Source: a virus. Taken from it: a DNA stretch of 64,000 nt. The position numbers and the translations under genes are program-made. The DNA lies in IMG/VR virus record IMGVR_UViG_3300021420_000016, positions 64,001 through 128,000 of that record; one strand, given 5' to 3'. Positions within the stretch are counted from its first letter, which is position 1. Each line of letters starts with the position of its first letter. This document shows, piece after piece, positions 1 to 64,000 of the stretch. Below the pieces are notes generated by a model. The model saw only the letters and a program-made list of their open reading frames with translations, was not told where the DNA came from and did not search any database.

Positions 1-332
1 TGCACTTCCCGGCCAGTCAGATCGAGTGGCTGACGGAACGCCTCGCAGCCCAGCAGGCGGTGAAACATGCCTAGGTCTGGCAGGCCACCTGCGAGACGGC
101 CGGAGTTGACCGCGCGCGGAGTCAAGATGATGCTGACCCGCGACAGGGTTGACTACTCCACGCTGAGGATCACTGATGACCCGGCAGTGTGGACCGACGT
201 CGAGACCGGGGCCAGCCACACGTCGGTAGTGATCGAGGGACCGGAGGAAGCCCGATGGCAGGCCGCCTGCGTACTGTTCGGCAAGGGCCTGAGCAACGCG
301 CCCTACTCCGATTACGACATGTGGTCACGGGC

Positions 333-743
333 ATGAGCGCGGCATCATGTGGTTGCCCCGAAGATGACGGCCTAGTCCGCCACCAGAGAGGGCTCTGTAC
401 CGATCCGGCCGTGGCTAGGCTCGGCTGGTATTTCGAGCCGGCCGAGAGCGCCCCGCAGTGCCCGCCATGGTGCACGAAGGACCACGGGAAAGACTGCGGC
501 GTGGCCTCCGGTGTGCACTTCACCCAGTTCTCGTGGCCTCGGGATTACGGCGGCCCCTCGGTATCCCTCCATCAAGCCCCTCAAGGCGCGCCGGCGCTCT
601 ACTTCGCCGGCGTCCGCATCGACCCGCTCGACGCCGGGTTGCTGGCTAGTGCGATGCGGCGACTTGGCCACCCGGATGTCGCTGCGGCCATCGCCGAGAT
701 GGCCGCCTTGGCCGATGGGTCAGATCGGGGGAGCGAGCAATGA
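333..743 (+). CDS. hypothetical protein (CPPWC motif)
   Basis: ATGA-type overlaps with both neighbours. Confidence 0.5.
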   Translation: MSAASCGCPEDDGLVRHQRGLCTDPAVARLGWYFEPAESAPQCPPWCTKDHGKDCGVASGVHFTQFSWPRDYGGPSVSLHQAPQGAPALYFAGVRIDPLDAGLLASAMRRLGHPDVAAAIAEMAALADGSDRGSEQ

Positions 744-1252
744 GCGCCGCCGAACTTCCTGACCTGCCGATAGAGCACGCGGTGCGCCCCCAGCCGCCGT
801 GGCGCACCACAGCGCTGCTCACCGAATGCGGCCGCCCCGTCGACTCGGTCACCGTCATCACCCGGGACCAGCTCATCGCCAAGGTCAAGCGCCAAGGGCA
901 GCAGCGAGCCGCGTTCACGACCTGCATGGTGTGCTGGCACAAGTGCCGCCACAACCACGCCTGGGACGTGGATCCCGTCGGCTGCCTGATGCGCGAGGCG
1001 GCCCGGTACGAGCACGCTTCCAGGCTCCGCATCTATTTCGGCGGCAACGAGCTACGCGACGCTGCCGAGAGCCAGCGGGCCGCTGATGCGAGTCGGTTCC
1101 GCGACGAACTGTTCGCTATCGCTGCCCTGATCGAGGCGCACCGGCCTGAGTTCGATGGATACTGCGAGGGACTGGCCGCAACAGGCAATCTCACTGAGAG
1201 GCGCACAGCCCGCCGGGCGGCGCAGTGGCGCGCGAAGGGAAGCCGGCAGTGA
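740..1252 (+). CDS. hypothetical phage protein
   Basis: 170-aa ORF, CxxC, translationally coupled. Confidence 0.6.
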   Translation: MSAAELPDLPIEHAVRPQPPWRTTALLTECGRPVDSVTVITRDQLIAKVKRQGQQRAAFTTCMVCWHKCRHNHAWDVDPVGCLMREAARYEHASRLRIYFGGNELRDAAESQRAADASRFRDELFAIAALIEAHRPEFDGYCEGLAATGNLTERRTARRAAQWRAKGSRQ

Positions 1253-1593
1253 ATGTCTACTTGGCTGCGAGCTGGTCGCTGAAGAATGAAATGCGGCAGG
1301 TCCGCAAGCTCCTGAACCAAGCAGGGCATCGGGTCACCTCGCGCTGGCTGGATGAGCCTGCAGAGCAGGGCCTGGCCGCACATGATCTCGCGGATGATCA
1401 CGAGATCGGGGCTAGGCACGCGGCGCAGGTTCTGGAAGATATCGATGCGCGACCACTGCCGGGCTGGTACCGGGAGGGCTTCGAGGGCGGCCAGCTCCGG
1501 TGGATCACCGATGAGGTGCACGGACGGGCCGGCATCTGGTTCCGCGAGATCGCGGAGGTTCCCATCGCCGCACAGGAGACTGTCCGTGCCTGA
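1249..1593 (+). CDS. nucleoside 2-deoxyribosyltransferase-like N-terminus (possibly truncated)
   Basis: VYLAAS...LNQAGHRVTSRW...EDID pattern; C-terminus does not continue the family pattern. Confidence 0.45.
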   Translation: MNVYLAASWSLKNEMRQVRKLLNQAGHRVTSRWLDEPAEQGLAAHDLADDHEIGARHAAQVLEDIDARPLPGWYREGFEGGQLRWITDEVHGRAGIWFREIAEVPIAAQETVRA

Positions 1594-1964
1594 CGATCAC
1601 CGGGAAACCGAGGAGTGGCAGCCGGGTGGCGAACTGCCTCGCCTTGAGGATGCGACGGAGGGCGATCTGCGTTTGGCTGCGGTCACGCTGGGGCCGCTGG
1701 CCATGTACGGCGGCTTCCTGCGGGCTGTGCTGGCCGGCATCTACGCCGAACGGGCGCATCAGGCGCTCCTGAAGGCAGACCAGGACGCCGTGGCCGACGA
1801 TGACGTGGTTGCACCGTGAGCACACTCTTTTTCGCGTTCCTCGGCGGCCTTGCTGGCGTCGCCTGTTTCGCGATCGGCTGGTGGGCGCGGGGGTTTTGGG
1901 ATCAGCGCGGAGGATCCGGTGGGTGGGGACATTCGGGCTTTTAGCTTGCATGTAGGAAGGATGC

Positions 1965-2418
1965 ATGGTGGATCAACTGCCGGAGGTGTCCGAGGACGCC
2001 GTTCAGCGGGCAGCCGAGGTGATGCTGCGACAGTACGACCGCCGGTATTCCTCCGGGCATCTCACGTGGCGAGACTTCGCCGATGACGCCCGCGAGATCC
2101 TCACCGTCGCCCTGGCTCCGCCTCCCGGGGAATTGGAGCCGGCCGAGCGACCGGCGTTCGAGGGGGAGGTTCCCGGCGGCTGTGAACTGGTGGCTGTTCC
2201 GGACCCGAACTGGCGGCTGGTGAGCGGGAAGCGCTGCCGGCGCCAGGAGGCTTTCCATCGGGTGTGCGTTAACCCGGCCGTGGCTGAGTTCTGTCGTGCC
2301 CATGGTCATTCATTGGTGGGGGTACTGCCCGGCGCACATGTATGGCCGGTGGGTCGAGAACGGCCGGGTCATGCACTGGACGCTGCGCGAGAAAGGCCCC
2401 AGCCCTCGCGGGGGGTGA
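1965..2418 (+). pseudogene. phage protein frameshifted by a CATT duplication
   Basis: CATTCATT at 2307-2314; removing one copy gives ...HGHWWGYCPAHMYGRW... ending at TGA 2418. Confidence 0.5.
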
Positions 2419-2462
2419 GGGGCTATCCTGTCATACCTTACGGGCGAAGGAGGTGAGCGGTC

Positions 2463-3983
2463 ATGCCGACCGAGATGCGACTAGCCCAGCGGGCGTTCCG
2501 GTTCGCCCTCGACCCCACCCCCCGGCAAGCCCGCATGTTCGCCTCCCATGCTGGCGGCGCCCGGTTCGCCTACAACTGGGGTAACGCGCAGATCATCGCC
2601 GCACTGGACGCCCGGCAAGCCGAGAAAGATGCAGGTGCCGAGCCGACGGTGAAGACGCCGTCCCATTTTGACCTGTGCAAGGCGTGGACGGCGTGGAAGA
2701 ACGAGCACGCCGCCGATCCCGAGCCCGCCGACGGTGAGCGGCGCACGAACACCGCCTGGGTCGCGGAGAACTTCGTCGGCACCTACCAGGCCGCGCTCCG
2801 GGACGCCGCGAAGGCGTGGTCGGACTTCTTCGCCTCCCGCTCAGGGAAGCGAAAGGGGCGCCGTCTCGGCCGACCCCGGTTCAAGAAGAAGGGCAAGTCC
2901 CGGGACTCGTTCCAGGTGCACGGCGGGACGCTGCGCATGGAGGACGCCGTGCACGTGACGCTGCCGAAGATCGGCACGATCACGGTGATGTCGGACGATT
3001 CCCTGCACCCGGCGATGCGGCGCAGCCGCGCCCGCGCCACCCACCTCGCGCCGCGGCACATGGGCAACCGGCGGCGCGCCCGGACGCTGTGGCGGGCCCT
3101 CCGGCGCGGCGGGGGCGCCCGGCTGATCCGCGGGACCGTCACGCGCGGCGCCGATGGCCTGTGGTGGCTGTCGCTGACCGCCGAAATCCCCCTGCAGGTG
3201 CGCGCGTCCCCGTCCCGCGCCCAGCAGGAGGGGGGGATGATCGGCGCCGACTTTGGGGTGCGCGAGGTCGCCACGTTCTCCAACGGGGTGACGATCCGCA
3301 ACTCGCGCCACCTGGAAGCCGCCCTGGCCGAGCTGCGGGCCGCGCAGAAGGCCCTGTCCCGGTGTCAGAAGGACTCCATGCGCCGCGAAAAGGCCAAAGC
3401 TCGCATTGGCGTAATCCACGCCGACGTGGCCCGGCTCCGCGAAACCGCCCTGCACCGGGCGACGACCGTCCTGGTCCGCCAGCACGACGTGATCGCAATG
3501 GAAGGCTGGGACGTGCAGCAGGTCATGCGCGGCGGCTCCAAGGACGTCCCCCGGCGGATCCGCCGGGACCGGAACCGGGCCCTGGCTGACACCGGGGTCG
3601 GGATGGCCCGGCAGATGCTTTCGTACAAGGGCCCGCAGATGGGTGCCATCGTGATGGTGACCGATCCGCAGGCCAAGACTGGGCGGACGTGCTCAGTGTG
3701 CAGGACGCCAAGAACCACGGCCCTGCCACCGCATCATGAGATGTTCACCAGCGATCAGTGCGGTCACGTCCTAGACCGGCGCCTCAACACGGCGCAGGCC
3801 CTCGCGGGCTGGGCCGCACAGGAGCTATCCAAGCGCGGGCCGGCGCCTGCCGGCCCGTCACGGCCTCGTGGAGGGAACGTAAGGCCTGCCGCTGACCGCA
3901 AGGTTGGCGGTGGGCGGTCCCCGGTGAAGCGAGCAGCCAGCACCCGGCTTGGCCGGGGTGAGCCTGGCACTCCCGGCGGGTAA
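2463..3983 (+). CDS. tnpB: TnpB/Cas12-like RNA-guided protein, predicted nuclease-inactive
   Basis: N-terminal AFRFALDPTPRQ...GARFAYNW; RuvC-I GADFG (D263); RuvC-II AMEGW (E347); CSVC knuckle; RuvC-III DRRLN instead of DRDxN; RBS AAGGAGG. Confidence 0.9.
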   Translation: MPTEMRLAQRAFRFALDPTPRQARMFASHAGGARFAYNWGNAQIIAALDARQAEKDAGAEPTVKTPSHFDLCKAWTAWKNEHAADPEPADGERRTNTAWVAENFVGTYQAALRDAAKAWSDFFASRSGKRKGRRLGRPRFKKKGKSRDSFQVHGGTLRMEDAVHVTLPKIGTITVMSDDSLHPAMRRSRARATHLAPRHMGNRRRARTLWRALRRGGGARLIRGTVTRGADGLWWLSLTAEIPLQVRASPSRAQQEGGMIGADFGVREVATFSNGVTIRNSRHLEAALAELRAAQKALSRCQKDSMRREKAKARIGVIHADVARLRETALHRATTVLVRQHDVIAMEGWDVQQVMRGGSKDVPRRIRRDRNRALADTGVGMARQMLSYKGPQMGAIVMVTDPQAKTGRTCSVCRTPRTTALPPHHEMFTSDQCGHVLDRRLNTAQALAGWAAQELSKRGPAPAGPSRPRGGNVRPAADRKVGGGRSPVKRAASTRLGRGEPGTPGG

Positions 3984-4020
3984 CTGCTGGGCGTCCCCAC
4001 ACTGCCCGGATCGGGCTGCC
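3850..4020 (+). ncRNA. candidate omega-RNA-derived scaffold / tracrRNA
   Basis: CGTGGAG...GTAAG...hairpin...GTGAAGCG...hairpins overlapping the tnpB 3' end, as in actinobacterial tnpB right ends; repeat-complementary segment at 3992-4016. Confidence 0.55.
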
Positions 4021-4064
4021 TAACTCAATAGCGGAATCGCTTACAAACGTACAGGTCAAGAAGT
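4021..4064 (+). promoter_or_regulatory. CRISPR leader (actinobacterial type I-E style)
   Basis: AT-richer segment ending AAACGTACAGGTCAAGAAGT directly before repeat 1. Confidence 0.7.
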
Positions 4065-4527
4065 GTCCGGTCCGCGAGCGCGGGGGCGACGGGTCTTCAG
4101 CGGGAAGGTGCAGCTCTGCGAGCAGGTCCGGTCCGCGAGCGCGGGGGCGACGGGTGTGGGTACTCTGCGCGGGTTCAGCACAGGTTGTCCGGTTCGCGAG
4201 CGCGGGGGCGACGGGATTACGGTGCGATGGAAGCCGAAACCTTCAACGTCCGGTCCGCGAGCGCGGGGGCGACGGGTGCCCTCTCGCGACAGAGGTCCTC
4301 AGCACAGCGCGTCCGGTCCGCGAGCGCGGGGGCGACGGGGGAGTGCACCCGGAATGGCCCGCGCCAAGCGCGTCCGGTCCGCGAGCGCGGGGGCGACGGG
4401 GCGCCGAACTGCGAATTCGGTAGGGGCGTGTGGTCCGGTCCGCGAGCACGGGGGGGGCGACGGTGCCTCAGTCCAGCGCCGCCGCCGATGAAGCGGGCGG
4501 TCCGGTCCGCGGGCGCGGGGGATCCGG
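4065..4527 (+). CRISPR. CRISPR array, 8 repeats / 7 spacers, type I-E-like repeat GTCCGGTCCGCGAGCGCGGGGGCGACGG(G)
   Basis: Repeats start at 4065, 4126, 4187, 4248, 4311, 4372, 4433, 4500; mostly 61-nt period; distal repeats degenerate. Confidence 0.97.
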
Positions 4528-4571
4528 AACTTCTTGCCGATCCGGAACTTCATGTGGTTGGGTTGGTAGCC

Positions 4572-4901
4572 ATGCGCGGTGCGGAGCCGACCAAGCCGAT
4601 TGAATTAGCGCGGGTGGCCGACCAGCTCACCTTTCTCTACGTCGAGCACGCCCGGGTGGACCGCGACGTCAATGCCGTGACCGTTCAGCAGGTCTCCGGG
4701 ATCGCTCATGTTCCGGTGGCCACCCTCGCTGCGTTACTACTGGGCCCGGGAACCCGGATCACCCACGCCGCGATCACGCTGCTTGCCGGAAGCGGATGTA
4801 GCGTGCTGTGGGCCGGCGAACAAGGCGTGCGCCTTTATGCGGGTGCGGCTCGGCGTCGTCAAGGGCGGCGGGTCGGCGCTGATGGTGATCGCCGACCATG
4901 A
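4572..4901 (+). pseudogene. cas1: type I-E cas1, 5' third only
   Basis: LTFLYVEHARVDRD.NAVT...VPVATLAALLLGPGTRITHAA...LWAGEQGVRLYA; homology stops near 4845, so the catalytic domain is absent. Confidence 0.9.
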
Positions 4902-5043
4902 CCGTGAGCAGGGATTCACGGTACTAGCTGCAGGTGAGGACCGGTGGGTTCCCGTCGACTTCGAGGGACTGGCCCTGATGGTCCGGCCGGCCCGGAGCGG
5001 CGCTCCCCCGGCCGTTTCGGATGGCCCTATGCAAGTCCGATAA
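4845..5043 (+). pseudogene. cas2: type I-E cas2, 3' half
   Basis: GSALMVIA...REQGF...WVPVDFEGLALMVRP in a different frame, without its N-terminus. Confidence 0.8.
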
Positions 5044-5060
5044 TACATGTTATCGTTGGT
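5033..5060. other. dif-like tyrosine-recombinase site (11-6-11)
   Basis: AAGTCCGATAA-TACATG-TTATCGTTGGT with CGATAA/TTATCG inverted arms. Confidence 0.6.
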
Positions 5061-5063
5061 GTC

Positions 5064-5348
5064 ATGAGTAGCAGATCAGCAGGCCCCAGCGGCGCCTACA
5101 CATCTGGTGATGGCAAGCGGAAATCCTCCATGGGTCACGCCCGTCACGCCTGGACGTGCCCCTGTGGCAAGACCGTCCGGGGCAACGGCGGCCGGGCGTC
5201 TCACCGCCGCGCCTGCGACATCTGGGCTGAGGAAGAACTAGCCCGGCTGAAGCGAATGCTCGCCGATGTTCCAGCCGCACAGTATGAGGTGCGGCGTCAA
5301 TGGGAGGCCCGGCGAGACCACCTGAAGGAAAGGCTTGGCCATGACTGA
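5064..5348 (+). CDS. small putative Zn-binding protein
   Basis: CPCG...HRRAC; overlaps recombinase start. Confidence 0.5.
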   Translation: MSSRSAGPSGAYTSGDGKRKSSMGHARHAWTCPCGKTVRGNGGRASHRRACDIWAEEELARLKRMLADVPAAQYEVRRQWEARRDHLKERLGHD

Positions 5349-6516
5349 GATCGCCCTGCAGGGCCAAGTCGTCCCGGCCGTCACGCAGCCCGGGGATCCC
5401 CGCAGCGAACTCCTCGCCAGGCTCACCGCCGCCTGGCTGACCCGGCAGGAATCCCCTCACACCCGCGTAGCGTACGAGCGCGATCTCCGCGACTGGCTCG
5501 CCTGGTGCGCCAGCCGGGAGGTTCATCCGCTGACCGCACGCATGAGCGACGTGGACGACTGGATCGCCGCACAGCGGGAGACGCCGGGCCGGCGCGGAGG
5601 CTCGGCTCCCAAGTACCCCGACGAGGCCATAGCTGCCGCATACGTGCGCTGGAAGGCCGGTAAAGCCCCCGGCGGCGTGCCTGTCTCCAAGGCCGCGCTG
5701 GCCCGGGAAATTGGCATGTTCCCCAATGCGCTCGCCAGCAGGTTCAGGAAACTGGAGCGCGACCTCACCGCAGGGACTCCGCAGGGCGCGTCCAAGCGGA
5801 GCATCGCCCGGCGCGTTTACGCCGTCCGGTCCTGGTACAAGTACCTGATCCGGAACACCCGAAGCGACCCGGTGCCGCTCATCGCCTACAATCCGGCGGA
5901 CACCGACGCCACTCCCAAGGTGAAGAAAGGCGACTCCCCCACCCGTGCGCTCAGCCGGGCCGAGGCCGACCGGCTCATCGCGGTCGCCGACGCCGACAGT
6001 CCCCGGTCCTCGGCGATCATCCGCCTCATGCTCACCAACGCTGACCGCCGCAGTTCTGTCGTGGCCATCGACATCCCCGACCTCGGCTGGGACCAGGGTC
6101 ACCGGACCGTTACCAGGCGCATCAAGGAAGGCCGGACAGTCCGTGACCCCATCCCCCCGCCGACCGCTCGCGCCATTGACGCCTACCTTGACTGGCGGGG
6201 CAACCCGCAAGACGGTCCATTGTTCGTCGCCAGTACCGGGAATCGGCTTAGTGACCAGCATCTGTACGACCTCGTGCCCCGGCTGGCCCGGGAAGCAGAT
6301 ATCCCGGACCCGGAAGAGGTCACCCCACACGGTCTGCGCGCCACCGCCATCACCGAAACGATCGTCGCCACCGGCGACATGTCCCTAGCCCAGGATCTCG
6401 CCCACCATCAGCACATGGACACCACGATGATCTACAACAAAGTCCGGGGGGATCTCGACCGCCACGCAGCGTATGTCCTCGCCACGCGGTACGGCGCCAA
6501 AGACGCGAGCGGCTAA
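5341..6516 (+). CDS. tyrosine recombinase (Xer/integrase family) with inserted HTH-like segment
   Basis: SPHTRVAYERDL N-domain; NADRRS; TPHGLRATAIT; LAHH..MDTTMIY. Confidence 0.9.
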   Translation: MTEIALQGQVVPAVTQPGDPRSELLARLTAAWLTRQESPHTRVAYERDLRDWLAWCASREVHPLTARMSDVDDWIAAQRETPGRRGGSAPKYPDEAIAAAYVRWKAGKAPGGVPVSKAALAREIGMFPNALASRFRKLERDLTAGTPQGASKRSIARRVYAVRSWYKYLIRNTRSDPVPLIAYNPADTDATPKVKKGDSPTRALSRAEADRLIAVADADSPRSSAIIRLMLTNADRRSSVVAIDIPDLGWDQGHRTVTRRIKEGRTVRDPIPPPTARAIDAYLDWRGNPQDGPLFVASTGNRLSDQHLYDLVPRLAREADIPDPEEVTPHGLRATAITETIVATGDMSLAQDLAHHQHMDTTMIYNKVRGDLDRHAAYVLATRYGAKDASG

Positions 6517-6560
6517 CGGGCACCCGGTACTGCCGGTTCTGCTCAGTGATCCTCGAAAAG

Positions 6561-6632
6561 GCGTAAAAGGGAAGGCGCGGCCGGGCACCCTCGGAGTGTG
6601 TCCGGCCGCGCCCGTTTCCCGCGTTTTTACGC
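6561..6632. terminator. long hairpin between convergent recombinase and TROVE genes
   Basis: GCGTAAAA..GGCGCGGCCGGGCAC / GTGTCCGGCCGCGCC..TTTTACGC. Confidence 0.6.
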
Positions 6633-8315
6633 GGCCCGTTCGGCCGATGGCAACAGCCACGGCCAGGTCGCGTCGTGTGAGGCCTCCAGAATGGGGATCA
6701 GGCGGAAGGCGTTGTCGGTAAGCCCGCCCATGGTGTGCCGGTTCCCGCCACCCGAAGGCAGTCCCCCAGTCTTGTACCCGCCGAAGTTCCACAGGTACAC
6801 CGGCACGTGCCGCGGGATCAGGTCATCAATCCTGGTCGACGGCATGCCGCCCGCGAAGTGACAGTTCGACGGCAGGTACCCCGGGGAGGTCTGCTCGTCG
6901 GTGACGATCACCACCCGGTCGTGGTAACCGGCGCGGAAATGCTGCCGCACCGCCGTGGGGATGTCGGTCCCCCACTGCCCCGTGGTGAGCCGCTCCACCA
7001 GCTTGAGCACCGACTCGCCCTGGGTGAACCGCACGGCGGCGTTCACGCCGCGGCCGGTGTCCTGGCCCCAGAACTCCACCAGGTCGGCGTGGGCGGCGCG
7101 CAGGGCGATGGCTGCGGCGAACACGGCCGCCCCGTCGGCCCAGGACATGTCGGAGTGCTCGGACATGTTCTGGTGCCACATCGACGGCGACCGGTCCACC
7201 AGCACCAGCGTGCGGCCCGCCAGCGCGGGCACGTTCGCCAGCGAGTGGCCGAGGCCCTGCTCCAGCGGCCAGCCCCACCGCAGCGACGGGGCGTGCCGGT
7301 AGGCGGCGAGGAACCGGAACGGGAACAGCCGCGACCTGGCCACCCGGTCGGGGTCAGCCAGTTTCGCCGCGACCTCCGCCGCCACCGAGTCCGGGACGCC
7401 GGCCTGGTCGAAGTTCCGCAGGTTCTTCGCCAGCGCGCCCAGGCCCATCATCGGGATCGCCGCAGTCCACGCCTCGCGGGTCATCGGGCCCTGCAGCCAC
7501 CCGGCGAGGGCCTCCCACGTCATCCCCGCATCACGCAGATCCTGAGTTGCCTCCGGCCGGTTCAGCCACGCACGCCGTGCACCCTCCGGCATGGCCATCA
7601 GGGCGTGCCGGCGGCGGATCGTCGCCAGCACCTCCGGGACCGGGTTGCCCCGGTCGTGGCGCCGCTCGATCGCATACCGGTAAAGTGCTTCGCGCCACGT
7701 GCCGTACGCCCTGCGGTGATACCGCGGGTTGACGAGTTCGATAACGTCACCGAATCGCACTGCCGCCTCGTCGGTGTCGTACTTCAGCAGGGCGAACTCG
7801 TTGTAGAGGCGGTGGATCCCGTCGGCGAGGCCCCGCTTGAGCCCGATCGGCATCTTCCGGCCGTAGTTCGCCAGCCAGTAGGCGGTCAGCTCCCCCGGCT
7901 CGTCGGCGCGCTGCAGCACCGAGTCCACCACCGGCCGCGGGAACGTGGCGACGCCCACTTCCCGGCCCGTGCCGGCCTCGTCGCGGCGCGCCCAGGTGAA
8001 CTCCGCCGCGCCGATCACCGGCGCCAGGCGCAGGTTCCCGTCGCCGCGCAGCCACCCGAGCAGGCCGGCCGTCCATGCGGGGTCGGCGGCCGCCATCTCG
8101 CGGACGAGGTGACGGTAGCGCTTCACCCGGGCGTCGCGGCCCTCGTGGAACGCCCTCTCCCCCGGCAGGTTGCACGCCGCCAGGAGGAACAACTCGGACT
8201 GACCCTCGCGGGCATACCCGGGGGCACCCAAGGCGGTACGGCCGGACGGCCCCGGGCCGCTCACGACCGGGCTGGACGCGGCGGCACGGACAGGACCGCG
8301 GTTGAACTTGCTCAT
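6627..8315 (-). CDS. rsr: Ro60/Rsr-like TROVE + vWA RNA-binding protein
   Basis: VLQRADEPGE, MTWEAL, KNLRNFDQAG, SRLFPFRFLAAY; MIDAS VDRSPSM and IVTDEQ; start at MSKFN with upstream RBS. Confidence 0.92.
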   Translation of the reverse strand: MSKFNRGPVRAAASSPVVSGPGPSGRTALGAPGYAREGQSELFLLAACNLPGERAFHEGRDARVKRYRHLVREMAAADPAWTAGLLGWLRGDGNLRLAPVIGAAEFTWARRDEAGTGREVGVATFPRPVVDSVLQRADEPGELTAYWLANYGRKMPIGLKRGLADGIHRLYNEFALLKYDTDEAAVRFGDVIELVNPRYHRRAYGTWREALYRYAIERRHDRGNPVPEVLATIRRRHALMAMPEGARRAWLNRPEATQDLRDAGMTWEALAGWLQGPMTREAWTAAIPMMGLGALAKNLRNFDQAGVPDSVAAEVAAKLADPDRVARSRLFPFRFLAAYRHAPSLRWGWPLEQGLGHSLANVPALAGRTLVLVDRSPSMWHQNMSEHSDMSWADGAAVFAAAIALRAAHADLVEFWGQDTGRGVNAAVRFTQGESVLKLVERLTTGQWGTDIPTAVRQHFRAGYHDRVVIVTDEQTSPGYLPSNCHFAGGMPSTRIDDLIPRHVPVYLWNFGGYKTGGLPSGGGNRHTMGGLTDNAFRLIPILEASHDATWPWLLPSAERAA

Positions 8316-8358
8316 CCTCGCACGCCCCCTTTCGCTGGGGCTCCAGGCGGGAGAGGTA

Positions 8359-8524
8359 ACCTTCATGAATGACATGCCCGACAACGAATCGGCCCACGGG
8401 ACATAAGCGCTCTGCCAGTTGAGCTACGCCCCCAAAGTGGAGGCGACAGGACTTGAACCTGTAACCACTCGATCCACAATCGAAGTACCGCGAACCTGCA
8501 CTTCGGGCATGCCTTCATGAAGTT
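8359..8524 (-). ncRNA. Y RNA 1 (YrlA-like, permuted tRNA-like domain)
   Basis: CCCGAAGTGCAGG...GCCGATTCGTTGTCGGG closing stem; internal order T-arm, closed acceptor-like hairpin, D-arm. Confidence 0.85.
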
Positions 8525-8529
8525 GTACC

Positions 8530-8672
8530 CCCCCCCGACAACGAATCGGCGACGGTAACCGGGGCCGGATTCGAACCGGCGGCCTCCGCCCTTCCGGGCG
8601 GCGCTCTACCAACTGAGCTACCTCGCAAAATGGGTTGGCTGCGAGAAGTAACCGTTGCCTGCACTTCGGGGA
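8530..8672 (-). ncRNA. Y RNA 2 (D-arm, GGAA-capped arm, T-arm)
   Basis: Same terminal motifs; TAGCTCAGTTGGTAGAGC, CCGCCC-GGAA-GGGCGG, GGTTCGAATCC. Confidence 0.8.
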
Positions 8673-8697
8673 GAAGTGCTTTATTTAGTTTATGTCC

Positions 8698-8806
8698 TTC
8701 CCGACAACGGATCGGCGGCGGCTGCGCGGGATTCGAACCCGCAACCTTCAGCTACTGTGACTGATTTCGATCCAATTCGAAGTAGCCGTCTCCTGCACTT
8801 CGGGAA
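8698..8806 (-). ncRNA. Y RNA 3 (T-arm only)
   Basis: Same terminal motifs plus TACTTCG; GCGGGTTCGAATCCCGC. Confidence 0.78.
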
Positions 8807-8889
8807 AGTATTCCCAGAGCCTAGCGAACCGGCAATGCGTGGCGCATCCCGTTTTCGCGTGACCCTGATCACAGCGCGAGCACCCTTTG

Positions 8890-8961
8890 AGTCGGCGGCG
8901 GGAATTGAACCCGCGTGCGCAGCTTTGCAGGCTGCTACCTCTGCCACTCGGCCACGCCGAC
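8890..8961 (-). tRNA. tRNA-Cys(GCA)
   Basis: cloverleaf, loop CT-GCA-AA. Confidence 0.92.
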
Positions 8962-8963
8962 AC

Positions 8964-9039
8964 GGTGAGCGAGGCGGGATTCGAACCCGCAGCCTTCTTC
9001 TTAGGAGGAAGTTGCTCCATCCCGTTGAGCTACCCGCTC
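8964..9039 (-). tRNA. tRNA-Arg(CCT)
   Basis: loop CT-CCT-AA. Confidence 0.9.
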
Positions 9040-9108
9040 GCGGGAACGCCTGGCGACCGCTATGCGTGATCCTTTACCCCCACCGTTTGAAGCTGGGTCC
9101 AGGCGTTC

Positions 9109-9182
9109 GGCGTCCCCGGCGTGACTCGAACACGCGCGCACGGCTCCGGAGGCCACAGCTCTATCCACTGAGCTACGGGGAC
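9109..9182 (-). tRNA. tRNA-Arg(CCG)
   Basis: loop CT-CCG-GA. Confidence 0.9.
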
Positions 9183-9183
9183 T

Positions 9184-9268
9184 TGGTGGCAGGTCCAGGG
9201 TTCGAACCTGGGTAGGCTGAGCCGGCGGTTTTACAGACCGCTCCCTTTGGCCGCTCGGGCAACCTGCC
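9184..9268 (-). tRNA. tRNA-Tyr(GTA)
   Basis: loop CT-GTA-AA, long variable arm, CCA. Confidence 0.95.
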
Positions 9269-9269
9269 T

Positions 9270-9347
9270 TGGGGAGCCCGGCCGGATTTGAACCGGCGAC
9301 GACACGGACCACAACCGTGTGTTCTGCCTGGCTGAACTACAGGCTCC
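9270..9347 (-). tRNA. tRNA-His(GTG)
   Basis: loop TT-GTG-GT, G-1, CCA. Confidence 0.93.
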
Positions 9348-9348
9348 A

Positions 9349-9423
9349 TGGTGGGTGATGATGGGATCGAACCATCGGCCTCTGTCGTGTGAAGGCAGCG
9401 CTCTGCCACTGAGCTAAACACCC
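9349..9423 (-). tRNA. tRNA-Val(CAC)
   Basis: loop TT-CAC-AC, CCA. Confidence 0.9.
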
Positions 9424-9511
9424 CTGCCAGGTCTTGATTTAAGTTCCGGGAATGCTTATTGTTTCCTTGCTACTAAAACCCTTAGCAAGTAGCACGGAAA
9501 GGGACACCTCA

Positions 9512-9655
9512 ATGGGCAGGAACAAAATCGTTGCAACTTGCGCCGCAATCTTTTTCGCGGCCGGGATGGCCGCCCCGGTTATCGCCGCAGCCACACCCGC
9601 CGTGCACGCCGTGGCAGACGGCAGTGGCGGCCCCGACATGTACCACCACAGCTGA
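9512..9655 (+). CDS. 47-aa secreted peptide precursor
   Basis: RBS GGAAAGGGA; signal-peptide-like N-terminus, short polar tail GSGGPDMYHHS. Confidence 0.65.
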   Translation: MGRNKIVATCAAIFFAAGMAAPVIAAATPAVHAVADGSGGPDMYHHS

Positions 9656-9716
9656 CCGTCCCCCAGGCCGTCTGCGGTCCCGAGCCCCCGGCGGGGCCGC
9701 AGACCCCTAAAATAAG

Positions 9717-9789
9717 TGCGCTCGGAGGGACTCGAACCCCCAACAAACTGCTCCGTAGGCAGTTGCTCTATCCGTTGAGCTACGGGCGC
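9717..9789 (-). tRNA. tRNA-Arg(ACG)
   Basis: loop CT-ACG-GA. Confidence 0.93.
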
Positions 9790-9800
9790 ATGGTATCGCG

Positions 9801-9873
9801 TGGGCGTACCTGGGATCGAACCAGGGATCCTCTGCCGTGTCGAGACAGCGCTCTGCCGCTGAGCTACACGCCC
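9801..9873 (-). tRNA. tRNA-Val(GAC), C33
   Basis: loop TC-GAC-AC. Confidence 0.88.
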
Positions 9874-10382
9874 ACCGTTACTTCCAGGCCAATCTCGGCG
9901 GCCTGCCCAGCGATCTTCTCCGGCAGTTCCCAGCCGAGCCGGGCCAGCCGCTGCACTGCCTGCCGGGCACCATTCCCGGCCCGGCCCGCTAGGTTCACGT
10001 TCTCCAGTGCCTCGTTCATCATGTCCTCCATCCCCCGGTCGGTCACCATGAACGGAATCACGTTGAACAGCACGACCGCCGCCGCAGCGCCGGTGAGAGT
10101 CCACCGGCCGGTGGATGGCTGGACGCCGATCTCGCAATGGATATGCGCCTCGCCGCAATGCTCGGCGCAGCCCCGCTTGTCCCACTCCTTGCCCGGACGG
10201 GGAGGCCGCGGCTCCGCGTTGCTGTCGGTGAGCCGGCACAACTCCCTGATCACGCTCAGGTAAGAAGAGTCGACCCGCAGCACCAGTTGCGGCGTCGCCC
10301 GGGTGAGGTTGTCCTTCCGGTGGATGCGGCCCTGCATGTCCAAGATGGCCGCCATCCAGGCCAGCTTCTCGGCAGGGACCAT
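9864..10382 (-). CDS. LAGLIDADG-like homing endonuclease-related protein (degenerate motif)
   Basis: LAWMAAILDMQGRI...LVLRV...VIRELCRL. Confidence 0.55.
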   Translation of the reverse strand: MVPAEKLAWMAAILDMQGRIHRKDNLTRATPQLVLRVDSSYLSVIRELCRLTDSNAEPRPPRPGKEWDKRGCAEHCGEAHIHCEIGVQPSTGRWTLTGAAAAVVLFNVIPFMVTDRGMEDMMNEALENVNLAGRAGNGARQAVQRLARLGWELPEKIAGQAAEIGLEVTVGV

Positions 10383-10408
10383 AAACCTCAGCCTAGCGCC
10401 GTGATACG

Positions 10409-10483
10409 CGGGACAGGCGGGATTCGAACCCGCGGCCTCCACCTTGACAGGGTGGCGAGCACTCCTGACTGCTCCACAGTCCC
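10409..10483 (-). tRNA. tRNA-Asp(GTC)
   Basis: loop CT-GTC-AA. Confidence 0.93.
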
Positions 10484-10598
10484 ATGATTCCGGTCGCGGC
10501 CCCGCAGGCTATCGCGCCTCACCTGCGGTCAGCGGACGGCGAACCCGCCTATGTTTGCCCACCGGAACTGCACCAGCCAGATGCAGGTGTTGGAAAAC

Positions 10599-10673
10599 GG
10601 CTCCCGAGGAAGGGCTCGAACCTTCAACCTGCCGGTTAACAGCCGGACGCTCTGCCGATTGAGCTACCCGGGA
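10599..10673 (-). tRNA. tRNA-Asn(GTT)
   Basis: loop CT-GTT-AA. Confidence 0.93.
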
Positions 10674-10814
10674 ATGAGAAAGAAGCCCCGCCTACACGGA
10701 GCGCCCCGACGGCACTCCCGCCCTTATGCTGCCGTCGCAGCCCCATGGGCACTTGGTCCGCGGCCCGCGCGCCCTGCCTTCGGGTCAAGCCCGTACATCC
10801 TCAGCGGAACTTCG

Positions 10815-10888
10815 TAGCGGGGGGCGGATTTGAACCGCCGTCCTCTGGGTTATGAGCCCAGCGAGCTACCGAACTGCTCCACCCCGCG
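10815..10888 (-). tRNA. tRNA-fMet(CAT)
   Basis: 5' CGCGGGG, C1 unpaired, GGG/CCC anticodon stem. Confidence 0.92.
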
Positions 10889-10976
10889 TCGCATGTGAGA
10901 TTTCCCGGCCACCTGGCCAACTCAGGTACCCACAACGGCCTCTCTACGGCTGACACTGATCACGCTACCACATTCG

Positions 10977-11052
10977 TGGTGGCTCCAGTCAGATTCGAAC
11001 TGACGCCGTCTCCTTGAAAGGGAGGTGACCTGGGCCGCTAGTCGATGGAGTC
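10977..11052 (-). tRNA. tRNA-Glu(TTC)
   Basis: loop CT-TTC-AA, CCA. Confidence 0.88.
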
Positions 11053-11053
11053 G

Positions 11054-11126
11054 TATCCCGGGAGGGATTCGAACCCCCGCCGCCACCTTGAGAGAGTGGC
11101 ATCCTAGGCCGCTAGACGACCGGGAC
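11054..11126 (-). tRNA. tRNA-Glu(CTC)
   Basis: loop CT-CTC-AA. Confidence 0.92.
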
Positions 11127-11138
11127 ATGTACTTTACG

Positions 11139-11211
11139 TGCGCCGCCGCGGACTCGAACCGCGAGCCGTCTCCTTAGAGGGGAGCCGCTCTATCCATTGA
11201 GCTAGCGGCGC
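11139..11211 (-). tRNA. tRNA-Arg(TCT), C33
   Basis: loop CC-TCT-AA, A20 in D-loop. Confidence 0.85.
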
Positions 11212-11371
11212 TGGCCGCGTCTCCGATTTCCCGGCGGACGGCTTGCTTCTCGCGTGCACGCTGAGCGCGCCGGCCGATCTCCTTCATACCGGGCTTGTAA
11301 CCCGGGTCGTGACCGGGGCAGCACCAATTCTGGTCGTGGGCACTGCGGGCCCGGCCGAGCATCCTTGCCAT
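11174..11371 (-). CDS. small basic Cys-containing protein, similar to N-terminus of 55181..55636
   Basis: MARMLGR..CC..RRAQRAREK vs MAKMLGR..CRC..RRARKRAEA; upstream GGAGG. Confidence 0.5.
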   Translation of the reverse strand: MARMLGRARSAHDQNWCCPGHDPGYKPGMKEIGRRAQRAREKQAVRREIGDAASAASSMDRAAPL

Positions 11372-11394
11372 GGGGCGCATCCTCCGGTTAGGGG

Positions 11395-11895
11395 CTATGC
11401 CGCTTCGCGCAGAGTGCGCATTCCGCGAGTGCCAGGCGTCTCACCCCGGCGAACCCGGCCATCGTATTTGGCTTGGCGGCATAGACCGCAGCGGCATCCG
11501 CGACCGTATTCCGCTTGAGAACCGTGGCCCTTTCGCTGAAGTTGCGGCCACGGGCGTTCGACACGCTGCTCGGCTAGGTCAGTGACCGTTTTCCGGTGAT
11601 GATGCGCGCCACATAGAACTTGGCACCCTTCAAGCTCCTCAAGGAACTTCACTTCTGCGATCGACCATAGTCTCGCTAGGTCGATCTCTTTGGCGCGCCA
11701 ATCAATGTGGTCGATCTCCAGGTCGGCGGTGCCGCCGCACTCGGCACAGGCGCCGCCTAGCAGCGCGATGGCTCGATCCCGTCGTTCGTGGTAGCGCCGG
11801 AGCATGTAATCGCGCATGTAGCCGTTGTAGCAGTCGCGACATCTCTTGCCGTTGGCATACTCCCTGACGGGCCTGCCGCACTGGTTGCAACACAT
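11395..11895 (-). CDS. HNH endonuclease
   Basis: CAECG..LEIDHID...CQVLCGAHH; TATAAT 6 nt before ATG (leaderless). Confidence 0.88.
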   Translation of the reverse strand: MCCNQCGRPVREYANGKRCRDCYNGYMRDYMLRRYHERRDRAIALLGGACAECGGTADLEIDHIDWRAKEIDLARLWSIAEVKFLEELEGCQVLCGAHHHRKTVTDLAEQRVERPWPQLQRKGHGSQAEYGRGCRCGLCRQAKYDGRVRRGETPGTRGMRTLREAA

Positions 11896-11910
11896 GTTCG
11901 AATTATATGC

Positions 11911-11986
11911 GGTGCCCCGCCTCGGATTCGAACCGAGAACCCGCGGATTAAAAGTCCGCTGCTCTAAGCCGTTGAGCTAGCAGGGC
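11911..11986 (-). tRNA. tRNA-Lys(TTT)
   Basis: loop CT-TTT-AA. Confidence 0.93.
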
Positions 11987-12043
11987 GTGGGGCTGGGTAT
12001 TCGTACGACCTGTTTCTCGCGCATCGTTTCCTCCTTTCCGGGG

Positions 12044-12120
12044 GGTAGGCCGGGCGGGGGTCGAACCCGCACATCTTCCGCTTATAAGGCGGCTGCCGTC
12101 ACCCTGTTGGCCACCGGCCT
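12044..12120 (-). tRNA. tRNA-Ile(TAT)
   Basis: loop CT-TAT-AA, discriminator A. Confidence 0.85.
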
Positions 12121-12126
12121 CCTGAG

Positions 12127-12198
12127 TAGCGAGAGGGGATTCTGCCACCCCGGCCTCTCCGTTATGGGCGGAGCGCTCTCCTTCTGAGCTATCCCGCT
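12127..12198 (-). tRNA. tRNA(CAT) Met/Ile2, C33, aberrant T-loop
   Basis: loop CC-CAT-AA; T-arm GGGGTGGCAGAATCCCC lacks TTC. Confidence 0.7.
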
Positions 12199-12213
12199 GG
12201 GTCCCCGTGGGGG

Positions 12214-12289
12214 TGGTGGGCCTAGGTGCTTTTGGGACACCGACCTCCCGGTTATCAGCCGGACGCTCTTACCTCTGAGCTACAGGCCC
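12214..12289 (-). tRNA. tRNA-Ile(GAT), aberrant T-loop
   Basis: loop CT-GAT-AA; T-arm GGTGTCCCAAAAGCACC; CCA. Confidence 0.75.
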
Positions 12290-12290
12290 T

Positions 12291-12382
12291 TGGAGGAGGG
12301 TGCGAGATTCGAACTCGCGAGACGAGTCCCCCCGTCTAGCCGTTTTCGAGACGGTGCCGTAGGCCACTCCGGTCAACCCTCC
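12291..12382 (-). tRNA. tRNA-Ser(CGA)
   Basis: loop CT-CGA-AA, long variable arm, CCA. Confidence 0.88.
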
Positions 12383-12387
12383 ACAAG

Positions 12388-12476
12388 CGGAGTGACAAGG
12401 ATTCGAACCTTGGAGGGGCTTGCGCCCCAACGGCGTTAGCAGCGCCGCGCCATAGGCCAGACTAGGCGACCACCCC
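12388..12476 (-). tRNA. tRNA-Ser(GCT)
   Basis: loop CT-GCT-AA, long variable arm. Confidence 0.92.
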
Positions 12477-12554
12477 ATTGTGCGGTGGGCGGGGACAGGC
12501 GGACCCGCTGGTACGCGCAGACCAGCATGGCCGTGATCTCCCCGCCTCACTGCG

Positions 12555-12630
12555 TAGCGCTCGTCGGATTCGAACCGACACTGTCGCGGACCTGAACCGC
12601 GCGCCTCCTACCATGTTGGGCTAGAGCGCC
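12555..12630 (-). tRNA. tRNA-Leu(CAG), short variable region
   Basis: loop TT-CAG-GT. Confidence 0.85.
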
Positions 12631-12735
12631 TGGCCAGGGATCAGGCCGGTGCCGTCTGGCTCACGCTGCCTTCCCGGCACCGCCGGCTCCGCAGTCAGCG
12701 TGATGGGGATAACCGTGTGGCGCCTGATCCCTTAG

Positions 12736-12808
12736 AGCGGACGGCCGGGATCGAACCGGCGACTTCAACCTTGGCAAGGTTGCGCTCTGCCAACTGAGCC
12801 ACGCCCGC
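12736..12808 (-). tRNA. tRNA-Gly(GCC)
   Basis: loop TT-GCC-AA. Confidence 0.95.
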
Positions 12809-12818
12809 ATGTATTTCG

Positions 12819-12890
12819 AGCGGAAGACGGGGATCGAACCCGCAACCCCGACCTTGGGAAGGTCGTGCTCTGCCATTGAGCCACTTCCGC
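12819..12890 (-). tRNA. tRNA-Gly(CCC)
   Basis: loop TT-CCC-AA. Confidence 0.94.
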
Positions 12891-12891
12891 A

Positions 12892-12967
12892 TGGAGCCCG
12901 ACCGGGGAATTGAACCCCGCCTACGGCCTTACCAAGGCCGGGTGCTTACCGCTATCACTAGCCGGGC
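12892..12967 (-). tRNA. tRNA-Thr(GGT)
   Basis: loop TT-GGT-AA, CCA. Confidence 0.9.
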
Positions 12968-12971
12968 GAAG

Positions 12972-13042
12972 CTGGGGGAGCTGGGGTCGAACCAACGTTC
13001 CAGGGACCAAAGCCCCGTGTCCTGCCTTTAGACGATCCCCCA
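12972..13042 (-). tRNA. tRNA-Gln(TTG)
   Basis: loop CT-TTG-GT. Confidence 0.9.
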
Positions 13043-13043
13043 T

Positions 13044-13121
13044 TGGAGCCGGCCATCGGGCTTGAACCGATCACCTGCCGCTTACAGGGCGGCTGCTCTG
13101 CCTGCGATGAGCTAGGCCGGC
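13044..13121 (-). tRNA. tRNA-Thr(TGT), C33
   Basis: loop CC-TGT-AA, CCA. Confidence 0.88.
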
Positions 13122-13187
13122 GTGATCCTGGCAGGCACCGCAGGCGACCTTTGGCGCCGCAGTGAGGCCTGCCCTGCCAAGGAATCG

Positions 13188-13262
13188 TGTGCTCGGAGGG
13201 ACTTGAACCCTCAACATCCGGCACCTCGGGCCGACCTCTCTGCCACATTGGAGTACGAGCAC
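13188..13262 (-). tRNA. tRNA-Leu(GAG), C33, short variable region
   Basis: loop CC-GAG-GT. Confidence 0.85.
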
Positions 13263-13335
13263 TCAGTCAGTTCTTAGGCCAGCCGTATGGTGGGTATGAC
13301 TCATCCCAACGATACCGATCGCAGGGAGCGCCCCC

Positions 13336-13572
13336 GTGGATGAGCCCAATCTCACTCTCCCCGAAGCCCAGGAGCAACTACCGGCGATCTGCCAGCGGTT
13401 CGCTGCCGACCCAGGAACCCGGGATGCCGTTGTAGTGACAGACGCCGATGGCCCAGTGGCCGTGATCATCCCCTGGCGGAGGTACCGGGCCTGGGCCGGC
13501 CTCGGGGGGGAGACCCTGATGCCCGTTCACCAAAACGGCCGCCTGATAGCGGTTGTCCGGGACTGCGGCTGA
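13336..13572 (+). CDS. Phd/YefM-like orphan antitoxin-fold protein
   Basis: LTLPEAQEQLPAIC...AVVVT..GPVAVIIP. Confidence 0.5.
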   Translation: MDEPNLTLPEAQEQLPAICQRFAADPGTRDAVVVTDADGPVAVIIPWRRYRAWAGLGGETLMPVHQNGRLIAVVRDCG

Positions 13573-13575
13573 CTG

Positions 13576-13650
13576 GGAGCCCGATGCCGGGGTCGAACCG
13601 GCGACCTCCGCGGTACGAAGGCGGCGCTCTACCGACTGAGCTAACCGGGC
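13576..13650 (-). tRNA. tRNA-Thr(CGT)
   Basis: loop TT-CGT-AC, C31-C39 mismatch. Confidence 0.85.
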
Positions 13651-13802
13651 GTGGCTGCCCCGCGTACGCCGGTTCGGCGGGGCGCACCAGGGCGGGAGAA
13701 TCCGGGGCCGTGCGATCAGCCGCCCAAGATCGCCTCGATCTTCCATGTTCCCGGTGATCAACTCCGGGTGGGCCCCTGCGCCAGTGCCGGCCAGTTACCT
13801 TC

Positions 13803-14477
13803 TTAGGGATTCCTGGCCGCTGATGCAACCGGCGCTGCTCCCGGAGCTGGGGTCGAACCAACTACGGGACTTACCGCTTCCGGGGCTGGACTCGAACCAG
13901 CGAGGACAGGGGCCAGAACCCTGCTGGGGACGCCGCCGCCCCACCCGGAATCAAGTCGGCCCGAACGGATAGCCGTACGGATCCGATGACAATTAGCGCA
14001 AACTATGTCACACTTCGCGATCTCAGCAAGGATTCTGCTCCATGACCAGCGGGTAAGCACGGCACTTATGTTGCCCAGCTTGTCATCCCCATCCCTGTGG
14101 TCGTAATCCATAACACAAGGGGGGAACCGGCCACCGCAATCAGCGCACGGGACGTCTTTCAATGCGTCGAGTCGCTGCCGGTTCGCCTCGTATCGTTGCC
14201 GGTTGCGGTCCAGATATACCTGCTTGTTGTCGTTGTACCACCGTTGCTTCGCCGCCCGCTGTGCTTCTTTGTTACGGCCGGCACCGGTCCCTTTCTTCCA
14301 CCGGACCCCGAGAAAATGTGAAGTATCCAGGCCCAGCTCTGCGGCTACCGCCCTGATTCTGTGGTATGAACTACCTCCGTCAGCCTTAAGTCCAAGCGCT
14401 CGGGCTACCTGGCCCCAAGTCGTGGATTGAGTGATGGCATCAGCTAGATCGCCGTCGGACCATGACCTGGTTCTCAT
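13803..14477 (-). CDS. HNH endonuclease inserted in tRNA-Gln
   Basis: PCADCG...MDYDHRD...KCDIVCANCHRIRT; TATACT 7 nt before ATG. Confidence 0.88.
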   Translation of the reverse strand: MRTRSWSDGDLADAITQSTTWGQVARALGLKADGGSSYHRIRAVAAELGLDTSHFLGVRWKKGTGAGRNKEAQRAAKQRWYNDNKQVYLDRNRQRYEANRQRLDALKDVPCADCGGRFPPCVMDYDHRDGDDKLGNISAVLTRWSWSRILAEIAKCDIVCANCHRIRTAIRSGRLDSGWGGGVPSRVLAPVLAGSSPAPEAVSPVVGSTPAPGAAPVASAARNP

Positions 14478-14561
14478 GCCTGCCAGTATACGGCAAGGTG
14501 TAGGGCTCTAGTCGCTTCGTCTGATCCAGAGTCAGGTGTCCTGCCATTGGACGATCCGGGA
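13838..14561 (-). pseudogene. split tRNA-Gln(CTG): 5' part 14520-14561, 3' part 13838-13866
   Basis: TCCCGGA acceptor strand pairs with TCCGGGA about 650 bp downstream; halves join into a complete cloverleaf. Confidence 0.8.
13877..13950 (-). tRNA. tRNA-Gln(CTG), atypical D-arm, inside the HNH insertion
   Basis: TTCCGGG/CCCGGAA acceptor, loop TT-CTG-GC, GGTTCGAGTCC. Confidence 0.7.
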
Positions 14562-14565
14562 TTAG

Positions 14566-14647
14566 TGCGGGACGAGGGATTTGAACCCTCACGCCCTCTC
14601 GGGCACACGGACTTGAGCCGTGCGTGTCTGCGTTTCACCAGCCCCGC
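14566..14647 (-). tRNA. tRNA-Leu(CAA)
   Basis: loop CT-CAA-GT, long variable arm. Confidence 0.9.
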
Positions 14648-14653
14648 TGGCCT

Positions 14654-15442
14654 TCAAAACGCCTTCCGCATTTCCTCGATCAGGGCCAGCGATTGCGGCG
14701 CGTTCAGGGCTATGCTTTGCAGCCAATCCGCTTGCGCGCGGAACCGGTCCAGGTCTGCGGTGTGGTCCTGGTACCTGTCTTCTCTCTCGGAGAAGACCAT
14801 CGGGGGCAGTTCGCCGGCGAAATCCAGGATCGTGAAGTTCGGCGCCGGGGAGGAGATCAGCGCCGCGCGGAACGGGACTACCCGCACGATGGCGCCTTCG
14901 CCGGCAAGGTTCAGGATGTGCCCGAGCTGGTCGGCCATGATGTCGGCGCCGGGGTGGCGCTGCAGGACCGCCTCATCCAGGAGGAACGTTGTGGGGATCT
15001 TCCCCACCAGTACCTGCCGGGCTTCACGCACCTGCGGGTACGGCCGGCCGGCGGCCTGGTCGTAGTTTGCGGTGCGCAGCAGCGCGGGGATTACGTCGCG
15101 GGCGAGGCAGACGAGGGACTCGGCGTTTTGCTCCAGGCTGAGGTACAGGACCGACCGGTCGTTGCTGATCGGCTCTATCCTCCACGGGTCTTTCTCCCGG
15201 CCGCGTCTCACGGCGGCAAGGAGCTCCGCCGCGGTGGCCTGGTCGGCGCCGTAGACGAGGCACATGGAGCGGACTGTGCGCCCGTCGGCGAGCCGGTCGC
15301 CGGTTTCGGTGCGGCTGACCGTGGCCATGGAGCACAGCAGTTCGGCTGCGGCCTGCTCGATCGTCATGCCCGCTGCGGTGCGCAGTTCGCGCAGGCGGGC
15401 GGCGAGTTTCATCTGGGCTACGGCGGGGCTGTCACTTGCCAT
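14654..15442 (-). CDS. XRE HTH + DUF5753-type regulator
   Basis: LAARLRELRTAAGMTIEQAA..SMATVSRTETG; IPALLRTANY; LDEAVL. Confidence 0.82.
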   Translation of the reverse strand: MASDSPAVAQMKLAARLRELRTAAGMTIEQAAAELLCSMATVSRTETGDRLADGRTVRSMCLVYGADQATAAELLAAVRRGREKDPWRIEPISNDRSVLYLSLEQNAESLVCLARDVIPALLRTANYDQAAGRPYPQVREARQVLVGKIPTTFLLDEAVLQRHPGADIMADQLGHILNLAGEGAIVRVVPFRAALISSPAPNFTILDFAGELPPMVFSEREDRYQDHTADLDRFRAQADWLQSIALNAPQSLALIEEMRKAF

Positions 15443-15487
15443 GTGGCACATATACCCTGCACCGGGCATTTTGCACGTAACCTATCG

Positions 15488-15559
15488 TGCGCCGCCAGGG
15501 GATCGAACCCCGGACCCGCCGATTAAGAGTCGGCTGCTCTACCACTGAGCTAGCAGCGC
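15488..15559 (-). tRNA. tRNA-Lys(CTT)
   Basis: loop CT-CTT-AA. Confidence 0.95.
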
Positions 15560-15560
15560 C

Positions 15561-15634
15561 TGGAGCGGGTGAAGGGGATCGAACCCTCATGACCAGCTTG
15601 GAGGGCTGGGGCTCTGCCATTGAGCTACGCCCGC
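15561..15634 (-). tRNA. tRNA-Gly(TCC), C33
   Basis: loop CC-TCC-AA, CCA. Confidence 0.9.
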
Positions 15635-15643
15635 ATTGACTTT

Positions 15644-15720
15644 TGGTGGCCACTCTCCGAGTCGAACGGAGGCCCTCTCACTTTTCAGGCGAGCGCTCAT
15701 ACCAACTGAGCTAAGCGGCC
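15644..15720 (-). tRNA. tRNA-Phe(GAA)
   Basis: loop CT-GAA-AA, CCA. Confidence 0.92.
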
Positions 15721-15724
15721 ATAG

Positions 15725-15796
15725 TCGGGATGGTCCGAACCGAACGGACGCCCTTCTGCTCCCAAAGCAGACGCTCTTCCACTGAGCTACACCCCG
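15725..15796 (-). tRNA. tRNA-Pro(TGG)
   Basis: loop TT-TGG-GA. Confidence 0.88.
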
Positions 15797-15801
15797 AATC
15801 G

Positions 15802-15876
15802 TCGGGACAGACCGATTTGAACGGCCGGCCTCCGGCTCCCCGAGCCGGCGCTCTAACCAAGCTGAGCTATGCCCCG
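15802..15876 (-). tRNA. tRNA-Pro(GGG), C33
   Basis: loop TC-GGG-GA. Confidence 0.88.
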
Positions 15877-16062
15877 GTTACGCCACGTGTTTCCAGGTGC
15901 GCCCACACCGAATATCGCTGATCGTGGCCTTGTGAACTCCCAGCAGTTTGGCAAGGGCAATCCCCCGACGCATGAGCCGTTCGCGGCCAGCCACTTGGCT
16001 CTCCTGGCAGCGACCCACTCCCGCATGTACTTTCGCTGCCGCTCAGGATCGGCATAAGGCAT
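15853..16062 (-). pseudogene. HNH endonuclease N-terminal remnant
   Basis: MPYADPERQRKYMREWVAARRAKWL..GSCV resembles the start of 11395..11895; no HNH core. Confidence 0.55.
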
Positions 16063-16104
16063 GCGAACGGTATATCGCAGTTAGCCCTTTGACCTGTACT
16101 CTTG

Positions 16105-16182
16105 TGGTCGGGATGGGGTGATTCGAACACCCGGCCTCCTCGTCCCGAACGAGGCGCGCTGACCAAGCTGCGCCACATCCCG
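16105..16182 (-). tRNA. tRNA-Pro(CGG)
   Basis: loop TT-CGG-GA, CCA. Confidence 0.94.
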
Positions 16183-16414
16183 TTTGCCGGTTCCCTCCCA
16201 GGGCGTGCCGCCAGTGCAGGCAGAGAACGTTCCGTCCCCTTGCCGGAAAGAGGGACCCAGGCCCCTCGCGCGTCCGGGCGGGGAGACTTCCCCGGGGGCG
16301 GACTGTGATGCGCATTGCACGGCGGTCCCTGGTTGCCGGATCAGCCCTCCGCAGTTTGCTGTGTGGTACGTCACTTCTGCGAGCGATATCCGGCCCGGCT
16401 AGCGGGGACCGTAG

Positions 16415-16487
16415 TGGAGTTACAGGGACTCGAACCCTGGGCCTCCGCGTTGCGGGCGCGGCGCTCTCCCGGCTGAGCTATAACCCC
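16415..16487 (-). tRNA. tRNA-Ala(CGC), C33
   Basis: G3:U70, loop CC-CGC-AA. Confidence 0.9.
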
Positions 16488-16585
16488 TCAAGCGTGGTGG
16501 CCTCCGGTTGTTTGTCCCTTATTTAGCAGGGAGAGCCACGTATTCCCCGGAGGTTGCCCCCGGCGCCAGTCCGGGACCCCCCTTG

Positions 16586-16658
16586 TGGAGCTACGCGGAT
16601 TCGAACCGCGGACCCTCTCGATGCCATCGAGATGCTCTGCCAACTGAGCTATAACCCC
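16586..16658 (-). tRNA. tRNA-Ala(GGC)
   Basis: G3:U70, loop AT-GGC-AT. Confidence 0.93.
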
Positions 16659-16845
16659 ATCTGGGCGGTTAGAACTGCCGCTCCCCCACTGGCCCAGAGT
16701 GGGCCGGCGGGATCATCGACGGGCAGAGACCACCCACGCGGGACTTATGGCCGCCCGCCTTTTCGTTTGGTGCTCACGCTATGCAAGTTTCAACCACCGG
16801 GCGGGTTCACCAGCCTTACCTCTCGGTCGCGCTGGTGCCGCTTCG

Positions 16846-16918
16846 CCCGGACGGAGGGACTCGAACCCTCAACCAACGGTTTTGGAGACCGTCACTCTTC
16901 CAATTGAGCTACGTCCGA
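16846..16918 (-). tRNA. tRNA-Trp(CCA)
   Basis: loop CT-CCA-AA. Confidence 0.92.
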
Positions 16919-16938
16919 CTGCTTGGCTTGTACCTACG

Positions 16939-16976
16939 AAAAAAACCGCCCCTTTCCGGCTTCCCGGGGGGCGGTT
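16939..16976 (-). terminator. intrinsic terminator (attenuator) just upstream of the first tRNA
   Basis: AACCGCCCC..CCGG-GAAG-CCGG..GGGGCGG followed by T7. Confidence 0.85.
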
Positions 16977-16993
16977 CCTGGTTCGCTTGCCTG

Positions 16994-17116
16994 CTATCCA
17001 GAAACCTCCCTGCCGGGGGTGCGCCCGTTGCCGTCGCTCAGGGCAGCCGCCGGCTGCGAGAACGGGTACGCGGATGCGTGCCGTTCGTCGCGCTCGATGA
17101 CTTGCCAGAGTTTCAC
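16994..17116 (-). CDS. putative 40-aa attenuation leader peptide
   Basis: GGAAGG RBS, GTG start; MKLWQVIERDERHASAYPFSQPAAALSDGNGRTPGREVSG; 3' end complementary to terminator left arm. Confidence 0.7.
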   Translation of the reverse strand: MKLWQVIERDERHASAYPFSQPAAALSDGNGRTPGREVSG

Positions 17117-17150
17117 GGGTACTGCCTTCCGGTTGGTGCTGCTGGTATCA

Positions 17151-17180
17151 AGGGTACGGGGTGCAGTGGGCTGTGCGCAA
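17151..17180 (-). promoter_or_regulatory. sigma70/HrdB-like promoter of the tRNA/Y RNA/Ro unit
   Basis: TTGCGC-N18-TACCCT. Confidence 0.6.
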
Positions 17181-17203
17181 CGGGTATTGCCGGACGTGAT
17201 CAC

Positions 17204-17247
17204 AAAGAAGCCGGGCCTCCCGCACGCCCAGTGCGGGAAGCCCGGCC
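17204..17247 (-). terminator. terminator insulating the tRNA operon from the upstream gene
   Basis: GCCGGGCTTCCCGCAC..GTGCGGGAGGCCCGGC then TTCTTT. Confidence 0.75.
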
Positions 17248-17261
17248 GCCTTAGCGGGGAC

Positions 17262-18098
17262 TTACCGCCACCTGGGCAGCTTCCTGCTGCGGCGCCCCTG
17301 GTTGTACGCGTCGGTGACGAGTTCGGCGACGCTGTTGGCGACGGAGCCGCCACGGACGCGCTTGAGGCCGCTGGACTTGTACAGCAGTTCCTGGGGGCCG
17401 CCTTCGAGGTCCATGAGCTGCTGCACCATGTGGTCGGTGTCGATGGCCAAGCCGTGCCGGACGAACAGTGCGCCGATGCCGCCGATGATCGCCGAGTCGC
17501 CGGCTTTGAGGTCGTGCTGCCACGCCTGCACGATCGTCTGGAGGGTGCTTGCGAGGACGAACTGCGGGTCGTCCGGATGGTGGCGCTCGTCGTCCTTCCA
17601 CAGTCTCTCCAGCGTCGAGACCGCCGTGATCACGCCCGGCCCGGGGACGACGTCGACCTTCCAGCCTGCCAGTTCGGCGGTCTTAAGGATCGCGCAGGCG
17701 ACCGGGTCGCCTTGGGTTACCCGTGCCTTGAACCGGTGGCCCGGGGTGACTGCCCGGCCGGAGTTCAGCAGGACGAACAGGCCGGCTTCCTGGGCGAGGT
17801 CGAGGCCGGTGTAGATTTCGCAGAGAATGCCGGGCCCATAGTCGCAGGCCTGGCAGAGGGCGATCCGGTTCTGGCCGTCCACGACGACGAAGGTCCCGTC
17901 GGCGCGCTGCGACACTGCGGGGATGCCCAGGGCGTCTGGGCGGAACCTTTTGACGCGGGCCTGTACCCAGTTCGGGTCCACGTCGCGCGTGTTGACGCGC
18001 TGGTCCCGGGTGATTTTATCGATCGGGACAAGCGCGACCCGGTCGGGGGCGGGCAGTCCGGTGCTGTTAGTGGTTGCTGGTGCCGTCGCCGTAGCCAT
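17262..18098 (-). CDS. ParB/Srx-like (DUF6551-type) protein
   Basis: LGIPAVSQRADGTFVVVDGQNR. Confidence 0.7.
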   Translation of the reverse strand: MATATAPATTNSTGLPAPDRVALVPIDKITRDQRVNTRDVDPNWVQARVKRFRPDALGIPAVSQRADGTFVVVDGQNRIALCQACDYGPGILCEIYTGLDLAQEAGLFVLLNSGRAVTPGHRFKARVTQGDPVACAILKTAELAGWKVDVVPGPGVITAVSTLERLWKDDERHHPDDPQFVLASTLQTIVQAWQHDLKAGDSAIIGGIGALFVRHGLAIDTDHMVQQLMDLEGGPQELLYKSSGLKRVRGGSVANSVAELVTDAYNQGRRSRKLPRWR

Positions 18099-18963
18099 AG
18101 CGCCTGAGTTCCTTTCTGAACCGTTGAAGTACTCCGAGTGTCTCGTCGGCTCTGTGTCCCCACCGCTTGATGACATCGCTGGGGATCCCTGTGTCCAGGG
18201 GCATGGCCGTGGACAGGCCGGCGATGATTCCCCCGAGGGCGGCGAGGGCCGCGCTGACCGAATCTTCCTGGCTGCGGCTGGGCAGCCTGCGGGGGCCGTG
18301 GGATGGTGCCGGTGGCCACTCGCTGGCCCCGGTCCGGTACAGCCGCTGCGCAGCCTTCAGGTCACTTGGCCGCCTGATGAGGGCGAGGGCCTCGCGAGCC
18401 CGCGCCTGCTCTTCTGCGGGAATGCGCTGCTGGCCGCCGCCCCGGAGCGGGCGGTAACCGCGGGCGGCGAGCACCAGTTCCCGCGCGGCGCCGTATTGGC
18501 TGCCGTTTAGCCCGAGTGCCCTCGCCATCTCTTCCCGCCGCAGGTCGCGGCGGCCGGCCGTGGCCGTGGATCCGTCCCTGGGCCACCATTGCAGTTCCCG
18601 GAGCGCGAGATCTATGCCGATCGCCTCGGCAACAGTGAGTGGGTGCACGCATTGCACGTTCTGCGCGTCGCGGCGGATCCGGTCTAGTGCCTCTTGCACG
18701 GTGGTGATGGTTTCGGCGGGGATGCGCCGCCAGCCGAGCCGGCGGCAGGCTTCCAGTCGCCGGCGGCCAAGAATAAGCCGGCCGGTGGGGCCGGCGGTGA
18801 TGGGATAGTGGAGCCCTTCGGCGGCGATGGAGGCCATCAGGGGGCCCAGGTCTCCCAGGTTCCGCCCGGCGCGTTCACCTAGGTCGATCGAGCCGATGTC
18901 CATCTCATCCTCCCCGGGGAGGAGAGTGGCGTGCCCGGGGGCGGGAGACGGTGGTGCTCTCAA
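18067..18963 (-). CDS. ParB N-terminal-domain protein with HTH
   Basis: LMASIAAEGLHYPI...LILGRRRLEACRRLGW; start TTG 18963 (strong RBS) or ATG 18903. Confidence 0.75.
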   Translation of the reverse strand: MRAPPSPAPGHATLLPGEDEMDIGSIDLGERAGRNLGDLGPLMASIAAEGLHYPITAGPTGRLILGRRRLEACRRLGWRRIPAETITTVQEALDRIRRDAQNVQCVHPLTVAEAIGIDLALRELQWWPRDGSTATAGRRDLRREEMARALGLNGSQYGAARELVLAARGYRPLRGGGQQRIPAEEQARAREALALIRRPSDLKAAQRLYRTGASEWPPAPSHGPRRLPSRSQEDSVSAALAALGGIIAGLSTAMPLDTGIPSDVIKRWGHRADETLGVLQRFRKELRRYGYGDGTSNH

Positions 18964-18998
18964 TGGTTTTCCCTCCTTCGTGCGGGGACTGTACTGGT

Positions 18999-19673
18999 TT
19001 ATGCGGCGGCCTGTTCCTGCTCCTGCCAGAACTCCGTGACACCGGGCAGGGAGTGCTTCGGGCATGGTCCCGCAAGAGGGGCGGTGGGCCCGCATTCCGG
19101 GCACCAGCAGGTGACCTGAATGCCCGCGTGCATCATTTTTACGGCGCAATCCAGCGCCGCGGCGTTCTTGCGGCCAGGCTGGAGCAGTACCACTCCGCGG
19201 TGGGACAGTGGGGACGCGGCCACGAGTGCCGAGTTGCGGATCATTTCCGCGGCCGGGCAGTATGTGCCGGTGCCTGTTTCGCTGGTCTTGCGGTGCCCTG
19301 GGCTGGCGCCGAGGGGATAGCAGCCGTGGCACCACGCGTCCGGGTCTGCGGCGAATATCTTTGGTGGCAGCCAGCCGAGGCGGCGTGCCGCAGCGGTTAG
19401 CATCTGGTCGCCGCCGGTAAGGCTACCGCCGGTCCGTAGCTGGACGTCCTTCCTGCCGCCAGCCGCGTGGATAAGCGCGGCCATGGCCAGGGTGTGGCCT
19501 TGGGCCGCAGAACCGGACTGGCCAAGGGCGGGCGGGCCCGCGCCGGAGACGATAACCGGAGAGTCGAGTATCCGTACCCCGCTGTTCCCGTAATAGGCGG
19601 CCAGAATCTGGATCGCCCGCTTATTGACCGTCCCGGTCGCTGCGGTCGACGTGGCCGCGAGGATGGTGGCCAT
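18999..19673 (-). CDS. SLOG/DUF2493-like protein, paralog 1
   Basis: GGDQM..AARRLG, IRNSALV, LDCAVKM, C-terminal CxCxxC..CxxH. Confidence 0.55.
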   Translation of the reverse strand: MATILAATSTAATGTVNKRAIQILAAYYGNSGVRILDSPVIVSGAGPPALGQSGSAAQGHTLAMAALIHAAGGRKDVQLRTGGSLTGGDQMLTAAARRLGWLPPKIFAADPDAWCHGCYPLGASPGHRKTSETGTGTYCPAAEMIRNSALVAASPLSHRGVVLLQPGRKNAAALDCAVKMMHAGIQVTCWCPECGPTAPLAGPCPKHSLPGVTEFWQEQEQAAA

Positions 19674-19680
19674 GCCGGGC

Positions 19681-20013
19681 TCAGTGGGCCGATTCGTATT
19701 CGGCTATGACCGCCGCCGGTATGCGGCCGCGCTCGCTGACCTGATGGCCGTTCTGCTTCGCCCAGGCCCGGACGTCGGTGTTGTGGTCCCGGCTGGCGGC
19801 TGTGCGGCGGGGGCGCGCCTGGGACCGGCCCATAGTGGTGCGCCGGGCGTGCGGGATGATGTCATCGAACCGCTTGCGCAAATCCTTGGCGTGCGTGGCG
19901 CATGCGTCGATCTCATAGGAGGTGCCGTCGAAGGCGAAGCTGAGGGTCTCGTCCCCTGTGGTGCCATCGTCGTGCAGGTCGCATTCGTACGTCACTATGG
20001 TTTTCTGTGCCAT
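19681..20013 (-). CDS. lsr2: Lsr2 nucleoid-associated silencer
   Basis: FAFDGTSYEID; VRAWAKQNGHQVSERGRIP. Confidence 0.95.
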   Translation of the reverse strand: MAQKTIVTYECDLHDDGTTGDETLSFAFDGTSYEIDACATHAKDLRKRFDDIIPHARRTTMGRSQARPRRTAASRDHNTDVRAWAKQNGHQVSERGRIPAAVIAEYESAH

Positions 20014-20123
20014 CCTCTTCCGCTTTCTCCGAGTGGTGGTCCCCCGCGAGGGATGTCATACGCCACGATACCGCCGGCTGCCGGCACTGTGGGGCATTCA
20101 GCGCTTTTGATAGTCACTTAGGA

Positions 20124-20741
20124 CTATGCGCCGCTGAATATAGGCAGCACCCCCGTTTCCTTGTCCCAGCCGTCGAGTACCACGCGGGCCGAATGACGGC
20201 GGCACGGGCCGTCGAGGGACCTGAGCCCGCACGCATCGCAAAAGCACCGTAGGGGGACATTCGCATGGAACATTTTCACCGAGCAGTCGAGAGTACCGGA
20301 GTTGCGCAGCCCGGCAGTGAAGAACGCCAGCCCCCGGCGGGCCGGCGGGTCCTTGGCCACCATGGCACTGTTGCGCCGGAACCCGGCATCAGGGCACCGC
20401 TGCGGGCCGTGGCGGCGCCGCCGGTCATGGGATGGCAACCCGGCGGCGCGGGTGGTCCCGTCGGTGCACTGCGGGCACCAGGACTTCCAGTCGGCGGGCA
20501 TCGGGTCGGGCAGCACCTCGATGGCCGTGTACCCGGCGGCGTAAAGGGGCGCTTGCGCCCGGGCCCAGGCGTGCGCCTGCCGGTCGCCGCCGCGGGCCGC
20601 GCCGTGGGTCACCAGCATCCGCGCCGCGCCGGCAGCTACGGCTTCGCCGCAGGCCATATCCAGGGCCCAGGGCACCAGGCCGTCTTCGGGGAACGACCGG
20701 CCGGCGGTGACCTGCACCCGCCGCAGCCCAGTGTCACTCAT
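20124..20741 (-). CDS. SLOG/DUF2493-like protein, paralog 2
   Basis: VTAGR, HGAARGGD, AGFRRNSAMV, SGTLDC. Confidence 0.7.
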   Translation of the reverse strand: MSDTGLRRVQVTAGRSFPEDGLVPWALDMACGEAVAAGAARMLVTHGAARGGDRQAHAWARAQAPLYAAGYTAIEVLPDPMPADWKSWCPQCTDGTTRAAGLPSHDRRRRHGPQRCPDAGFRRNSAMVAKDPPARRGLAFFTAGLRNSGTLDCSVKMFHANVPLRCFCDACGLRSLDGPCRRHSARVVLDGWDKETGVLPIFSGA

Positions 20742-21144
20742 CCAGTTCCCCCGGCGGTATTTGGTAGTGACCGGTCCGCACCTGCTCCAGCTCCCCGTAG
20801 CGGGCCAGTGTCCCCAGGCCCTGGGCTGCGGCCTTTCGCGGGTCAGGCGCGGGGGTTACCCAGCCACGGGCGAGCATCCATTCCGCCGCCGGGCCAGCGG
20901 TGATGTCGTCGGCGGTGCCCTTCTCGCCCAGGTGCTGGATGTAGGCGCGCAGCAGCACGTAGGTGCCCCGGGGGCGGGCATGGGAATGCCGCCTGGGTGG
21001 CTGCCGGGCCAGAGCGCGCAGGGCCGCCTCAACGGAGCTTCGTTCCACGTTGAGCTGGCGCCTGTAAGCCCGCAGGGCGGCGGCGGCCTCGGCGCCTAGC
21101 CGGGCGAGAAGGCCGGGGTCCAGCTCATCCGGGTGGCTGGTCAT
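20734..21144 (-). CDS. hypothetical, possible winged-helix protein
   Basis: coupled ORF ending GELEQVRTGHY. Confidence 0.5.
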   Translation of the reverse strand: MTSHPDELDPGLLARLGAEAAAALRAYRRQLNVERSSVEAALRALARQPPRRHSHARPRGTYVLLRAYIQHLGEKGTADDITAGPAAEWMLARGWVTPAPDPRKAAAQGLGTLARYGELEQVRTGHYQIPPGELDE

Positions 21145-21767
21145 GGCTGCACCTGTACCCTCTGCGGGGGGACCCGGCTGAGGGCTTTGATGAATGCGGC
21201 TGAAACGACAGCCCACGTCTGGCCGGTGTCTCCGGTGAGGTGCTGGATCGCGAGCAGGCCCGACCAGGCAACCTCGCCCAGCGCGGCGAGCAGCTCGCCC
21301 TCGGTGCCGCAGGCGCCTTTGCGGTAGTTCTCCCCCGTCTGCCTGCTCAGGGCGGCCCATACGCGGCCCGCCTTTCCGCAGGGCGCGGTCACCCGGGCCC
21401 AGGTGTGGGCGGCGGGCGTGGCACCGACGGCGCCGAGCAGGCCCGCAATCGTCAGCGGGCCCCCATGGGGGCCGGGCACGGCAGCGGAAATAACAGCCCA
21501 TGTCGCGCTGGTGTCCTTGGTGAGATGCTGGATCGCGCACAGGGCCGCGGAGATGACGTCTCCTGCTTCTCCGAGCGCCTCGTCAAGGGTGCCTTGATAC
21601 CACGCGTCCCATAGTTCGCCGGCTTCCTCGCAGCACTTGGTCACCCGGGCCCACCTGAGGGCGAGCGGCTGGCCGCGGTACCCCGGGCCGGCGCTGGCGT
21701 CGATGTGGGCGTCAATGACTTCGACGGCGCCGAGGAGTTCCGCGAGGGTCAGGTGCTCAGCCTTCAC
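21141..21767 (-). CDS. MazG-like protein with internally duplicated domain
   Basis: WARVTKCCEEAGE..EAGDV..AIQHLT, repeated as WARVTAPCGKAG..LGEV..AIQHLT. Confidence 0.65.
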   Translation of the reverse strand: MKAEHLTLAELLGAVEVIDAHIDASAGPGYRGQPLALRWARVTKCCEEAGELWDAWYQGTLDEALGEAGDVISAALCAIQHLTKDTSATWAVISAAVPGPHGGPLTIAGLLGAVGATPAAHTWARVTAPCGKAGRVWAALSRQTGENYRKGACGTEGELLAALGEVAWSGLLAIQHLTGDTGQTWAVVSAAFIKALSRVPPQRVQVQP

Positions 21768-22462
21768 GCCGCCACCGGGCCCGGGCGTCTTCGAGGAGTT
21801 CCCCGATCGCGGCTGCGGCTGCGTCCGCGGTGGCTTTACCCCCGGCGGCGAGCCCTTCGGTGTAAATGAGAGGCGCCGCGGCGTTCAGGATGATGCGGGC
21901 CACTTCCCGGTCGGCGTCATGCGGCCCGTCGCCGCAACGGCAAATGGACTGGTGCCGGGCAGCCGCGCCGGCTTCCACGGCTTCGGGGAACTTCATGCTT
22001 GCGCCGGCCATCGCCGGGTCGTCTCCTGGATTCGCTGGGTCTCTCACCGGGCCTGTCCGCCTTCCCGGAACCGGACGGCCCGCCACACCGTCCGCTCGTA
22101 GTAGTCTCGCCGCTCCAGTTGCAGGCACACCATTCCGCAGCGCCGGGCGGCTTTCACGGCGTCCCGCCAGACCTGCCGTTCGTCGCGGTGCTTGTGGTAG
22201 CGGATCACTTCAACGTCGAGATACTGGCAGAAACCTTCCGCCCAGCCGATGTGCACGGCGTTGCCGGGGATCACCACGGAAAACCGGACGTCGAAGTTGC
22301 CAGGATGATTGGCGAGCCCGTCGTGGTATTCCCTGACCGTTTCGCCGTGGTGCACCCGGACGGTGCTGCCGTGCGGCAGGCAGGCGATGACGACCTCGTC
22401 CGCTCCGGGCCACGCCTCCACGACGGTCACGACGGCAGGTCCAGGATCTTGTACGACACCGC

Positions 22463-22921
22463 TCAGCCCCCCAGTTCGGCGCCCGTTAGCGATGCACCTT
22501 CAGCTACCTCCAGCGCGGCGGAAACGCGGGCGGACTGCTCGTCGTGACCGTGCTGGTCACGGAACTCAAGGAACAGGCCGATCGACTGGTCGGCGAGGTC
22601 GAACGCTTCACCCCGGGTGGGCCGGTGCTCGCGCAGCCTGCGGAGTTCGCGTACCACTGCGAGCACATTGACGTCCCCGTCTGGCGGGTTCCACATGGTG
22701 GACTTGTCCCAGTGATCAAGCGCGTCGGCCCGGGTCACCCCCGCCGCCTCGTACCGGTTCCTGTATGGACTGGCCGCGTCGCTGGTGCACGTCATCTTCA
22801 TGCCCCGCGAGTCCACGACGTGAAGCGGGGCGCCGCATACGCGACACACCCGGGGCTGCGCGTAGCGGAACTCAAGCGCCGCCAGGAGATCGTCCGTAAC
22901 GTCTGGGAGTTCGCCGGTCAT
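22463..22921 (-). CDS. hypothetical phage protein
   Basis: 152-aa ORF, CRVCG. Confidence 0.5.
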   Translation of the reverse strand: MTGELPDVTDDLLAALEFRYAQPRVCRVCGAPLHVVDSRGMKMTCTSDAASPYRNRYEAAGVTRADALDHWDKSTMWNPPDGDVNVLAVVRELRRLREHRPTRGEAFDLADQSIGLFLEFRDQHGHDEQSARVSAALEVAEGASLTGAELGG

Positions 22922-23216
22922 CGGTCAGCCCTCACGTCCGGGGTTCGCAGGTCGGGGCGCGAGCCTCCCGGCGCCGGCGCAGCTAGTCCCGTCGCCCCTT
23001 CCCGCTTCCCCTGCGGTCCCTCTGGTGCGCACTTGGGAGGCGTCAGGGGCGCCCGCCTCCCCACGGGACGTGAACGGCCGGGCCTCGAACCCGGTCTGGC
23101 TGCCTGCCGTTCTCACTGCGGATCCCTTCCTGCTCATGGTGGCTTACCACCTCCGGTTTCCGCTATCGTAACGCAGGAGTGGACAGGTGGCAAGCCACCA
23201 TGCGAGGATTCATGCC

Positions 23217-23405
23217 ATGCCGAGCCAGCACCGTTATCCGGCGATCACCTCGCGCGGGCCCGAGGACGTGAGGGAGCGCGCCCAGGCGGCCGCCGCTGCG
23301 GTCGGGTCGAATCTCAGCGCACACATCCTCGCGTTCGTGCGGTGGCTCGCCCACGACACCGACGAGCTTCCCGAGCGGCCCGAGCAGCCACCGCCCGGCA
23401 CCTAA
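23217..23405 (+). CDS. small ribbon-helix-helix-like regulator
   Basis: ITSRGPEDVRERAQAAA..NLSAHILAFV; opposite to surrounding genes. Confidence 0.5.
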   Translation: MPSQHRYPAITSRGPEDVRERAQAAAAAVGSNLSAHILAFVRWLAHDTDELPERPEQPPPGT

Positions 23406-24242
23406 CCCCTTCACCCTCTTCGGCATCCCCGCCGCACCTTTTCAGCGTCCTCCCGTGCTTGGTGAGCTCGCGCACAGCAAGGGCAGTACGTGCCATTACA
23501 CAGTCCAGCGGGATGCTCGACGCTCCCTTCGATCTCCGCCGCGAGCCGCTCGGCGAGCGCCATGTCGTTCCAGCGCATGAGCCACCCCTTGGTGCCGGGG
23601 AACAGGGTGATCATCGCCGGCCTCCCCGCCGTTCACGCAGCAGCATCGGCGCGCTCCCCCCTCGTGATCAGCCGGTCATACCTGCGGGCGGTGGCCACGG
23701 TTACCCGCAGCCGCAGTGCCGCCTGCGGCGGCGTGTACCCCGCAGCGAGCAGGCGCTCGTATTCGGCGACCCGGGCAGCGTGCGCCTGGCGGCGGACCCG
23801 ATTGGACCGGGCGGCCCGCTCAGCCTGAGGCATCGGCGGCGGCGGCCCGCTCTCCGGCCGGCCTGCCCGGTACCAGCGTTTCGTGCAAGCGTCACACCAC
23901 TGGTGTGCACCGGTGTAGTTACCCGGGGAGTCGGTGCGCTCGCGCCGTGGGTGGCCGCAGCGCGGCGCGATCTCAGGGGGCAAGGCAGCCATAAGAACCA
24001 CCCGAAGGCGCTGCCGTCAGGCGCCATCACCTCGAACGTGACCTTGGTGCATCCCGGCGACATCCGGTCCAGGGTCCTGCGCGCCAGTATTGCGCGGGCC
24101 GCGGACGGCACGCGGATCACCGTCTCGCCCGGCGCCGTGACCGCGGCCCGGATCTGCGCCGCGAGATCAGACAACTCGCGGTCAACAAAGTCGCCGCCGG
24201 CGGTGGGCTCGTTAGTCATGGCCGGACTCCTTCCCGGGGTGA

Positions 24243-24692
24243 TCAGAACGGCGGGTCCTCGGGGGCACCACTGGCCCACGGGTCTTCGGTGGGCGGTGCG
24301 GACGCGGCACCGGGCGCGGCCTGCTCGCGGGTACTGCGCTTCACGGTCGCTGACGCGCTGCGCAGCGACGGCCCGACTTCGTCGACCTCGATCTCGTAGA
24401 CGGTGCGCTTCTCGCCTTCCCTGGTCTCATACGAACGCTGGCGCAGCCGCCCGTTGACGATGACGCGCATCCCCCGCTGCAGGCTCTCGGCGACGTTCTC
24501 CGCCGCCTGGCGCCAGACGTTGCAACTCAGGAAGAGGCTGTCGCCGTCCTTCCACTCGCCTGTGGTGTTGTCGCGGAAGCGCGGCGTGGAGGCCACCCGG
24601 AAGGTGGCGACCGCCTGGCCCGTGGGGGTGTAACGCAAGCCTGGATCTTCAACCAGGTTCCCGACGATCGTTATCGGGGTATCGCCAGCCAT
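24243..24692 (-). CDS. ssb: single-stranded DNA-binding protein
   Basis: [26 protein letters not shown]; acidic tail EDPPF. Confidence 0.97.
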
Positions 24693-25387
24693 CAGGCCGC
24701 CTTCCTTACCGGGGAGGGGCGCCGGCCCGGGCGGCCATGCACCTTGATCGGGCCGCCGACGTGTTTCCAAATGCGCCCGTTGACTATGTTGCTGACCGTG
24801 CTATCCGACAGGCCGTACTCGCGAGCGAGGTTCGTCTCGAACTCGCCCGCTGCGAACCGCTCCCGTATAGCGAGAACCTGCGGCTCGGTGACCTTAGCCA
24901 TCGGGTGCGCGCTGCCGTGCGATGAGCGCCCGCGCGCCCACATGTCATCCACGTTCTCCTGGCGGGTGCCATAGTAGACGTGCGCCGGATTGCAGCACGG
25001 TGGATTATCACAGCGATGGCAGCCCTCTCTGCCGGCCGGGCACGGGATGCCGGTGGCGAGTTCGCGGGCGAAGGTGTGCGCGGGCACCTTGCCCCGCTCG
25101 GGTGAGACGAAAAACTCACCGTGTCCACTCTTATAGGCGGAGGCCTTCCAGGGCCAGCAGTCGTCGGGCCCGAGGCGCGTGACCTTCTCGTGGAACCGCT
25201 CGGCGACCGTCTTGCGCTTCAGATTCAGCGCGGGTGGCCGTTCGGTGCCCTTGGTGGCGCGATACCAAATGTAGTAGTGCCGATGGCAGCGGCCCCGGGC
25301 GCGGATCTTCTTGCCGCAGTTGCCGATGATGCAGCCCGTTAGTCCTTGCGCGCTTACGACTGCGGGCACGTCTTGGCTAGCATCCAT
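24692..25387 (-). CDS. HNH homing endonuclease
   Basis: CWPW...AH...[14 protein letters not shown]...[10 protein letters not shown]; C-terminal HTH. Confidence 0.9.
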
Positions 25388-25542
25388 GGCTAGCCCCCTC
25401 TCGCGACGACCGAGACGGCGGGTAAGGGGCCGCCGGGTGATGACACACCGGGCGGTCCCGTTAATTATCCCACGGCATTCGTTCACGTGTTCGGCCATTC
25501 GCGATCAGAGGTAGTCCGTGTCGAACGGTTGAACGTTTCTTG

Positions 25543-26001
25543 TTACGCCACCTTCCGCAGCGGCCGCTCCCCGAGCATGGCCTTCTCGCCCGTGGCGGCC
25601 TGTTCGTGGCCGGCGGCGATTATCTCGCGCTCCCACTCCTCCAGCTTGCGCCCGTTCCAGTGCGTCGGTGCCCCTTGCCTGGGCGCCGCCGCCGCGGGCT
25701 TCGGGCTTTGCACCGTCCGCATCTGCTCCGTGCCGGCCTGCAAATCCACGTCGATCGTTCCTCCGTTTGCGCGATGATCCGCCAGGTAATGACGGAGCGT
25801 TGCCCTTGCCACGCCCACCCGGGCGCACACCTCATCCGGATCCACACCCGCTGCGGTCAGCCGTACCGCTTCCGCGATGCGCCGCTGCCTGGCCGCGCGG
25901 GCTTGCGCCCGGTCCTCCCGCAGTTCCCCCGGCGGTCCGGGGGCCATCCGCGGGGCGGCCACGGGCGTCCCAAAGCTGATGGCATGTCGCACAGTAGCCA
26001 T
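25543..26001 (-). CDS. HTH protein
   Basis: GVDPDEVCARVGVARATLRHYL. Confidence 0.55.
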   Translation of the reverse strand: MATVRHAISFGTPVAAPRMAPGPPGELREDRAQARAARQRRIAEAVRLTAAGVDPDEVCARVGVARATLRHYLADHRANGGTIDVDLQAGTEQMRTVQSPKPAAAAPRQGAPTHWNGRKLEEWEREIIAAGHEQAATGEKAMLGERPLRKVA

Positions 26002-26064
26002 CCTCGCGCTTGTCCCGCAGGCGCAACTCCCGGCCGCACAAGCTGTTGATGCAGCGGAGTGCGG

Positions 26065-26631
26065 TCATGCCGGGATCTCCCACAGAACGCCCTGCGAGGC
26101 GGGCGGCGACTTGACTGGTACTGGCGTGGCCCGTACCAGCTCGGCGGCCGGCATAGGCGTGCTGCGACGGCTGATTTTTCGGCCGGGCAACTGCTGATAC
26201 ACCCACAGGCCACCCTTAGTGAACCCCACATGCGACCACCCGGCGCGCAGGTAGCACCAGCCTGGAATCTCCTTAGGCTTGGTCTTGCGCGGGTCAATGA
26301 AACTGACGATGCCCAGCTCGGGTACATCGGGCCACTCGGCACGCGTGTGGGCGACCGCCCAACGGATGAGGTCCGATGCAAGGTGCGGGGAATCCTCTCG
26401 GCGGAACAAGCTATTCACCCACGCCCCCCCCCCCCATGCGTGCTTGACGTACTGCGCGTACGGCCAGGAGGTGACCCACACCGCCGAACGGTCTTCGGTG
26501 AGCAGCACGAAGCAGCTACCCGGCGGGACGAACTGCGGCGAGCCCGGCTTCTGCCGGTTGTAATGCCGGTCGGCGAGTGGCAGCGCGGCGGGGTCTGCTC
26601 GATGGGAGCGCAGCCAGGGGGAGCCGGTCAC
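26065..26631 (-). CDS. putative Mom-like/GNAT-fold DNA-modification protein
   Basis: ADRHY, NSLFRRE, ASDLI, IVSFID, GWCYLRAGW; next to a methyltransferase. Confidence 0.45.
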   Translation of the reverse strand: MTGSPWLRSHRADPAALPLADRHYNRQKPGSPQFVPPGSCFVLLTEDRSAVWVTSWPYAQYVKHAWGGGAWVNSLFRREDSPHLASDLIRWAVAHTRAEWPDVPELGIVSFIDPRKTKPKEIPGWCYLRAGWSHVGFTKGGLWVYQQLPGRKISRRSTPMPAAELVRATPVPVKSPPASQGVLWEIPA

Positions 26632-27137
26632 AGCAGCACCTCCTGCGCTAGCACGGTGGCCATGACGCCAGTACCGGGGAACAGGTCATCAAGCGTGTCC
26701 TCGCTGCCGATGTAGCCGAGCAGGTCGAGCACCCATCGGCAGAAGGGGGGGGGGGGCTTAGCGCCAGTCAGCCCGCGCTTGAGCGTGATGACCTGGCTGA
26801 GGTGATCCCGGCCGACTGGTGCACCGGCCTTGGAGCTATCCCGCCCGGGCCGGAAAAGGACGGGCTCCCAGGTGTAGGCGATGCGGACGTTCCGCTTGAA
26901 TGCCGCGAACGGCTTGACCCAGGCCGCGACGCGGACACCGGCGGGCGCGAGGGGCAGCAACTCTTGCAGTGAGGTAGACGAGCAACTGTAGGCCCAGCCG
27001 TCGTATTCACGGTCGAGGCGCAGCATTAGCGCTTCGTGCTCGTCTGTCTCATCCCAGCAGCCCCACGGCTCCTGGTGCCGGTGCTCGTACCGGCGGCAGC
27101 ACCCAAGGTAGGGCGGGTCGGCGTAGGCGAACTTCAT
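26628..27137 (-). CDS. small amino-DNA methyltransferase (DPPY, beta order)
   Basis: YADPPY at N-terminus, DDLFPGTG at C-terminus. Confidence 0.8.
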   Translation of the reverse strand: MKFAYADPPYLGCCRRYEHRHQEPWGCWDETDEHEALMLRLDREYDGWAYSCSSTSLQELLPLAPAGVRVAAWVKPFAAFKRNVRIAYTWEPVLFRPGRDSSKAGAPVGRDHLSQVITLKRGLTGAKPPPPFCRWVLDLLGYIGSEDTLDDLFPGTGVMATVLAQEVLL

Positions 27138-28009
27138 GCTGCCACTTCCTGCTTCCGGGTGGTGGCATGGGCCGCCCGGGCCAGGGCCGTGTTGAGCGTG
27201 TCCCGTCTCAACCCGAGGCGTTCCGCGATCTGCCGGCGCACCAGTTCCGGCGCCACTGCGCGGAGCGGGTGCGAGGCCTCCAGTTCGGCGTAGTCGGCGG
27301 CGAGCTCGGCGGAGGGAGTGGATTTCTTGCGCCGCCACCCGACTGGGGCCGGGGTGTCCGGGTTGTCGATCTCGTCGTCGTCCCAGGCCATCGGGACCGG
27401 CCAGTTGTTCCGTTCGGCGCGCCTGCGGGCCATGGTGGCGGCTCTGCGCTGTCCCGGCGTGGCCGTAGGGGGAGGCTGATCCCACAACTGGTCGTAGGCG
27501 GCGCACATGCCCCGTGCGACGCGGGCGGTGACCATGGTTACCCGGCCGGAGACGATCGCTTCCAGGTGGTCGTGGCACATGGGCACTAGCGGGGCGATGC
27601 CTGTCCCGGTGTGCCCGCGGGCGATCAGCGCCTGGGCGCGCCGGCGGGTACCCGTGGCGTCTGTCGCGGCCCCGGCGGCGAGGGCGGCGGCCGGGTCGGC
27701 GAGAACCGTTCCGGCGGCGCGGGTGATCTGCGCGGCGTTGTGTGCGGTGACTGCGGGCTGCCCGCAGTACATCAGCCGGCTCAGTGTCGAGTAGGGGACG
27801 CCGGACAGTTCGGCGAACCTTCGCAGGCCGATTCCCGCGTCCATGCACCGGCGGACGAGGGCGCGGGCTGGAGTGGCGTCAGTAGTGGTGTAGGGGGGCT
27901 TGGCTAGGGTGGCGTTCACGGCCGGGTTCCTTCTTAGGGTAGGGACTGGGCTGAGGGCCGGCGGCACGTGTACAGCGTGCGGCCGGCCCGTGGTCATGGT
28001 GGCGGTCAT
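27134..28009 (-). CDS. multi-HTH phage protein
   Basis: GLRRFAELSGVPYSTLSRL; GTRRRAQALIARGH; PMAWDDD. Confidence 0.65.
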   Translation of the reverse strand: MTATMTTGRPHAVHVPPALSPVPTLRRNPAVNATLAKPPYTTTDATPARALVRRCMDAGIGLRRFAELSGVPYSTLSRLMYCGQPAVTAHNAAQITRAAGTVLADPAAALAAGAATDATGTRRRAQALIARGHTGTGIAPLVPMCHDHLEAIVSGRVTMVTARVARGMCAAYDQLWDQPPPTATPGQRRAATMARRRAERNNWPVPMAWDDDEIDNPDTPAPVGWRRKKSTPSAELAADYAELEASHPLRAVAPELVRRQIAERLGLRRDTLNTALARAAHATTRKQEVAA

Positions 28010-29403
28010 TTGGGACTCGCCGGAACGTGCTTGCCGCTGGCCGTCCAGTTGTCACTGGCCATGTCAACAAAGCGGCTGTAGTGTCCCTGGAATGCGACGG
28101 TCACTGTCGCCATCGGGCCGTTCCGGTGCTTGGCGATAATAAGGTCCGCTTCCCCGGTCCGGGGTGAGTCCGTTTCGTGCATATCCTCGCGGTAAAGGAG
28201 GATTACGACGTCCGGGTCTTGTTCCAAACTGCCCGATTCGCGTAGATCTGAGAGCAATGGGCGTTTATCACTGCGCATTTCCGGGCCCCGATTGAGCTGG
28301 GAGATAGCGACCACCGGCACGTGAAGCTCCTTGGCCAGCAGCTTCAGCGACCGGGAGATGTCCGACACCTCCTGCTGCCGGTTCTCCACCCGCCGGCCGG
28401 GGGTGCTCATCAACTGCAGGTAGTCCACGATCACCAGCCGCAGGTCGTGGCGCATCTTCAGCCGCCGGCACTTCGCCCGGATCTCCATCAGGGACATGTT
28501 CGGCGAGTCGTCGATGAACAGCGGCGCGCCGGCGATCTCCTCCATGCACTGGGCGAGCCGGGCCCAGTCCTTTTCGGTCAACTGGCCGGTCCGCATTGCG
28601 TGCAATGGCACCCGCGCCTCCGCCGACAGTAGCCGCATGGTGATCTCGTTGCGGGTCATCTCCAGGCTGAAGATCGCCGTCGCGAGACCGTGCTTGATCG
28701 CCGCCGACCTGGCAAAATCTCCACCTAGCGTCGACTTGCCTGCGCCGGGCCTTGCGGCCACGACCACCATCTGCCCTGGGTGCAGTCCGTGTGTCAGGGA
28801 GTCCAGGTCGAGGAATCCGGTCGGCACGCCGGTGAGTGCGCCGCCGTTAGCGCCGATCGCCTCGACCTCGTCCATGGCGCCGGGGAGGATTTCGGCCAGT
28901 GACAGGTAGTCCTCCCCCGCCCGCCGGTCGGCGACCGCGTACAGTGCCGTTTCGGCCCGGTCGAGCATGTCGTCGGCGTCGGCGGTGGCGTCGTAGCCGA
29001 ACTGGGCGATGCGGGTGCCCGCTTCGGCGAGGCGGCGCAGGATCGCCTTCTCCCGGACGATCCGCGCGTAGTACCCGGCATTGGCGGCGGTGGGTACTGA
29101 CGCGAACAGGGTGTGCAGGTACCCGGCGCCGCCCGCCCTTAGGAGGGTGCCCTCTTTGCCCATCAGGTCGGCGACCGTGACCGCGTCGGCGGGCTCGCCG
29201 CGGGAGTACAGGTCCAGGATTGCCTCGTGCACCATCTGGTGCGCCGGGCGGTAGTGGTCGAGCGGCCCGATGATCTCGATGACATCCGCGATGGCGTCTT
29301 TCGACATGAGCATGCCGCCGAGGACGCACTGTTCCGCGGCGAGGTCATGCGGCGGGATGCGCTCGAACCCGGGTGGCGGCGCGACGTCTGCCAGGGCGCT
29401 CAT
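28006..29403 (-). CDS. dnaB: replicative DNA helicase
   Basis: PPHDLAAEQ; AARPGAGKS; IVDYLQL; SQLNR; DLRESGSLEQD. Confidence 0.97.
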   Translation of the reverse strand: MSALADVAPPPGFERIPPHDLAAEQCVLGGMLMSKDAIADVIEIIGPLDHYRPAHQMVHEAILDLYSRGEPADAVTVADLMGKEGTLLRAGGAGYLHTLFASVPTAANAGYYARIVREKAILRRLAEAGTRIAQFGYDATADADDMLDRAETALYAVADRRAGEDYLSLAEILPGAMDEVEAIGANGGALTGVPTGFLDLDSLTHGLHPGQMVVVAARPGAGKSTLGGDFARSAAIKHGLATAIFSLEMTRNEITMRLLSAEARVPLHAMRTGQLTEKDWARLAQCMEEIAGAPLFIDDSPNMSLMEIRAKCRRLKMRHDLRLVIVDYLQLMSTPGRRVENRQQEVSDISRSLKLLAKELHVPVVAISQLNRGPEMRSDKRPLLSDLRESGSLEQDPDVVILLYREDMHETDSPRTGEADLIIAKHRNGPMATVTVAFQGHYSRFVDMASDNWTASGKHVPASPK

Positions 29404-30479
29404 GACACGGCTGCTTTCCTGTCAGCGGCGCAGGATGGGCATTCGGATCCGGCCGCATGGCTGACGTGATGGTCCGGGCAGGTCACCTTCGGCCTGGGCG
29501 GCGGCGCGGTCCGGTCGCGGGCAGCCGCCCACCAGTAACCGTCGGCGTGCAGGCCGCCGGGAGAGTGTGATCTTTCATCGGCAGCGCGGATCAGCGCGGC
29601 AGCGCGGATCAGCGGCCAAGGGCGATCGAGGGTGTCGCGGTGGCACAGGGACTCGCGGATTGACCGTTCCGACCAGTCCGGGCGGATGGTGCGGATGGTG
29701 CCGACCAGTGCGCTGACCTCGCCGTCTGAGGGGGTTTCCTGGACTAGGCCCCCCTCCCCCGTTTGGGCGCCGGGAAGGCCGAACGGGACCATGGGCGACT
29801 GGGCCCAGCTTGCGCCGGGGGCGGGGGGATTGGGGCCAGGGGCGAGGGGCTTTCTTAGGGATCCACCGTTATTTCTCCCCTTCCCCCTGGCCCCCTGGGC
29901 ACCGGGTAGGACACGGAGGTCGGCAGGGGCATCAGCCGGGCGCTCCGCACGGTGGTCAGCAACCCCCTCCGCATGGCCCTGCGGAGGGGGGTCGGCAGGG
30001 CCCTGTGGGAGGGCATGGGCAAGGCGGGCGGGAAGGGCGTCCAGCAGGGCGATTACAGGTTCACGGGTCTTGTTGGTCAGTTCCTTCAAGGGAAGCCGGC
30101 CCAGTTCGCGGAAGATCACGGCGCGCAGCGTCGCCGATTCCACGCGCGCCGCGTCGGCGATGGCGATGGCTAGCACCTTCGGCTGCTTCCAGACCTCGTC
30201 GTTGCGGATCAAGGTGCGGATCAGCAACTCCCCGGTGTCCTCGTCCGCGATCGTGAACCGGGCTGCGCAGGTGTACTTCAGTGCGGCCGCGAGCGTCTCC
30301 TGGTCCCAGCCGATCCGGCGGGCCCACAGCCGCAGGTTGATCGTGATGACGCCGCAGTGGCGTAGCTCCGGCTGGGCCAGCAGCATCTGGTAGAGGTTTT
30401 TCCCGTCCGGGTGCAGAGCGCGCCAGTCGTCGTCGTCGGTCCACATGGACGCCTTGAGGCGCGCCTCGGTCCGCGGCAT
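29400..30479 (-). CDS. putative phage replication initiator
   Basis: SMWTDDDDWRAL..LY.MLL N-terminus; directly upstream of dnaB. Confidence 0.6.
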   Translation of the reverse strand: MPRTEARLKASMWTDDDDWRALHPDGKNLYQMLLAQPELRHCGVITINLRLWARRIGWDQETLAAALKYTCAARFTIADEDTGELLIRTLIRNDEVWKQPKVLAIAIADAARVESATLRAVIFRELGRLPLKELTNKTREPVIALLDALPARLAHALPQGPADPPPQGHAEGVADHRAERPADAPADLRVLPGAQGARGKGRNNGGSLRKPLAPGPNPPAPGASWAQSPMVPFGLPGAQTGEGGLVQETPSDGEVSALVGTIRTIRPDWSERSIRESLCHRDTLDRPWPLIRAAALIRAADERSHSPGGLHADGYWWAAARDRTAPPPRPKVTCPDHHVSHAAGSECPSCAADRKAAVS

Positions 30480-30718
30480 CAGACCTCGCCGCCTTCGGTG
30501 ATGCGCTGGGGGATGGCCACGTTGCGGGCCACCTTTCCGGGGTCTCGTTGTGCAGTTAACTCACTACGCACCGGCAAGGGCGCTCTGTCCGGACTCTAGT
30601 CCGACAATAATACGGTTGCAAGTCTGTACTGGGGACTACTTTCAGGTATGACACAGTGGTACGATTGCCCCAAGTCATGACCGGACGTCATGACCCATGG
30701 CCCTGAACTCCGAGGAGC

Positions 30719-30997
30719 GTGGACGAGTTGACCGACCCGCTGAACGACTTGCTGGCCGAGCTTGCCCGCGATGCCGCCGAGGTCGAGGAGTACGACCCGA
30801 AGGCGGAGGCAGCCCGGCAGCGCATCCGGGACAAGCTCCCCCAAGCCCGCGCGCTTGGCGCCGGCCCAGCGGAACTGGAGCGCGCGATCCGCGGCATCTA
30901 CACCGCGAAGTCCATCAGCCGCTGGACCGACGAGTCCGCACCCGGGGACCAGCGCCGCGGCCGCCGCAAGCGCAACGGCGCACCCGTCGCCGCCTGA
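30719..30997 (+). CDS. small divergent DNA-binding protein
   Basis: ARALGAGPAELERAI..YTAKSISRW. Confidence 0.5.
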   Translation: MDELTDPLNDLLAELARDAAEVEEYDPKAEAARQRIRDKLPQARALGAGPAELERAIRGIYTAKSISRWTDESAPGDQRRGRRKRNGAPVAA

Positions 30998-31020
30998 TCT
31001 CGCACTCCCCCAGCCCGCCA

Positions 31021-32340
31021 TCACGCTGCCGTCTCCTGTAGCTGAGCCGGCGTCGCCTGCCGCTGGATGCCTGCCGCCATGGTGATCACGTGCTGGGCTA
31101 GCAGGGGCGGCATTGCGTTGCCGACCTGCTGGAACTGCTTGGTTTGGCTCCCCCGCCATGGATAGTCCGGCGGGAACGACTGGAGGACCGCAGCCTCCTG
31201 GACGGTGATCCGCACCGGCTCGGCCCGCAGCTCACCCGGGCCAGGTTCATGTACCCACGCCGCCCAGTTGGACCGGCCACCGAAGAACAGCGTCCCTGCG
31301 GGCTCGTCCAGTGACCGCGTGCAAGCGTTGTTGTTGTTGTTGTTGTTGCGGAAGACCCACTGGCCAGCTCTCTGCGCGGCCGCGAGTGCGTCGCGGTCCC
31401 GGTGCCCGAACGGTTCAGCACCACCGGTGGCGGTCCCGCCGGCGGTGACCGTCGGCGCCGGCCGGCCGGTCGCCCCCCAGCCAAGGACTTTCTCCATGGA
31501 CACCCACGGGGTGCCCCACAGTTGCTCGCCGCCGCGCGGATCGTAATGCACTGGCGGCGGGCAGGACACGGGACGCGAGCGTGAGGCGATCAGGATGGCG
31601 CGTTGCCGGGTCTGCGGCACGCCATAGTCGGCGGCGTTGAGCTTCCCGCACCAGGTGCTGTAGCCGGCCTTCTGCAGTTCGTCTGCATACACCTGCCACA
31701 GGGGCAGCACGGCCGGCACCTGCTCCAGCGCCACCCATTCGGGCTGGCCGGCGTAGATGAACCGGGCCGGCTCAAGGACCAGGGAAGCCGACCGGACAGC
31801 GTCCCAGATCTTCGCCGATCGCTGAGCGCGGGTCAGGTGCGAGCCAGGCGGCGCGCTCGCCATGTCGCGCAGGCGCTTGTGGGGGGAGTTCCTTCGGGCC
31901 AGCAGTTTCCGCTTCCATGCCTGCTGGCGCTTGCGCCGCCATGCCTCGGCGGTCATCTGCGGGGTAGGTGATCCACCTAGCCACCCGGCCAGCCGCAGGG
32001 TGGTGACCATCTCTCGCCGCCGCCGTGCCCGGGTCGCCTGGCCAGCGAACTGGTCCCGTATCCCGTCGGCGAGAATGGCGATCACCCCGAGCCCGGCGCC
32101 CAGGCCGGCCATGCTGAACACGATGCACGGCGGGCTGTGACATTGACCCCAAGTCTTCCTGGCTAGTCCTTCGACCGGGAAGGCGCTCATATCGGCGTGA
32201 ATGGTCAGGTGGCCTGCAGCGGCGCGGGTGGCGCAGGCGGTGGCGTCCCGTTCAATGCCGATCGAGCGCAGGCCGAGCATGCGGAGCGCCTCGTCCCAGC
32301 CGCCGGGACCACCGAATCCGTCCAACACAAGGTCGCTCAC
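31021..32340 (-). CDS. C5-cytosine DNA methyltransferase
   Basis: FGGPGG, SPPC, EQV, YGVPQTRQR, QSFP, QVGNA. Confidence 0.92.
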   Translation of the reverse strand: MSDLVLDGFGGPGGWDEALRMLGLRSIGIERDATACATRAAAGHLTIHADMSAFPVEGLARKTWGQCHSPPCIVFSMAGLGAGLGVIAILADGIRDQFAGQATRARRRREMVTTLRLAGWLGGSPTPQMTAEAWRRKRQQAWKRKLLARRNSPHKRLRDMASAPPGSHLTRAQRSAKIWDAVRSASLVLEPARFIYAGQPEWVALEQVPAVLPLWQVYADELQKAGYSTWCGKLNAADYGVPQTRQRAILIASRSRPVSCPPPVHYDPRGGEQLWGTPWVSMEKVLGWGATGRPAPTVTAGGTATGGAEPFGHRDRDALAAAQRAGQWVFRNNNNNNNACTRSLDEPAGTLFFGGRSNWAAWVHEPGPGELRAEPVRITVQEAAVLQSFPPDYPWRGSQTKQFQQVGNAMPPLLAQHVITMAAGIQRQATPAQLQETAA

Positions 32341-32981
32341 AACGTCACCTCGGTGATGTGCAGGGTCACCTGGCCGCGGGGGCAAGTGCCGGGCAGTAGT
32401 TCGTAGGTGACCCGCCGGACGTGCTTGCGGCTGTCACCACCGCCGAATACCCCCGTGTCCGCGATGCCATCGATCAGATGCTTACCGGTGGGCGCGAGGT
32501 TCTCACTGTCCTCAATCCGCGCCGCGGCGAAGGGGTGACGGTCTTTGCGCCGCCTCGGTGGCGGCAGGTAGGTGACATGGATGTCGGCGCGGTGGATCAG
32601 TGGCAGGCGGCTGCTCCTCGCCGCAATCCCTCCGTGTTGCCGGAGCGTCTTGATGATCTCCGCTTTCGGGTGGAGGGACAGCCGGTTGTTGGCGGTGAGC
32701 AGTTCCATGCCGGCCGGGAACTGGATCGTCCACGTCCTGGGGTCACCGGCCGGCGCGCTTCCACCAGACACGCCGGCCGGCGACGTTTTCAGAGCCCCGC
32801 GGGGGCCAGCGGCAGGCCGGCCTGCCCGCGGGGCCTGCTCTCCTCGCGGGGATCGCCTGGGGGGCGCGGAGGAGAGCGCTGCGCCAGCCCCGATCGGGGA
32901 GCCGGGGGGCGCAGCAGGCACCACCAGCCGCGCGGCGGGCGCGGCCCTGGTGGTGCGTCTTGGGGTCCGGGTGGTGGTCAC
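32337..32981 (-). CDS. RusA-like Holliday junction resolvase
   Basis: LLTAN...DSENLAPTGKHLIDGIAD.GV...D. Confidence 0.7.
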   Translation of the reverse strand: MTTTRTPRRTTRAAPAARLVVPAAPPGSPIGAGAALSSAPPRRSPRGEQAPRAGRPAAGPRGALKTSPAGVSGGSAPAGDPRTWTIQFPAGMELLTANNRLSLHPKAEIIKTLRQHGGIAARSSRLPLIHRADIHVTYLPPPRRRKDRHPFAAARIEDSENLAPTGKHLIDGIADTGVFGGGDSRKHVRRVTYELLPGTCPRGQVTLHITEVTL

Positions 32982-33604
32982 GCCGCAATCTCCCGCCGTG
33001 CCACCAGGGCAATCACCCGGGAAACGAGTTCGGCCCGCAGATCCATCAGTGCCGTGAACTCGCCGACGTAGCGCTCCATGTCGCCGCGCTGCTGCTCGAA
33101 CACTTCTGCCAGTTCGGCACTGCCCATGCCTTCCTCGCGCAGCCCCTGGGCTCCGTCGAGCAGGTGAACGATCTTTGGCAGGCATTTATCGAGACCGCGG
33201 ACGAACCGGGCTTCGGGCAGTTCCTGCTCCTCGTAGAGGCGGACCATGAACGGCACCCATGGCAGCCGGCCGTGGAACTCCGCACTGATGCGCTCGATGG
33301 CTTCGTGCTCGCGGGCGGCTTTAGCTTTGCGCCCGGCGGCGTCGATGCGCAGCGTGGAGGTGTCCCCGGCGTAGACCTCGGGCATGTCGTGGATCAGCGC
33401 GAACTGGGCGATCAGGCCGATGTCGAGCCGGCCGTTGTACAAGGCCTGGGCGAGGGCTGGGGCGATCCACCCGAGCATGACCGTGTGGTCGGCGTCGGAT
33501 TCCCGGGTCGCCCCGTCGGGGTGGTAGCAAGCGGTCCGGTCGATCTGGCCGAACGCCATCGCGAGCCGCCCAAGGTCAATCACGGCGTCCGCGAGCCCGC
33601 TCAT
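32978..33604 (-). CDS. HD-domain phosphohydrolase (YfbR-like)
   Basis: ESDADH; LIHDMPEVYAGD; DK. Confidence 0.85.
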   Translation of the reverse strand: MSGLADAVIDLGRLAMAFGQIDRTACYHPDGATRESDADHTVMLGWIAPALAQALYNGRLDIGLIAQFALIHDMPEVYAGDTSTLRIDAAGRKAKAAREHEAIERISAEFHGRLPWVPFMVRLYEEQELPEARFVRGLDKCLPKIVHLLDGAQGLREEGMGSAELAEVFEQQRGDMERYVGEFTALMDLRAELVSRVIALVARREIAA

Positions 33605-33860
33605 GACACACGCGCCGGGAGGTCTTCGCTGCTCCATAGTGCCCCTTGGTCGGGGTGTGGCGTCTTGTCCAGTTCAGCCTCGCGTGCGGCCTTCTCGCGC
33701 AGTTCGTCCCGGAGGGACAGCATGCCCTGCCCTTCTGGGCACAACCCGGCGGGGCGGCGCTTGCGCGCGGCGGGTTCGCACTGATGGCAGCCTCTGCGGT
33801 GGTGCTGCCATGTCTCGTCGGCGTCGCGGGCGCTGGCCCGGGCCATGGTCGTCTCGTAGC

Positions 33861-34907
33861 TCATGGTGGTGTCCCTTCGCCTGTCCGGTCCAGGTCGGCC
33901 CGTGCTGCTGCCTGCGCCATGTCGGCGCACAGCATCCGGAGCTGATCGCGGAACCGGTCCTTGCTGTCCTGCGGGATGTCCCGCAGGGTGAATTCCATCT
34001 CGGCGGCGTACTCGTCCAGTTCGCGCGATCCGCGGGCCCACCGCCACGCCTGCCTGCCACCCTCGATGGCGGCGTGCAGCAGCAGGCAGACGGCGAGCAT
34101 CACTGCCAGGGCCAGCAGGAGGCCCAGGGCGGCTGGGAGGCAGATGAACGTCGGCAGGGTGGCGAGCACCCGCCAGGCGGGCCGCCGTTTTTGGCGGCGG
34201 AATTCTCCCTGCGCGTAAGACATCGTTAACGCCGCCCCCTCCCCCGGCGCCGCGGCCGCGTACCTGCCGCCGGGGGTGAGCCATGCGATCGTTCCCCCGC
34301 CGTGGCCGTGGAGCGTGACCGGGTAGCCGCCGGGCTGCTCCTGGCCGTTGCGTCTGCGCCAGAAACCCTTCTCGAACATGTGCGGGTCACGATTCTCGCA
34401 CAAGCCGTGACAGCCTGTGGCGGAAGTGCCGCAGAGCAGGCAGCCATTCGCCGCCGACCGGTACAGCCGCCCCGCCGACCCGCCGGCGCCCCGGGCGTAG
34501 ATGTGCTGGATCTGGCCGCCGTGTTCACCGAGCCACACCCCGCATGCTTCGCAGCGGGCGTTCTGCGGGTCGCCGTTCCCCGCGCGGGTGCGGATGAGCA
34601 GCCTCACCGCGGCGGGGAACCCGGTGTCCCGGGGCGCTTTGCGGCCTGCGGGCCGCACAGTGCCGGGCGGGGCGCTCGCCGTGAGCGCAGCCTTGCCCGG
34701 TGAGCGGCCGGCCGGCGCGGGGTACAGGTGCCAGCCGCCGCATGCCGCATGGTAGCGGGCCTGCCTGGCCGGGCCGTTCTCGTGGCGGGACGAGTCGGCC
34801 CGGCCAGGGCCTGCGAGCGCCAGCCCGGCGGCTATCGCGTCGTCGTAGCGGTACCGGCCGCACCCCGGGTGCAGGCCCTGGCGACGCTTCAGGGCGGCCT
34901 GTTTCAC
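33861..34907 (-). CDS. HNH-like protein, in frame with a downstream membrane ORF
   Basis: CEACG..QHIYARGAGG..NGCLLCG..CH; second start ATG at 34223. Confidence 0.55.
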   Translation of the reverse strand: MKQAALKRRQGLHPGCGRYRYDDAIAAGLALAGPGRADSSRHENGPARQARYHAACGGWHLYPAPAGRSPGKAALTASAPPGTVRPAGRKAPRDTGFPAAVRLLIRTRAGNGDPQNARCEACGVWLGEHGGQIQHIYARGAGGSAGRLYRSAANGCLLCGTSATGCHGLCENRDPHMFEKGFWRRRNGQEQPGGYPVTLHGHGGGTIAWLTPGGRYAAAAPGEGAALTMSYAQGEFRRQKRRPAWRVLATLPTFICLPAALGLLLALAVMLAVCLLLHAAIEGGRQAWRWARGSRELDEYAAEMEFTLRDIPQDSKDRFRDQLRMLCADMAQAAARADLDRTGEGTPP

Positions 34908-35289
34908 GGCGTGCCGCCTTGCCCGGCGAGGGACACGAGGGCTTTCTCCCGGCTGGCCATGGTGCGGCCGATGTCGATGCGCGCGTGCAGCGCCTTGAGG
35001 GATTCGCGCTGCCGGCGCACCGCGGCGACGGCCTTGCCCCAGGTGCGCCACTGCGCGTCGGTGCCGGCGATGGCCCGCTGCTTGCGGTCCTCCAGCGTCC
35101 CGGCCGCTTCGGCGTATGCGGCAGCGAACGCCTTGCGGAAGTCGCCTTCGGTGTCGACGGCGAGTTCTTCCAGTTCGGCGAGCAGCGTGATCTCGGTTTC
35201 CAGGTCGCGGCCGAGCGCGCCAAGATGCCGGATGACCGCATCCCCGTCGAAGACGTGCGCGTCACCCAGCGGGCCGGCAGGATTAATGG

Positions 35290-36309
35290 GCAATTCTTGC
35301 CCCCCGCTGCGGGCAGGGCCTTCCACCGGTCGCGCAGGAAGGTGGCGAGTTCCTCGAACACCTTCTCTTCGGCGTCGCCGCTGGTGCAGACGTGGTCCTC
35401 GTCGATGCGCAGTTCCACGGCCTCACTGGCGAGGCTGGCGACCTCTTCGCGGGTGGTGGCCTGCCAGGCATCGGCGACGATCCGCTGCCAGGCTTCGTCC
35501 AGATCAACGGGCGGATCCGCCGGTACCGGGGCGGGCGGGCGGGGCGCAGGGAGGGCGCGGCGCTGCTGACCGGGGGCGGGCGGCAACTGGGCGGCCAGCC
35601 CCTCCCCCAGGGCGCCGGTGACGAGCTCGCGGGGAGTGTTGAGCAGTTCGAACACCGGCACCGGGTACCGGCGGGTCTTCCCGTCGGTGACGCGGCTTTG
35701 GTGGTCGATCCAGAACCGGGCGGGCAGGAAGATCCCGGCAGCGCGGGCCGCTTCCATGATCCGCAGCTTGTAGGCCAGGCCGATAGTGCCGTAGTAGGAC
35801 TTGGTGCTGAACAGCCACGTGCCCGCGTCGGGCAAATCCTGCAGCACGGCGTTGACCCGGGCGACCAGCGCACACGCCTTCGGGGTTTTCAGGGCAGCGA
35901 GGCGGGCGCGTTCCTTCCCCCGGTCCGCTTCGGGGAATCCGGCGAGCAGTGGCGCGCACAGGCACGGCCCACCGGATTTTTGCTCGGTGTCGGAGTCGCA
36001 CCGGCGCGAGCACCCGGCGGCGGTCCACATCTCATACCACATGGTGATGGCGCCGATGTCGGGGGGGATGGTCAGCAGCAGCGCGTCAGCTTTGGTGATC
36101 ACTTCCCACTGGGCGTGGCCGCGGTTGTCCCACGGGCGGGCGGTGCCGCCGTACAGGTCCGCGGCCGCTTCGATGGCGGCACGGGAGGCGGAGGTGAACC
36201 GGAACGTGCTGATGCTCATCGGTTCGCCGCGTTCATTGCGGATGCCGTTGCGGATGACGCCGACCTGGTAGCCGAGCCGCTGCCGTTTGAGGAGGTCATG
36301 GACTGGCAT
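35290..36309 (-). CDS. phiC31/phiBT1 gp3 (recombination directionality factor)-like protein; 3' end uncertain
   Basis: GVIRNG..TFRFTS..AADLYGG...W..WEV..YEMW..GC.RRCD. Confidence 0.65.
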
Positions 36310-37472
36310 CAGGCCGCCTCCGCCAGGCAGGCTGCGGCGGCGGCGCACGCCGCGCACCCGGGGATGGGGGCTTCGCCGTCGAGGTGCAGATCGTGGCCGG
36401 CGAGGAGACCGCGGATCACCGGCAGGGACTTGGGCCCGATCCCGGGCAGTTTGAGGCAGTCGGCGGCGGACAGGCAGGCGAGTTCCGCCAGGGTGTCGAC
36501 GCCAGCTTCGGCGAGACGAGCCGGGACCCGGCCGTGCAGGTCGGCGACCCACGGGGGGCGGAGGGTGCCGTCGGGCAGCAGCGGGCAGGCCACCTCCCCC
36601 AGCCTGGCCGCGACCGCGCGGCGGCCGTCGTACAGTTCGACGGCCCGGCGGAGCCGGTTCCACGCGGCGGCGGCGTCGGCGGGTGAGATGAGGATCAGCC
36701 GGTACCCGTTTTTGAACCCGGGCCGCAGGTGCAGCACCGCGGTGGCGTCGACGGCCGGCATGGCTGCGATCTCCCCCAGGGGGAGCAGCGCTTCGGTGCT
36801 GTGCGCGTACCCGGCGAGCTGCTCGGGGACGGTGACATCCAGGTTCTTGCCGGTTTTGACGTCCACCAGGATCGTCACCGACTGGCCCGGGGCGGCCACG
36901 AGGCGGCCGTCGCGGGCGATCACGACCCCGTGCAGGGTGATGATCATGTCGAGGGTGCCGGCGACGCCGAGGGCAAGGTTGAAGACGATCATTTCGGCGG
37001 CGTCGAACCGGGGGGCGAAGTCGGCGGCGAAGGCGGTGAACCCGTCGATCATCCACGCGACCACGTCGGCCAGCGGCTGGTCGTCATACGTTGCGTTCGC
37101 AAGATGCTCAGGCAGGTCCGGGATGGTGACGTTCGCGCCGTGGCCGGGTTCGGCGGCCCACAGGATCAGCGCTTCCACGACGGCGTGCACGTAGGTGCCG
37201 GCGTCCGCCTTCCGCTGGCGGATGATCTCCGCTTGGTCCTTGGCCAGCTTGACCCCGGCGGCGGGGCCTTCGGTGCGGATGACCCGGGCGATCTGCCGCC
37301 AGTTGGTGACGCAGTATTCGGCGATGACCTTCGCCGACCATGGCACCAGCCACGGCTTGCCGCAGGTGGCGTCCAGTATGCCGGTGTAAGAGGGCAGGCG
37401 GCGGCCGGTGGGCGGGTGAATGTACCAGTGCCCGGTGGCGTCGTGGTCGCGGACCTGCCCGGCGGTGATCAT
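36309..37472 (-). CDS. PD-(D/E)XK exonuclease with C-terminal HhH
   Basis: PSYTGIL; GTYVH; AGTLD..LVDVKTG..QLAGY; LPGIGPKS. Confidence 0.85.
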   Translation of the reverse strand: MITAGQVRDHDATGHWYIHPPTGRRLPSYTGILDATCGKPWLVPWSAKVIAEYCVTNWRQIARVIRTEGPAAGVKLAKDQAEIIRQRKADAGTYVHAVVEALILWAAEPGHGANVTIPDLPEHLANATYDDQPLADVVAWMIDGFTAFAADFAPRFDAAEMIVFNLALGVAGTLDMIITLHGVVIARDGRLVAAPGQSVTILVDVKTGKNLDVTVPEQLAGYAHSTEALLPLGEIAAMPAVDATAVLHLRPGFKNGYRLILISPADAAAAWNRLRRAVELYDGRRAVAARLGEVACPLLPDGTLRPPWVADLHGRVPARLAEAGVDTLAELACLSAADCLKLPGIGPKSLPVIRGLLAGHDLHLDGEAPIPGCAACAAAAACLAEAA

Positions 37473-38498
37473 GCCGCGTGGCCTGTGTCCGCAGGCGCCG
37501 CGAGGCCGGCTTGGCGGCCCCGCGTGCCGGTGCCGTGCAGCAGCAGGTCTTCCAGTGCGGCGACACGCTGGGCGGCGTTGTCCAGCCGGGTTTCGTAGGG
37601 CAGTTCGTCGTCGATACCGAGGGGCCCATCGGCCCATGCCTCGTGGTTGAGCCCGTCGAGGTGCGCGAGGTCGGTGAGGTAGTCCGCCCACGAGCAGCCC
37701 AGGCAGATGCCGCAGGTGCAGTCCAGCGGGAACGGGTCGTCGTTCATGGACGCGTGCACGGTGCTGGCCAGCATGATTTCCCGGACGGCGGGGCCGAATT
37801 TCTCCCAGTCCCGGGCCAGCCACCGCAACGTGGTGCGCCGGTCTTCCACGGTGGGGGTGCGCGCGGTGACGGTCATGCCGGCACCGCCACGGGCAGTTCA
37901 CCGGCGTCGATCGCGCGCAGGATCCCCGAGTCGGTGAGCCAGTCCCGCTGCTCGTCGTATTCGACATCGGGGCCGAACAGGTGGGCGAAGTCGAGCCTGT
38001 TCTGCAGTTCCTGGGCGTGCTCTTGCAGCCGGGCAACCTCGGCCCGCAGCCGGGCGGCTTCCCGGTGTTCGTTCGCCGCGACCCGCTGCGCCATGGCGGC
38101 GAAGGTGGCGGCGACGCCGAACGCGGGTGCCAGCATGGGCGGCAGGACCCGGCCGTAGGCGCGGGCCCGGCCCATCCGCCAGACCTTGGCGGGGACGCGC
38201 CGCGGGGACACCGGGGCATCCGCGATCGGCACGGTCATGAAGTCATCGAGCGGGGCGGTTGCCGCGACCGGCGGCGCGGCGGGCAGGTATTCCTCGTGTG
38301 CTGCGCCACGCTGCTCGCCGGCCAGTCGCTGCATCCAGGCGATGGTGTCCTCGTCGGCGGGCTGCTGCAGTGGTTCCGCTGTGCGGTGCTGCCCCGCGTA
38401 GTCGTAGTCGCGGCTGCCATCCCATCTGTCCGAGCGGACCAGCAGGATGAGGGTGACAATCACCGCGACGATGGCGGCGGCGCAGACGATGAGCAGGA

Positions 38499-38696
38499 TC
38501 ACGCTACGTCCTCCAGGGCTTTGCGCTCCAGCTCGGCGATCTTCTTGTCCAGTTCCTCGGGCGTGTCGGCGTCCTCGGTGGTGCCGCAGCCCGCCGGGTC
38601 GAAACTGTGCGCCGCGGCGGCCCACACGTGGCCGCTGCGGGTCTGGTAGGCGTGCCAGCCGGGGTGATGCTGGCTGATCTCGGTGAGGGTCATCAC
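38499..38696 (-). CDS. small protein similar to 56948..57211
   Basis: HPGWHAY...ADTPEEL vs YPRWHVW...ATDPDEL. Confidence 0.5.
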   Translation of the reverse strand: MMTLTEISQHHPGWHAYQTRSGHVWAAAAHSFDPAGCGTTEDADTPEELDKKIAELERKALEDVA

Positions 38697-38721
38697 CGGG
38701 CCTTCTTTCCGTGCAGAGAGG

Positions 38722-38994
38722 CTAGGCGGCGTCGGGCGTCGCGTCTTCGGCCAGTTCCAGGTCCGGGACCGGCATGAGGTAGATGTCGGCCCACCGCAGG
38801 TTCAGGGCGATGAGGTAGGCGTCCAGCAAGGTCTTGCTGACCGGCCGGCCGGCGCGCTCCAGGTTGCTGATGGTGCCGCTGCCGCGTACAGGGACGCCAC
38901 ATTCGGCCATCCGGCGCTTCACGTCTTCCTGGGACAGGCCCATGCACTTGCGGAGGGTTCCGAGCGAGACACAGGGAAGGCTGCGTGATGACAT
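38722..38994 (-). CDS. Cro-like XRE HTH
   Basis: LRKCMGLSQEDV..GTISNLE; first gene of the leftward early operon. Confidence 0.7.
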   Translation of the reverse strand: MSSRSLPCVSLGTLRKCMGLSQEDVKRRMAECGVPVRGSGTISNLERAGRPVSKTLLDAYLIALNLRWADIYLMPVPDLELAEDATPDAA

Positions 38995-39139
38995 AGTGAA
39001 AGGATAGGGAAAGAACCGGAAAGTGCGCAAGAGATTCTGGGGATGTCTTCGTGGAAAGTTGGCGTCATACGCGCTACCCTGCCTGGAGATGGCAGAGCCG
39101 CCGCATCCCCCGACGACGAAGGCCGCAGGATCCACGGGC

Positions 39140-39724
39140 ATGACAGTTTTTGCTGCAGACGACGAGCTGGCTGGGTACCGGAAGGGCCTCGGCCGGCACG
39201 CTCGCCGCCGCCGCCGGTTCCTGAATCTCACCATGAGGGATGTCGCGGCCCGCGGTGGCCCGTCGGTGGTGACGCTGCGGCAACTGGAAAAAGGCGACGA
39301 CGTCGCCTGGCACCCCACTACGCTGCGCAAACTCGACAGGGCGCTGGACTGGGTGCCCGGCTCCGCCTCGGCCACCCTGGAAGGCGGCAGGCCGTCGGAA
39401 CTGACGCTGTCGGTGCCGCCGGACCGCAGCCGGCCGAAGGGCGTTAGCCCAGGGCTGCGGCTCATGGCCGATATCGCCAGGGTGCTGTACGCCGCCGGCC
39501 GCAGCACCGACGAGGTCACCGGCCTGTTCGCCGAACTGGGCCTGCCCCGGCACAGTGACCTGGAAATCCACGAGTGGATGCTCGTGGCGCAAATGCTTGG
39601 CGTCACCCTCGGCACAGTGCTCACGGAGTTCAACGTGGTCACCGCCGACGATCTGGCACTGGAGTTCGCCCCGTCCCCCCTGCCGCCGGTGCCTGGTCTG
39701 CGTGAGGAGCGCCGCCGGGCCTGA
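39140..39724 (+). CDS. CI-like XRE repressor
   Basis: RRRRFLNLTMRDVAARGGPSVVTLRQLEKG..TLRKLDRALDW; divergent from cro-like gene. Confidence 0.7.
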   Translation: MTVFAADDELAGYRKGLGRHARRRRRFLNLTMRDVAARGGPSVVTLRQLEKGDDVAWHPTTLRKLDRALDWVPGSASATLEGGRPSELTLSVPPDRSRPKGVSPGLRLMADIARVLYAAGRSTDEVTGLFAELGLPRHSDLEIHEWMLVAQMLGVTLGTVLTEFNVVTADDLALEFAPSPLPPVPGLREERRRA

Positions 39725-39744
39725 CATCAGAGGGGGGAACCACT

Positions 39745-40698
39745 GTGCCGTGGTGGCGCCGTGACCGCGCCTTGCGCCGTCGTGACCGTGACCGTATCCA
39801 GATCGCGACCCTGACCGAGATTGCCCAGCTCCGCGAGATGCTGTCTCGCGCGCAGGACCGGAACGCCGGCCCGGTGCACCCGCTGCTACTCCAGGCGGTC
39901 GCCGCCCCGGGCCGCGACGGGGACCTGCTGCGCCTGCAGGCCCGCGGCGTGGAATTCCTGGCCATTGTCGCCCCGGGCACCGATTCTGCCGAGAGCATCT
40001 GGGAACGCGCCGCCGGGCTGGCTGTCGCCGTGGGCGCTGCGGGGCGCCCGGTCGCCGGGCCGCATGAGGTGGTCCAGGTCGCCTACCGCGTGTTCCCCGA
40101 CGGCTTGCACGCCATCGGGGTCGCCGGGCGACGGCAGGGGGAACTGCTCGCTTTCGTGTCCACGTCGCTGCATCCCGCTGACCAGCGGGCAGCGGTGCGC
40201 CGCCTGGACCGCGCGGCGCCCGGCCGGCACAGCATCATGCCCCTGGCGGCGCCTGCGCCGTTCGCCTTACTGTTCCGCCACCACCCCGTCGCTGCCGCGA
40301 TCGGCACAGCAGCCGCCGGGACCGCAACGGCCGCCACGATCGTGGCTCTGCAAGCGCCCCCCGCCGCCCCGTTCTTGCGCCCGCAGCCCAGGGCACTGCC
40401 GACGCCTGCGGTGCACACGGCGCGGGCCGCTCCTGCTGCCCCCGCCCAGATCGGCCACCGGCGGCACCACCGCCGTGGCCTGCGGGACAACTCCCGCGCG
40501 GGGCAGTTGCAGCGGATCCACGCGGTGCACGCGAGTACCCCGTTCACGGCGCCGATGATCCCCGCGGCATCTCCGTCCCCCACCGGGCTGCTCCCGCCGT
40601 TCCCGGCGCCGGTACAGACACCCGGGCGGGCCTGCGTGGAAATCGTGCACGTCAAGGTGTGCGCGCAAGTGACGCCGCCACCCGTGCTGCGGTTCTAG
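39745..40698 (+). CDS. hypothetical membrane-anchored protein
   Basis: follows repressor, RBS GAGGGG. Confidence 0.45.
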   Translation: MPWWRRDRALRRRDRDRIQIATLTEIAQLREMLSRAQDRNAGPVHPLLLQAVAAPGRDGDLLRLQARGVEFLAIVAPGTDSAESIWERAAGLAVAVGAAGRPVAGPHEVVQVAYRVFPDGLHAIGVAGRRQGELLAFVSTSLHPADQRAAVRRLDRAAPGRHSIMPLAAPAPFALLFRHHPVAAAIGTAAAGTATAATIVALQAPPAAPFLRPQPRALPTPAVHTARAAPAAPAQIGHRRHHRRGLRDNSRAGQLQRIHAVHASTPFTAPMIPAASPSPTGLLPPFPAPVQTPGRACVEIVHVKVCAQVTPPPVLRF

Positions 40699-41184
40699 GC
40701 AGGAAGGGCTAGCGGGCCCCTGCCGCGCCCCGCAGCGAGGTCACCGAAGCGCCGCGATCCCGGTCGGCCATCGCCTGGTACATGGTGTCTGCGCCGAGCT
40801 GAAACACCTCGACGGTCCGGCCGAAAACGGCGACGAGCCACAGGGCTGTCGTGACGAAGCCCAGGGTGGCTGCGGCGGCCATCGCTACGGCCACTGACCC
40901 GGCAGATGCTCCCGTCAGCCACACGTAAAGGCCCCAGCCCCAGAACGCGGCGCTGGCCCCAGTGCCAGCGATGGCAAGCCTTTTCACGCGGCCCCTCCCC
41001 TGTCTCGGCCGTACCTGCTCATACCAGGCGGCACAGTAGCCGCGTGCCCGGTTTACCACTGGAAGCTTACTGAGTGCAACCACTGTGTTCACGTTTCGGC
41101 CTCCCAGTTGTGACTTGCCGTTACCGGGGCACATATGACCAGTCCGTCTTCGGTGCCGTTGCCGGATCGGATGGCATCGGCGGG

Positions 41185-41928
41185 CTAAGCAGCCCTGCGG
41201 GCGAACTGGGGGCCGAGATCGGTGCGCGATGCCTGGCGGATGGCCCGCTCGATCCGCGCTTGGCCCGCTGGGTCCTGGAGAACCTTCCAGTAGGCGTACG
41301 TCCCCGGCTCCATCCGCCATCCGTGCCCGCTGATCCGCCGGGTGACGACGGCACAGCCGGAGTCAAGGGAGGCATTGGTTGCCGCCCAGAACACCGACCC
41401 GGAGGTGCGGCCAACGACGGGGGCGAGGTCGGCGACCCAGCCGGCCCGGTAGTGATCCCAGAACCCCGAGCCGGCGAAGTCCTGCCGGGTGAATGGTGGC
41501 CATTGCGGCTCCGGGAGATCCGCGCGGGGCATCCCCGACCATGCGGGCAGATTGTCCCAGTCTTCGTCGGCATAGAACGGGAAGATGGCGGTGATGCCGC
41601 CGCCGTCGCGCCAGCCGAACAGGGAGCCGTCCCGCGGGATGGGCACCGCCGAGGCGACTAGGCGCGCGGCGTCGCCAGGGATGCCCCCGCCGAGGCTTTC
41701 GACCCCGCCAGCGGAATCTGCGATCACGCTATCCCGGGCGTTTTTCCAGGGCGACAGGGTGATGAACGGGCGCGGGATGCCACTGAGGACGCGCTGCAGA
41801 ATGTGGAACGCACGGCCGGGGCTGCCCAGGACCATCCGGTCCTGGGTGCCGTCGGCAGTGACGGGCTCGACCGCGAGCGGGTAGGTGTCGAACAGTGCAC
41901 TAAATTCCTCGTACAGGGTGCCAGGCAT
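41185..41928 (-). CDS. hypothetical protein
   Basis: RBS AAGGAG, 247 aa. Confidence 0.55.
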   Translation of the reverse strand: MPGTLYEEFSALFDTYPLAVEPVTADGTQDRMVLGSPGRAFHILQRVLSGIPRPFITLSPWKNARDSVIADSAGGVESLGGGIPGDAARLVASAVPIPRDGSLFGWRDGGGITAIFPFYADEDWDNLPAWSGMPRADLPEPQWPPFTRQDFAGSGFWDHYRAGWVADLAPVVGRTSGSVFWAATNASLDSGCAVVTRRISGHGWRMEPGTYAYWKVLQDPAGQARIERAIRQASRTDLGPQFARRAA

Positions 41929-42030
41929 CTGATGTGGCTCCTTCAATTCATTTCGGTTCTGGCCGGCCCGTAATTTTGGCAGCCGGTTTTGCGCCGCGCG
42001 TAAGGCCCCTTCTCTTTCGCCTTCCTTTTG

Positions 42031-43230
42031 TCAGCCCACGCGGCCTACCGGTTGCGGCCCCAGCAGTACTTCATCGATTCGGTTCCTTCCCCAAGTGCGG
42101 CTGCGGCCGGGGAACATTCCCGCCAGCCGGCGGTCCGTTAGGGGTTTGCCTCTTACGACCGAGCGCCGGTAGGCCTCGCGCGCTTCGCGGGCCTGCGCCT
42201 CGCGGTCGAGCGGAACGGCGGCCGCTGCGGGTGGCCCGCTGGCCCCTGGCGCGCCGGTGGCTTCTGGCGTAGGCTCCTGGCCCGGCGAGCCGGTGGCTCC
42301 CAGGGTGGCTCCCGCCACCGGCCCCCCGGTAGAAGCCGGTGGCTCTCCGGTGGCCTTTCCGATGGCTTCTGCGGGTGGCATGTCCGTGGCACGCCCGCCG
42401 GTGGCACGCCGGGTGGCTTCCCTGGCTCCTGGCTCGTGCCGTTTGTGGCCGATCGCCACGGAGGGCCGATCCTGGAGAACAGCATCGGCGACGGCAGTGG
42501 CGACCGCCGACTCCCATCCGCCAGTGAGTCCCTCCCCCACCGCCGCAGTGACAGCCGCAGTGACAGCGTCGCCCAGGCGCCCCTTGCGGATGTTCGACCG
42601 CAGCAGCGCTGGCGCGTGCGCGAAGTACCGCCACCGGCCGCCGTACTGGGCCCGGGCCAGGTCCCGCATGTGCTTGCGGGCGTCTTCGAGGGCGCAGGCC
42701 AGCCGGTAGGACTGGATGTTCTGCAGCACCATGCGCCGCTTCAGCTTCACCGTCCCCCACGGGTCGAGCACCCACCTTGCCAGCGGCACCGGGTCGGCGT
42801 GTTCCACCTGCCGGATGTCGGCAAGCTGCCGCCACCGGGTGAGCTCCAGGAACACGATCCACAGCGCGGGCATGATCGCGTGCAGGGTGCGGCCCAGCCA
42901 GTCGTGCGGCGGGCTGCCGTGGATGTTGACGTAGATGGTGCCCAGCGACAGCGCCCACGCCAGCGCCCGGGGCACCAGGTCGCTGCGCTTGCGCCGGCGC
43001 AGCTTGGCGGCCTCGTTCATCAGCGCCAGAATGCCGACGTCGATGCCGATGGGGTACAGCGCCGGCCAGCCGGGCAGCCCGTGCGCGGCGGCCTGGCGGG
43101 AAACCGTCTGGAACGACACCGCGAACCCGATCCCGGCGACGCCGAGCAGCAGCGGGTTGTCGGCCAGCGGGCTCGCGGTGACCGCGGCCCAGCCACTTTT
43201 CAGCCCAGATTTGGCCTGAATCCTTGACAT
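42031..43230 (-). CDS. DUF2637-type membrane protein of actinomycete conjugative elements
   Basis: GFAVSF..YPIGID; four TM segments; PLARW..P. Confidence 0.7.
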   Translation of the reverse strand: MSRIQAKSGLKSGWAAVTASPLADNPLLLGVAGIGFAVSFQTVSRQAAAHGLPGWPALYPIGIDVGILALMNEAAKLRRRKRSDLVPRALAWALSLGTIYVNIHGSPPHDWLGRTLHAIMPALWIVFLELTRWRQLADIRQVEHADPVPLARWVLDPWGTVKLKRRMVLQNIQSYRLACALEDARKHMRDLARAQYGGRWRYFAHAPALLRSNIRKGRLGDAVTAAVTAAVGEGLTGGWESAVATAVADAVLQDRPSVAIGHKRHEPGAREATRRATGGRATDMPPAEAIGKATGEPPASTGGPVAGATLGATGSPGQEPTPEATGAPGASGPPAAAAVPLDREAQAREAREAYRRSVVRGKPLTDRRLAGMFPGRSRTWGRNRIDEVLLGPQPVGRVG

Positions 43231-44659
43231 GGTGGCTCCCTTATGGTCTAATCGCGCGCGTGCACGCGTATACGCCTATACCTGTGTACGCATAGGGCGC
43301 CTGAACAGGCGCCCCTCCCCCGGGGGAGGGGAGGGGCTGCGGCCGTCACGGCGCACCCCAGGCCGGGAACGGCCTGCCGTAGCCGGGGCAGTCCGGCGCC
43401 CCGTCCCAGTCGAATGGGTCAAAGATGGCCCTGGTGAGGCGAGGTAGCGGGCCGGTGCTGTAATAGGCCGCGCACCGCTGGGCCAGTTCCGCAGCCTCAT
43501 CGAGACTGGAGCGCCCAGTGGAACCTAGGCCGGCGGCGAGGGTGTCCCAGCCTGTGTACACCCACACTCCCCCGCCCGCGGCGGCGGCGGCCGCCCGCTG
43601 CTGCCATGCGCAGCCGATGACGTAGCCGTCAGCGTCTGCGGGGCCGCCGTAGGCGGCGTAGAAGCAGATCACGATTGCGGCGCTGGGGACGCCGGGCCGC
43701 AGCCAGCGGACGGCAAACGCCTGGCCGCCGGCGCACCCGTCATCCTGGGCGACAGCGGCATCCCACGTCCGGTACGGCTCCCCGGCGGGGATCCACCGCT
43801 CGCGACCGGGGGCCGGCGCGGGTGCCGCCGGGTGCCGCCAGCGCCTCAGCACGGTGGCACCCCATTCCAGGACAGGCACGCCGGGAGGCCACCAGGGAAG
43901 CCACCCCACGTGCCACCGCAAGCCAATGCCACGACGGCATCAAGAGCCGCGTCGATGGCACTTTCTGGCTTGGCGAACCACAGCCGGGCGTGGTCCGTGC
44001 CGTAGGCCTGCCACGGGCCGCATGCCAGCCGGTACCGGCACGCGACCCCGTACGAGGGCCACCCGGGCTCCTGCCCGGTGGCGTACAGCCAGACGGTCAC
44101 CTGAGCACTGGGCTGGCCGGGCCGGGTGAACCGGGCCCCGTACGCGACGTCACTGACGCAATAGCGGTCAGACGCAAGCGCGGAATCGCAGGCCTGCGGT
44201 TCGCCGCCGTCCGGCAGCCATTTCAGTTCGGCCTGCGCGGGCACTAATGCGGGCGCGGGAATTGTCATGACAGGCCTCCTTTATTCCGGCCTTCGCCTAG
44301 TGTTGATGACGATGGCGACTATGGCGCCGGCAACGATGGCGACGGCGGCCACGAGCGGCCAGCCCGACAGCAGTGAATGTGCCGGGGAATGCGCGGCCTG
44401 GTGGATGATGATCGTCCGCCGCGGAGCGGCCGCCGGCGGCGTGGCGTGGCCGGCCCGGGCGGCGAAGCACGCCAGCCCGGCTGCGGCCAGCAGCGCGGCG
44501 ATCCAGCCGCCGGAATGTGAACACGACGCTGGCAGTGCTGGCGCGGGCCGCATGAGCCACCAGAGAACGGCGATGATCGCGGCAATGATCGCGGTGGCGA
44601 GAACATGGTGGCCGGCCCAGTGGGCGATCACGCCCAGCACGTGGGGGGCGGTGGCTGTG

Positions 44660-46681
44660 TTACGCATTGGCGGGCCTGCTTTCGGTTGTGCCGCGCAGTT
44701 CTGCGAGGAGCCCCGGCAGCTCGTCCGGAAGCACCAGCACGTCCCTGGCCTTGGAGCCCTCGCTCGGCCCGACGATCCCCCGGCTCTCCAGCAGATCCAT
44801 GAGCCGGCCGGCCTTGGCGAAGCCGGCCCGCATTTTGCGCTGCAGCATCGAGGTGGAGCCGAACTGGGTGCTGACCACGAGCTCCGCCGCCCGGACGAGG
44901 TCTTCGAGGTCGTCGCCGATGTCGAGGTCACCCCGGACCGGGCCTTCGGCCTCGGGGGCCACCTCTACCAGCTCAGGGGGGGCGAATGCAGCCTTGGCCA
45001 TCTTCACGTAGTCGTGGATCTCCGCCTCGGTGACGAACGCGTTCTGCACCCGCAGCGGCTTGCTCACGCCCATCGGCAGGAACAGCGAGTCGCCCTGGCC
45101 GAGGAGTTTCTCCGCGCCGCCCTGGTCCAGGATGACCCGGCTGTCGGTGGCGCTCGCAGCGGCGAACGCCAGCCGGGACGGCACGTTCGCCTTGATCAGC
45201 CCGGTCACCACGTCCACCGACGGCCGCTGGGTGGCGAGCACCAGGTGGATGCCGGCCGCCCGGGCGAGCTGGGTGATCCGGACCACGGCGTCTTCCACGT
45301 CGCGTGGCGCGATCATCATCAGGTCGGCCAGTTCGTCGACGATCACCAGCAGGTACGGGTACGGCAGGAACACCCGGTCACTGCCCGGAGGGGTCTTCAC
45401 CTTCCCGGCGCGGACCGCTTTGTTGAAGTCGTCAACGTGGCGGAACCCGGCGGCCTGCAGGTCGTCGTAGCGCCGGTCCATCTCCCCGACGACCCAGCCG
45501 AGCGCCTCGGCGGCCTTCTTCGGGCTGGTGATGATCGGCGTGATCAGGTGCGGGATGCCCTGGTAGATCGCCAGCTCGACACGCTTGGGGTCGATGAGGA
45601 TCATCCGCACCTCATCCGGGGTGGCCCGGGCCAGGATCGACGTGATCAGCCCATTCACGCAGGTACTTTTGCCCGATCCCGTACTTCCGGCAATGATGAT
45701 GTGAGGCATCTTCGCGAGGTTGGCGACGACCGCGGCACCTTCGACGTCCTTGCCTAGGCCGACCGTCAGGGGATGGTGGTCGGCCATGGCGATCGGCGAG
45801 CGCAGAACGTCGCCTAGGCGCACGATCTCCCGGTCGGCATTGGGGACCTGGATTCCGACGGCCGACTCCCCTTCGACGGGGGACTGGATCCAGATGTTCG
45901 CGCTCTTCACTGCGTACGCGATGTTTCTGGTGAGCTGGGTGACCCGCTCCACCTTGACGCGGGGCCCGAGGGTGACCTTGTAGAGGGTGACGGTCGGCCC
46001 GCGACTGAACCCGGTCACTTGGGCGTCCACGTCGAATTGCCCGAAAACTTCGTCGATAGCCCGTATGACGGTGTCGTTGGCTTCGGTGCGCGGCGCGCTC
46101 GCATACCCGGTGACCAGAGAGCCGGGACCGAGGGGCTGCTGGGCGGCTCGCGGCGCAGTGTGCGGCACCGGCTCGTAGCGTTCGGCGAGGATTTCCGCGT
46201 GCACCGGGGTGTCCGGCGCGGAATCTTCCGGCGGCGCCGCGGCGCCGTTTCCCTGGCCGAGCGGGCGCAGCTCGCCGCGCAGGGTGCGGTGGGCGGGGGT
46301 GGCGTGCTCGATGCGCCGGTCCCACAGCAGCGGGAAGCACAAGGCCGTGCCGCCGGCCCACAGCAGCCCTTGCAGGATCCAGCCGGCCAGCCCGTGGAAC
46401 GGGCCGTGGACGGAGGCGACCGGCAGCCAGATGGCCCCGCCGGCCCACAGCCGCAGCGCCACCATTTCCATGGCCGGGTGGCTGCGCACCGCGTGAATGG
46501 CCCATCCGGTGGCACCGGCGATGGCCACGACGGGGATCCCGAGGGCGAGCAGGCCGGCGGCCCAGTGCCCGAAGACGGCCACGGCGTCCGCGGCGGCCAT
46601 CCAGGCGAAGGGCACCAGGACGGGCCGGTGGGCGTGCACCACCGCACCGGTCTCTGTCGCTGCCCGCTCGCCGTCACGCAT
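44660..46681 (-). CDS. ftsK: FtsK/SpoIIIE DNA translocase with gamma domain
   Basis: N-terminal TMs; AGSTGSGKS; VDELADLM; ATQRPSVD; [21 protein letters not shown]. Confidence 0.93.
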
Positions 46682-46687
46682 GGCTGA

Positions 46688-47401
46688 TTAACGCCTCCCC
46701 GCCGGCGTCGGGTCGCCGCCCGGGCCGGGGCCGCCACCGCCGAGCGCGGGCCGGGTTTGCGGGCGGCCGAAGCTGCCCCGCGTCGCCTTACCCTTGCGGC
46801 GGCCCCACAGGCTGCTGGCGAACCGGCCGACACCCAGGCCCTGGGCCATGATCGGCTGCGCGACGGGCAGCGCGCCTTCGCGCTGCTCGCGGCGCTTGTG
46901 CAGCCCGCGGACAAGGAGGAACAGCACGGCGACGCCGATCACGAACGCCACCAGGTACACCTCCTGCTGGTGGGCGGCCTGCCCGTGCGCCGCAGGCGCG
47001 GCGTGGATGTGGGTGATCGCCTTGCCGATCTCCTTGCCGGTGCGGGGCAGCAGCGCCGCACTGCGGTGGGCGACCTGCGGCCAGTCGGCGACGGTGACCG
47101 CCATGGTGAACCCGAAGATGCCGCAGATGAACGGGGTGATCACCGGGTGGTACTTGTGCGCCAGGAGGGCCTCGAACAGGAACCCGACTGCGGCGATGGC
47201 GTCCACCGCCAGCAGGGCGGTCATGCCGTTGTCGCTGTTGGCCTGCCCCGCTGCGGCGTACAGCAGCGGGGGCAGCCCGAACGCGAGGAAGAACCCCAGA
47301 GGGCCGGCGAACCAGGCGATCAGCCGGGGCGCCTTCCGGTAACGCCAGCACAGGCCGATCACGACCGCACAGGCAAGGGCGAGAACCAGTGGCGGGCTCA
47401 T
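46688..47401 (-). CDS. multi-pass membrane protein
   Basis: about 5 hydrophobic segments, upstream of ftsK. Confidence 0.6.
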   Translation of the reverse strand: MSPPLVLALACAVVIGLCWRYRKAPRLIAWFAGPLGFFLAFGLPPLLYAAAGQANSDNGMTALLAVDAIAAVGFLFEALLAHKYHPVITPFICGIFGFTMAVTVADWPQVAHRSAALLPRTGKEIGKAITHIHAAPAAHGQAAHQQEVYLVAFVIGVAVLFLLVRGLHKRREQREGALPVAQPIMAQGLGVGRFASSLWGRRKGKATRGSFGRPQTRPALGGGGPGPGGDPTPAGRR

Positions 47402-47426
47402 CGTGTATTGCCCTCCTTCAAGGGGG

Positions 47427-48017
47427 TTAGAGGATGCCGAGCCAGATCAGGGCCGCGATGACCGCGGCGAGGGTAAGAGCGAACAAGGCCAGGGCGACGA
47501 TCTGCCGGAACGGCCTGACGACCAGCCACAGCCAGATGATCGCGGGGATCATCGCTGGGATCGCCCACCACGTGTGGTAGCGGGCGCCCCACTGCTCCGA
47601 CCAGCCGCCGTAGTGGCCTTCGGGCACCCATGCCCGGCCGTCGCGGTACTGGATCTGGCCGGGGATGTGCACGGTTGCGCCGCACGCGGTGCAGCGGACG
47701 CCGGCTCCGCCGATCGAGGGGGGCAGCCAGTGTTCGATGCCGTTGATGAAGCCGCCTTCGTTCCTGCGGGCCATCCGCCACGTCAGCCGCGCCGCGATGA
47801 CCGCCTGGCGCAGCGCGCTGAGCGCCTGCTGCCGCGCGGTCACTGCGGCAACCTCGGCTGCCGGGGCAGGCGGCGCGGCCGGGAAAGCGGCAGGCTCAGG
47901 CTGCGGCGGCTCCGCGGGCACTTCAGGGCTAGGACCCGGGGCGGCCCCGGCGTTCCACCCGGGGCCGTCATCGCCGTCCCCGAACACGGCATCAAGGAAG
48001 TCGGTGTCATGACTCAT
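47427..48017 (-). CDS. membrane protein
   Basis: two C-terminal TMs. Confidence 0.55.
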   Translation of the reverse strand: MSHDTDFLDAVFGDGDDGPGWNAGAAPGPSPEVPAEPPQPEPAAFPAAPPAPAAEVAAVTARQQALSALRQAVIAARLTWRMARRNEGGFINGIEHWLPPSIGGAGVRCTACGATVHIPGQIQYRDGRAWVPEGHYGGWSEQWGARYHTWWAIPAMIPAIIWLWLVVRPFRQIVALALFALTLAAVIAALIWLGIL

Positions 48018-48404
48018 TACTTGCCCCGCTCCCGCCGGCGGCGCGCCTCAGGCCACCAGTCAGGGCCGCGTGGAACGCGGCCCACAGGTCCCGGCCGGTG
48101 GGGATGCCACCCTGGTAGGTCGGCGGCCGCTTCACCCTCGCCGGCCGGACGCTCGCCGCTGCCGCCTGGATGACGCCGGCGACTTCGGCGTGCAGCAGCA
48201 TCCACTCGGCGGTGGGCCGGTCCTTGCGCGTCTTGGCCAGTTCGGACAGCAGGGCGGCGATGGCGGTGTGCACCGCCTCCGCGCAGTTGCCGTCGTTCAG
48301 TTCGTCGGCGATGGCCGCCGGGGCGACGTCCACGGCGCGGCGGGGCTTGTCGTCTTGCGGACCGGTGGCCATCTCAGCGTTCCTCTCGTGGGTTCAGGTG
48401 CGGG

Positions 48405-49331
48405 TTAGGAGAACCGGGCCGGTGCGCCGGTGCGGCGCAGGGTGCCGATACGCTGCTCGAACCGGTAGTACCGCTCGTTGCCGAGTTCAGTTCCGGCGTA
48501 GCTGCCGAACGGGCCACCCGGACCGATCTCGCAGTGCATTCCGGTGCCGCCGTAGCGGGGGCCGTAGCGCTTGCGCGCCAGCCGTTCCTGCTCGGCCAGT
48601 TGCTGCCACCTGGCGCGGGACCAGTGGCAGTTCTTCGCGGACGCAACCGGCGGCGCCGCTGGGGGCCCGGCGCGGCAGGTGCCGAGCCGGCCCGGTGCCT
48701 GGTCGCCGTGGCAGATGGGCGCCTGCGGGTCCGGCGCCCAGTAGCTGACCGTTCCTGAGCCTTCACAGAACGCGCGCCGCGGCGGCGGGACGCCCACGGA
48801 AAACTCGAACGTAGTCGTGGCCGCCGAACCGAACGTGGTGCTTACGTGCACGTTGTGCCCAGGCGGGGTGCCCTCGCGCGCGGTGCCGCTGGTGCGGCCG
48901 TAGGCGGTGACGGTGGACATGAACCCGTACCGGCCGCGTTCGGCCCCGAGGGGGACGTGGACGGTGAACGTCGAGGTTGCCGACGAGTGGGCGGCCACCC
49001 AGCCGCGGGTGCCCGGGACGGTGAAGGAGATCCAGGACCGCGGCGTGGAGTACTGGGGGGTGTCCAGGTCCGGCAGGTTCTCGACGCCCATGTCGAGCCG
49101 CTCGTAGCCGCCGTGCTTGCCGCGGGTGGGGTTGACCACCGACACCGCGACGGATGCGGACTGCCCGGGTTGCAGGGTGCGGGTGACGCACGCCGGGCCG
49201 GCCTGCATGCCCGCAGACACTGAGCCGGTGGCCACGGCGCCGGGCGGGCCGCCAGTGGCCATTGCGGCGGCGGCGGCACCGATGCCGATCACCTTGGCCA
49301 CGGCGTGGACGAAGCTGTGGAACCAGCCCAT
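48405..49331 (-). CDS. secreted beta-rich protein
   Basis: signal-like N-terminus, Ig-like pattern. Confidence 0.5.
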   Translation of the reverse strand: MGWFHSFVHAVAKVIGIGAAAAAMATGGPPGAVATGSVSAGMQAGPACVTRTLQPGQSASVAVSVVNPTRGKHGGYERLDMGVENLPDLDTPQYSTPRSWISFTVPGTRGWVAAHSSATSTFTVHVPLGAERGRYGFMSTVTAYGRTSGTAREGTPPGHNVHVSTTFGSAATTTFEFSVGVPPPRRAFCEGSGTVSYWAPDPQAPICHGDQAPGRLGTCRAGPPAAPPVASAKNCHWSRARWQQLAEQERLARKRYGPRYGGTGMHCEIGPGGPFGSYAGTELGNERYYRFEQRIGTLRRTGAPARFS

Positions 49332-49605
49332 GGCTGATCAGCCCCGGCCCTGCATGCCGTACCGCTGCGCCAGCCGCCGCTCGCGGCGGCTGTTACGGGT
49401 GGCGAACCGCACGATGCCGTACAGGACAAGAAGGAAGAGTGCGGCGGCGATATAGCCGCCCTCCTTCGGCGTGACCGCCCCTTGGGTGACATGTGTCGCG
49501 AGGTGCTGCGCCGGGCGCAGGAGAGTGTGGTGATGCCGGGCCATCAAGGTGACGACCAGGTGGACGAGGGGATGCATCGGAGGGGTTTCCTTTCAGGAGC
49601 TGGGG

Positions 49606-50151
49606 TTAACAGGTGGCAGTCAGGGCGTAGTGGTAATGGCTGGCCGCCCACGGGGAGTCCTCGATCGCGTTGGCGACCGCCTGGGCGTTGTTTCCGGCGC
49701 GCAAGGCGGCGAGGATGCCGCCGTAGCTGCGCACCGTCTGGACGGTGTAGCGGAGGCCGATCCGGGCAGTGGGGAACGCCCACGCGCCGGTCGCGTTGTA
49801 ACCGGGCCATCCGGCACCGGGGCCGGGGTTCAGGTTGAGCGGGTTGTTCTCGGCCTGGTTGCCGAACCCGCCACCTTCGGCGGTTTCCCAGGCGATCACC
49901 GCGTTGCGGTCGCACCGGGTGAGCGGTTCGGGGATGTCTTGCAGGAACGCCCGGGCCCACGAGGCGCGGGTCGACAGGTTCCCCGGGTTCCCCGCGGAGG
50001 CTTGTACGGAGGTGAGCATGCCGTTCTGGACATGGTGGCCGTGGTGGTGGCCGTGGGTTTGGCTCAGGCCAGCGAGGCTGAGGCCTACGGTCACCGCAGC
50101 GGCGGCCCAAGCCCCCGTGTGACTCTTCTGGACGTAACGGCGGCGGCTCAT
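49606..50151 (-). CDS. secreted lysozyme-like cell-wall hydrolase
   Basis: signal peptide; AWETAEGG..NNPLN; SPWAASHY. Confidence 0.6.
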   Translation of the reverse strand: MSRRRYVQKSHTGAWAAAAVTVGLSLAGLSQTHGHHHGHHVQNGMLTSVQASAGNPGNLSTRASWARAFLQDIPEPLTRCDRNAVIAWETAEGGGFGNQAENNPLNLNPGPGAGWPGYNATGAWAFPTARIGLRYTVQTVRSYGGILAALRAGNNAQAVANAIEDSPWAASHYHYALTATC

Positions 50152-51493
50152 GATCACAGCCCGTTCACGAACGTCTGGATCGAACCGCCAGCCTGCTCCA
50201 GCAGGCCCAGAAGACTGTGGACTGCATGACTGGCGGCGGCGGGCTGGGTGAACAGGTACCACGCCAGAAACACGACGATCGCCCAGCCCAGGACGCTCCG
50301 GATTCTCATTGCGCACCTACCGGGTTTTCTGCCGCCTTGATGAGTGCGGCGACGCCTGCTTCCCAGTTGCCCCAGGGAGGCTGGCTGATGATCGAGACGC
50401 CGGCGGCCTTGGTCACCTGGCCGCTGGCGGGGACGTACAGTTCGTCGCCGGGGTCCGGTGCGACGTCACCCCAGCGCTGCGCGGGGATCGAAGTGCACGC
50501 CGCGTACTTGGCGACATGGCCGCACGACACACGGAGGGCCCCGGCGGCGGTGGCCAGCGTGACCGACCAGGCCTCACAGCCACCACCCATGGCCACCTGT
50601 GAGCCGCGGCGCGGTGAGGGGCAGTCCCCCCACTGGATGGCTGACCGCGTGATGATCCCCGCGATCATGCCCGGACGGGCGGGCGGCGGGTCCGCCCGCA
50701 GCCACGCCTGGGCAGCGGGCAGGACGCTCGGCGGCCCGGAGAGGCCGTCGAGGCCGGTGAACGTACAGGTAAGCCGCACGGGGACGATGGCCAGCGCCGG
50801 CGGGAAATGGTCCAGTGCCACCTGGGCGCCGGCGTAATCCAGTTCCCCAGCGAGCTCGCGGCTCGCGGCATCCCCCAGTGCGCGGGCCTTATCGCGGAGG
50901 TGATCGACCCGGCCAAGCCATGCGCCGGTCGCGGGATCGCCTGCCGAAGCGGGCGCGTTGCGGATCACGGCCCGCACTCCGGCCAGGCAGCCGGACGCGT
51001 CGCGCACTGGGGGGACGCTTCTGCCGTCAGGGGGCTCCTCGGCCTGGCCGGCGACGCCGCAGCCGGCCACCGCGACGGCGGCGAACGCGGTCCCGGCGGC
51101 GAGCGCGACGCGGGCCCTCATGGCCGCCGCCTCCGCAGGAAGGGAAGCCACAGCACGCAGATGACGCCGACACCGGCAACCATCGTCACGGTCGAGCCGT
51201 AGACCACTTCACGGGCGGCTATCGCCAGCACCGCGAGCCAAAGGATCTTCCACATGACGGCTGAGCGCTCCTTCGAAGTCTGCTGTTCTTTGCCGGCCCG
51301 GCCCCCCAGAGGCCAGTCTGGGGGGCCGGGCTGACACCATGACGGATCAGAGTGCTGTTCTTCTGGATCGAACTGACACTATCATGGAGTACATTGACAC
51401 AGACGTCAAGCCCAAGGCAGACTTGAGTAGGCACTAGAGACTGGAGCATGCTGGAATGGACCTGGATCAAACTGGATCAACAGGAGGCCAGCC

Positions 51494-51847
51494 ATGCTTC
51501 AGCCGACCCTTCAGCGCACCCGTCATCTCAGCGGCTGCAACGGGGGCCCATGCCCCCACGTGCACGAGACGACCATCCCCGGCATCTGGGCCATCCAGGG
51601 GGAGCGCCCCGAGATGAGCACCCGCACCGGCTGGATCACCGTCCCCGGCCTGGAGCCCACCGCAGCAGAACTCGCCGCGATGGCCACGGTCGCGCAGATC
51701 CCCGGCCACGAGAACGTGGTCCTCGTGCTGCAGGAGACCCTCGACGGCTACGCCCGCACCGGGCGTGTGCGCGAGGCGCACGACTTCGAGACCACGGTCC
51801 TGGTGCCGGCGCACATCCTCGACCAGGCCCTGGGGGCGCTGGTATGA
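51494..51847 (+). CDS. small partner of XRE module
   Basis: GCNGGPCP..WAIQG. Confidence 0.6.
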   Translation: MLQPTLQRTRHLSGCNGGPCPHVHETTIPGIWAIQGERPEMSTRTGWITVPGLEPTAAELAAMATVAQIPGHENVVLVLQETLDGYARTGRVREAHDFETTVLVPAHILDQALGALV

Positions 51848-52416
51848 CTCCCGCAGACTTCGACGCCGCCTTCAATGGCGACTGGGAAACCGTCGCCCGG
51901 CTGGAGACCCATCAGGTGTACATGGTGCCCGGCGAGGAAGCCGCCCTGGAGGCGTTCCGTGCGGGCCAGCCAAGGCCGGTCTGGTCGGTGCGCACCGATC
52001 CGTGGCTCGCCCGGATCGCGCTCACCTCCGCACCGGAGGAACTGACCGGCAAGCCGCCCAAGCGGTGGCTGCGGTGCCGCATCGTGCAGCATCCGCGGAA
52101 CCTCTACACCGATCATGAGATCGAGGGCTACCGCGAATCGCAGGCCGCCGGCGAGCAGATCTTCATCGCCCCCCTCGAAGCCGACCCGGCCCTTACTGGC
52201 CTGCGCCAGGACTTCTGGGGCTTCGGCCTCGGTACCACCGGCGCGTTCGTGATCATCATGGACTACGATGCCGGCGGTCACTGGCTCGGCGCCGAGCGCA
52301 CCACTGACCCGGTCATCCTGGACCGCTGCCTGAAGCAGTGGAACCTGGCCCGGTCGCATTCGGTGCCGCTCAACGAATACCTCGCACCCGGCAAGGAGGC
52401 GCGAAAGGCTGCATGA
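51844..52416 (+). CDS. DUF6879-type protein
   Basis: RLETHQVY, R.RIV..P, DFW. Confidence 0.65.
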   Translation: MTPADFDAAFNGDWETVARLETHQVYMVPGEEAALEAFRAGQPRPVWSVRTDPWLARIALTSAPEELTGKPPKRWLRCRIVQHPRNLYTDHEIEGYRESQAAGEQIFIAPLEADPALTGLRQDFWGFGLGTTGAFVIIMDYDAGGHWLGAERTTDPVILDRCLKQWNLARSHSVPLNEYLAPGKEARKAA

Positions 52417-53285
52417 CCGATGCGCAGGAGCAGCAGCGACAGCACCGGGCGGCGCTCGGTGCTGAGTTGCGGCGCCTGCGCGAACGGGCCGGCCTGAGCC
52501 GCGACCGGCTCGCCCGCGACCTTGGCCCGGGGTACAGCAAATCGACACTCCTGCGCATCGAAGCCGGCGGAACCAAAGGCGGTGGGCCGCCCTCCTGGGC
52601 GGACGTCAAGGTCTGGGCTGAGGCTTGCGCCGCCGCCGGCCCCGACATGGCGTATCTGCGCACTCTCGCCGACTTCGTCCTCGGCACCCAGGCGGCCTAC
52701 CAGGACCGGGGCGGCCTCCCCGCCGTCCAGGAGCAGGTCGGCAAGCAAGAAGCCGCCGCCATGACGATGCGGAACTTCAGCAACTGGGGGATCCCCGGCC
52801 TGCTGCAAACCCCCGGCTACGCCCGCGAGGTGCTGCGCCTCGCCGACATGTGGGGCAGCGAGGACGTCGACACCGCCGCCGCGAAGCGCCAGGGCCGCCA
52901 GGTGATCCTGTCCGACCCCCGCCGCAAGCTGGAGTTCCTCGTCACCGAACGGGCCCTGCGCTGGCCCCCGGTCCCCCCGGCCGAACTGAAGGCCCAGCTC
53001 GACTACGTGGCTGCGGTGATGGCGTGGCCCACCATCACCGTCCACGTGATCCCCGACAACGCCACGCCCCGCGCTCTGGGCATGTGCCCGTTCGTCTTGT
53101 ACGAGGATCTGGCCAACGGCGGCTCCCCCTACGCCGAGGTGGAAATGTCCCACCGGGCCGACAGGGTGGGCACCCCCGAAGACGTGGCCCTTTACCGCAA
53201 ACTGTTCGGCCTGCTCGATGAGACGGCGTTGCGTGACGGCGAGGCGGCCGAATTCGTGCGCCGGGTAGCCGCCTCGCTGTCGTGA
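52413..53285 (+). CDS. XRE HTH + DUF5753-type regulator
   Basis: LGAELRRLRERAGLS; IPGLLQTPGYA; E.ALR. Confidence 0.85.
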   Translation: MTDAQEQQRQHRAALGAELRRLRERAGLSRDRLARDLGPGYSKSTLLRIEAGGTKGGGPPSWADVKVWAEACAAAGPDMAYLRTLADFVLGTQAAYQDRGGLPAVQEQVGKQEAAAMTMRNFSNWGIPGLLQTPGYAREVLRLADMWGSEDVDTAAAKRQGRQVILSDPRRKLEFLVTERALRWPPVPPAELKAQLDYVAAVMAWPTITVHVIPDNATPRALGMCPFVLYEDLANGGSPYAEVEMSHRADRVGTPEDVALYRKLFGLLDETALRDGEAAEFVRRVAASLS

Positions 53286-53552
53286 TCTCTTGTCGCGCGG
53301 CGCCTGCTGGTGCACGCTTAATCCGTGACACTGACTCCCGGGGCCGCTACCGTAGCGACGGTGGTTGCACTGTGGCTGGGCTGGTATCTGCGGGGCTGGC
53401 GGGGCGCCGAATCGGACAAGGCCGCCGCGAACAACCGGATCCGGGCGGCGGGCCGGGCAGCATGGCGGGCCCGCCGGGCGGCGATGGTAGTGGTTCTGGT
53501 GGCGGCCGCAGCGGCCGACGTGTGGATTCGCGGGAAGGGGCGCTGAAAGGCG

Positions 53553-54062
53553 ATGCCCGACCCGTTCGCCCGTCACGCTCGCACCAAGGAAGATGACTGG
53601 GGAGCGTTCCCCTCCCGGTCCGCCTTGGTCCGTGAAGCTGCTGCCGCCGACCCGGAGCCGGTCAGGCGCCCCCCGGGGCGAAAGGATACGCGCCGCTGGT
53701 GCAGGGGGAAGGCCGGCGCCGAACACGTCCTGGTCTTGGAGATGACACCGTTCCCGTCGTGGCGCACGGCGAGGGTGTGCGGGTGGCTTTCCCGGTGGGA
53801 TATCCCCGCCCAGGATTATCGGGTCGGCTGGGGCTGCGGTCACCGGGAAGTGTGCGCGAACTGCAGGAAGGTGTTCCGTGAACCGTGGGAGCTGCCGCCC
53901 GAGATGTGCCCCGCCTACCCCGGCGGCCCGGCGCAGCGCGCCGCGGCCGAGGCGGATCTGGTGAAGGACCGGGAGCGCCGCGCGGCGCACGCGGAGCGGT
54001 ACGGCCGCCGCGGGCCGGTCATCACCGGCCCGCAGGGCTACCGGCGGAAGCGGCCGGTGTGA
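53553..54062 (+). CDS. hypothetical Cys-rich phage protein
   Basis: DTRRWCRGK..H; CGH..CANC. Confidence 0.55.
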   Translation: MPDPFARHARTKEDDWGAFPSRSALVREAAAADPEPVRRPPGRKDTRRWCRGKAGAEHVLVLEMTPFPSWRTARVCGWLSRWDIPAQDYRVGWGCGHREVCANCRKVFREPWELPPEMCPAYPGGPAQRAAAEADLVKDRERRAAHAERYGRRGPVITGPQGYRRKRPV

Positions 54063-54517
54063 ACTGGGGCAGCGGCCCGAACGCCGGCTCGTTCCCGTGC
54101 ATCATCTGCGGGGAGCCTCTGGAGCGCGCCTTCGGCCTTGAGCAGCAGCCTAGCGGCGGGATCATGTGCGAGAACGCAGGCAATTACGGGTCGGCCGTGT
54201 TCGACAGCATGGACGGGGAACGTCTCGCGTTCAACATCTGCGATTAGTGCATGATCCGAGCCGGCACCCAGGGCCGGGTGATGACCTACCGCAAGTACCG
54301 CCCGGTGCTCGTGGAAGGCGTGGTTGTTGGCCGGGAGATGCCGAAGAACCGGCCGTACGTTCAGTGGAATGTGGATCTGGCGCGCGACGATGAGCCCGTG
54401 CATCTGGAGCCCGGTGAACTGACCGGCCTGCCCGCGAGTTTCCAGTTCGATATACCCGTGCCCGAGATTCGCGACCTGGCGCAGGTGCGCCGCGCCCGGC
54501 GGGGTGGCAATCCGTGA
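54059..54517 (+). pseudogene. Zn-finger protein interrupted by in-frame TAG (54245-54247)
   Basis: CIICG...GNYGS..FD...NICD*CM. Confidence 0.55.
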
Positions 54518-54803
54518 GCGACCTTACGTACCCTCCATGGACCGGGGAGCAGGTCGCCAACCTGAACTCGTTTCAGCGGTCCGGCCAGTTCCACCCGTTC
54601 ACATGCTCCGGCGGCGGCGGCCCGCACGGCGACCGGCCAGACCGGCCGGCGGTACTGATCCCCGAGCGCGACGGATGGCGGTGCCCGGTCCCGGAGTGCA
54701 CGCACCGGCAGGCGTGGGCGTACGCGACCATGGCCGGCCATTACTGGGAGCCGGTCTCCCTGGAGATGTTGTTCGGCGAGGCGCGAAGGCGGCGGCAGGA
54801 GCC

Positions 54804-55178
54804 GTGAAGATCGGCCTGGATTACTGGCATGTCTGCAGCGACCATCCGGGATACTTCGCCGCGCTATCCCGGGCTCACCTGTGGGCAGGCGACGAGGTGC
54901 ACGTCATCTCCGCCATCGGCCGCAGCCGGTCCGGCACGATCCTCGCCGAAGTGCATTCGCTGGCAATCCCATACACTGCGGTGCACGAGGTCGTGTTCAT
55001 GCACCCCCGGGAGTCGCCGCGATTGAAGCTGGCTAAATGCCTGGAGCTGGGTATCACCGTCTACTACGACGACCGCGATGATGTGTGCCGGCTGCTCGCC
55101 GGGCGTGGGATCTTGGCGCTGCGGGTCACCCGGGAAGAGGCTGCCGGTGACGTGGCGGCGGAGCGCGATGGCGATTAG
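54804..55178 (+). CDS. HAD-like protein
   Basis: KIGLDY; VIS; K; YYDD. Confidence 0.55.
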   Translation: MKIGLDYWHVCSDHPGYFAALSRAHLWAGDEVHVISAIGRSRSGTILAEVHSLAIPYTAVHEVVFMHPRESPRLKLAKCLELGITVYYDDRDDVCRLLAGRGILALRVTREEAAGDVAAERDGD

Positions 55179-55628
55179 CCGTGGCGAAGATGCTGGGCCG
55201 CATTGCCGCGCTTACCCGCAACGGCTCGGCCTGCCGCTGCGGGGATTGCGATACACGGGGTGCCAGGCGTGCCCGTAAGCGCGCAGAGGCACGGGAGGTG
55301 ACCGCCGAGGTGAACGACGAACTCCGGCACCGGGACGAAGAATTGGGCCGGCTCGTGCAGGAGCGGCTGGACGAGCGCGCCACCCATGGCCCGTGCGCCC
55401 ATTGTGGCCGCAAGCCGGCGGCGGGGTATGCGATGTCCGGCGGGGCGCAACTGTGCCACCCCTGCGATCCGGCGCTCCCCGATTGTTATGTGCGGGTGGA
55501 AATTTGGCGCGAGCCCCTTGGCGTGCTCCGGGACCGTGATCCTAAACCGGCCGGCCTGGACGGTGTCAGCGGTGAGGTTGACGCATTCCTGCGGATGGTG
55601 ACGCTGACCGAGGAACTCGGGCCTAGTG

Positions 55629-56411
55629 ATGGCTGACCCACAGCGAATTGTTGTCGCCGGGGACTGGCACGGCAACATTGGCTGGGCGCAGCACGTCATC
55701 GGCTGGGCCGGCGTGGCGCTCGCCGGGGAGGACTCTCCGCTGATCCTGCACCTAGGGGATTTCGGTATCTGGCCGGGGGCCGGTGGCGTCCTTTACCTGA
55801 ACGCGGTGATCGGCGCCTTGTCTGCAGCCGGGACCAAGCTGTGGTTCATTGACGGAAATCATGAGGACTTTCCTCAGCTCGCACGCTGGGGGCCGGATGG
55901 CCGGCGACCTGGCGCCGACGACCATCCCGAGTGGGCGCGGATTCGCTGGCTTCTCCGCGGGCACCGCTGGACGTGGCATGGCCGCACGTGGCTTGCCTGC
56001 GGCGGCGGGGTGAGCCTCGACAAGGCGGCTCGCGCCGAAGGCCGGGATTGGTGGCCCGAGGAGGAGATTACCGCTGAGCAGGAGGCGGCGGTCATCGCCG
56101 GCGGCCACGCCGATGTGCTCGTATCCCATGATTGGCCTTCTGGGGTGGTCCATGCTTATCCGCCAGCGCCGTCATGGTGGGACCGTGCAGATCTCCACCG
56201 CAGCGACTGGCATCAGAAGCGATTGCAGCGGATCGTGGGCGCTGTTCGGCCGCGGCACATCATGCACGGTCATCTTCATAGGAGTTACCAGCGCACCTGC
56301 GATTTCGGTTATGGGCCAGTGGAGGTGACCGGCCTGGATTGCGACGGCGGCAAGGGGGCCAATTGGGCGGTCTTGAATGTGGAAACGATGACTTGGGAAA
56401 CCTCGGGGTGA
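55629..56411 (+). CDS. calcineurin-like metallophosphoesterase
   Basis: GDWHG, LGDFG, GNHE, SHD, HGHLH. Confidence 0.9.
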   Translation: MADPQRIVVAGDWHGNIGWAQHVIGWAGVALAGEDSPLILHLGDFGIWPGAGGVLYLNAVIGALSAAGTKLWFIDGNHEDFPQLARWGPDGRRPGADDHPEWARIRWLLRGHRWTWHGRTWLACGGGVSLDKAARAEGRDWWPEEEITAEQEAAVIAGGHADVLVSHDWPSGVVHAYPPAPSWWDRADLHRSDWHQKRLQRIVGAVRPRHIMHGHLHRSYQRTCDFGYGPVEVTGLDCDGGKGANWAVLNVETMTWETSG

Positions 56412-57517
56412 GCGCCGCCTGTTTGCAGGCGCGGTGGTATCGGGAGCGTCCCGTTAGGGCCATGGGGCGGTAAAGAATCCTTGCCGGGTGCCTACGCACC
56501 GGTAACGTGCATTACGTGGTGGAGGAGGGGGGGCCTCGGGACGGCGGTCACTGGACCGCGACCTGGATAGGTCACCTCGGCGGGAACTGGCAACTGCTGC
56601 TCACGGACTCCGCCGGCGCCGTCAAGCTGGACGAGCCGACGCAAATCTCCAGCGCCTACCCGCGTCCCGGCCCCGGAGTCCTGGAAGCGCTGGATGTGGA
56701 AGTTATCCCGGGCACCACGTGGACGCAGTCGGGGACCGCGAGCGTGTGGTTTTCCCGGCCGGTCAAACCGTGGAAGCGGGCTCCAGGGGAGCCAGCACCC
56801 TCCTTAGCCGCTTCGTAGCGGGCCCCTTACCCTCCGGATACATCAGGCTTCTCACCTGCCTCACCTTCACCCGTATTTGTGAATCACGTTTTAGGATGTA
56901 CGAGTACGGCGCACAGGGACGTGCGCCCGGGCGGGAGGGAGCCCGGCATGGGGGGGACTGGCGCGCTGCGAATCTCTGCGCCATGGGAGATCACCACGGC
57001 CCACGCACCACCGGCGCTCGCGGAGGAAACCCCGGACTGGTGGGCTTACGCCGCCCAGTACCCGCGCTGGCACGTCTGGCGCGGCGTCGCCGGCCTGCTG
57101 TACGCGCGCAGGCCGCGGACCAGCCCGCCGTGGATCGTCCGCGCCACCGACCCCGACGAACTCGCGCAGAAGGTGGCCCTCCGCGAACGCGGCCAGCGGC
57201 CCTGCTGGTGACCCTCTTCGAGCTCGCCCGGCTTCCCCGCGTCGCCCTCATGGGGGAGTACCTGCGCACCCTCGACCGCAGCGACCGCATGGAACTTGCG
57301 CGCGTGGCGAACATGACCCGCGAAGCGCTCGTTGCGGCCATCATGGGCGACCCGGACGGCGGCCGGCGGCTGCGGGCCATGGCCGCGGCCGAGCGCCACC
57401 TCCAGGTGGCCCTGGGTAAGCTGCGTGACCAGCGTCACGCCGCGTGATACCTGTGACCCGGTTGGCGGAACTACACGGGTGGGACTAATACTGGTTCTGA
57501 AGTAGTCCCCCCCCCCT

Positions 57518-58429
57518 GTGTGCAGCCCCTTCCTCCCGCCGCCCGCCACGCGAGGTGATGCCGTCTTGCCTTCGTCCGGCCGCAAGTCCTGGGAACACTC
57601 GTTCGACACCCGGGAAGAGAACGCGCGATGGCGAGCGAACAGCGGCCACCGCAGAACGGCCGGGCCCCGGGAAACCCCGTGCCCTGGCGGGTGCAATGCG
57701 GCCTGGCGGCGGCAGCAGCGGCTCCTGGACGCCTACCAGCGGTCCATGGAGGCCTGGCAGGACGATCCCTCCGGTAGCCCGCCGGCTGAGCCCGAGACGC
57801 GCGCCTTGTCGCCGTATCCGGGGAACCCGTTCTGCAGCAACGACCAGGCGGTCTACCGGCGGCTGCTCGGCGAAGTGGACGACCTGGCCGCCATCGCCAT
57901 CCGGCACAACGACGGGCACCGCAAAGACCCCGACGCCGAGCGCGTGTCCGGTAGCCGCGGCACCCGGTCCCCGTCGGCGACGATCGAGGAACTCGACCAC
58001 GTCGCCTCGGCGTTGCGGGACTGGGAGGCCACGGCGCGGGATCTGATTCGCAAGCAAGCCGGCCGGCTCCCCAGCGACGAAGGCACCCCGCCACGGCGCG
58101 GGTACCTGGCCAGCGAGATCACGACCAGTGTGAGCTGGCTGGTGGCGCACTTCGAGGTGCTGATCACCGACGCCGACGCGGCCGTCCCGTTCGCTGCGGA
58201 GATCAGCGAGTGGCATGAGCGGCTGAAGAAGCGGGAGAAGGCCGGCACGGGCCGCAAGCACATGAAGCGCCCCTGCCCGCGGTGCGACAGGTACAGCTTG
58301 TACCAGGAAGACGACGCTGACTACGTAGCGTGTGCGCGCCCTGACTGTGGGCGGCTTATGGCCTGGGGGGAATGGCTCACCTACGCCGACACCTTCGCCC
58401 AGCCCACGGCGTCCGCCGGTGCGGCCTGA
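57518..58429 (+). CDS. phage Zn-ribbon protein
   Basis: CPGGCN; CPRCD...VAC..DCG. Confidence 0.55.
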   Translation: MCSPFLPPPATRGDAVLPSSGRKSWEHSFDTREENARWRANSGHRRTAGPRETPCPGGCNAAWRRQQRLLDAYQRSMEAWQDDPSGSPPAEPETRALSPYPGNPFCSNDQAVYRRLLGEVDDLAAIAIRHNDGHRKDPDAERVSGSRGTRSPSATIEELDHVASALRDWEATARDLIRKQAGRLPSDEGTPPRRGYLASEITTSVSWLVAHFEVLITDADAAVPFAAEISEWHERLKKREKAGTGRKHMKRPCPRCDRYSLYQEDDADYVACARPDCGRLMAWGEWLTYADTFAQPTASAGAA

Positions 58430-58671
58430 GACGAGTGCGGCGGCCTCCCCTTTTAGCCATCCAGGGGGAGGCCGCCTTGGCGCCGCCGGAAAGGAACCCA
58501 GCGCCCCCATGATGCCCCGCCGCGCCCCGGCGGAAACAGGTGCGCGTCTTGCATGACATCAGGCCGCGGACCCCTGTAAACTCTCGTGCGACCAAGACTG
58601 TTGTGCCCTCTTCCGGGAACGCCCCCTGGCTGGGGGCCTTTTCGCTGTCCGGCGGGGGTGAGCTGCCCCCC

Positions 58672-58929
58672 ATGGAACTCCCGGCCCCCGCCGCCGACGG
58701 CCTCACGTACGTCACCACGGCGACCGCAGCCCGCCTGCTGCGGATCGCGCCGTGCACCGTGACGAGCTGGAAAGTAAAGGGTTACCTGCGGCCGATTCCG
58801 GGCAGTCCCCTCCATAAGCCCGTCTATCTATGGGATGACGTACTGGACGCCGAGCACACCGCCCGCAGCAACGCCCTGCGTACCTCCGGAACCGATGTCC
58901 AGGTCCGCCGCGACCGGGAGGCGTCGTGA
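58672..58929 (+). CDS. MerR/excisionase-like HTH protein
   Basis: VTTATAARLLRIAPCTVTSWKVKGYL. Confidence 0.65.
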   Translation: MELPAPAADGLTYVTTATAARLLRIAPCTVTSWKVKGYLRPIPGSPLHKPVYLWDDVLDAEHTARSNALRTSGTDVQVRRDREAS

Positions 58930-59318
58930 CCAGCACGATCCGGGTGCGCGTCGTGGATCTCGGCGGCCTGCGCGCCTGGCGGGCGTCGGTGCCGCGGTCA
59001 CCTGGCGGCAACCCGTGCACCGAAGACAAGAATCACATCGCCGCCACCGCGGAGACGGTGCTTCGCTGGCAGGAACCCCAGGCTGCCGGTCCCGGCAAGG
59101 GCTTGATCCGTTTCACCTGGGTATGCCCGGGCTGCGGCGGCACAGTCCTCGGCCATCTCGGTGACCAGCCCTCGGGGGGCTGGGATGCGCCGAGATGGGT
59201 GAACGTGGGGAGCTGGGAGAAGCCCACGCTCACCCCGTCTCTGGCCTGCCCATTGTGGCGTTCCCGTCGCTGCCAGGGCCATTGGCATCTCCGCGAGGGA
59301 ATTCTTCACCCGGCATAG
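58926..59318 (+). CDS. Cys/His protein (DUF6527-like)
   Basis: CPGCG...PTLTPSL..C..HWHLREG. Confidence 0.55.
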   Translation: MTSTIRVRVVDLGGLRAWRASVPRSPGGNPCTEDKNHIAATAETVLRWQEPQAAGPGKGLIRFTWVCPGCGGTVLGHLGDQPSGGWDAPRWVNVGSWEKPTLTPSLACPLWRSRRCQGHWHLREGILHPA

Positions 59319-59778
59319 AGACGACCCTCAGGCCCACGGCCGCCCACCCTTCCGCGGTGGAGTCGTGGCCGGCCTCCCACCATCGGCTGACCGCATCGTG
59401 CAGCGCATGGTCGGCGGCCGGCCCGAGGATTCGCAGCTTCGCCAGGAGGGCCCGTTCGCCTATCTCCCACTTGGTACCGTAGCTGGCCTGCCCAGTGGCG
59501 AAGGAGAAGGCGTCCTCAGCCTCGGCCCATGTCAGAGGCAGGTTCACCATCATCCCGGGACTGAGCAGCGTGCCGTTGAGGATATCGGCGATGCAGTTGA
59601 TCTCGCCGAGGGTGAACCGGAGCCGGCGCAGCTCAGTAGTGAGGGCCATACGCCACAGTTCGATCTCGGTACGGGCCTGCACGTGCGGGCTCATGGCATG
59701 CATGCGGTGGGCGCGGTCCGTCAGCCAGTCCAGGGTCCCGTCGTCCAGCCTGAACTGGGTCAGTTCGGTCTTAGCCAT
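59230..59778 (-). CDS. hypothetical regulator-like protein
   Basis: RBS AAGGG; part of a 3-gene minus-strand block. Confidence 0.55.
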   Translation of the reverse strand: MAKTELTQFRLDDGTLDWLTDRAHRMHAMSPHVQARTEIELWRMALTTELRRLRFTLGEINCIADILNGTLLSPGMMVNLPLTWAEAEDAFSFATGQASYGTKWEIGERALLAKLRILGPAADHALHDAVSRWWEAGHDSTAEGWAAVGLRVVSMPGEEFPRGDANGPGSDGNATMGRPETG

Positions 59779-60117
59779 GACCGTGGTGCCGCCCTTCACA
59801 GGTAGGACAGGTCGCTGGGATCCAGTTGGGTGATGCGTTTCTCGATCTCGTCATGAAGATCGCGGATCTCGCCCTCTAGGTCTTCCGCCTCGTCTTGGAG
59901 ATTGGCGGCGTGACGTTCCCAGTCGTAGCTGCTGAGGTTTCCGGTGCGCCGCCGGACCTTATCCCGCAGCCTGCGGATGTCTCGATGATCGCGGTCCAGT
60001 AGCGCCTCTTTGCGGGCCACCTCATGCTGGAGCGCGAGGATCCGCTGCAGTGCGGCTTCCATCGCCGGATCGGGATGTGGCCGCCGCTGGGGCCCTCTGT
60101 GGCGCCGGAACATGAGG

Positions 60118-60828
60118 TCAGTCTCCGTAGGGGCCGCGGCGGCTGCTGCGGCCCATCTGGTAGGCGTTCTGGGTGACGAACCGCACCGGGTAGGGCGGGC
60201 ACAGGTTCCCGTGCTGCGGGTGGGACAGTACACGGCGGCCGGCATCCCAGACGTGACTCTCGGGCAGTTCACCCTTGCCGTCATGCGGCCGGGTGGTTTC
60301 GATCGCGTACACGTCGCCCTGGCGCTCCGCGCGGCGGCCGGCATCCAGCGCCTGAATGACCTCTGCCGGGGTGATCCAGGCGAGCGCGCTTCGGACGGTT
60401 TCGATGGTGCCGGGCACCCGGACGGCCCACGGTTGCCCGTCTTCGGTGCCGCACAGGTAGGACAGGCTGGCGCGCCGGTGGCCGAAGGCCCGCGAGTATG
60501 CCCGCCATCCTTCGGCGTGCAGCAGGACGAGGCCGACGTTCTTGCCCCAGGTGGGCCGGTCGGCGACGGTGAGCGGCACGAATCTGTCGCGGGAGTCGAT
60601 GGTGGTCTCCCCGCCGCGGCGGCTGATTTCTTTTGCGTAGCGGCCGGCGACCCGCGCGTTGGCCCTGGCCCGTACGCCGGGGTGGTACCGGGGCTCGATG
60701 GGCCGCTGCTTGGCGCGCTCGCGGCGCAGCCGGGTGATGGCGGTCTTGGACCGCTGGCCGGGCAGTCCTTGCTCGCGCAGAGCTGCGGCGAGCAGGGCCG
60801 GGTTGCGGGTGGGCAGTGCGGCAGCCAT
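60118..60828 (-). CDS. hypothetical protein (RQGD motif)
   Basis: AVRVP..TVRSALAW; RQGD; H..HP.H. Confidence 0.55.
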   Translation of the reverse strand: MAAALPTRNPALLAAALREQGLPGQRSKTAITRLRRERAKQRPIEPRYHPGVRARANARVAGRYAKEISRRGGETTIDSRDRFVPLTVADRPTWGKNVGLVLLHAEGWRAYSRAFGHRRASLSYLCGTEDGQPWAVRVPGTIETVRSALAWITPAEVIQALDAGRRAERQGDVYAIETTRPHDGKGELPESHVWDAGRRVLSHPQHGNLCPPYPVRFVTQNAYQMGRSSRRGPYGD

Positions 60829-61526
60829 TGGAAGATCTCCCTTCGCCCTTTGTATCTCAACCGTATACGGACAACCTACTCCTGTCAATCAAATCTTTGG
60901 GGGGATGAGCCGTGACCGACGAGACCGAGGCCCTGCGTGCCGAGGTGGCCGAACTCCGTGCTGAGATCGAGCGCCTGCAGGCATGGCAGGCCACGCATGT
61001 ATGCCAGCCGCAAGCGGGTAACTGGCCGTCGCAGTGCACCTGCGGGACGAGCACCCGCTCCCCGGTGCATGCCCCGCCGCCCTGGCAGGGGACCTGGACG
61101 AGTGTCGCCGCAGGCGCTGCGGGCGGGGGGTCCACCCACATGTGGACCGCCAACACCGCCAACACTGCCGCAACGCCGATGGTGACGATCGTCCCGCTGA
61201 CCACGATGGGCGCGGCCCCGCAGCCGCAGATCTTCACCTACTACGACGTCGGCGGCGAATGCGCATGATCGGAATCCTTGCGATCCTGTTCTTCGCCGCC
61301 GCGGTCATCGTGCACGGCGGCGCGGTCACCGTGCACACGCACTGGCTTGACTGGGAAGGGCTCGCCCTCGCCGGTTTGCTGTGCCTGTCCCTGACGGGCT
61401 TCTCCCCGCCCGCAGCGCTCACCCGGTGGCGCAGGCACGACTGACCTGCGCGCCTGCGTAAACGCCGCCCCTCGCCGTCTCGCGCAGGGGCTTTTTCATG
61501 TCCCCCCACGGAAGGAAGGCCGCCAC

Positions 61527-61961
61527 TTGAGCAGTGAGATCACGCCCGGGGAAGTCGTCACCTATTTCTGGCGGTGGTTCTGGGTGGGCGTACTCGCCCT
61601 CGCCGTCATCGCTGCCCTGATCGCAGGCAGCCAGACCGGGTGGTTCTGGCTGGACACCCGCGCGGTGCAGCACCAGTCGCAGGTGATCCGGCTGAATTAC
61701 GCCACCCAGGAAGCGTATGTGCAGCAGATGCAGGGTTACATCGCCCAGATCCTCACCGACCAGGAGCAAGAACTTGGCCTATCCGGCGCCCAGCTCGCGG
61801 ATATGCGTGCTGCGGCTTTGGGCCTGGGCCAGCAGGCGTGCGCGAAAGCCGCCGACGTGTCTATTTCCCTGGGGCCGTCCGGGTCCTGGGTGCGGGCGAA
61901 CTGCAAGTACGGCGCAGTGAACCCGGCGTCACCTCTTCAGAAAGGATCTTCTTCGCCGTGA
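61527..61961 (+). CDS. membrane-anchored protein
   Basis: RBS GGAAGG, N-terminal TM. Confidence 0.6.
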   Translation: MSSEITPGEVVTYFWRWFWVGVLALAVIAALIAGSQTGWFWLDTRAVQHQSQVIRLNYATQEAYVQQMQGYIAQILTDQEQELGLSGAQLADMRAAALGLGQQACAKAADVSISLGPSGSWVRANCKYGAVNPASPLQKGSSSP

Positions 61962-62593
61962 ACATCCGCAAAATCCCCCTTGCGGTTGTGCTCGCCGCCC
62001 TGTGCCTGCTCGCCGTCGCCGCGTGCCGTTCCAGCGGTAACAGCAACGGGCAGGCGCTGGAAAACCAGCAGCAGTACAACAATGAGTCCACGTTCGAGCA
62101 GGTGCAGCCGATCCCGCATTTCGCCTATTCCCAGTATAGGGCCACCCTAACCGAGGTGGAGGCGATTCAGGCGCTCGGCACGCAGACCACGAGCTTCTTC
62201 TTCAACCAGGGCATTCAGAAGCCGATCTTTGCATGCCCGTCGCTGGGTATGCCGGTCGCCTCGACTGCACAACTGAGCAACCCAGCGCAGCCCTTCAACA
62301 TGACCGACGGAAACGGCAACTACAACACGGTGGTCCTTGGAAACATGGACCCGAACGGCACGTATTCGCCGCCGGATTCGACGGGGACGAACGTGGTGTG
62401 CCTGAACGCCACCGGGCAGCCGTACATCGAATACTGGGAAGGCTTTGTGGACGCCGTTTCCGGCGTCGCCCACTGGGATTCCGCGACCAGTTCCGTGGTG
62501 GTGACCGGCGCGCCGGCGCTGCCGAAGTGCAAGCCCGCGACCGCCACTATCGGCGGTAAGCAGCAGCGCGTCACCACCTGCGCGAAAGCCTGA
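61958..62593 (+). CDS. lipoprotein
   Basis: lipobox LAVAAC; NMDPNGTY. Confidence 0.7.
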   Translation: MNIRKIPLAVVLAALCLLAVAACRSSGNSNGQALENQQQYNNESTFEQVQPIPHFAYSQYRATLTEVEAIQALGTQTTSFFFNQGIQKPIFACPSLGMPVASTAQLSNPAQPFNMTDGNGNYNTVVLGNMDPNGTYSPPDSTGTNVVCLNATGQPYIEYWEGFVDAVSGVAHWDSATSSVVVTGAPALPKCKPATATIGGKQQRVTTCAKA

Positions 62594-62612
62594 CAATCCG
62601 GCCCTTTCTGCC

Positions 62613-62638
62613 GCCCCTGCATTCGCGGGGGCTTTTTT
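62613..62638 (+). terminator. intrinsic terminator
   Basis: GCCCCTGC-ATTC-GCGGGGGC-TTTTTT. Confidence 0.75.
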
Positions 62639-62689
62639 GGTTGCCCGCGAACGAAAGGGAGGCGTCCTGTACCTACTTGAGGAGCAGCA

Positions 62690-63223
62690 ATGATCTCCCC
62701 GGATGAAGCCCGTGAGGTGGGCTTGGCCTTGGCGGTGGAGTTGTTTTCGTCGGGCCGCGACGATTATGTCCTCCTCTCTGACCCTTCGCCGGTCATTCAT
62801 GTGGCGGGGGAGTTCGCCAACTGGCTGCTGGCCCGGCCGCAGAACCTGAAATTGCGGCCTGCGCCATTCACTTTCCCCGAGGCCGGTGGCCCGGGGGTTC
62901 CAACCCGAATAGGAGAAAACGGTATGTCCGTAACGATGACCGACGCGCAGCAGGTCGACTACACCTGTGAGCCGGAAGACAGCAAGGGCGTGGAGGTCAG
63001 CGACACGCTCACCTGGTCTTCGGACGACGGCGGCGCGGTGCTGACCGTCACCCCGTCGGCCGATGGCCTGTCGTGCACCTTCGCCGCCGTGGCGCCGGGG
63101 TCGGCGACCATCACCGTCACCGACGGCACGCTGAGTGGGAGCGACCTGATCACGGTAACCCCCGGCGCCGTCGCCTCTCTGGTACTCACTCCCGGCACGC
63201 CGGCGGGCGAGCCCAGCGCCTGA
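62690..63223 (+). CDS. protein with C-terminal Ig-like domain
   Basis: LTWSSDD..VLTV...APGSATITVT. Confidence 0.6.
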   Translation: MISPDEAREVGLALAVELFSSGRDDYVLLSDPSPVIHVAGEFANWLLARPQNLKLRPAPFTFPEAGGPGVPTRIGENGMSVTMTDAQQVDYTCEPEDSKGVEVSDTLTWSSDDGGAVLTVTPSADGLSCTFAAVAPGSATITVTDGTLSGSDLITVTPGAVASLVLTPGTPAGEPSA

Positions 63224-63653
63224 CCGCGTGAGCCGCCCGCAGTCCCAAGGGGGGAATCGGGGCTGCGGGCGGCGAGGGCGGGGCCGGCCTTCCGGAGTCG
63301 ACGGGACGCACGCAGGCCGTCGTGACCGCTCGATCACAGGGTGAGCACCCGTTTACCGATCCGTCAAGTCCCCCGAAAGGAAGTATTCGCGTGAGCAAGA
63401 CCGTCCCCGGTGCCCGCGAAGTGGACCCGGCGAAGGAGGTGCTCCGGTTGGTCTCCGACCGCGACACGCCCGAGCACCATGGTTTCCGCCTGGTCCTCGA
63501 TGAGGTCCACCAGATCCAGCCTGATGGCCAGCCGCCGGTGCAGGCGCACATTGTCGTGACGGCGAGCAAGGGTGTCGCGGCCATCCCGGGCCTGGGGGAG
63601 AAGATCGCCGCGGCGCTTCGTGAGGGCTGGCAGCCCGAGGGGGAGGAGTAGCG

Positions 63654-63956
63654 GTGGGCGGCTACGACCACGGGCCGCTGCGCTCGTACGAGCTGGTGTG
63701 GCGGTCCGGGCACATCGAAACCCTGCAGGGCCACCAGGTGCTGTTCGATTCCCACCGGATCGAGGGCCGCGATTTCCTCGCGTCGGTGTTCGGCGGGGTG
63801 GCCACCGAGACCCGCGGTGCGCCGGATCCCCGGTTCTACGTGCACGGTGAGTTCGACGGGCGCTGGCGGCTGGTCCTGTCGGCGCCCGAGTCCGAGCTGC
63901 ACACGCTGCGCGATGTAACGGACCGGGAGCCCGCCGTCCCGGAGGCGGCCGGGTGA
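63654..63956 (+). CDS. hypothetical phage protein
   Basis: YELVWRSGHIET..HGEFDGRWRLVL; RBS GAGGAG. Confidence 0.55.
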   Translation: MGGYDHGPLRSYELVWRSGHIETLQGHQVLFDSHRIEGRDFLASVFGGVATETRGAPDPRFYVHGEFDGRWRLVLSAPESELHTLRDVTDREPAVPEAAG

Positions 63957-64000
63957 CCGCAGGCCCGGGCGACCTGACCCCGGCCCAGGCGCAGGCGTTC

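What the first reader, a model, noticed from the sequence alone, without database searches (positions are those of the whole stretch)
6627..8806. Ro60/TROVE gene with three Y RNAs carrying three different tRNA-mimic payloads
Seen: three tandem RNAs share CCCGAAGTGCAGG-N7-TACTTC ... GCCGATYCGTTGTCGGG ends. Inside, RNA1 has a permuted T-arm/acceptor hairpin/D-arm, RNA2 has an unpermuted D-arm/GGAA-tetraloop arm/T-arm, and RNA3 has a T-arm only. Known: bacterial Ro binds Y RNAs, and YrlA has the permuted tRNA-like domain. Inference: a modular Ro-tether family in which RNA2 and RNA3 are atypical architectures, perhaps decoys or adaptors for tRNA-acting enzymes. No rtcB was recognised in the window.
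Basis: partly seen in the sequence, partly recalled or inferred. Interest (0 to 1): 0.75.

Follow-up and report, generated by a model that had tools for sequence, protein, structure and literature searches.

The report
Phage Ro60 with three Y RNAs
A soil actinobacterial phage carries a Ro60 gene preceded by three small Y RNAs, and one of them belongs to a conserved, apparently undescribed design that copies a whole tRNA, including a built-in CCA end.

Summary
On the minus strand a 37-tRNA array is followed by three tandem RNAs and then a Ro60/TROVE gene (8315→6627). RNA3 is 8808→8696, RNA2 8674→8530 and RNA1 8513→8371. All three share the ends CCCGAAGUGCAGG-N7-UACUUC and GCCGAUYCGUUGUCGGG.

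Relatives of this Ro gene in phage contigs and Streptomyces chromosomes are mostly preceded by 2-4 such units. Their terminal stems covary, so these are Y RNAs.

- **RNA1** is YrlA-type: T arm, closed acceptor hairpin, D arm.
- **RNA3** is a weak cloverleaf with the Y stem in the acceptor position, as described for Deinococcus Yrn1.
- **RNA2** is a third topology. The Y stem is followed by a 7-bp acceptor-like hairpin whose loop starts N-CCA, then UA, a D arm, a short-looped anticodon-like arm and a T arm, and returns to the Y stem.

I found 10 RNA2-type members. Compensatory changes occur in 24 of 39 predicted pairs. There were none in 80 bacterial rsr loci and none in 7 cultured actinophage loci.

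Soil metatranscriptome contigs match RNA2 and RNA3 exactly, but no DNA-contamination control was possible. Ro binding, processing and function are untested.

Verdict: a known kind (phage Ro60 with tRNA-like Y RNAs) with a new, conserved variant.

The parts
6627..8315 (-). rsr: Ro60/TROVE protein gene (562 aa, P0001), ATG at 8315, stop at 6627
   Evidence: Translation. Pfam TROVE E 6.9e-9. PDB 9KOP/9L5Y phage phiLo Ro60 E 7.5e-23. The D374-x-S376-x-S378 columns (a MIDAS-type motif, name recalled) are invariant in 14 Ro sequences.
8371..8513 (-). RNA1: YrlA-type Y RNA. Order: frame, 5-bp/7-nt-loop hairpin (UUCGA-UUGUGGA-UCGAG), T arm, 7-bp closed acceptor hairpin, UA, D arm, frame.
   Evidence: Sequence. 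Rfam YrlA local hit at 8406-8469, 35.6 bits. Unit ends from the script. CM R1 frame hit at 8370-8513, 36.4 bits.
8530..8674 (-). RNA2: new-topology Y RNA. Order: frame, long inner stem (GGCAACGGUUACU/GGUUACCGUCGCC), acceptor-like hairpin, D arm, short-looped arm, T arm, frame.
   Evidence: Fold. Class alignments and covariation. CM R1 143.9 bits. Exact-match metatranscriptome contigs at 8535-8788, 8529-8732, 8565-8788 and 8567-8717.
8621..8646 (-). RNA2 acceptor-like hairpin: 7 bp (UCUCGCA/UGCGAGG). The loop starts G-CCA (8639-8636) followed by an A/U-rich linker. The 3' strand starts at 8627, which is where ARAGORN starts its tRNA call.
   Evidence: The stem covaries (5 of 7 pairs with compensatory change). 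N-CCA is present in 9 of 10 class members, read from the alignment.
8557..8627 (-). RNA2 tRNA-like core: D arm 8603-8618, anticodon-like arm 8586-8601 (6 bp plus GGAA), variable AGGCC, T arm 8564-8580
   Evidence: Rfam tRNA 44 bits. ARAGORN tRNA-???.
8696..8808 (-). RNA3: Y RNA whose inner stem (GGCUAC/GCAGCC) takes the acceptor position. It is followed by hairpin UUCGA-AUUGGA-UCGAA, hairpin UCAGU-CACAGUA-GCUGA, AAGGU and a T arm.
   Evidence: Fold. tRNA model over 8719-8787 at 26.2 bits, E 7.6e-4. Loose class with L012, L009, L006 and L057.
8518..8526 (-). Inter-unit spacer motif ACAACUUCA between RNA2 and RNA1
   Evidence: the motif lies within 30 nt downstream of 50 of 494 heuristic units. 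There are 151 occurrences in 1.07 Mb overall.
8889..16918 (-). Array of 37 tRNA genes on the same strand, directly upstream of the Y RNAs
   Evidence: ARAGORN, Rfam.

Best explanation
This is the Ro60 (rsr) module of an uncultured 154-kb soil actinophage. It holds three Y RNAs, probably transcribed together with the upstream tRNA array and cut out of the precursor.

Each Y RNA is closed by the same Ro-binding frame: a terminal stem, an asymmetric loop (AGUGCA against GAUYCGUUG), and an inner stem that uses the N7 bases and UAC. Each displays a different tRNA-like effector module.

- RNA1 is a YrlA-type permuted mimic, with the Y stem in the anticodon-stem position.
- RNA3 is a cloverleaf with the Y stem in the acceptor position (Yrn1-like).
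- RNA2 represents a conserved third design, in which the Y stem enters between the T arm and the 3' strand of the acceptor stem. The module therefore keeps all four tRNA arms, the elbow nucleotides and an encoded N-CCA, while its anticodon loop is replaced by a 3-7-nt cap or an extended hairpin.

Inferred mechanism: phage Ro60 binds the shared frame. The modules then tether Ro60 to different tRNA-recognising host proteins, or are themselves handled by them. RNA2 looks built to be cut by RNase P at its +1 position and trimmed back to CCA, which would give a nicked, CCA-ended tRNA mimic held on Ro60.

Shown here: sequence, conservation, covariation, linkage to rsr, and presence in RNA libraries. 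Inferred: Ro binding, processing, effector identity and biological role.
For: **Ro gene.**

**Shared frame.** It is shown. The cmscan alignment shows that the consensus of the D. radiodurans Y RNA model carries CCgaAGuG...CGGUUaCuuC. Chen et al. 2014 (passages) say the GNCGAA(N)G motif overlaps sequences important for Rsr binding.

**Family.**
- 405 or more viral and 571 or more bacterial stretches encode Ro relatives.
- A heuristic unit finder sees a chain of 2 or more units directly upstream of rsr in 72 of 86 viral loci and 65 of 80 bacterial loci.
- CM R1 hits the units at 20-59 bits in most loci.
- Terminal stems differ between units yet stay complementary.

**RNA2 class.**
- R1 gives 5 viral hits at 124-154 bits, with the next best at 59 (88 sources).
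- It gives 5 more hits at 109-128 bits among 80 metagenome loci, with the next best at 57.
- On 5 sequences, 95.8% of cells are paired against 75.2% in shuffles. 21 of 38 pairs covary, no shuffle of 500 reaches this, and slid controls give 40-50%.
- On 10 sequences, 24 of 39 pairs carry compensatory changes.
- N-CCA is present in 9 of 10 members, whereas at most 10 of the phage's 37 tRNA calls end in CCA.
- An rsr gene lies within about 1.5 kb for 7 of 10 members. The other 3 have flanks too short to tell.

**Expression hint.** Contigs from four soil RNA-Seq runs match 8529-8788 and 8100-8457 with 0 differences.

[quoted passage not shown] Phage Ro60 binding phage Y-like RNAs and host PNPase (PMC12135203, passages).
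Against: - No experiment here shows Ro binding, processing or any effector.
- RNA1 and RNA3 are below Rfam gathering scores (35.6 against 69 for YrlA; 26.2 against 29 for tRNA; 15.1 against 80 for Deinococcus Y RNA).
- Single-sequence folds are not better than shuffles (z -1.3 to -1.6).
- The RNA-library matches are assembled contigs at depth 2-10.
- The invariant CC after the T arm could pair either with the invariant GG before UA, as in a true tRNA, or with G45/G46 as RNAalifold draws it. The exact junction geometry is therefore undecided.
- The RNA2 class was collected with an exact-motif pattern. Its members share the invariant D and T loops by construction, and its true frequency is unknown.
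- The unit counts come from a heuristic with known errors. It counted tRNA-Arg(cct) as a unit in the window.
Confidence: 0.75

Rival explanations
1. RNA2 is just a degenerate or unusual tRNA gene of the array that happens to sit between two Y RNAs.
For: It passes the Rfam tRNA gathering score (44 against 29). It lies at the end of a 37-tRNA array. Its core is about 82-86% identical over 76-89 nt to ordinary mycobacteriophage tRNAs.
Against: The loop has 4 nt instead of 7, and 3 of the 7 tRNA-model acceptor pairs are non-standard. It carries the same 5' and 3' frame as RNA1 and RNA3. Nine further members keep the Y frame, the upstream N-CCA hairpin and the long inner stem with compensatory changes. 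Their loops are tetraloops or 3-7 nt with no conserved anticodon.
Confidence: 0.05
2. The units are structured spacers or processing signals of the tRNA-array transcript (punctuation for RNase P, Z or E). They are not ligands of Ro60.
For: They share the strand of the tRNA array and lie immediately downstream of it, with no promoter-like site found in 6400-9700. tRNAs and units are interleaved in some loci (L015, L043, L049). A conserved spacer motif follows some units.
Against: The units track rsr. They sit directly upstream of it in Streptomyces chromosomes that show no tRNA array in the same loci. The frame matches the Ro-binding region motif of D. radiodurans Yrn1. Published Y RNAs have this same position and strand.
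Confidence: 0.07
3. RNA2-type units are circularly permuted tRNA genes. The Y stem is excised and the ends are ligated to give a functional tRNA.
For: The order is acceptor 3' strand, N-CCA, linker, acceptor 5' strand, D arm, anticodon arm, T arm. The Y stem brings position 65 next to position 66.
Against: No member has a 7-nt loop with a conserved anticodon. Several have GNRA or UUCG tetraloops. No RtcB ligase family match exists in the phage. The Y frame is conserved as in the neighbouring non-tRNA units.
Confidence: 0.03
4. The T-arm-bearing unit RNA3 is, or doubles as, an attachment site for the neighbouring tyrosine integrase. Phage attP sites often copy the 3' part of a host tRNA.
For: A tyrosine integrase gene lies at 5335-6516 (+), 1.7 kb away. 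RNA3 holds an anticodon-arm-like hairpin, a variable loop and a T arm.
Against: RNA3 has the complete Y frame at both ends. Analogous units lie upstream of rsr in loci where no integrase was looked for or seen. rsr lies between RNA3 and the integrase.
Confidence: 0.03

Closest known systems
YrlA RNAs (Rfam RF02553; S. Typhimurium and M. smegmatis; Chen et al. 2014, PMC4201824; structure preprint 10.1101/312249)
   Same: They are encoded just upstream of rsr on the same strand. A 5'/3' stem carries a CGAA-containing motif. The tRNA-like module has a T arm, a closed acceptor hairpin and a D arm, and RNA1 has exactly this order. M. smegmatis YrlA is cut by RNase P and gains CCA.
   Different: RNA1 scores 35.6 bits against the gathering score of 69, and only locally. 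According to the preprint, YrlA lacks an anticodon loop or arm and a free or encoded CCA. RNA2 keeps an anticodon-like arm, encodes N-CCA, and attaches the Y stem at the T-arm/acceptor junction instead of the anticodon stem.
Deinococcus radiodurans Yrn1 (Rfam RF01053)
   Same: The frame motif CCGAAGUG...CGGUUACUUC appears in the model consensus. The D-like, anticodon-like and T arms stand in unpermuted order with the Y stem in the acceptor position, and the anticodon loop has 6 nt (Chen 2014). RNA3 has this topology.
   Different: The score is 15.1 bits against 80. RNA2 differs from Yrn1 in having its own closed 7-bp acceptor hairpin with N-CCA in addition to the Y stem.
YrlB and other second Y RNAs (S. 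Typhimurium YrlB; M. smegmatis YrlB with a possible T arm; D. radiodurans Yrn2)
   Same: Several Y RNAs per rsr locus are processed from one precursor, and some contain only part of a tRNA-like module.
   Different: Here there are three units with three full but differently wired tRNA-like modules. Short hairpin-only units, which are common in relatives, are absent from this window.
Thermus phage phiLo Ro60 with Yrl1 and Yrl2 (NAR 2025, PMC12135203)
   Same: A phage-encoded Ro60 has Y-like RNAs immediately upstream. P0001 matches its solved structure at E 7.5e-23. The phiLo protein binds its RNAs and forms complexes with host PNPase.
   Different: In the passages read, the phiLo RNAs are described as stem-bulge-stem Y RNAs with a CGAA motif. 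No tRNA-like modules or link to a tRNA array are mentioned there (only passages were read).
Circularly permuted tRNA-like RNAs (two-piece/permuted tmRNA, RF04321)
   Same: A T arm is followed by an acceptor strand ending in CCA, upstream of the rest of the molecule. RNA1 gives a weak local hit (23.1 bits against 47).
   Different: There is no mRNA-like part, and no evidence of aminoacylation.

Membership tests
Ro60 / TROVE protein | TROVE domain | tested here: met
   PF05731, E 6.9e-9, 35.8 bits against cut-off 23
Ro60 / TROVE protein | Homology to a Ro60 of solved ring structure | tested here: met
   9KOP/9L5Y (phage phiLo Ro60), E 7.5e-23, residues 253-477. No NCBIfam model matched.
Ro60 / TROVE protein | C-terminal vWA domain with a DxSxS metal-site motif | tested here: met
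   D374, S376 and S378 are invariant in 14 aligned Ro sequences. The motif name is recalled and no structure was predicted.
Bacterial Y RNA (general) | Encoded within a few kb of rsr on the same strand | tested here: met
   The three units lie 56-493 nt upstream of the rsr start on the minus strand.
Bacterial Y RNA (general) | 5' and 3' ends pair into a stem that carries the GNCGAA(N)G-type motif | tested here: met
   CCCGAAG is present in all three units, with C in place of the first G. The terminal and inner stems covary in relatives.
Bacterial Y RNA (general) | Bound and stabilised by Ro60 | not testable with these tools
   This needs a pull-down or EMSA.
YrlA (RF02553) | Reaches the Rfam gathering score | tested here: not met
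   RNA1 scores 35.6 bits against 69. RNA2 gives no hit. RNA3 scores 12.1 bits, T arm only.
YrlA (RF02553) | Module order T arm, closed acceptor stem-loop, UA, D arm | tested here: met
   Met for RNA1 (alignment). Not met for RNA2 or RNA3.
Deinococcus Y RNA (RF01053) | Reaches the Rfam gathering score | tested here: not met
   RNA3 scores 15.1 bits against 80, E 1.8-8.5.
Deinococcus Y RNA (RF01053) | Y stem in the acceptor position, followed by D-like, anticodon-like and T arms | tested here: inconclusive
   RNA3 aligns to the tRNA model in that order at 26.2 bits, E 7.6e-4. Covariation in the loose 5-member class is modest, 10 of 32 pairs.
tRNA (RF00005) | Reaches the Rfam gathering score | tested here: met
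   The RNA2 core scores 44 bits against 29.
tRNA (RF00005) | 7-nt anticodon loop, and an acceptor stem formed by the 5' and 3' ends | tested here: not met
   The loop is GGAA. Three of the seven model acceptor pairs are non-standard. The partner of the acceptor 5' strand lies upstream, at 8640-8646. RNA2 is therefore not a tRNA.
RNA2-type Y RNA (class proposed here) | Y frame, then a 7-bp hairpin with an N-CCA loop, UA, D arm, short-looped arm, AGGYC, T arm, CC, then the Y frame | tested here: met
   10 members. 24 of 39 pairs have compensatory changes. N-CCA in 9 of 10 (L183 has CACA).

The most novel reading that the evidence does not exclude
RNA2-type Y RNAs are matured by host RNase P and 3' exonucleases into a nicked but complete tRNA mimic with a true 5' end and a free CCA-3' end, held on phage Ro60.

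In this reading, the mimic serves as bait for enzymes that act on the tRNA acceptor end. It could be a decoy or sensor for host anti-phage toxins that modify or cut tRNA 3' ends. It could instead recruit CCA-end repair or trimming enzymes to Ro60, so that the phage's own 37 tRNAs are checked or protected during infection.

The capped anticodon arm would keep it away from the ribosome and from anticodon nucleases.
Probability: 0.12. Interest if true: 0.85.

Novelty: new variant of a known kind. Interest (0 to 1): 0.6.

Why it matters
Y RNAs are thought to work as modular tethers, with one end holding Ro60 and the other recruiting a partner. For the tRNA-like bacterial Y RNAs, that partner is still unknown.

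This locus shows the same Ro-binding frame carrying three differently wired tRNA mimics side by side. It reveals a conserved third wiring that keeps the whole acceptor/T-arm helix with an encoded CCA while discarding the anticodon loop. This narrows what the unknown partner may read: the elbow and the acceptor end, not the anticodon. It also offers a natural set of variants for binding and processing tests.

The analysis also shows that large actinophages commonly place Ro60 and arrays of Y RNAs inside or beside their tRNA arrays. Standard tools can annotate these RNAs as tRNAs. RNA2 passes the Rfam tRNA threshold, and a unit in Streptomyces phage Alone3 is deposited as tRNA-Ser.

Tried and rejected
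- **blastn against GenBank phages.** Searching 8330-8830 against 50,697 GenBank phage records covered at most 18% of the query. The Myrna, Phabba and ScoobyDoobyDoo hits are ordinary tRNAs.
- **Exact window motifs in the first 15 relatives.** These led nowhere, because relatives use CCCGGUGCG.../...UUGAUCUCGGG frames.
- **Local 5' hairpin.** RNAfold draws a GAAGUGC.../...GGUACUUC hairpin for RNA1. I rejected it because most relatives have GGUGCG, which cannot pair with ACUUC, while the inner stem covaries.
- **Regex classification.** It called 'D before T' in L004, L011, L025, L026, L062, L164 and L169. By eye none is RNA2-type: L004, L025, L164 and L169 are plainly YrlA-type, and L011 and L062 are odd or mis-delimited units. 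All score 42 bits or less with R1 where listed. The same finder missed RNA2 until a G-U limit was fixed, and it counted tRNA-Arg(cct) as a unit.
- **Pattern-scan false positives.** L087, L091 and L093 are ordinary tRNAs. 75 of the 80 metagenome loci fetched were not RNA2-type.
- **N-CCA enrichment in general.** N-CCA loops in the first hairpin are not generally enriched: 7 of 266 by a crude script that itself missed three true members.
- **Other negative searches.** No RtcB (PF01139) or CCA-adding enzyme (PF01743) family match in the phage. No promoter-like site, and only chance-level terminator-like sites, in 6400-9700. No NCBIfam match for Ro.
- **Cultured phages.** R1 found no RNA2-type unit in 7 of the 49 GenBank phage records that encode a Ro relative (best 52.6 bits). 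The other 42 were not examined.
- **Metatranscriptome cover.** The contigs leave 8458-8528 and 8789-8893 uncovered, and I draw no conclusion from that.
- **Reviews not held.** The two reviews I tried to read (PMC10870794, PMC6047535) are not held. A description of RNA2-like Y RNAs there or in other unheld papers cannot be excluded.
- **Literature searches.** My three searches returned no paper whose title or abstract describes such a design. Supplementary tables of Chen et al. 2014 were not opened.
Full report
**What is there.** The window is bases 64001-128000 of a 154,048-bp virus record that CheckV rates 98% complete. Earlier notes of this scan, on other loci of the same genome, call it an uncultured soil actinophage.

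On the minus strand, ARAGORN and Rfam find 37 tRNA genes from 16918 down to 8889. Three tandem units follow, and then an ORF whose ATG at 8315 gives a 562-aa protein, P0001.

P0001 has a Pfam TROVE domain (E 6.9e-9). It matches the solved Ro60 of Thermus phage phiLo (9KOP/9L5Y, E 7.5e-23). Its relatives keep an invariant D-x-S-x-S motif.

Aligning the three units shows invariant CCCGAAGTGCAGG, seven variable bases, TACTTC and, at the 3' end, GCCGAT(T/C)CGTTGTCGGG.

**The units belong to a large Ro-linked family.**
- Back-translated Ro motifs found 405 or more viral and 571 or more bacterial stretches encoding relatives. I kept 80 of each. The bacterial ones are mostly Streptomyces.
- Printing the 1 kb upstream of rsr in the first 15 viral loci showed tandem units built on one plan. 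A variable 5-11-nt strand is followed by G(U/A)GCG..., a few bases, GGNUACUUC, a payload, (C)UUGAUCU, and the complement of the first strand.
- The terminal stems differ between units but remain complementary, for example GUCCAG/CUGGAC, CCUCCCG/CGGGAGG and CUGCUGA/UCAGCAG.
- A heuristic finder, with known errors, sees a chain of 2 or more units directly upstream of rsr in 72 of 86 viral loci and 65 of 80 bacterial loci. It sees none in 10 and 14 loci respectively.
- The covariance model R1, although built for RNA2, hits the frames of these units at 20-59 bits in most loci.

The frame of this window is especially close to that of D. radiodurans Yrn1. The Rfam consensus reads CCgaAGuG...CGGUUaCuuC (alignment). 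Chen et al. 2014 state that the GNCGAA(N)G motif overlaps the sequences important for Rsr binding (passages read). Together with position and strand, this makes 'Y RNAs' the right name, although Ro binding was not tested.

**RNA1 (8513->8371)** follows the published YrlA plan. After UACUUC comes a 5-bp hairpin with a 7-nt loop, then a T arm, a 7-bp closed acceptor-like hairpin, UA and a D arm. The Rfam YrlA model aligns to it locally at 35.6 bits, below the gathering score of 69. Relatives score 34-55 bits. It works like a YrlA, but these actinophage units are too divergent to pass the curated threshold.

**RNA3 (8808->8696)** is more than a T arm. Searched alone, the Rfam tRNA model aligns its whole core (8719-8787) at 26.2 bits, E 7.6e-4:
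- GGCUAC/GCAGCC of the Y inner stem stands as the acceptor stem.
- UUCGA-AUUGGA-UCGAA stands in the D-arm position.
- A 5-bp stem with a 7-nt loop stands as the anticodon arm.
- AAGGU and a canonical T arm follow.

This is the wiring Chen et al. describe for Yrn1. Four other units (L012, L009, L006, L057) share the plan of small hairpin, second hairpin, T arm, with modest covariation in 10 of 32 pairs. Other units of 110-130 nt are built differently.

**RNA2 (8674->8530) is the interesting one.** Its order is as follows:
- The frame, then a long inner stem (GGCAACGGUUACU with GGUUACCGUCGCC).
- A 7-bp hairpin UCUCGCA/UGCGAGG, whose loop begins G-CCA.
- UA, then a D arm GCUCAGUUGGUAGAGC.
- A 6-bp arm capped by GGAA.
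- AGGCC, a T arm and CCC, then back into the inner stem.

The hairpin is thus a closed acceptor stem: 3' strand, discriminator, CCA, linker, 5' strand. The Y stem enters between the T arm and the acceptor 3' strand. In YrlA it enters at the anticodon stem, and in Yrn1 at the acceptor end.

ARAGORN's 'tRNA-???' starts exactly at the 5' strand of this stem (8627). Rfam scores the core as a tRNA at 44 bits, although 3 of its 7 acceptor pairs are non-standard and the loop has only 4 nt.

**The design is conserved.**
- ARAGORN flagged a second case in L033.
- An exact-motif pattern found L088, L089 and the contigs of L033 and L044 among 7 viral matches. The other 3 matches are true tRNAs.
- A model built from the 5 sequences (R1) scores them at 124-154 bits. 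The next best hit in 88 viral sources is 59 bits. The best in 80 bacterial rsr loci is 48 bits, and the best in 7 cultured actinophage loci is 52.6 bits.
Of the 80 loci fetched, 5 are RNA2-type at 109-128 bits, with the next best at 57. Two of these, L252 and L234, are nearly identical.

On the 5-sequence alignment, 95.8% of cells pair against 75.2 ± 2.1% in shuffles. 21 of 38 pairs carry compensatory changes, no shuffle of 500 reaches this, and sliding the partners by 1-3 columns gives 40-50%. On 10 sequences, 24 of 39 RNAalifold pairs carry compensatory changes, including 5 pairs of the acceptor-like hairpin and 6 pairs of the anticodon-like arm. The D stem is invariant, so it says nothing either way.

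Further features of the class:
- N-CCA follows the 7-nt strand in 9 of 10 members; L183 has CACA. By contrast, at most 10 of the phage's 37 tRNA calls end in CCA.
- The caps of the anticodon-like arm are GGAA, GAAA, UUCG, 3-7-nt loops or an extended hairpin, with no conserved triplet.
- An rsr gene lies within about 1.5 kb for 7 of 10 members, downstream of rsr in L089. The other 3 have flanks of 600 nt or less.
- L044 comes from a 210-kb contig with nearly the same local tRNA set as this window (His, Tyr, Arg-ccg and then Cys and Arg-cct, the last two in swapped order). Its array holds a short unit, an RNA2-type unit, a T-arm unit and a YrlA-type unit.

Each RNA2-type unit wears the frame of its own array. 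That is what a modular family should look like.

**Expression.** Six soil metatranscriptome runs hold 26-55% of the sampled words of 8300-8900. I laid four of them. They give contigs with 0 differences covering:
- 8535-8788 (X2), 8565-8788 (X5), 8529-8732 (X6) and 8567-8717 (X4), that is RNA2 and most of RNA3;
- 8307-8457 and 8100-8314 (X4), and 8249-8399 (X2), that is the 3' half of RNA1 and the start of rsr.

These are low-depth assembled contigs. They cannot show ends or strand, DNA may be present in such libraries, and I could not lay a silent control. I count this as a hint of transcription and not as proof.

**Mechanism.** By analogy with published systems, phage Ro60 should bind the shared frame and the modules should contact tRNA-recognising proteins. 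The published systems are Ro60/Y RNA/PNPase in D. radiodurans and S. Typhimurium and phage phiLo Ro60 with its Yrl RNAs and host PNPase.

RNA2 keeps every nucleotide class used for the tRNA elbow (my reading, with tertiary-pair roles recalled). These are U8/A14, G15/C48, G18 G19 and the T loop. It also keeps a 7-bp stem, N-CCA and a U-rich base before +1. It therefore looks like a good RNase P substrate, as shown experimentally for M. smegmatis YrlA.

Cleavage and trimming would leave a nicked mimic with a free CCA end. The phage has no RtcB or CCA-adding enzyme family match, so host enzymes would have to act. All of this paragraph is inference.

**Comparison and novelty.** Already published: Ro60 genes in phages, tRNA-like Y RNAs, multiple Y RNAs per locus, and both the YrlA and Yrn1 wirings. 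[quoted passage not shown]

I found no description of a Y RNA with a closed N-CCA acceptor hairpin plus D, anticodon-like and T arms in unpermuted order. The three literature searches and the passages read showed none. Two relevant reviews are not held, and the supplements of Chen et al. 2014 were not opened. I therefore rate it a new variant of a known kind.

**Limits.**
- The class was gathered with an exact pattern, so its D and T loops are invariant by construction and its frequency is a lower bound.
- R1's E-values are rough.
- The unit counts are heuristic.
- The junction geometry around the invariant CC after the T arm is unresolved.
- Binding, processing and function are untested.

Noticed in passing
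window 8480-8496 (RNA1 first hairpin); many loci, e.g. L005:2356-2373: In YrlA-type units the hairpin right after UACUUC (the 'V arm' of Chen 2014) looks like an anticodon stem-loop. Of 182 such units, 119 have a 4-5-bp stem with a 7-nt loop, and 97 of those loops fit Y-U-NNN-R-N. Most are CU-NN-U-AA: CUGCUAA, CUCAUAA, CUGUUAA, CUGAUAA and CUCUUAA. The units were not deduplicated.
   Followed up: partly
window 8518-8526 (-); e.g. L003:2213, L009:1688 and 1824: A conserved motif ACAACUUCA(UG) follows the 3' end of some units. It lies within 30 nt downstream of 50 of 494 heuristic units, against 151 occurrences in 1.07 Mb overall. It may be a processing signal.
   Followed up: partly
L302:2420-2913 (Streptomyces phage Alone3), L303:2430-2900 (BRock), L301:1660-2080 (Kela), L304:2420-2840 (Frankenweenie): Cultured Streptomyces phages carry unannotated arrays of 3-4 Y-like units upstream of their 'Ro-like RNA binding protein' genes. 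In Alone3 and BRock these sit inside tRNA arrays. The Alone3 feature tRNA-Ser(gct) at L302:2774-2847 lies inside a YrlA-type unit (2770-2913), and its 'anticodon' is the V-arm loop.
   Followed up: partly
L094-L173 (mostly Streptomyces chromosomes), about 450 nt upstream of rsr: Bacterial rsr loci usually show two or three tandem units, typically about 145, 80 and 145 nt, for example L101:2048-2193, 2202-2280 and 2289-2435 (counts).
   Followed up: partly
L009:1558-1684; L302:2577-2665; L303:2583-2670; L072:2063-2118: A minimal unit type has a hairpin right after UACUUC whose loop starts ACCA, followed by a GNRA- or UUCG-capped hairpin, with no D or T arm. It looks like RNA2 stripped of its elbow.
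   Followed up: no
many loci, e.g. L022:2323-2397, L005:2330-2403: ARAGORN calls the 5' half of many YrlA-type units a tRNA (Ser-gct, Asn-gtt, Ile-gat and others). It uses the Y 5' strand and the acceptor-hairpin 5' strand as an acceptor stem. Whether this alternative pairing ever forms was not examined.
   Followed up: no
window 2463-3983 (+), 5335-6516 (+), about 6574-6612: An IS605-type TnpB gene (OrfB_IS605 plus Cas12f1-like TNB) and a tyrosine integrase gene lie next to rsr. A 15-bp GC-rich inverted repeat sits between the convergent integrase and rsr genes (read by eye). The terminator scan did not call it.
   Followed up: no
window 8889-16918 (-): The 37-tRNA array covers all 20 amino acids, with Ile only as anticodon UAU. 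It is interrupted by ORFs, among them an HTH_31/DUF5753 regulator at 14654-15469.
   Followed up: no
L301:2157-2909 (Streptomyces phage Kela): An annotated RNA ligase gene lies between the Y-like array and the Ro gene. This recalls the rsr-rtcB linkage of enterobacteria, but no ligase was seen beside rsr in this window.
   Followed up: no

Follow-up and report, generated by a model that had tools for sequence, protein, structure and literature searches.

Cytidine replaces the conserved uridine 33 in eight tRNA genes of a GC-rich soil actinophage

Uridine 33 of tRNA is among the most conserved nucleotides in biology. How, then, is a phage tRNA array to be understood in which cytidine repeatedly occupies this position? 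The array resides in the 154 kb genome of an uncultured soil actinophage, which is GC-rich (68%). In the window (the whole stretch of DNA that was analysed, 64,000 nucleotides), it extends over 8889..16918 on the minus strand and comprises 39 genes in a single orientation, which cover all 20 amino acids according to ARAGORN and Rfam; it is positioned upstream of both a Ro60/TROVE gene (6627-8384, TROVE matches in Pfam and PHROG) and Y-RNA-like elements. Between 8557 and 16918, ARAGORN called 38 minus-strand tRNA genes, and the Rfam model RF00005 (gathering score 29 bits) added two tRNAs that lack an ARAGORN call, at 12127-12198 and 12217-12289. The ARAGORN call at 8557-8627 is probably a tRNA-like Y-RNA module rather than a tRNA because its loop measures 6 nt; it was set aside, so that 39 real tRNAs remain, the number on which the initial annotation had based its count of eight. 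In 8 of 39-40 tRNAs, C directly precedes the anticodon on its 5' side (seven called by ARAGORN, the second CAT tRNA by Rfam only), and all eight thus lack the invariant U33 of bacterial-type tRNAs. The initiator-like CAT tRNA (10814-10888) retains U33.

The eight loops listed in the initial annotation were read identically by ARAGORN (seven) and Rfam (CAT), all on the minus strand. tRNA-Val(GAC) (9800..9873; loop TC GAC AC, C33 at 9842; Rfam 53.2 bits) has no stem mismatches and A73. tRNA-Arg(TCT) (11138..11211; loop CC TCT AA, C33 at 11179; 57.8 bits) differs from the Streptomyces loop solely at position 33, and its orthologues in the syntenic arrays L281 and L012 carry U33. The second CAT tRNA (12127..12198; loop CCCATAA at 12162-12168; 42.2 bits) is flanked by Ile-GAT and Ile-TAT and is either Ile2-like or an elongator Met; its T-loop, GGCAGAA, is non-canonical, and its orthologues in L281 and L012 likewise have C at position 33. 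tRNA-Thr(TGT) (13044..13121; loop CC TGT AA, C33 at 13087; 49.4 bits), which has no stem mismatches and an encoded CCA, has C33 in common with L281 and L012 despite fully different anticodon stems. tRNA-Leu(GAG) (13187..13262; loop CC GAG GT, C33 at 13228; 46.9 bits) has A73 and a short variable region (class-I shape); C33 is found in this tRNA also in L012 and in the low-GC array L268. tRNA-Gly(TCC) (15561..15634; loop CC TCC AA, C33 at 15603; 56.7 bits) has U73 and an encoded CCA, again differs from its Streptomyces counterpart at position 33 only, and has U33 orthologues. tRNA-Pro(GGG) (15801..15876; loop TC GGG GA, C33 at 15842; 57.8 bits) is free of stem mismatches and has a U33 orthologue in L012. 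tRNA-Ala(CGC) (16414..16487; loop CC CGC AA, C33 at 16455), also free of stem mismatches, contains the G3:U70 alanine identity pair, reaches one of the best Rfam scores of the array (64.5 bits) and has C33 in common with L012. The discriminator bases of the Val, Gly, Pro and Leu C33 tRNAs are presumably those that bacterial tRNA identity demands; together with G3:U70 in Ala, they would hint indirectly at aminoacylation and use in translation.

The RF00005 scores of the eight C33 tRNAs (42.2-64.5 bits) refer to model positions 1-71. In each of the eight, a 5-bp stem closes an anticodon loop of 7 nt, with 0-2 stem mismatches per gene (ARAGORN structures; CAT by eye), so the register of the C33 loops is certain. 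A shifted loop register, in which U34 would act as the turn nucleotide, was ruled out: seven bases lie between five clean pairs everywhere. The cloverleaves, described before as mostly intact, are canonical in seven cases, and the CAT tRNA deviates in its T-loop.

The pattern is absent from host-type genomes. In the chromosome of Streptomyces manipurensis, 68 of 69 tRNAs have U33, as do all 67 tRNAs of 25 other published Actinomycetes loci and all 35 cellular Val-GAC and Val-CAC tRNAs. The C33 frequency of the window (8/40) differs from that of the Streptomyces chromosome (1/69; Fisher p = 0.0013) and from that of low-GC phage arrays (1/323; p = 9e-8). The excess is neither chance nor host habit, and a host lineage with C33 at similar frequency, which the initial annotation had put forward as a counter-case, did not emerge from these genomes. 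None of the eight loops matches the Streptomyces loop of its anticodon, and three deviate solely at position 33, with Streptomyces serving as a host proxy; the second CAT loop, for example, reads CC CAT AA versus CT CAT AA (read by eye). Comparable U33 loops are identical to those of the proxy in 23 of 28 cases.

Related loci were retrieved by means of an alignment of TROVE proteins; loci from unpublished genomes (L289, L299, L308, L309 and L317) were excluded from all counts. The closest TROVE homologues include P0002 (86% identity). Locus searches that started from a single protein, TROVE or DUF6551, returned no related loci, and when the array was compared with phages and plasmids by megablast, only short single-tRNA matches came up. 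Streptomyces plasmids with TROVE genes (L001, L002) have no tRNAs in the loci examined, and the cultured phages Kela and VanLee have only a few tRNAs near Ro and no arrays. In the window phage and its two syntenic relatives, C33 accounts for 18-31% of tRNAs (6/34 in L281, 12/39 in L012). Val-GAC, Thr-TGT and the second CAT tRNA have C33 in all three syntenic arrays, versus 0.3 tRNAs expected (p = 0.004); of the C33 tRNAs, five are shared and 13 belong to a single lineage. Between orthologues, position 33 differs in 24% of pairs, compared with 26% for position 32 and ~46% for stem positions.

The C33 share of 26 phage arrays increases with their GC content (Spearman rho 0.66, p = 2.5e-4). When non-redundant TROVE-linked phage arrays were pooled, C33 was found in 44 of 280 tRNAs at GC >= 0.60 versus 1 of 323 at GC < 0.56 (Fisher p = 8e-15). 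It also occurs in the mycobacteriophage Bxz1 (2/30, both tRNA-Val) and in the Caulobacter phage CcrColossus (3/28). No relation was seen between C33 and the codon usage of the phage (Mann-Whitney p = 0.69) or, in our own tally of related arrays, the wobble base. U is still favoured in most tRNAs because the C share of position 33 (~20%) is far below the GC3 of the phage genes (~85%).

One way to account for C33 is decay: the genes would be non-functional pseudo-tRNAs. In keeping with this, Rfam scores of the phage tRNAs are lower than those of host tRNAs (42-66 versus mostly 52-80 bits), stem mismatches are more numerous (1.05 versus 0.22), the T-loop of the CAT gene is aberrant, and U8, T54 or T55 is missing in a few genes of relatives. 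However, uncompensated loss of pairing or of invariant nucleotides, as in pseudogenes, was not found in the C33 genes: seven of the eight possess a complete cloverleaf, all other invariant nucleotides and identity elements. Among the 37 ARAGORN tRNAs of the window with a 3-nt anticodon, the seven C33 genes included, U8, G53, T54, T55, C56, C61 and purine-37 are each present in 37 and A58 in 36; position 33 is T in 30 and C in seven, and never a purine. Stem mismatches are no commoner in C33 than in U33 tRNAs (mean 0.86 versus 1.10), and C33 Val-GAC genes of related arrays keep 15 of 21 stem pairs by double compensatory changes. Decay is hence very unlikely, in agreement with the earlier judgement. 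Alternatively, a cytidine deaminase might edit C33 to U33 in the RNA, such that mature tRNAs are canonical. The only ground for this part of the initial proposal, which found no support, is that C-to-U conversion would restore the consensus; the phage genome contains no CMP/dCMP-type deaminase domain (PF00383), and, given that C33 is present in phages from three unrelated host groups, every one of these groups would have to possess the activity. To our knowledge, no description exists of bacterial tRNAs being edited from C to U at position 33, and this explanation appears highly improbable. Exact contigs from two soil metatranscriptomes cover 8518-8788, 14521-14816 and 16957-17132, all outside the C33 loops and possibly derived from DNA carried over into the libraries. 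C33 could also act as an anti-determinant for host modifying enzymes, for example the t6A37 synthase TsaBDE, and the altered modification state would then affect decoding speed or modification-dependent nucleases. U33C tRNAs are indeed not modified with t6A by E. coli TsaBCDE and yeast KEOPS (PMC8887486), and three of the eight C33 tRNAs (Arg-TCT, Thr-TGT and CAT) read ANN codons and present C33 in the context C32, U36-A37-A38. If the E. coli TsaBCDE rule holds in actinomycetes, C33 may therefore carry a cost in these three. Since the other five do not use t6A and C33 is not commoner in ANN decoders (16/89) than overall (44/280), an anti-determinant role is unlikely.

More weight has to be given to nucleases. 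C33 may be selected because host anticodon-loop nucleases (PIN/VapC, HEPN/PrrC-like or others) would cleave phage tRNAs that carry it only poorly: during infection, such nucleases would deplete the host tRNAs, while the phage translates on with its own resistant set. The deviation of all eight loops from the Streptomyces loops agrees with this scenario, as do several observations on tRNA-Val. Val-GAC has C33 in seven of nine genes of related high-GC arrays (eight of ten with Bxz1), versus none of the cellular Val tRNAs, and L221 contains one Val-GAC gene as a C33 copy plus a U33 copy. In Bxz1, C33 is confined to Val-GAC and Val-CAC; of 161 cluster C1 phages, 144 and 142 carry these two genes, whose loop 'mutations' are flagged (PMC10264068 supplement). 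Both tRNAs are substrates of VapC52, a defence toxin of Mycobacterium tuberculosis (Mtb): it cuts their anticodon loops and shields M. smegmatis against phage D29 (PMC13273310). In high-GC arrays, tRNAs on the VapC52-sensitive list have C33 more often than others (18/58 versus 26/222, p = 9e-4, post hoc), but the enrichment is gone when Val is removed (8/42, p = 0.21), and no link to a nuclease is known for seven of the eight C33 tRNAs of the window. The exchange is exclusively from T to C, and its frequency follows GC in phages of Caulobacter, of Mycobacterium and of soil, down to the single case in low-GC arrays; the C33 sets are unlike between close relatives. Moreover, an anticodon nuclease that has been tested, gamma-toxin, cleaves U33C substrate as usual (PMC2275089), and the VapC52 cut site lies inside the anticodon. 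RNA-repair genes that would signal tRNA-cleavage pressure are lacking: no RtcB or Rnl2-type RNA ligase was found in the phage genome. A CCA-adding enzyme is likewise absent from it. The selection for nuclease evasion proposed initially is thus plausible mainly for tRNA-Val and is not borne out for the whole set, in which C33 tracks GC and differs between relatives; for C33 as such, evasion is possible, if rather doubtful, and any effect on nucleases is one that we infer. Still more tentatively, C33 might represent a counter-defence signature that actinophage tRNAs carry in general and that has so far gone unrecognised. If so, replacement of the U-turn uridine would blunt PIN/VapC-type or other nucleases at little decoding cost, the trait would be oldest and most widespread in tRNA-Val, and the clade of the window would have extended the trick to at least a fifth of its complete tRNA set.

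The functional appearance of the genes and the presence of C33 in other GC-rich phages therefore make a tolerated change under GC pressure the most likely explanation. The GC tracking, the differing C33 sets, the turnover similar to that of position 32 and the near-neutrality in yeast, in which the naturally C33 tRNA-Leu(GAG) is little affected by a C33U change (PMC13492127), all fit such a mutation-driven origin. It is considered an even proposition that the C33 tRNAs work and that the nearly neutral exchange of U33 for C reaches fixation through GC-biased mutation while selection at the phage level is weak; the tRNAs are presumably charged and used, and mutation bias with weak selection is the presumable driver. 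The change could arise in the following manner: Phage tRNA genes may evolve fast, under purifying selection weaker than that on cellular tRNAs, and GC-biased mutation may repeatedly turn the position-33 pyrimidine from T to C. Because the decoding cost would be small, C33 may drift to fixation in some tRNAs and disappear again in others, the outcome being a pyrimidine-only position 33 that is in part C. In a few isoacceptors, chiefly Val-GAC, C33 persists across deeply diverged phages and may be positively kept because it alters a loop that is read by host enzymes (PIN/VapC-type nucleases, t6A synthase).

Cells under equal GC pressure keep U33, an observation that supports tolerated GC-driven change. 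Other observations count against it: the spread of C33 is non-random, as seen for Val-GAC, for the three tRNAs with C33 in all syntenic arrays and in the clustering by anticodon (permutation p = 0.017); the only two C33 tRNAs of Bxz1 are both Val and VapC52 substrates; some high-GC arrays are devoid of C33, for example L253 (0/11 at GC 0.69); the C share of position 33 lags far behind GC3; and, if the TsaBCDE rule applies to actinomycetes, C33 may burden the ANN decoders.

Whole tRNA sets with such C33 shares, kept by compensatory evolution, constitute a natural experiment on how far bacterial translation can dispense with the U-turn uridine. The GC trend points to a simple population-genetic cause; if so, caution is warranted, as not every difference between phage and host anticodon loops is a nuclease escape. 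At the same time, the recurrent C33 of phage tRNA-Val coincides with the newly described Val-specific defence toxin VapC52, which makes the escape hypothesis sharply and cheaply checkable in cultured cluster C1 phages.

Among known systems, the tRNA-Val genes of cluster C1 mycobacteriophages such as Bxz1 (NC_004687) likewise belong to a large array of a GC-rich actinophage. The Bxz1 loops are TC GAC AC and TC CAC AC (CT or TT in the hosts), the first being exactly the Val-GAC loop of the window. However, the C33 share of Bxz1 (2/30) is unlike that of the window (8/39) or L012 (12/39), no synteny connects the arrays, and Bxz1 did not appear among the tblastn matches of the TROVE protein; the main text of the cluster C1 tRNA analysis does not discuss position 33 (PMC10264068). 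In the loop 'escape' mutations of phage tRNAs (van den Berg et al. 2023, PMC10264068) and in phage tRNAs that evade retrons or PARIS (PMC11555353, PMC11464382), a loop read by nucleases differs from that of the host, as in the window; the initial annotation had drawn on this framework. These published cases concern positions where cleavage or recognition by a named nuclease has been mapped, whereas the change in the window correlates with GC; among its eight tRNAs, a loop-targeting nuclease is known for tRNA-Val only (Mtb VapC52, PMC13273310). A natural, conserved and functional C33 is found in the cytoplasmic initiator tRNA-Met of multicellular eukaryotes, where it affects recognition by the t6A enzyme (PMC8887486); there it is initiator-specific, whereas the changes in the window are in elongators. 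The tRNA-Leu(GAG) of S. cerevisiae is a single, non-essential eukaryotic gene, unlike a change in a fifth of a tRNA set, but it is an elongator with C33 and has the GAG anticodon that also occurs among the eight, and it works about like its U33 version (PMC13492127).

The window comes from a single virus record of 154,048 bp with 68% GC (bases 64001-128000), which represents an uncultured soil actinophage. Besides the tRNA array, genes for a tyrosine integrase, DnaB, a replication initiator, an FtsK-like protein and Ro60/TROVE are present. ARAGORN detected 38 tRNA genes between 8557 and 16918, every one on the minus strand, and the Rfam tRNA model added two: a CAT tRNA at 12127-12198 (42.2 bits; T-loop GGCAGAA) and the adjoining tRNA-Ile(GAT) at 12217-12289 (53.8 bits; T-loop CCCAAAA), to which ARAGORN is blind because these T-loops are non-canonical. 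Their orthologues in related phages have normal or near-normal T-loops. One ARAGORN call, 8557-8627, has a loop of 6 nt and adjoins a sub-threshold match to the Y RNA YrlA (8406-8469); it is probably a tRNA-like Y-RNA module and not a tRNA. Setting it aside leaves 39 tRNAs in the array, the total given in the initial annotation.

Several features of the array concern matters other than the anticodon loop. A regulator gene of the Streptomyces-type XRE family (HTH_31 + DUF5753; 14654-15469) lies within it, oriented like the tRNAs. The tRNA-Ile(TAT) at 12044-12120 reads AUA, the rarest codon served by the array (~1 per 1000 in phage genes); it is kept in all three syntenic arrays and has no counterpart in the searched Streptomyces genome. 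Both tRNA-Leu(CAG) (12554-12630) and tRNA-Leu(GAG) (13187-13262) measure 76-77 nt with a variable region of 5 nt, a class-I shape that lacks the long variable arm of bacterial tRNA-Leu, and all three Leu tRNAs of the related locus L012 (3632-3705, 3960-4034 and 5019-5093) are short, too. Such variable regions could affect recognition by LeuRS or by enzymes reading the type-II arm, e.g. bacterial Schlafen nucleases.

In seven ARAGORN tRNAs, Val-GAC, Arg-TCT, Thr-TGT, Leu-GAG, Gly-TCC, Pro-GGG and Ala-CGC, the base directly 5' of the anticodon is C instead of the near-universal U33, and the CAT tRNA found by Rfam also has C33 (loop CC CAT AA). Reading this base in each gene reproduced the eight loops of the initial annotation letter for letter; their register is secure because in every case five base pairs enclose seven loop nucleotides. 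Among the 37 ARAGORN tRNAs with a 3-nt anticodon, position 33 is T in 30, C in 7 and never a purine. U8, G53, T54, T55, C56, C61 and purine-37 are each retained in 37/37, the invariance of T54-C56 being partly due to ascertainment, as ARAGORN detection relies on the T-loop. Stem mismatches are no worse in C33 than in U33 tRNAs (0.86 vs 1.10), and tRNA-Ala(CGC) retains G3:U70 and scores near the top of the array (64.5 bits). Of the eight, the CAT tRNA alone has a questionable structure, owing to its T-loop. When ten tRNA-Val(GAC) genes from phages, including eight with C33, are compared, the stems have nearly no sequence in common, yet 15 of 21 base pairs are maintained by two-sided changes. 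Given the intact invariants, the equally paired stems and these compensatory changes, the earlier view that the C33 genes are not decaying holds, and decay carries little weight.

C33 is not a host habit, as judged from Streptomyces and other Actinomycetes, which served as proxies for the host in the comparison of host and element tRNAs that had been proposed. The complete chromosome of Streptomyces manipurensis has U33 in 68/69 tRNAs, the one exception being a 40.7-bit oddity in a chromosome arm, and U33 was found in 67/67 tRNAs of 25 loci from published genomes across the class Actinomycetes (loci of unpublished genomes excluded), including 21/21 Val-GAC and 14/14 Val-CAC genes. Of 36 comparable window loops, 23 equal the Streptomyces loop of the same anticodon; the U33 loops are mostly identical, down to the idiosyncratic AT GGC AT, whereas the C33 loops all differ, in three cases at position 33 only.

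Within the phage clade, C33 is a shared trait. A search with the TROVE alignment yielded 78 viral and 80 metagenome loci, two of them in records with syntenic arrays whose gene order matches the window from Trp to Arg-CCT; C33 occurs there in 6/34 (L281) and 12/39 (L012) tRNAs. Three tRNAs, namely Val-GAC, Thr-TGT and the CAT tRNA detected by Rfam, have C33 in the window and in both relatives, where 0.3 triples of this kind would be expected (p = 0.004, although counts across these related arrays are not independent). Ala-CGC and Leu-GAG have it in two arrays, and 13 further C33 tRNAs each occur in a single phage. Between orthologues, position 33 differs in 24% of pairs, position 32 in 26% and stem positions in ~46%; position 33 thus acts as a site with two pyrimidine states that genuinely turns over, still biased towards U. 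A metagenome fragment (L221) holds a near-identical pair of tRNA-Val(GAC) genes (4199-4274 and 5006-5081), of which one has C33 and the other U33.

The Ro60/TROVE gene of the window (585-aa ORF, 6627-8384; region 6627-8800) lies directly downstream of the array and is preceded by the YrlA match and the 6-nt-loop element; exact contigs across 8518-8788 occur in two soil metatranscriptomes. Two complete ~125 kb phages (G006 and G007) encode TROVE proteins 59-64% identical to that of the window and have no tRNA genes, so Ro60 is not bound to a tRNA array in this group. In the cultured Streptomyces phage Kela (L282, 19157-21593), an annotated RNA ligase gene is located directly upstream of the Ro-like gene, and in Gordonia phage VanLee a tRNA-Arg(tct) adjoins Ro with a polynucleotide kinase close by. 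These neighbourhoods suggest that Ro may be connected with RNA repair, for which the window's phage has neither RtcB nor Rnl2.

The share of C33 follows genomic GC content. In non-redundant TROVE-linked phage arrays, C33 was found in 44/280 tRNAs at >=60% GC versus 1/323 at <56% GC (Fisher p = 8e-15), and over 26 arrays with at least 9 tRNAs each the share climbs with GC (Spearman rho 0.66, p = 2.5e-4); as the arrays are related, these counts are not independent either. The trend spans host phyla: Mycobacteriophage Bxz1 has C33 in 2/30 tRNAs and Caulobacter phage CcrColossus (NC_019406; L319-L321) in 3/28 (Pro-CGG, Pro-GGG and Ile-GAT). All C33 tRNAs of these two phages are U32-C33. The substitution is T-to-C in every case, the direction of the mutation bias, and GC3 in the genes of the window's phage is ~0.8-0.95.

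From these comparisons, we give roughly even credence to C33 being a tolerated, mutation-driven and functional state, possibly maintained positively in tRNA-Val: GC-biased mutation would fix nearly neutral U33-to-C changes in phage tRNA genes, which may experience less selection than those of cells. This reading fits the rise of C33 with GC in phages of unrelated hosts, a substitution spectrum limited to T-to-C, the fast turnover of position 33, the differing C33 sets of close relatives and the mild experimental effects of C33. The general looseness of phage tRNAs (lower scores, more mismatches, occasional loss of U8, T54 or T55 in relatives) points the same way, and the absence of a link between C33 status and phage codon usage was counted likewise. 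C33 is natural in yeast tRNA-Leu(GAG), where a switch to U33 has a minor effect only (PMC13492127), which indicates that it is tolerated in decoding; initiator tRNAs of multicellular eukaryotes carry it as well (PMC8887486). Since E. coli TsaBCDE and yeast KEOPS fail to form t6A37 on tRNAs with C33 (PMC8887486), C33 might serve to avoid tRNA modification, to which we assign a small weight. Editing of C33 to U in RNA, suggested initially, is likewise given little weight and is unsupported; the phage genome encodes no CMP/dCMP-type deaminase domain (PF00383), and the available RNA contigs span no C33 loop.

Some evidence opposes a purely neutral view: C33 is clustered by isoacceptor (permutation p = 0.017), tRNA-Val is conspicuous (Val-GAC C33 in 7/9 related arrays, both Bxz1 C33 genes, 0/35 cellular Val genes), and tRNAs of the VapC52-sensitive list are more often C33 than others (18/58 vs 26/222, p = 9e-4, post hoc). 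The VapC52 enrichment is gone without Val. We regard escape from anticodon nucleases as less likely to be the main driver than mutation. M. tuberculosis VapC52 cuts the anticodon loop of tRNA-Val(GAC) and tRNA-Val(CAC) and shields M. smegmatis from phage D29 (PMC13273310), whereas cleavage by gamma-toxin is unimpaired when its substrate carries U33C (PMC2275089). For cluster C1 mycobacteriophages, it has already been proposed that phage tRNAs escape anticodon nucleases via loop changes (PMC10264068). The main text of that study does not discuss position 33; its supplement lists, under 'mutations', Bxz1-type tRNA-Val(GAC) in 144/161 and tRNA-Val(CAC) in 142/161 phages, and these genes are the C33 ones.

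Follow-up and report, generated by a model that had tools for sequence, protein, structure and literature searches.

A short element on the minus strand of an uncultured soil phage genome, located between a host-type promoter and a large array of tRNA genes, was found to combine a small open reading frame (ORF), an intrinsic terminator and an RNA strand that can pair with either of two partners. Its interpretation as a ribosome-mediated transcription attenuator was assigned a probability of roughly one half. The analysed window, a stretch of 64,000 nucleotides, comprises bases 64001-128000 of a 154-kb virus record (~69% G+C, 98% complete according to CheckV). If this interpretation is correct, transcription of the array would be tied to the success of translation, which would make the array an inducible, self-limiting counter-measure, and tRNA genes would join amino-acid and resistance genes as targets of ribosome-mediated attenuation.

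Current work explains phage tRNA arrays as a means of countering host defences that target tRNAs and of offsetting mismatched codon usage. To our knowledge, the way in which large arrays of this kind are expressed is largely unknown. The phage studied here is a probable actinophage from soil, for which no close relative was found among sequenced phages or plasmids. When DNA of positions 16800-17400 was compared with 50,697 phage and 72,556 plasmid records, only the tRNA-Trp part was matched. The host is probably an actinomycete, because the Ro protein encoded downstream of the array resembles Ro-like proteins of Streptomyces, Gordonia and Arthrobacter phages (35-45% identity). ARAGORN called 38 tRNA genes on the minus strand, from 16918 down to 8557, and a tRNA-Ile(GAT) at 12289-12217, detected by Rfam only, brought the total to 39. 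Jointly these tRNAs represent all 20 amino acids, and protein genes are embedded among them. A second conserved structured element was observed after tRNA-Trp. A TTGACA-like word, also located after tRNA-Trp, was rejected as a promoter since no conserved -10 element lies behind it. The features of the region are as follows.

18176-17262: ParB-like (DUF6551) gene, upstream of the leader.
17209-17247, minus strand: upstream intrinsic terminator of the ParB-like gene, with 17 pairs (13 of them G-C) and a T-rich tail.
17151-17180, minus strand: promoter, with -35 TTGCGC at 17180-17175, an 18-nt spacer and -10 TACCCT at 17156-17151.
17132, minus strand: 5' end of RNA-library contigs (runs X4 and X11, from two different studies), ~12 nt past the expected transcription start.
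17125-17130, minus strand: ribosome-binding site GGAAGG, 8 nt ahead of the GTG start codon.
16994-17116, minus strand: leader ORF, consisting of GTG (17116), a further 39 codons and TAG (16996-16994), i.e., 40 sense codons.
17056-17089, minus strand: hairpin inside the ORF, CGAACGG / CCGUUC with an apical stem of 4-5 bp.
16998-17016, minus strand: region 2, 5' strand of the antiterminator (CCGG..GGGAGGTTTCTGG), spanning the last codons of the ORF.
16964-16981, minus strand: region 3, shared strand CCAGGAACCGCCCCCCGG, which pairs with region 2 or with region 4.
16939-16976, minus strand: terminator hairpin and U7 tract, with a 9-bp lower stem, an AAA bulge, a 4-bp upper stem and a GAAG loop.
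16845-16918, minus strand: tRNA-Trp(CCA), first gene of the array, 20 nt past the U tract.
8557-16844, minus strand: remainder of the tRNA array, with 37 more ARAGORN calls and tRNA-Ile(GAT).
8384-6627: Ro (TROVE) gene, downstream of the tRNA array.

The terminators, promoter, ribosome-binding site, ORF and tRNA that the initial annotation had placed on the minus strand were all found at the positions it gave. The upstream terminator shields the leader unit from upstream transcription, and equivalent hairpins were present in two related loci (L002 and L007). Elsewhere on this strand of the 154-kb genome, the promoter pattern occurred at one other site only. Its -35 TTGCG and a TAnnnT -10 element (TACCCT or TACAGT) were kept in all six sequence variants described below, and a conserved GGAATAsC stretch was found immediately upstream of the -35 and -10 elements. 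A scan for sigma-70 consensus sites across 8000-18500 yielded none. An additional promoter between the leader terminator and tRNA-Trp was rejected, as this interval offered neither room nor a match. The lower stem of the terminator is formed by 16976-16968 and 16952-16944 and its inner stem by CCGG/CCGG, followed by the U7 tract at 16945-16939, which ends 20 nt before the start of tRNA-Trp at 16918. A long U tract was found in the window only; the five relatives carry 3-5 U, broken by C or A.

Contigs that carry the whole unit (L002, L007/L008 and L011/L012) were reached through homologues of the ParB-like protein. Further copies were found in soil metagenomes by means of a pattern of two invariant words (L013/L015/L039, L029/L042 and L030/L049). 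Together with the window, these loci represent six sequence variants: the window; L002; L007/L008; L011/L012/L030/L049; L013/L015/L039; and L029/L042. The second pattern scan, over metagenomes and genome contigs, returned 51 loci, of which the seven metagenome loci above were true leaders; all 11 genome contigs (11/11) and the remaining metagenome loci were chance matches inside genes. A first metagenome pattern scan gave no match, and pattern scans of IMG/VR yielded either nothing or chance matches, namely a tail-fibre repeat (L006) and a coding region (L066). When the ParB-like and Ro proteins were each used as single queries against IMG/VR, no useful hit was obtained. Four loci with ParB-like homologues lacked the leader (L003, L004, L010 and L064), and L065 was too short to use.

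In 6/6 variants, promoter, ribosome-binding site, GTG, ORF, stop and hairpin were followed by tRNA-Trp, and the purine-rich AAGG core of the ribosome-binding site was kept throughout. The arrays behind the leaders were syntenic, with a shared order of Ala, Ala, Pro, Pro, Pro, Phe, Gly, Lys and onwards. Because the upstream gene differs in L013, where it encodes a DAO (FAD-dependent) oxidoreductase instead of a ParB-like protein, the leader travels with the array and not with its upstream neighbour. Among the variants, which are few (n=6) and all share descent, identity over the leader was 69-89%. In a comparison of DNA with the neighbouring ParB-like gene, the leader reached 72-90% and the gene ~64%, which makes the leader about twice as conserved. 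Such conservation of the leader unit places the observation far beyond chance. Outside this group, a covariance model built on the leader (R1) recovered only the leader itself from the 154-kb genome. It gave no match in one Streptomyces, one Mycobacterium and one Saccharomonospora genome, in 151 Streptomyces-family genomes, or in phage Alone3 and four other loci, with part of the candidates scored in each case. Rfam searches over the leader gave no match at gathering thresholds, and no T-box, riboswitch or other relevant family was found up to E = 10; the best hit was a chance match of 11.6 bits to a Burkholderia sRNA.

The leader stretch was present in soil sequencing runs, among them the metatranscriptome runs X4, X9 and X11. 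Contigs from three soil metatranscriptome libraries were compared, at low depth and as contigs only. In runs X4 and X11, contigs started at 17132, and the X4 contig continued into adapter letters (AGATCGGAA). On their 3' side, RNA-library contigs ended at 16957 or 16964. No RNA-run contig covered 17133-17260, which DNA run X2 crossed in one contig; the upstream terminator region likewise lay within the cover of the DNA run and was without RNA-run contig cover. One RNA-library contig spanned leader, terminator, tRNA-Trp and spacer (16822-17132), and another RNA library contained the leader only (16957-17132). The leader appears to be transcribed in nature. The 17132 ends would fit initiation from the predicted promoter if library construction had removed the first dozen nucleotides. 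At most, the contigs hint weakly at a genuine 5' end and at the presence of terminated as well as read-through transcripts, RNA-library contigs being of a kind that can neither prove transcript ends nor rule out DNA carry-over.

The ORF measured 36-40 codons across the six variants, with its stop at one and the same alignment position, including one variant in which TAG was changed to TAA. All five indels inside the ORF (5/5) were multiples of 3 (3 or 6 nt), an outcome with a probability of ~0.004 under a one-in-three null, whereas 7 of the 12 indels outside it (5' UTR, post-stop loop, terminator loop and tail) were not. Pairwise differences at codon positions 1, 2 and 3 were distributed as 133:138:89, the third position being the least variable. 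Based on this pattern, the ORF seems to be translated without selection on the peptide. GC contents by codon position (0.68/0.54/0.80) resembled those of genes of this phage, and CAI values of the leader ORFs fell in the 4th-17th percentile; an enrichment in rare codons was therefore mild only and was discarded as a notable trait. Since stop-free frames of this length occurred in 39-75% of shuffles, an open frame alone is uninformative. The in-frame indels, the kept start and stop and the codon-position pattern, read from the alignment, make it look as if the frame must stay open and the peptide itself is irrelevant.

An ordinary small phage protein of 36-40 amino acids, encoded by a gene with its own promoter and terminator, was judged a very improbable explanation. 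Under this proposal, complementarity to the terminator arm would arise incidentally where a G-rich coding sequence adjoins a C-rich stem, as is compatible with the gene-like GC profile, the ribosome-binding site, the conserved ORF and the pairing that shuffled upstream sequences also achieve (see below). The codon-position pattern is nevertheless the reverse of purifying selection; the ParB-like gene in the same genomes showed a normal coding pattern, with 0.31/0.30/0.46 differences per site. A phmmer search of 1.84 billion protein representatives called no homologues of the peptide, and two long repetitive proteins that it matched were rejected as homologues. In addition, compensatory changes in the RNA alter encoded residues, and capture of the terminator arm exceeded that of shuffles by 2-3 sd.

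The last codons of the ORF had been described in the initial annotation as complementary to the left arm of the terminator. This pairing was confirmed: GGGAGGTTTCTGG (17010-16998) pairs with CCAGGAACCGCCC (16981-16969) through 11 Watson-Crick pairs and one G-U pair, with one A-G mismatch, and the helix between regions 2 and 3 (2:3) is lengthened by CCGG:CCGG pairing. Local folds in the window had energies of -29.9 kcal/mol for the antiterminator and -27.0 kcal/mol for the terminator. Folding of both conformers, as that annotation had proposed, showed them to be near iso-energetic in all six variants, with differences of -1.8 to +4.2 kcal/mol. For RNA as it is present before region 4 has been made, the 2:3 hairpin was the MFE structure in 6/6 variants. 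Masking of the stretch that a terminating ribosome would cover (last codons, stop and 9 further nt) made the terminator the MFE structure in 6/6, a result that concerns geometry only and not function. In every variant, region 2 coincided with the last 5-7 codons of the ORF, and the stop, positioned 11-18 nt ahead of region 3, fell within the hairpin loop.

Sequestration of the terminator arm by upstream sequence in the window reached a ddG of -14.7, as compared with -6.2 ± 2.8 for shuffled sequences, none of which attained the native value (0/400). Across variants, arm capture by the 60 nt upstream was 2-3 sd above dinucleotide shuffles, with P values of 0 to 0.06 per variant. On average, shuffled upstream sequences still paired with ~5.6 of the nine nucleotides in the arm, so that some competition for the arm is expected from composition.

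The RNAalifold consensus consisted of a long irregular helix, the 2:3 helix around the stop, and the terminator. The long helix runs from ~17119 (start codon) to ~17024 (~codon 31) and is tipped by the 17089-17056 hairpin. In the six sequences it was 93.8% paired, and 1 of 500 shuffles scored as high for covariation. In the tip hairpin, 98% of cells were paired and compensatory changes occurred at two apical pairs, the apical stem being exchanged between ACGC/GCGU, ACAC/GUGU and GGCG/CGCC; this hairpin is a candidate pause or synchronising hairpin, its position being the one expected of a pause structure. The 2:3 helix was 95.7% paired, with one both-sided change from U:A in the window to C:G in the others and one change from G-U to A-U, and 68 of 500 shuffles reached its covariation score. 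In L011, region 2 is altered (CTGG for CTTCTGG) and an inserted AGCC (4 nt) in region 3 restores a helix of seven pairs. The terminator was 93.6% paired and showed one-sided changes only. As judged from this alignment, support from covariation is good for the internal hairpin and weak for the switch helices, the switch segments being very conserved. Because the consensus fold accommodates the 2:3 helix and a shortened terminator hairpin simultaneously, mutual exclusivity would be limited to the lower 3-8 pairs.

Pairing between the 5' UTR and region 2, which appeared in the single-sequence MFE structure, was rejected as unconserved, the segment concerned being deleted in L013 and L029. No conserved partner was found that sequesters region 2, and no clear 1:2 'anti-antiterminator' was present. 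On this basis, the default in the absence of a ribosome should be read-through, unlike in the trp leader.

The conservation of nucleotides, which includes invariant 9-10-mers inside the ORF, exceeds what a simple attenuator needs and hints at an extra or different function at the RNA level. As an alternative to the attenuator, the transcript of ~190 nt could be a structured non-coding RNA, either an sRNA of the phage or a module of the tRNA precursor that serves as its 5' leader or in its processing, in which the frame is incidental, the hairpin is a terminator or protective end, and read-through is constitutive leakage. Leader conservation far above that of the neighbouring gene, with third positions that are not freer, would be expected of such an RNA, as would the invariant words together with a covarying hairpin within the ORF and the RNA library that contained the leader alone. 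The frequency of open frames among shuffles and the location in a region rich in RNA elements, given the second conserved element after tRNA-Trp, are also in its favour. Nevertheless, this explanation was considered rather unlikely. It does not lead one to expect in-frame indels inside the ORF against a mixed pattern outside, or the conserved ribosome-binding site, GTG and stop position, with even TAG exchanged for TAA. Furthermore, a plain terminator needs neither near iso-energetic conformers nor an antiterminator that is preferred in the nascent RNA of 6/6 variants, and no Rfam family was matched.

A sensor other than the ribosome was also considered for the attenuator. The long hairpin could be bound by a phage or host protein, for instance Ro or an RNA-binding regulator, by uncharged tRNA or by a small ligand, and the bound factor would decide whether region 3 pairs with region 2 or with region 4 (3:4). 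A purely ribosome-driven switch has no need of a conserved, covarying long helix with invariant segments, and the bistable 2:3 and 3:4 folds are equally compatible with this alternative. It leaves the conservation of frame, start and stop unexplained, however, and in every variant the placement of region 2 in the last codons with the stop in the loop is the geometry of masking by a ribosome. As T-box and riboswitch families were also unmatched at E up to 10, a non-ribosomal sensor was regarded as unlikely.

In the mechanism proposed for the ribosome-mediated attenuator, RNA polymerase would begin ~7 nt past TACCCT and transcribe the short ORF, which would be translated. Region 2, in the last five to seven codons, would be complementary to region 3, the 5' arm of the terminator, with the stop in the loop between them. 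A ribosome that keeps pace and occupies the last codons or the stop would bury region 2, so that 3:4 pairing could form and transcription would end in the U tract. With a ribosome that is absent, late or stalled (P site at codons 1 to ~29), regions 2 and 3 would pair once both have been made; the lower terminator stem would then be blocked and the polymerase would continue into tRNA-Trp and the array. Because phage tRNAs restore decoding, the feedback loop is expected to be negative, and the supply of phage tRNAs would be matched to translational demand or damage. Actual translation of the leader, termination, read-through, their coupling and the physiological signal are all predictions of this scheme. 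The leader may further control the tRNA, Y RNA and Ro genes as a whole; the stretch of ~10 kb down to the Y RNAs and Ro holds protein genes and further terminator-like sites. As the element is small (~240 bp) and the predicted effects of mutations are clear, the attenuator proposal can be tested directly even though the phage is uncultured.

The signal to which such a leader might respond is suggested by its codon content. In classical attenuators, codons for a single amino acid occur in runs, as the initial annotation had correctly stated; no such run was found in the leader peptides. That annotation had counted 19 of the 20 amino acids in the ORF, a figure that holds only when the GTG initiator is read as Met; elongator tRNAs read 18 kinds, with neither Cys nor internal Met. 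Its count of 16 kinds in the first 19 codons was correct. The diversity that it had called unusual proved moderately so, ranking in the top 5.5% of 39-residue protein windows of the phage, with P ~0.008 relative to dinucleotide shuffles. Among the variants, with 35-39 residues each, four contained 18-19 elongator-read kinds (P 0.0007-0.008) and two contained 16 (P 0.11-0.18). Of the diverse-codon leaders with compensatory pairing for which it had suggested a search, six variants were recovered ahead of syntenic arrays, with high diversity in four of them only and a single both-sided change in the 2:3 helix. The attenuator design as a whole, i.e., leader ORF, antiterminator and terminator with a bistable fold that depends on masking, was conserved in all six lineages; that it would sense almost any tRNA is a plausible but weaker proposal, diversity being ordinary in the two variants with 16 kinds.

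Footprint geometry suggests that a P site at codons 1-29 would leave region 2 free, in which case the hungry codons 2-30 would represent 17 kinds in the window. Because each amino acid is mostly present once, sensitivity to partial shortage would be low. A Trp-specific attenuator was rejected as the main reading: tRNA-Trp is the first gene of the array and codon 4 is a conserved TGG, but this is the single TGG, it lies ~100 nt from the terminator, and its GG is paired in the long helix. Tentatively, and with odds clearly below even, a leader with nearly one codon of each kind may instead read the state of the whole decoding system (cleavage of host tRNAs by anticodon nucleases, depletion of tRNAs late in infection, or ribosome poisons) and open transcription of a complete replacement tRNA set, which would in turn close the leader. 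If so, the element would be the first known attenuator of tRNA genes and a virus-borne general sensor of translational damage. A leader that ties array transcription to translation would also provide a compact, portable sensor of 'translation health' for high-GC Gram-positive hosts.

In the literature searched, no report was found of a leader-ORF attenuator before tRNA genes or in a phage tRNA array. Streptomyces phage Alone3 (OR725492.1) resembles the present phage in carrying a large tRNA array that adjoins a gene for a Ro-like protein (43% identity of Ro). In contrast, its array lies directly behind a consensus promoter (TTGACA-N17-TATAAT), ~40 nt from the first tRNA, and no leader ORF, terminator or R1 match is present. 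Given this plain promoter, the leader appears to be a feature of the clade of the present phage. The trn operon of Anabaena sp. PCC 7120 is likewise an array, horizontally mobile and with more than 20 tRNA genes. Its expression, absent or low under normal conditions, is induced >100-fold by translational stress via promoter repeats (PMC8421152). Both arrays have RNA-repair genes as genomic associates, rtcB in Anabaena and Ro and Y RNA in the phage. The words 'leader', 'attenuat' and 'terminator' are absent from the Anabaena paper, and promoter control of the Anabaena type was not evident by eye in 17130-17190.

With the leaders trpL, hisL, leuL, thrL and pheL/pheM, the phage leader shares the order of promoter, short ORF, internal hairpin, antiterminator and terminator, the blocking of the antiterminator by a ribosome terminating at the stop, and a distance of ~50 nt from stop to terminator. 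It differs from them in having no codon run for a single amino acid and in preceding tRNA genes. Moreover, an untranslated leader of the trpL type causes super-attenuation, whereas the phage leader, which has no clear 1:2 pairing, is predicted to allow read-through. In rli53-lmo0919 and in the toiL uORF of topAI (PMC11550727, PMC12121999), stalling at many positions of the leader ORF flips the fold and activates a rescue function, as is proposed here. The genes under their control encode resistance functions or toxins and belong to cellular genomes; some of these elements act via Rho or translation instead of an intrinsic terminator, and no antibiotic-responsive attenuator of this type has been reported ahead of tRNA genes or on a phage.

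The closest functional relative of the phage leader is the whiB7/wblC uORF, which would work in the same way and is not homologous, as R1 yielded nothing in 3 + 151 genomes with part of the candidates scored. As reported (Lee, Lee & Roe 2022, cited in 10.1101/2023.06.02.543512 and PMC11550727), efficient translation of that uORF leads to termination, and antibiotics or depletion of amino acids, tRNAs or aaRS lead to read-through. The amino-acid set of the uORF is reported to decide which starvations are sensed, and the M. smegmatis uORF includes all amino acids but Cys. As a diverse-codon uORF attenuator that responds to general translation stress is already known in Actinobacteria, the sensing principle is not new. 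The phage leader differs in preceding tRNA genes instead of a transcription factor gene. whiB7 uORFs contain 25-40% Ala, as compared with 5 of 40 codons in the window ORF, which equals the genome background of 14%. The whiB7/wblC uORFs also form part of a positive autoregulation loop, which the phage leader lacks, its expected feedback being negative. Both elements combine a uORF of mixed content, which in the phage is apparently translated, with a Rho-independent terminator and a competing antiterminator, in a high-GC actinobacterial setting.

A second conserved and apparently structured element was found directly 3' of tRNA-Trp, the first gene of the tRNA array, in all six variants of the leader. 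It was located at:

window 16690-16844, minus strand
L002, 7244-7330
L008, 4575-4650
L013, about 800-922, minus strand
L029, 423-520

(L-numbers denote contigs, mostly from soil metagenomes.) Across the six variants its outer stem covaries (GACGG:CCGUC, GCAC:GUGC, GCGG:CCGC) and encloses a hairpin that is variable and carries a GAAy bulge. The conserved word TTGAnA...CAGyGTGAGCACC and another hairpin follow 3' of this stem. RNA-library contigs cover the element, for which no Rfam match was found. The TTGAnA word is unlikely to represent a promoter, since no conserved -10 was found downstream of it.

The pattern of the leader promoter, TTGCG-N17-19-TAnnnT, recurred just once elsewhere on this strand of the genome (154 kb):

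window about 39030-38995, minus strand, TTGCGCAC-N16-TATCCT

The extended word TTGCGCAC is common to both sites, and the second may be another member of the leader promoter's class.

One array gene with an unusual T arm was missed by ARAGORN and identified by its Rfam match:

window 12217-12289, minus strand, tRNA-Ile(GAT)

With it, the array numbers 39 genes and has the tRNA that reads the ATC codon of the leader. In the L013/L029 clade, ARAGORN placed a tRNA with a four-base anticodon (gaag) at the slot of tRNA-Leu(GAG) in the window, and an extra C in the tRNA-Trp copy of L015 yielded the anticodon 'ccaa'. These four-base-anticodon tRNAs, which could have eight-membered anticodon loops or reflect assembly errors, were predicted at:

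L015, 1350-1426 and 2214-2286
L029, 1205-1281
L039, 1521-1597

Other genes in and around the array included:

window 14654-15469, minus strand, HTH_31 (helix-turn-helix) and DUF5753 regulator gene
L013, 1310-2509, minus strand, 399-aa FAD-dependent oxidoreductase (Pfam DAO, E = 7e-44)

The regulator, of a type common in Streptomyces, lies within the array on the same strand. In one clade (L013), the oxidoreductase directly upstream of the leader takes the place of the ParB-like gene, with an HNH endonuclease farther upstream.

In the Ro-bearing Streptomyces phage Alone3 (L070, 6270-6335), a perfect TTGACA-N17-TATAAT promoter precedes the tRNA array by about 40 nt, without a leader. Judged from this plain promoter, array control differs between actinophage clades.
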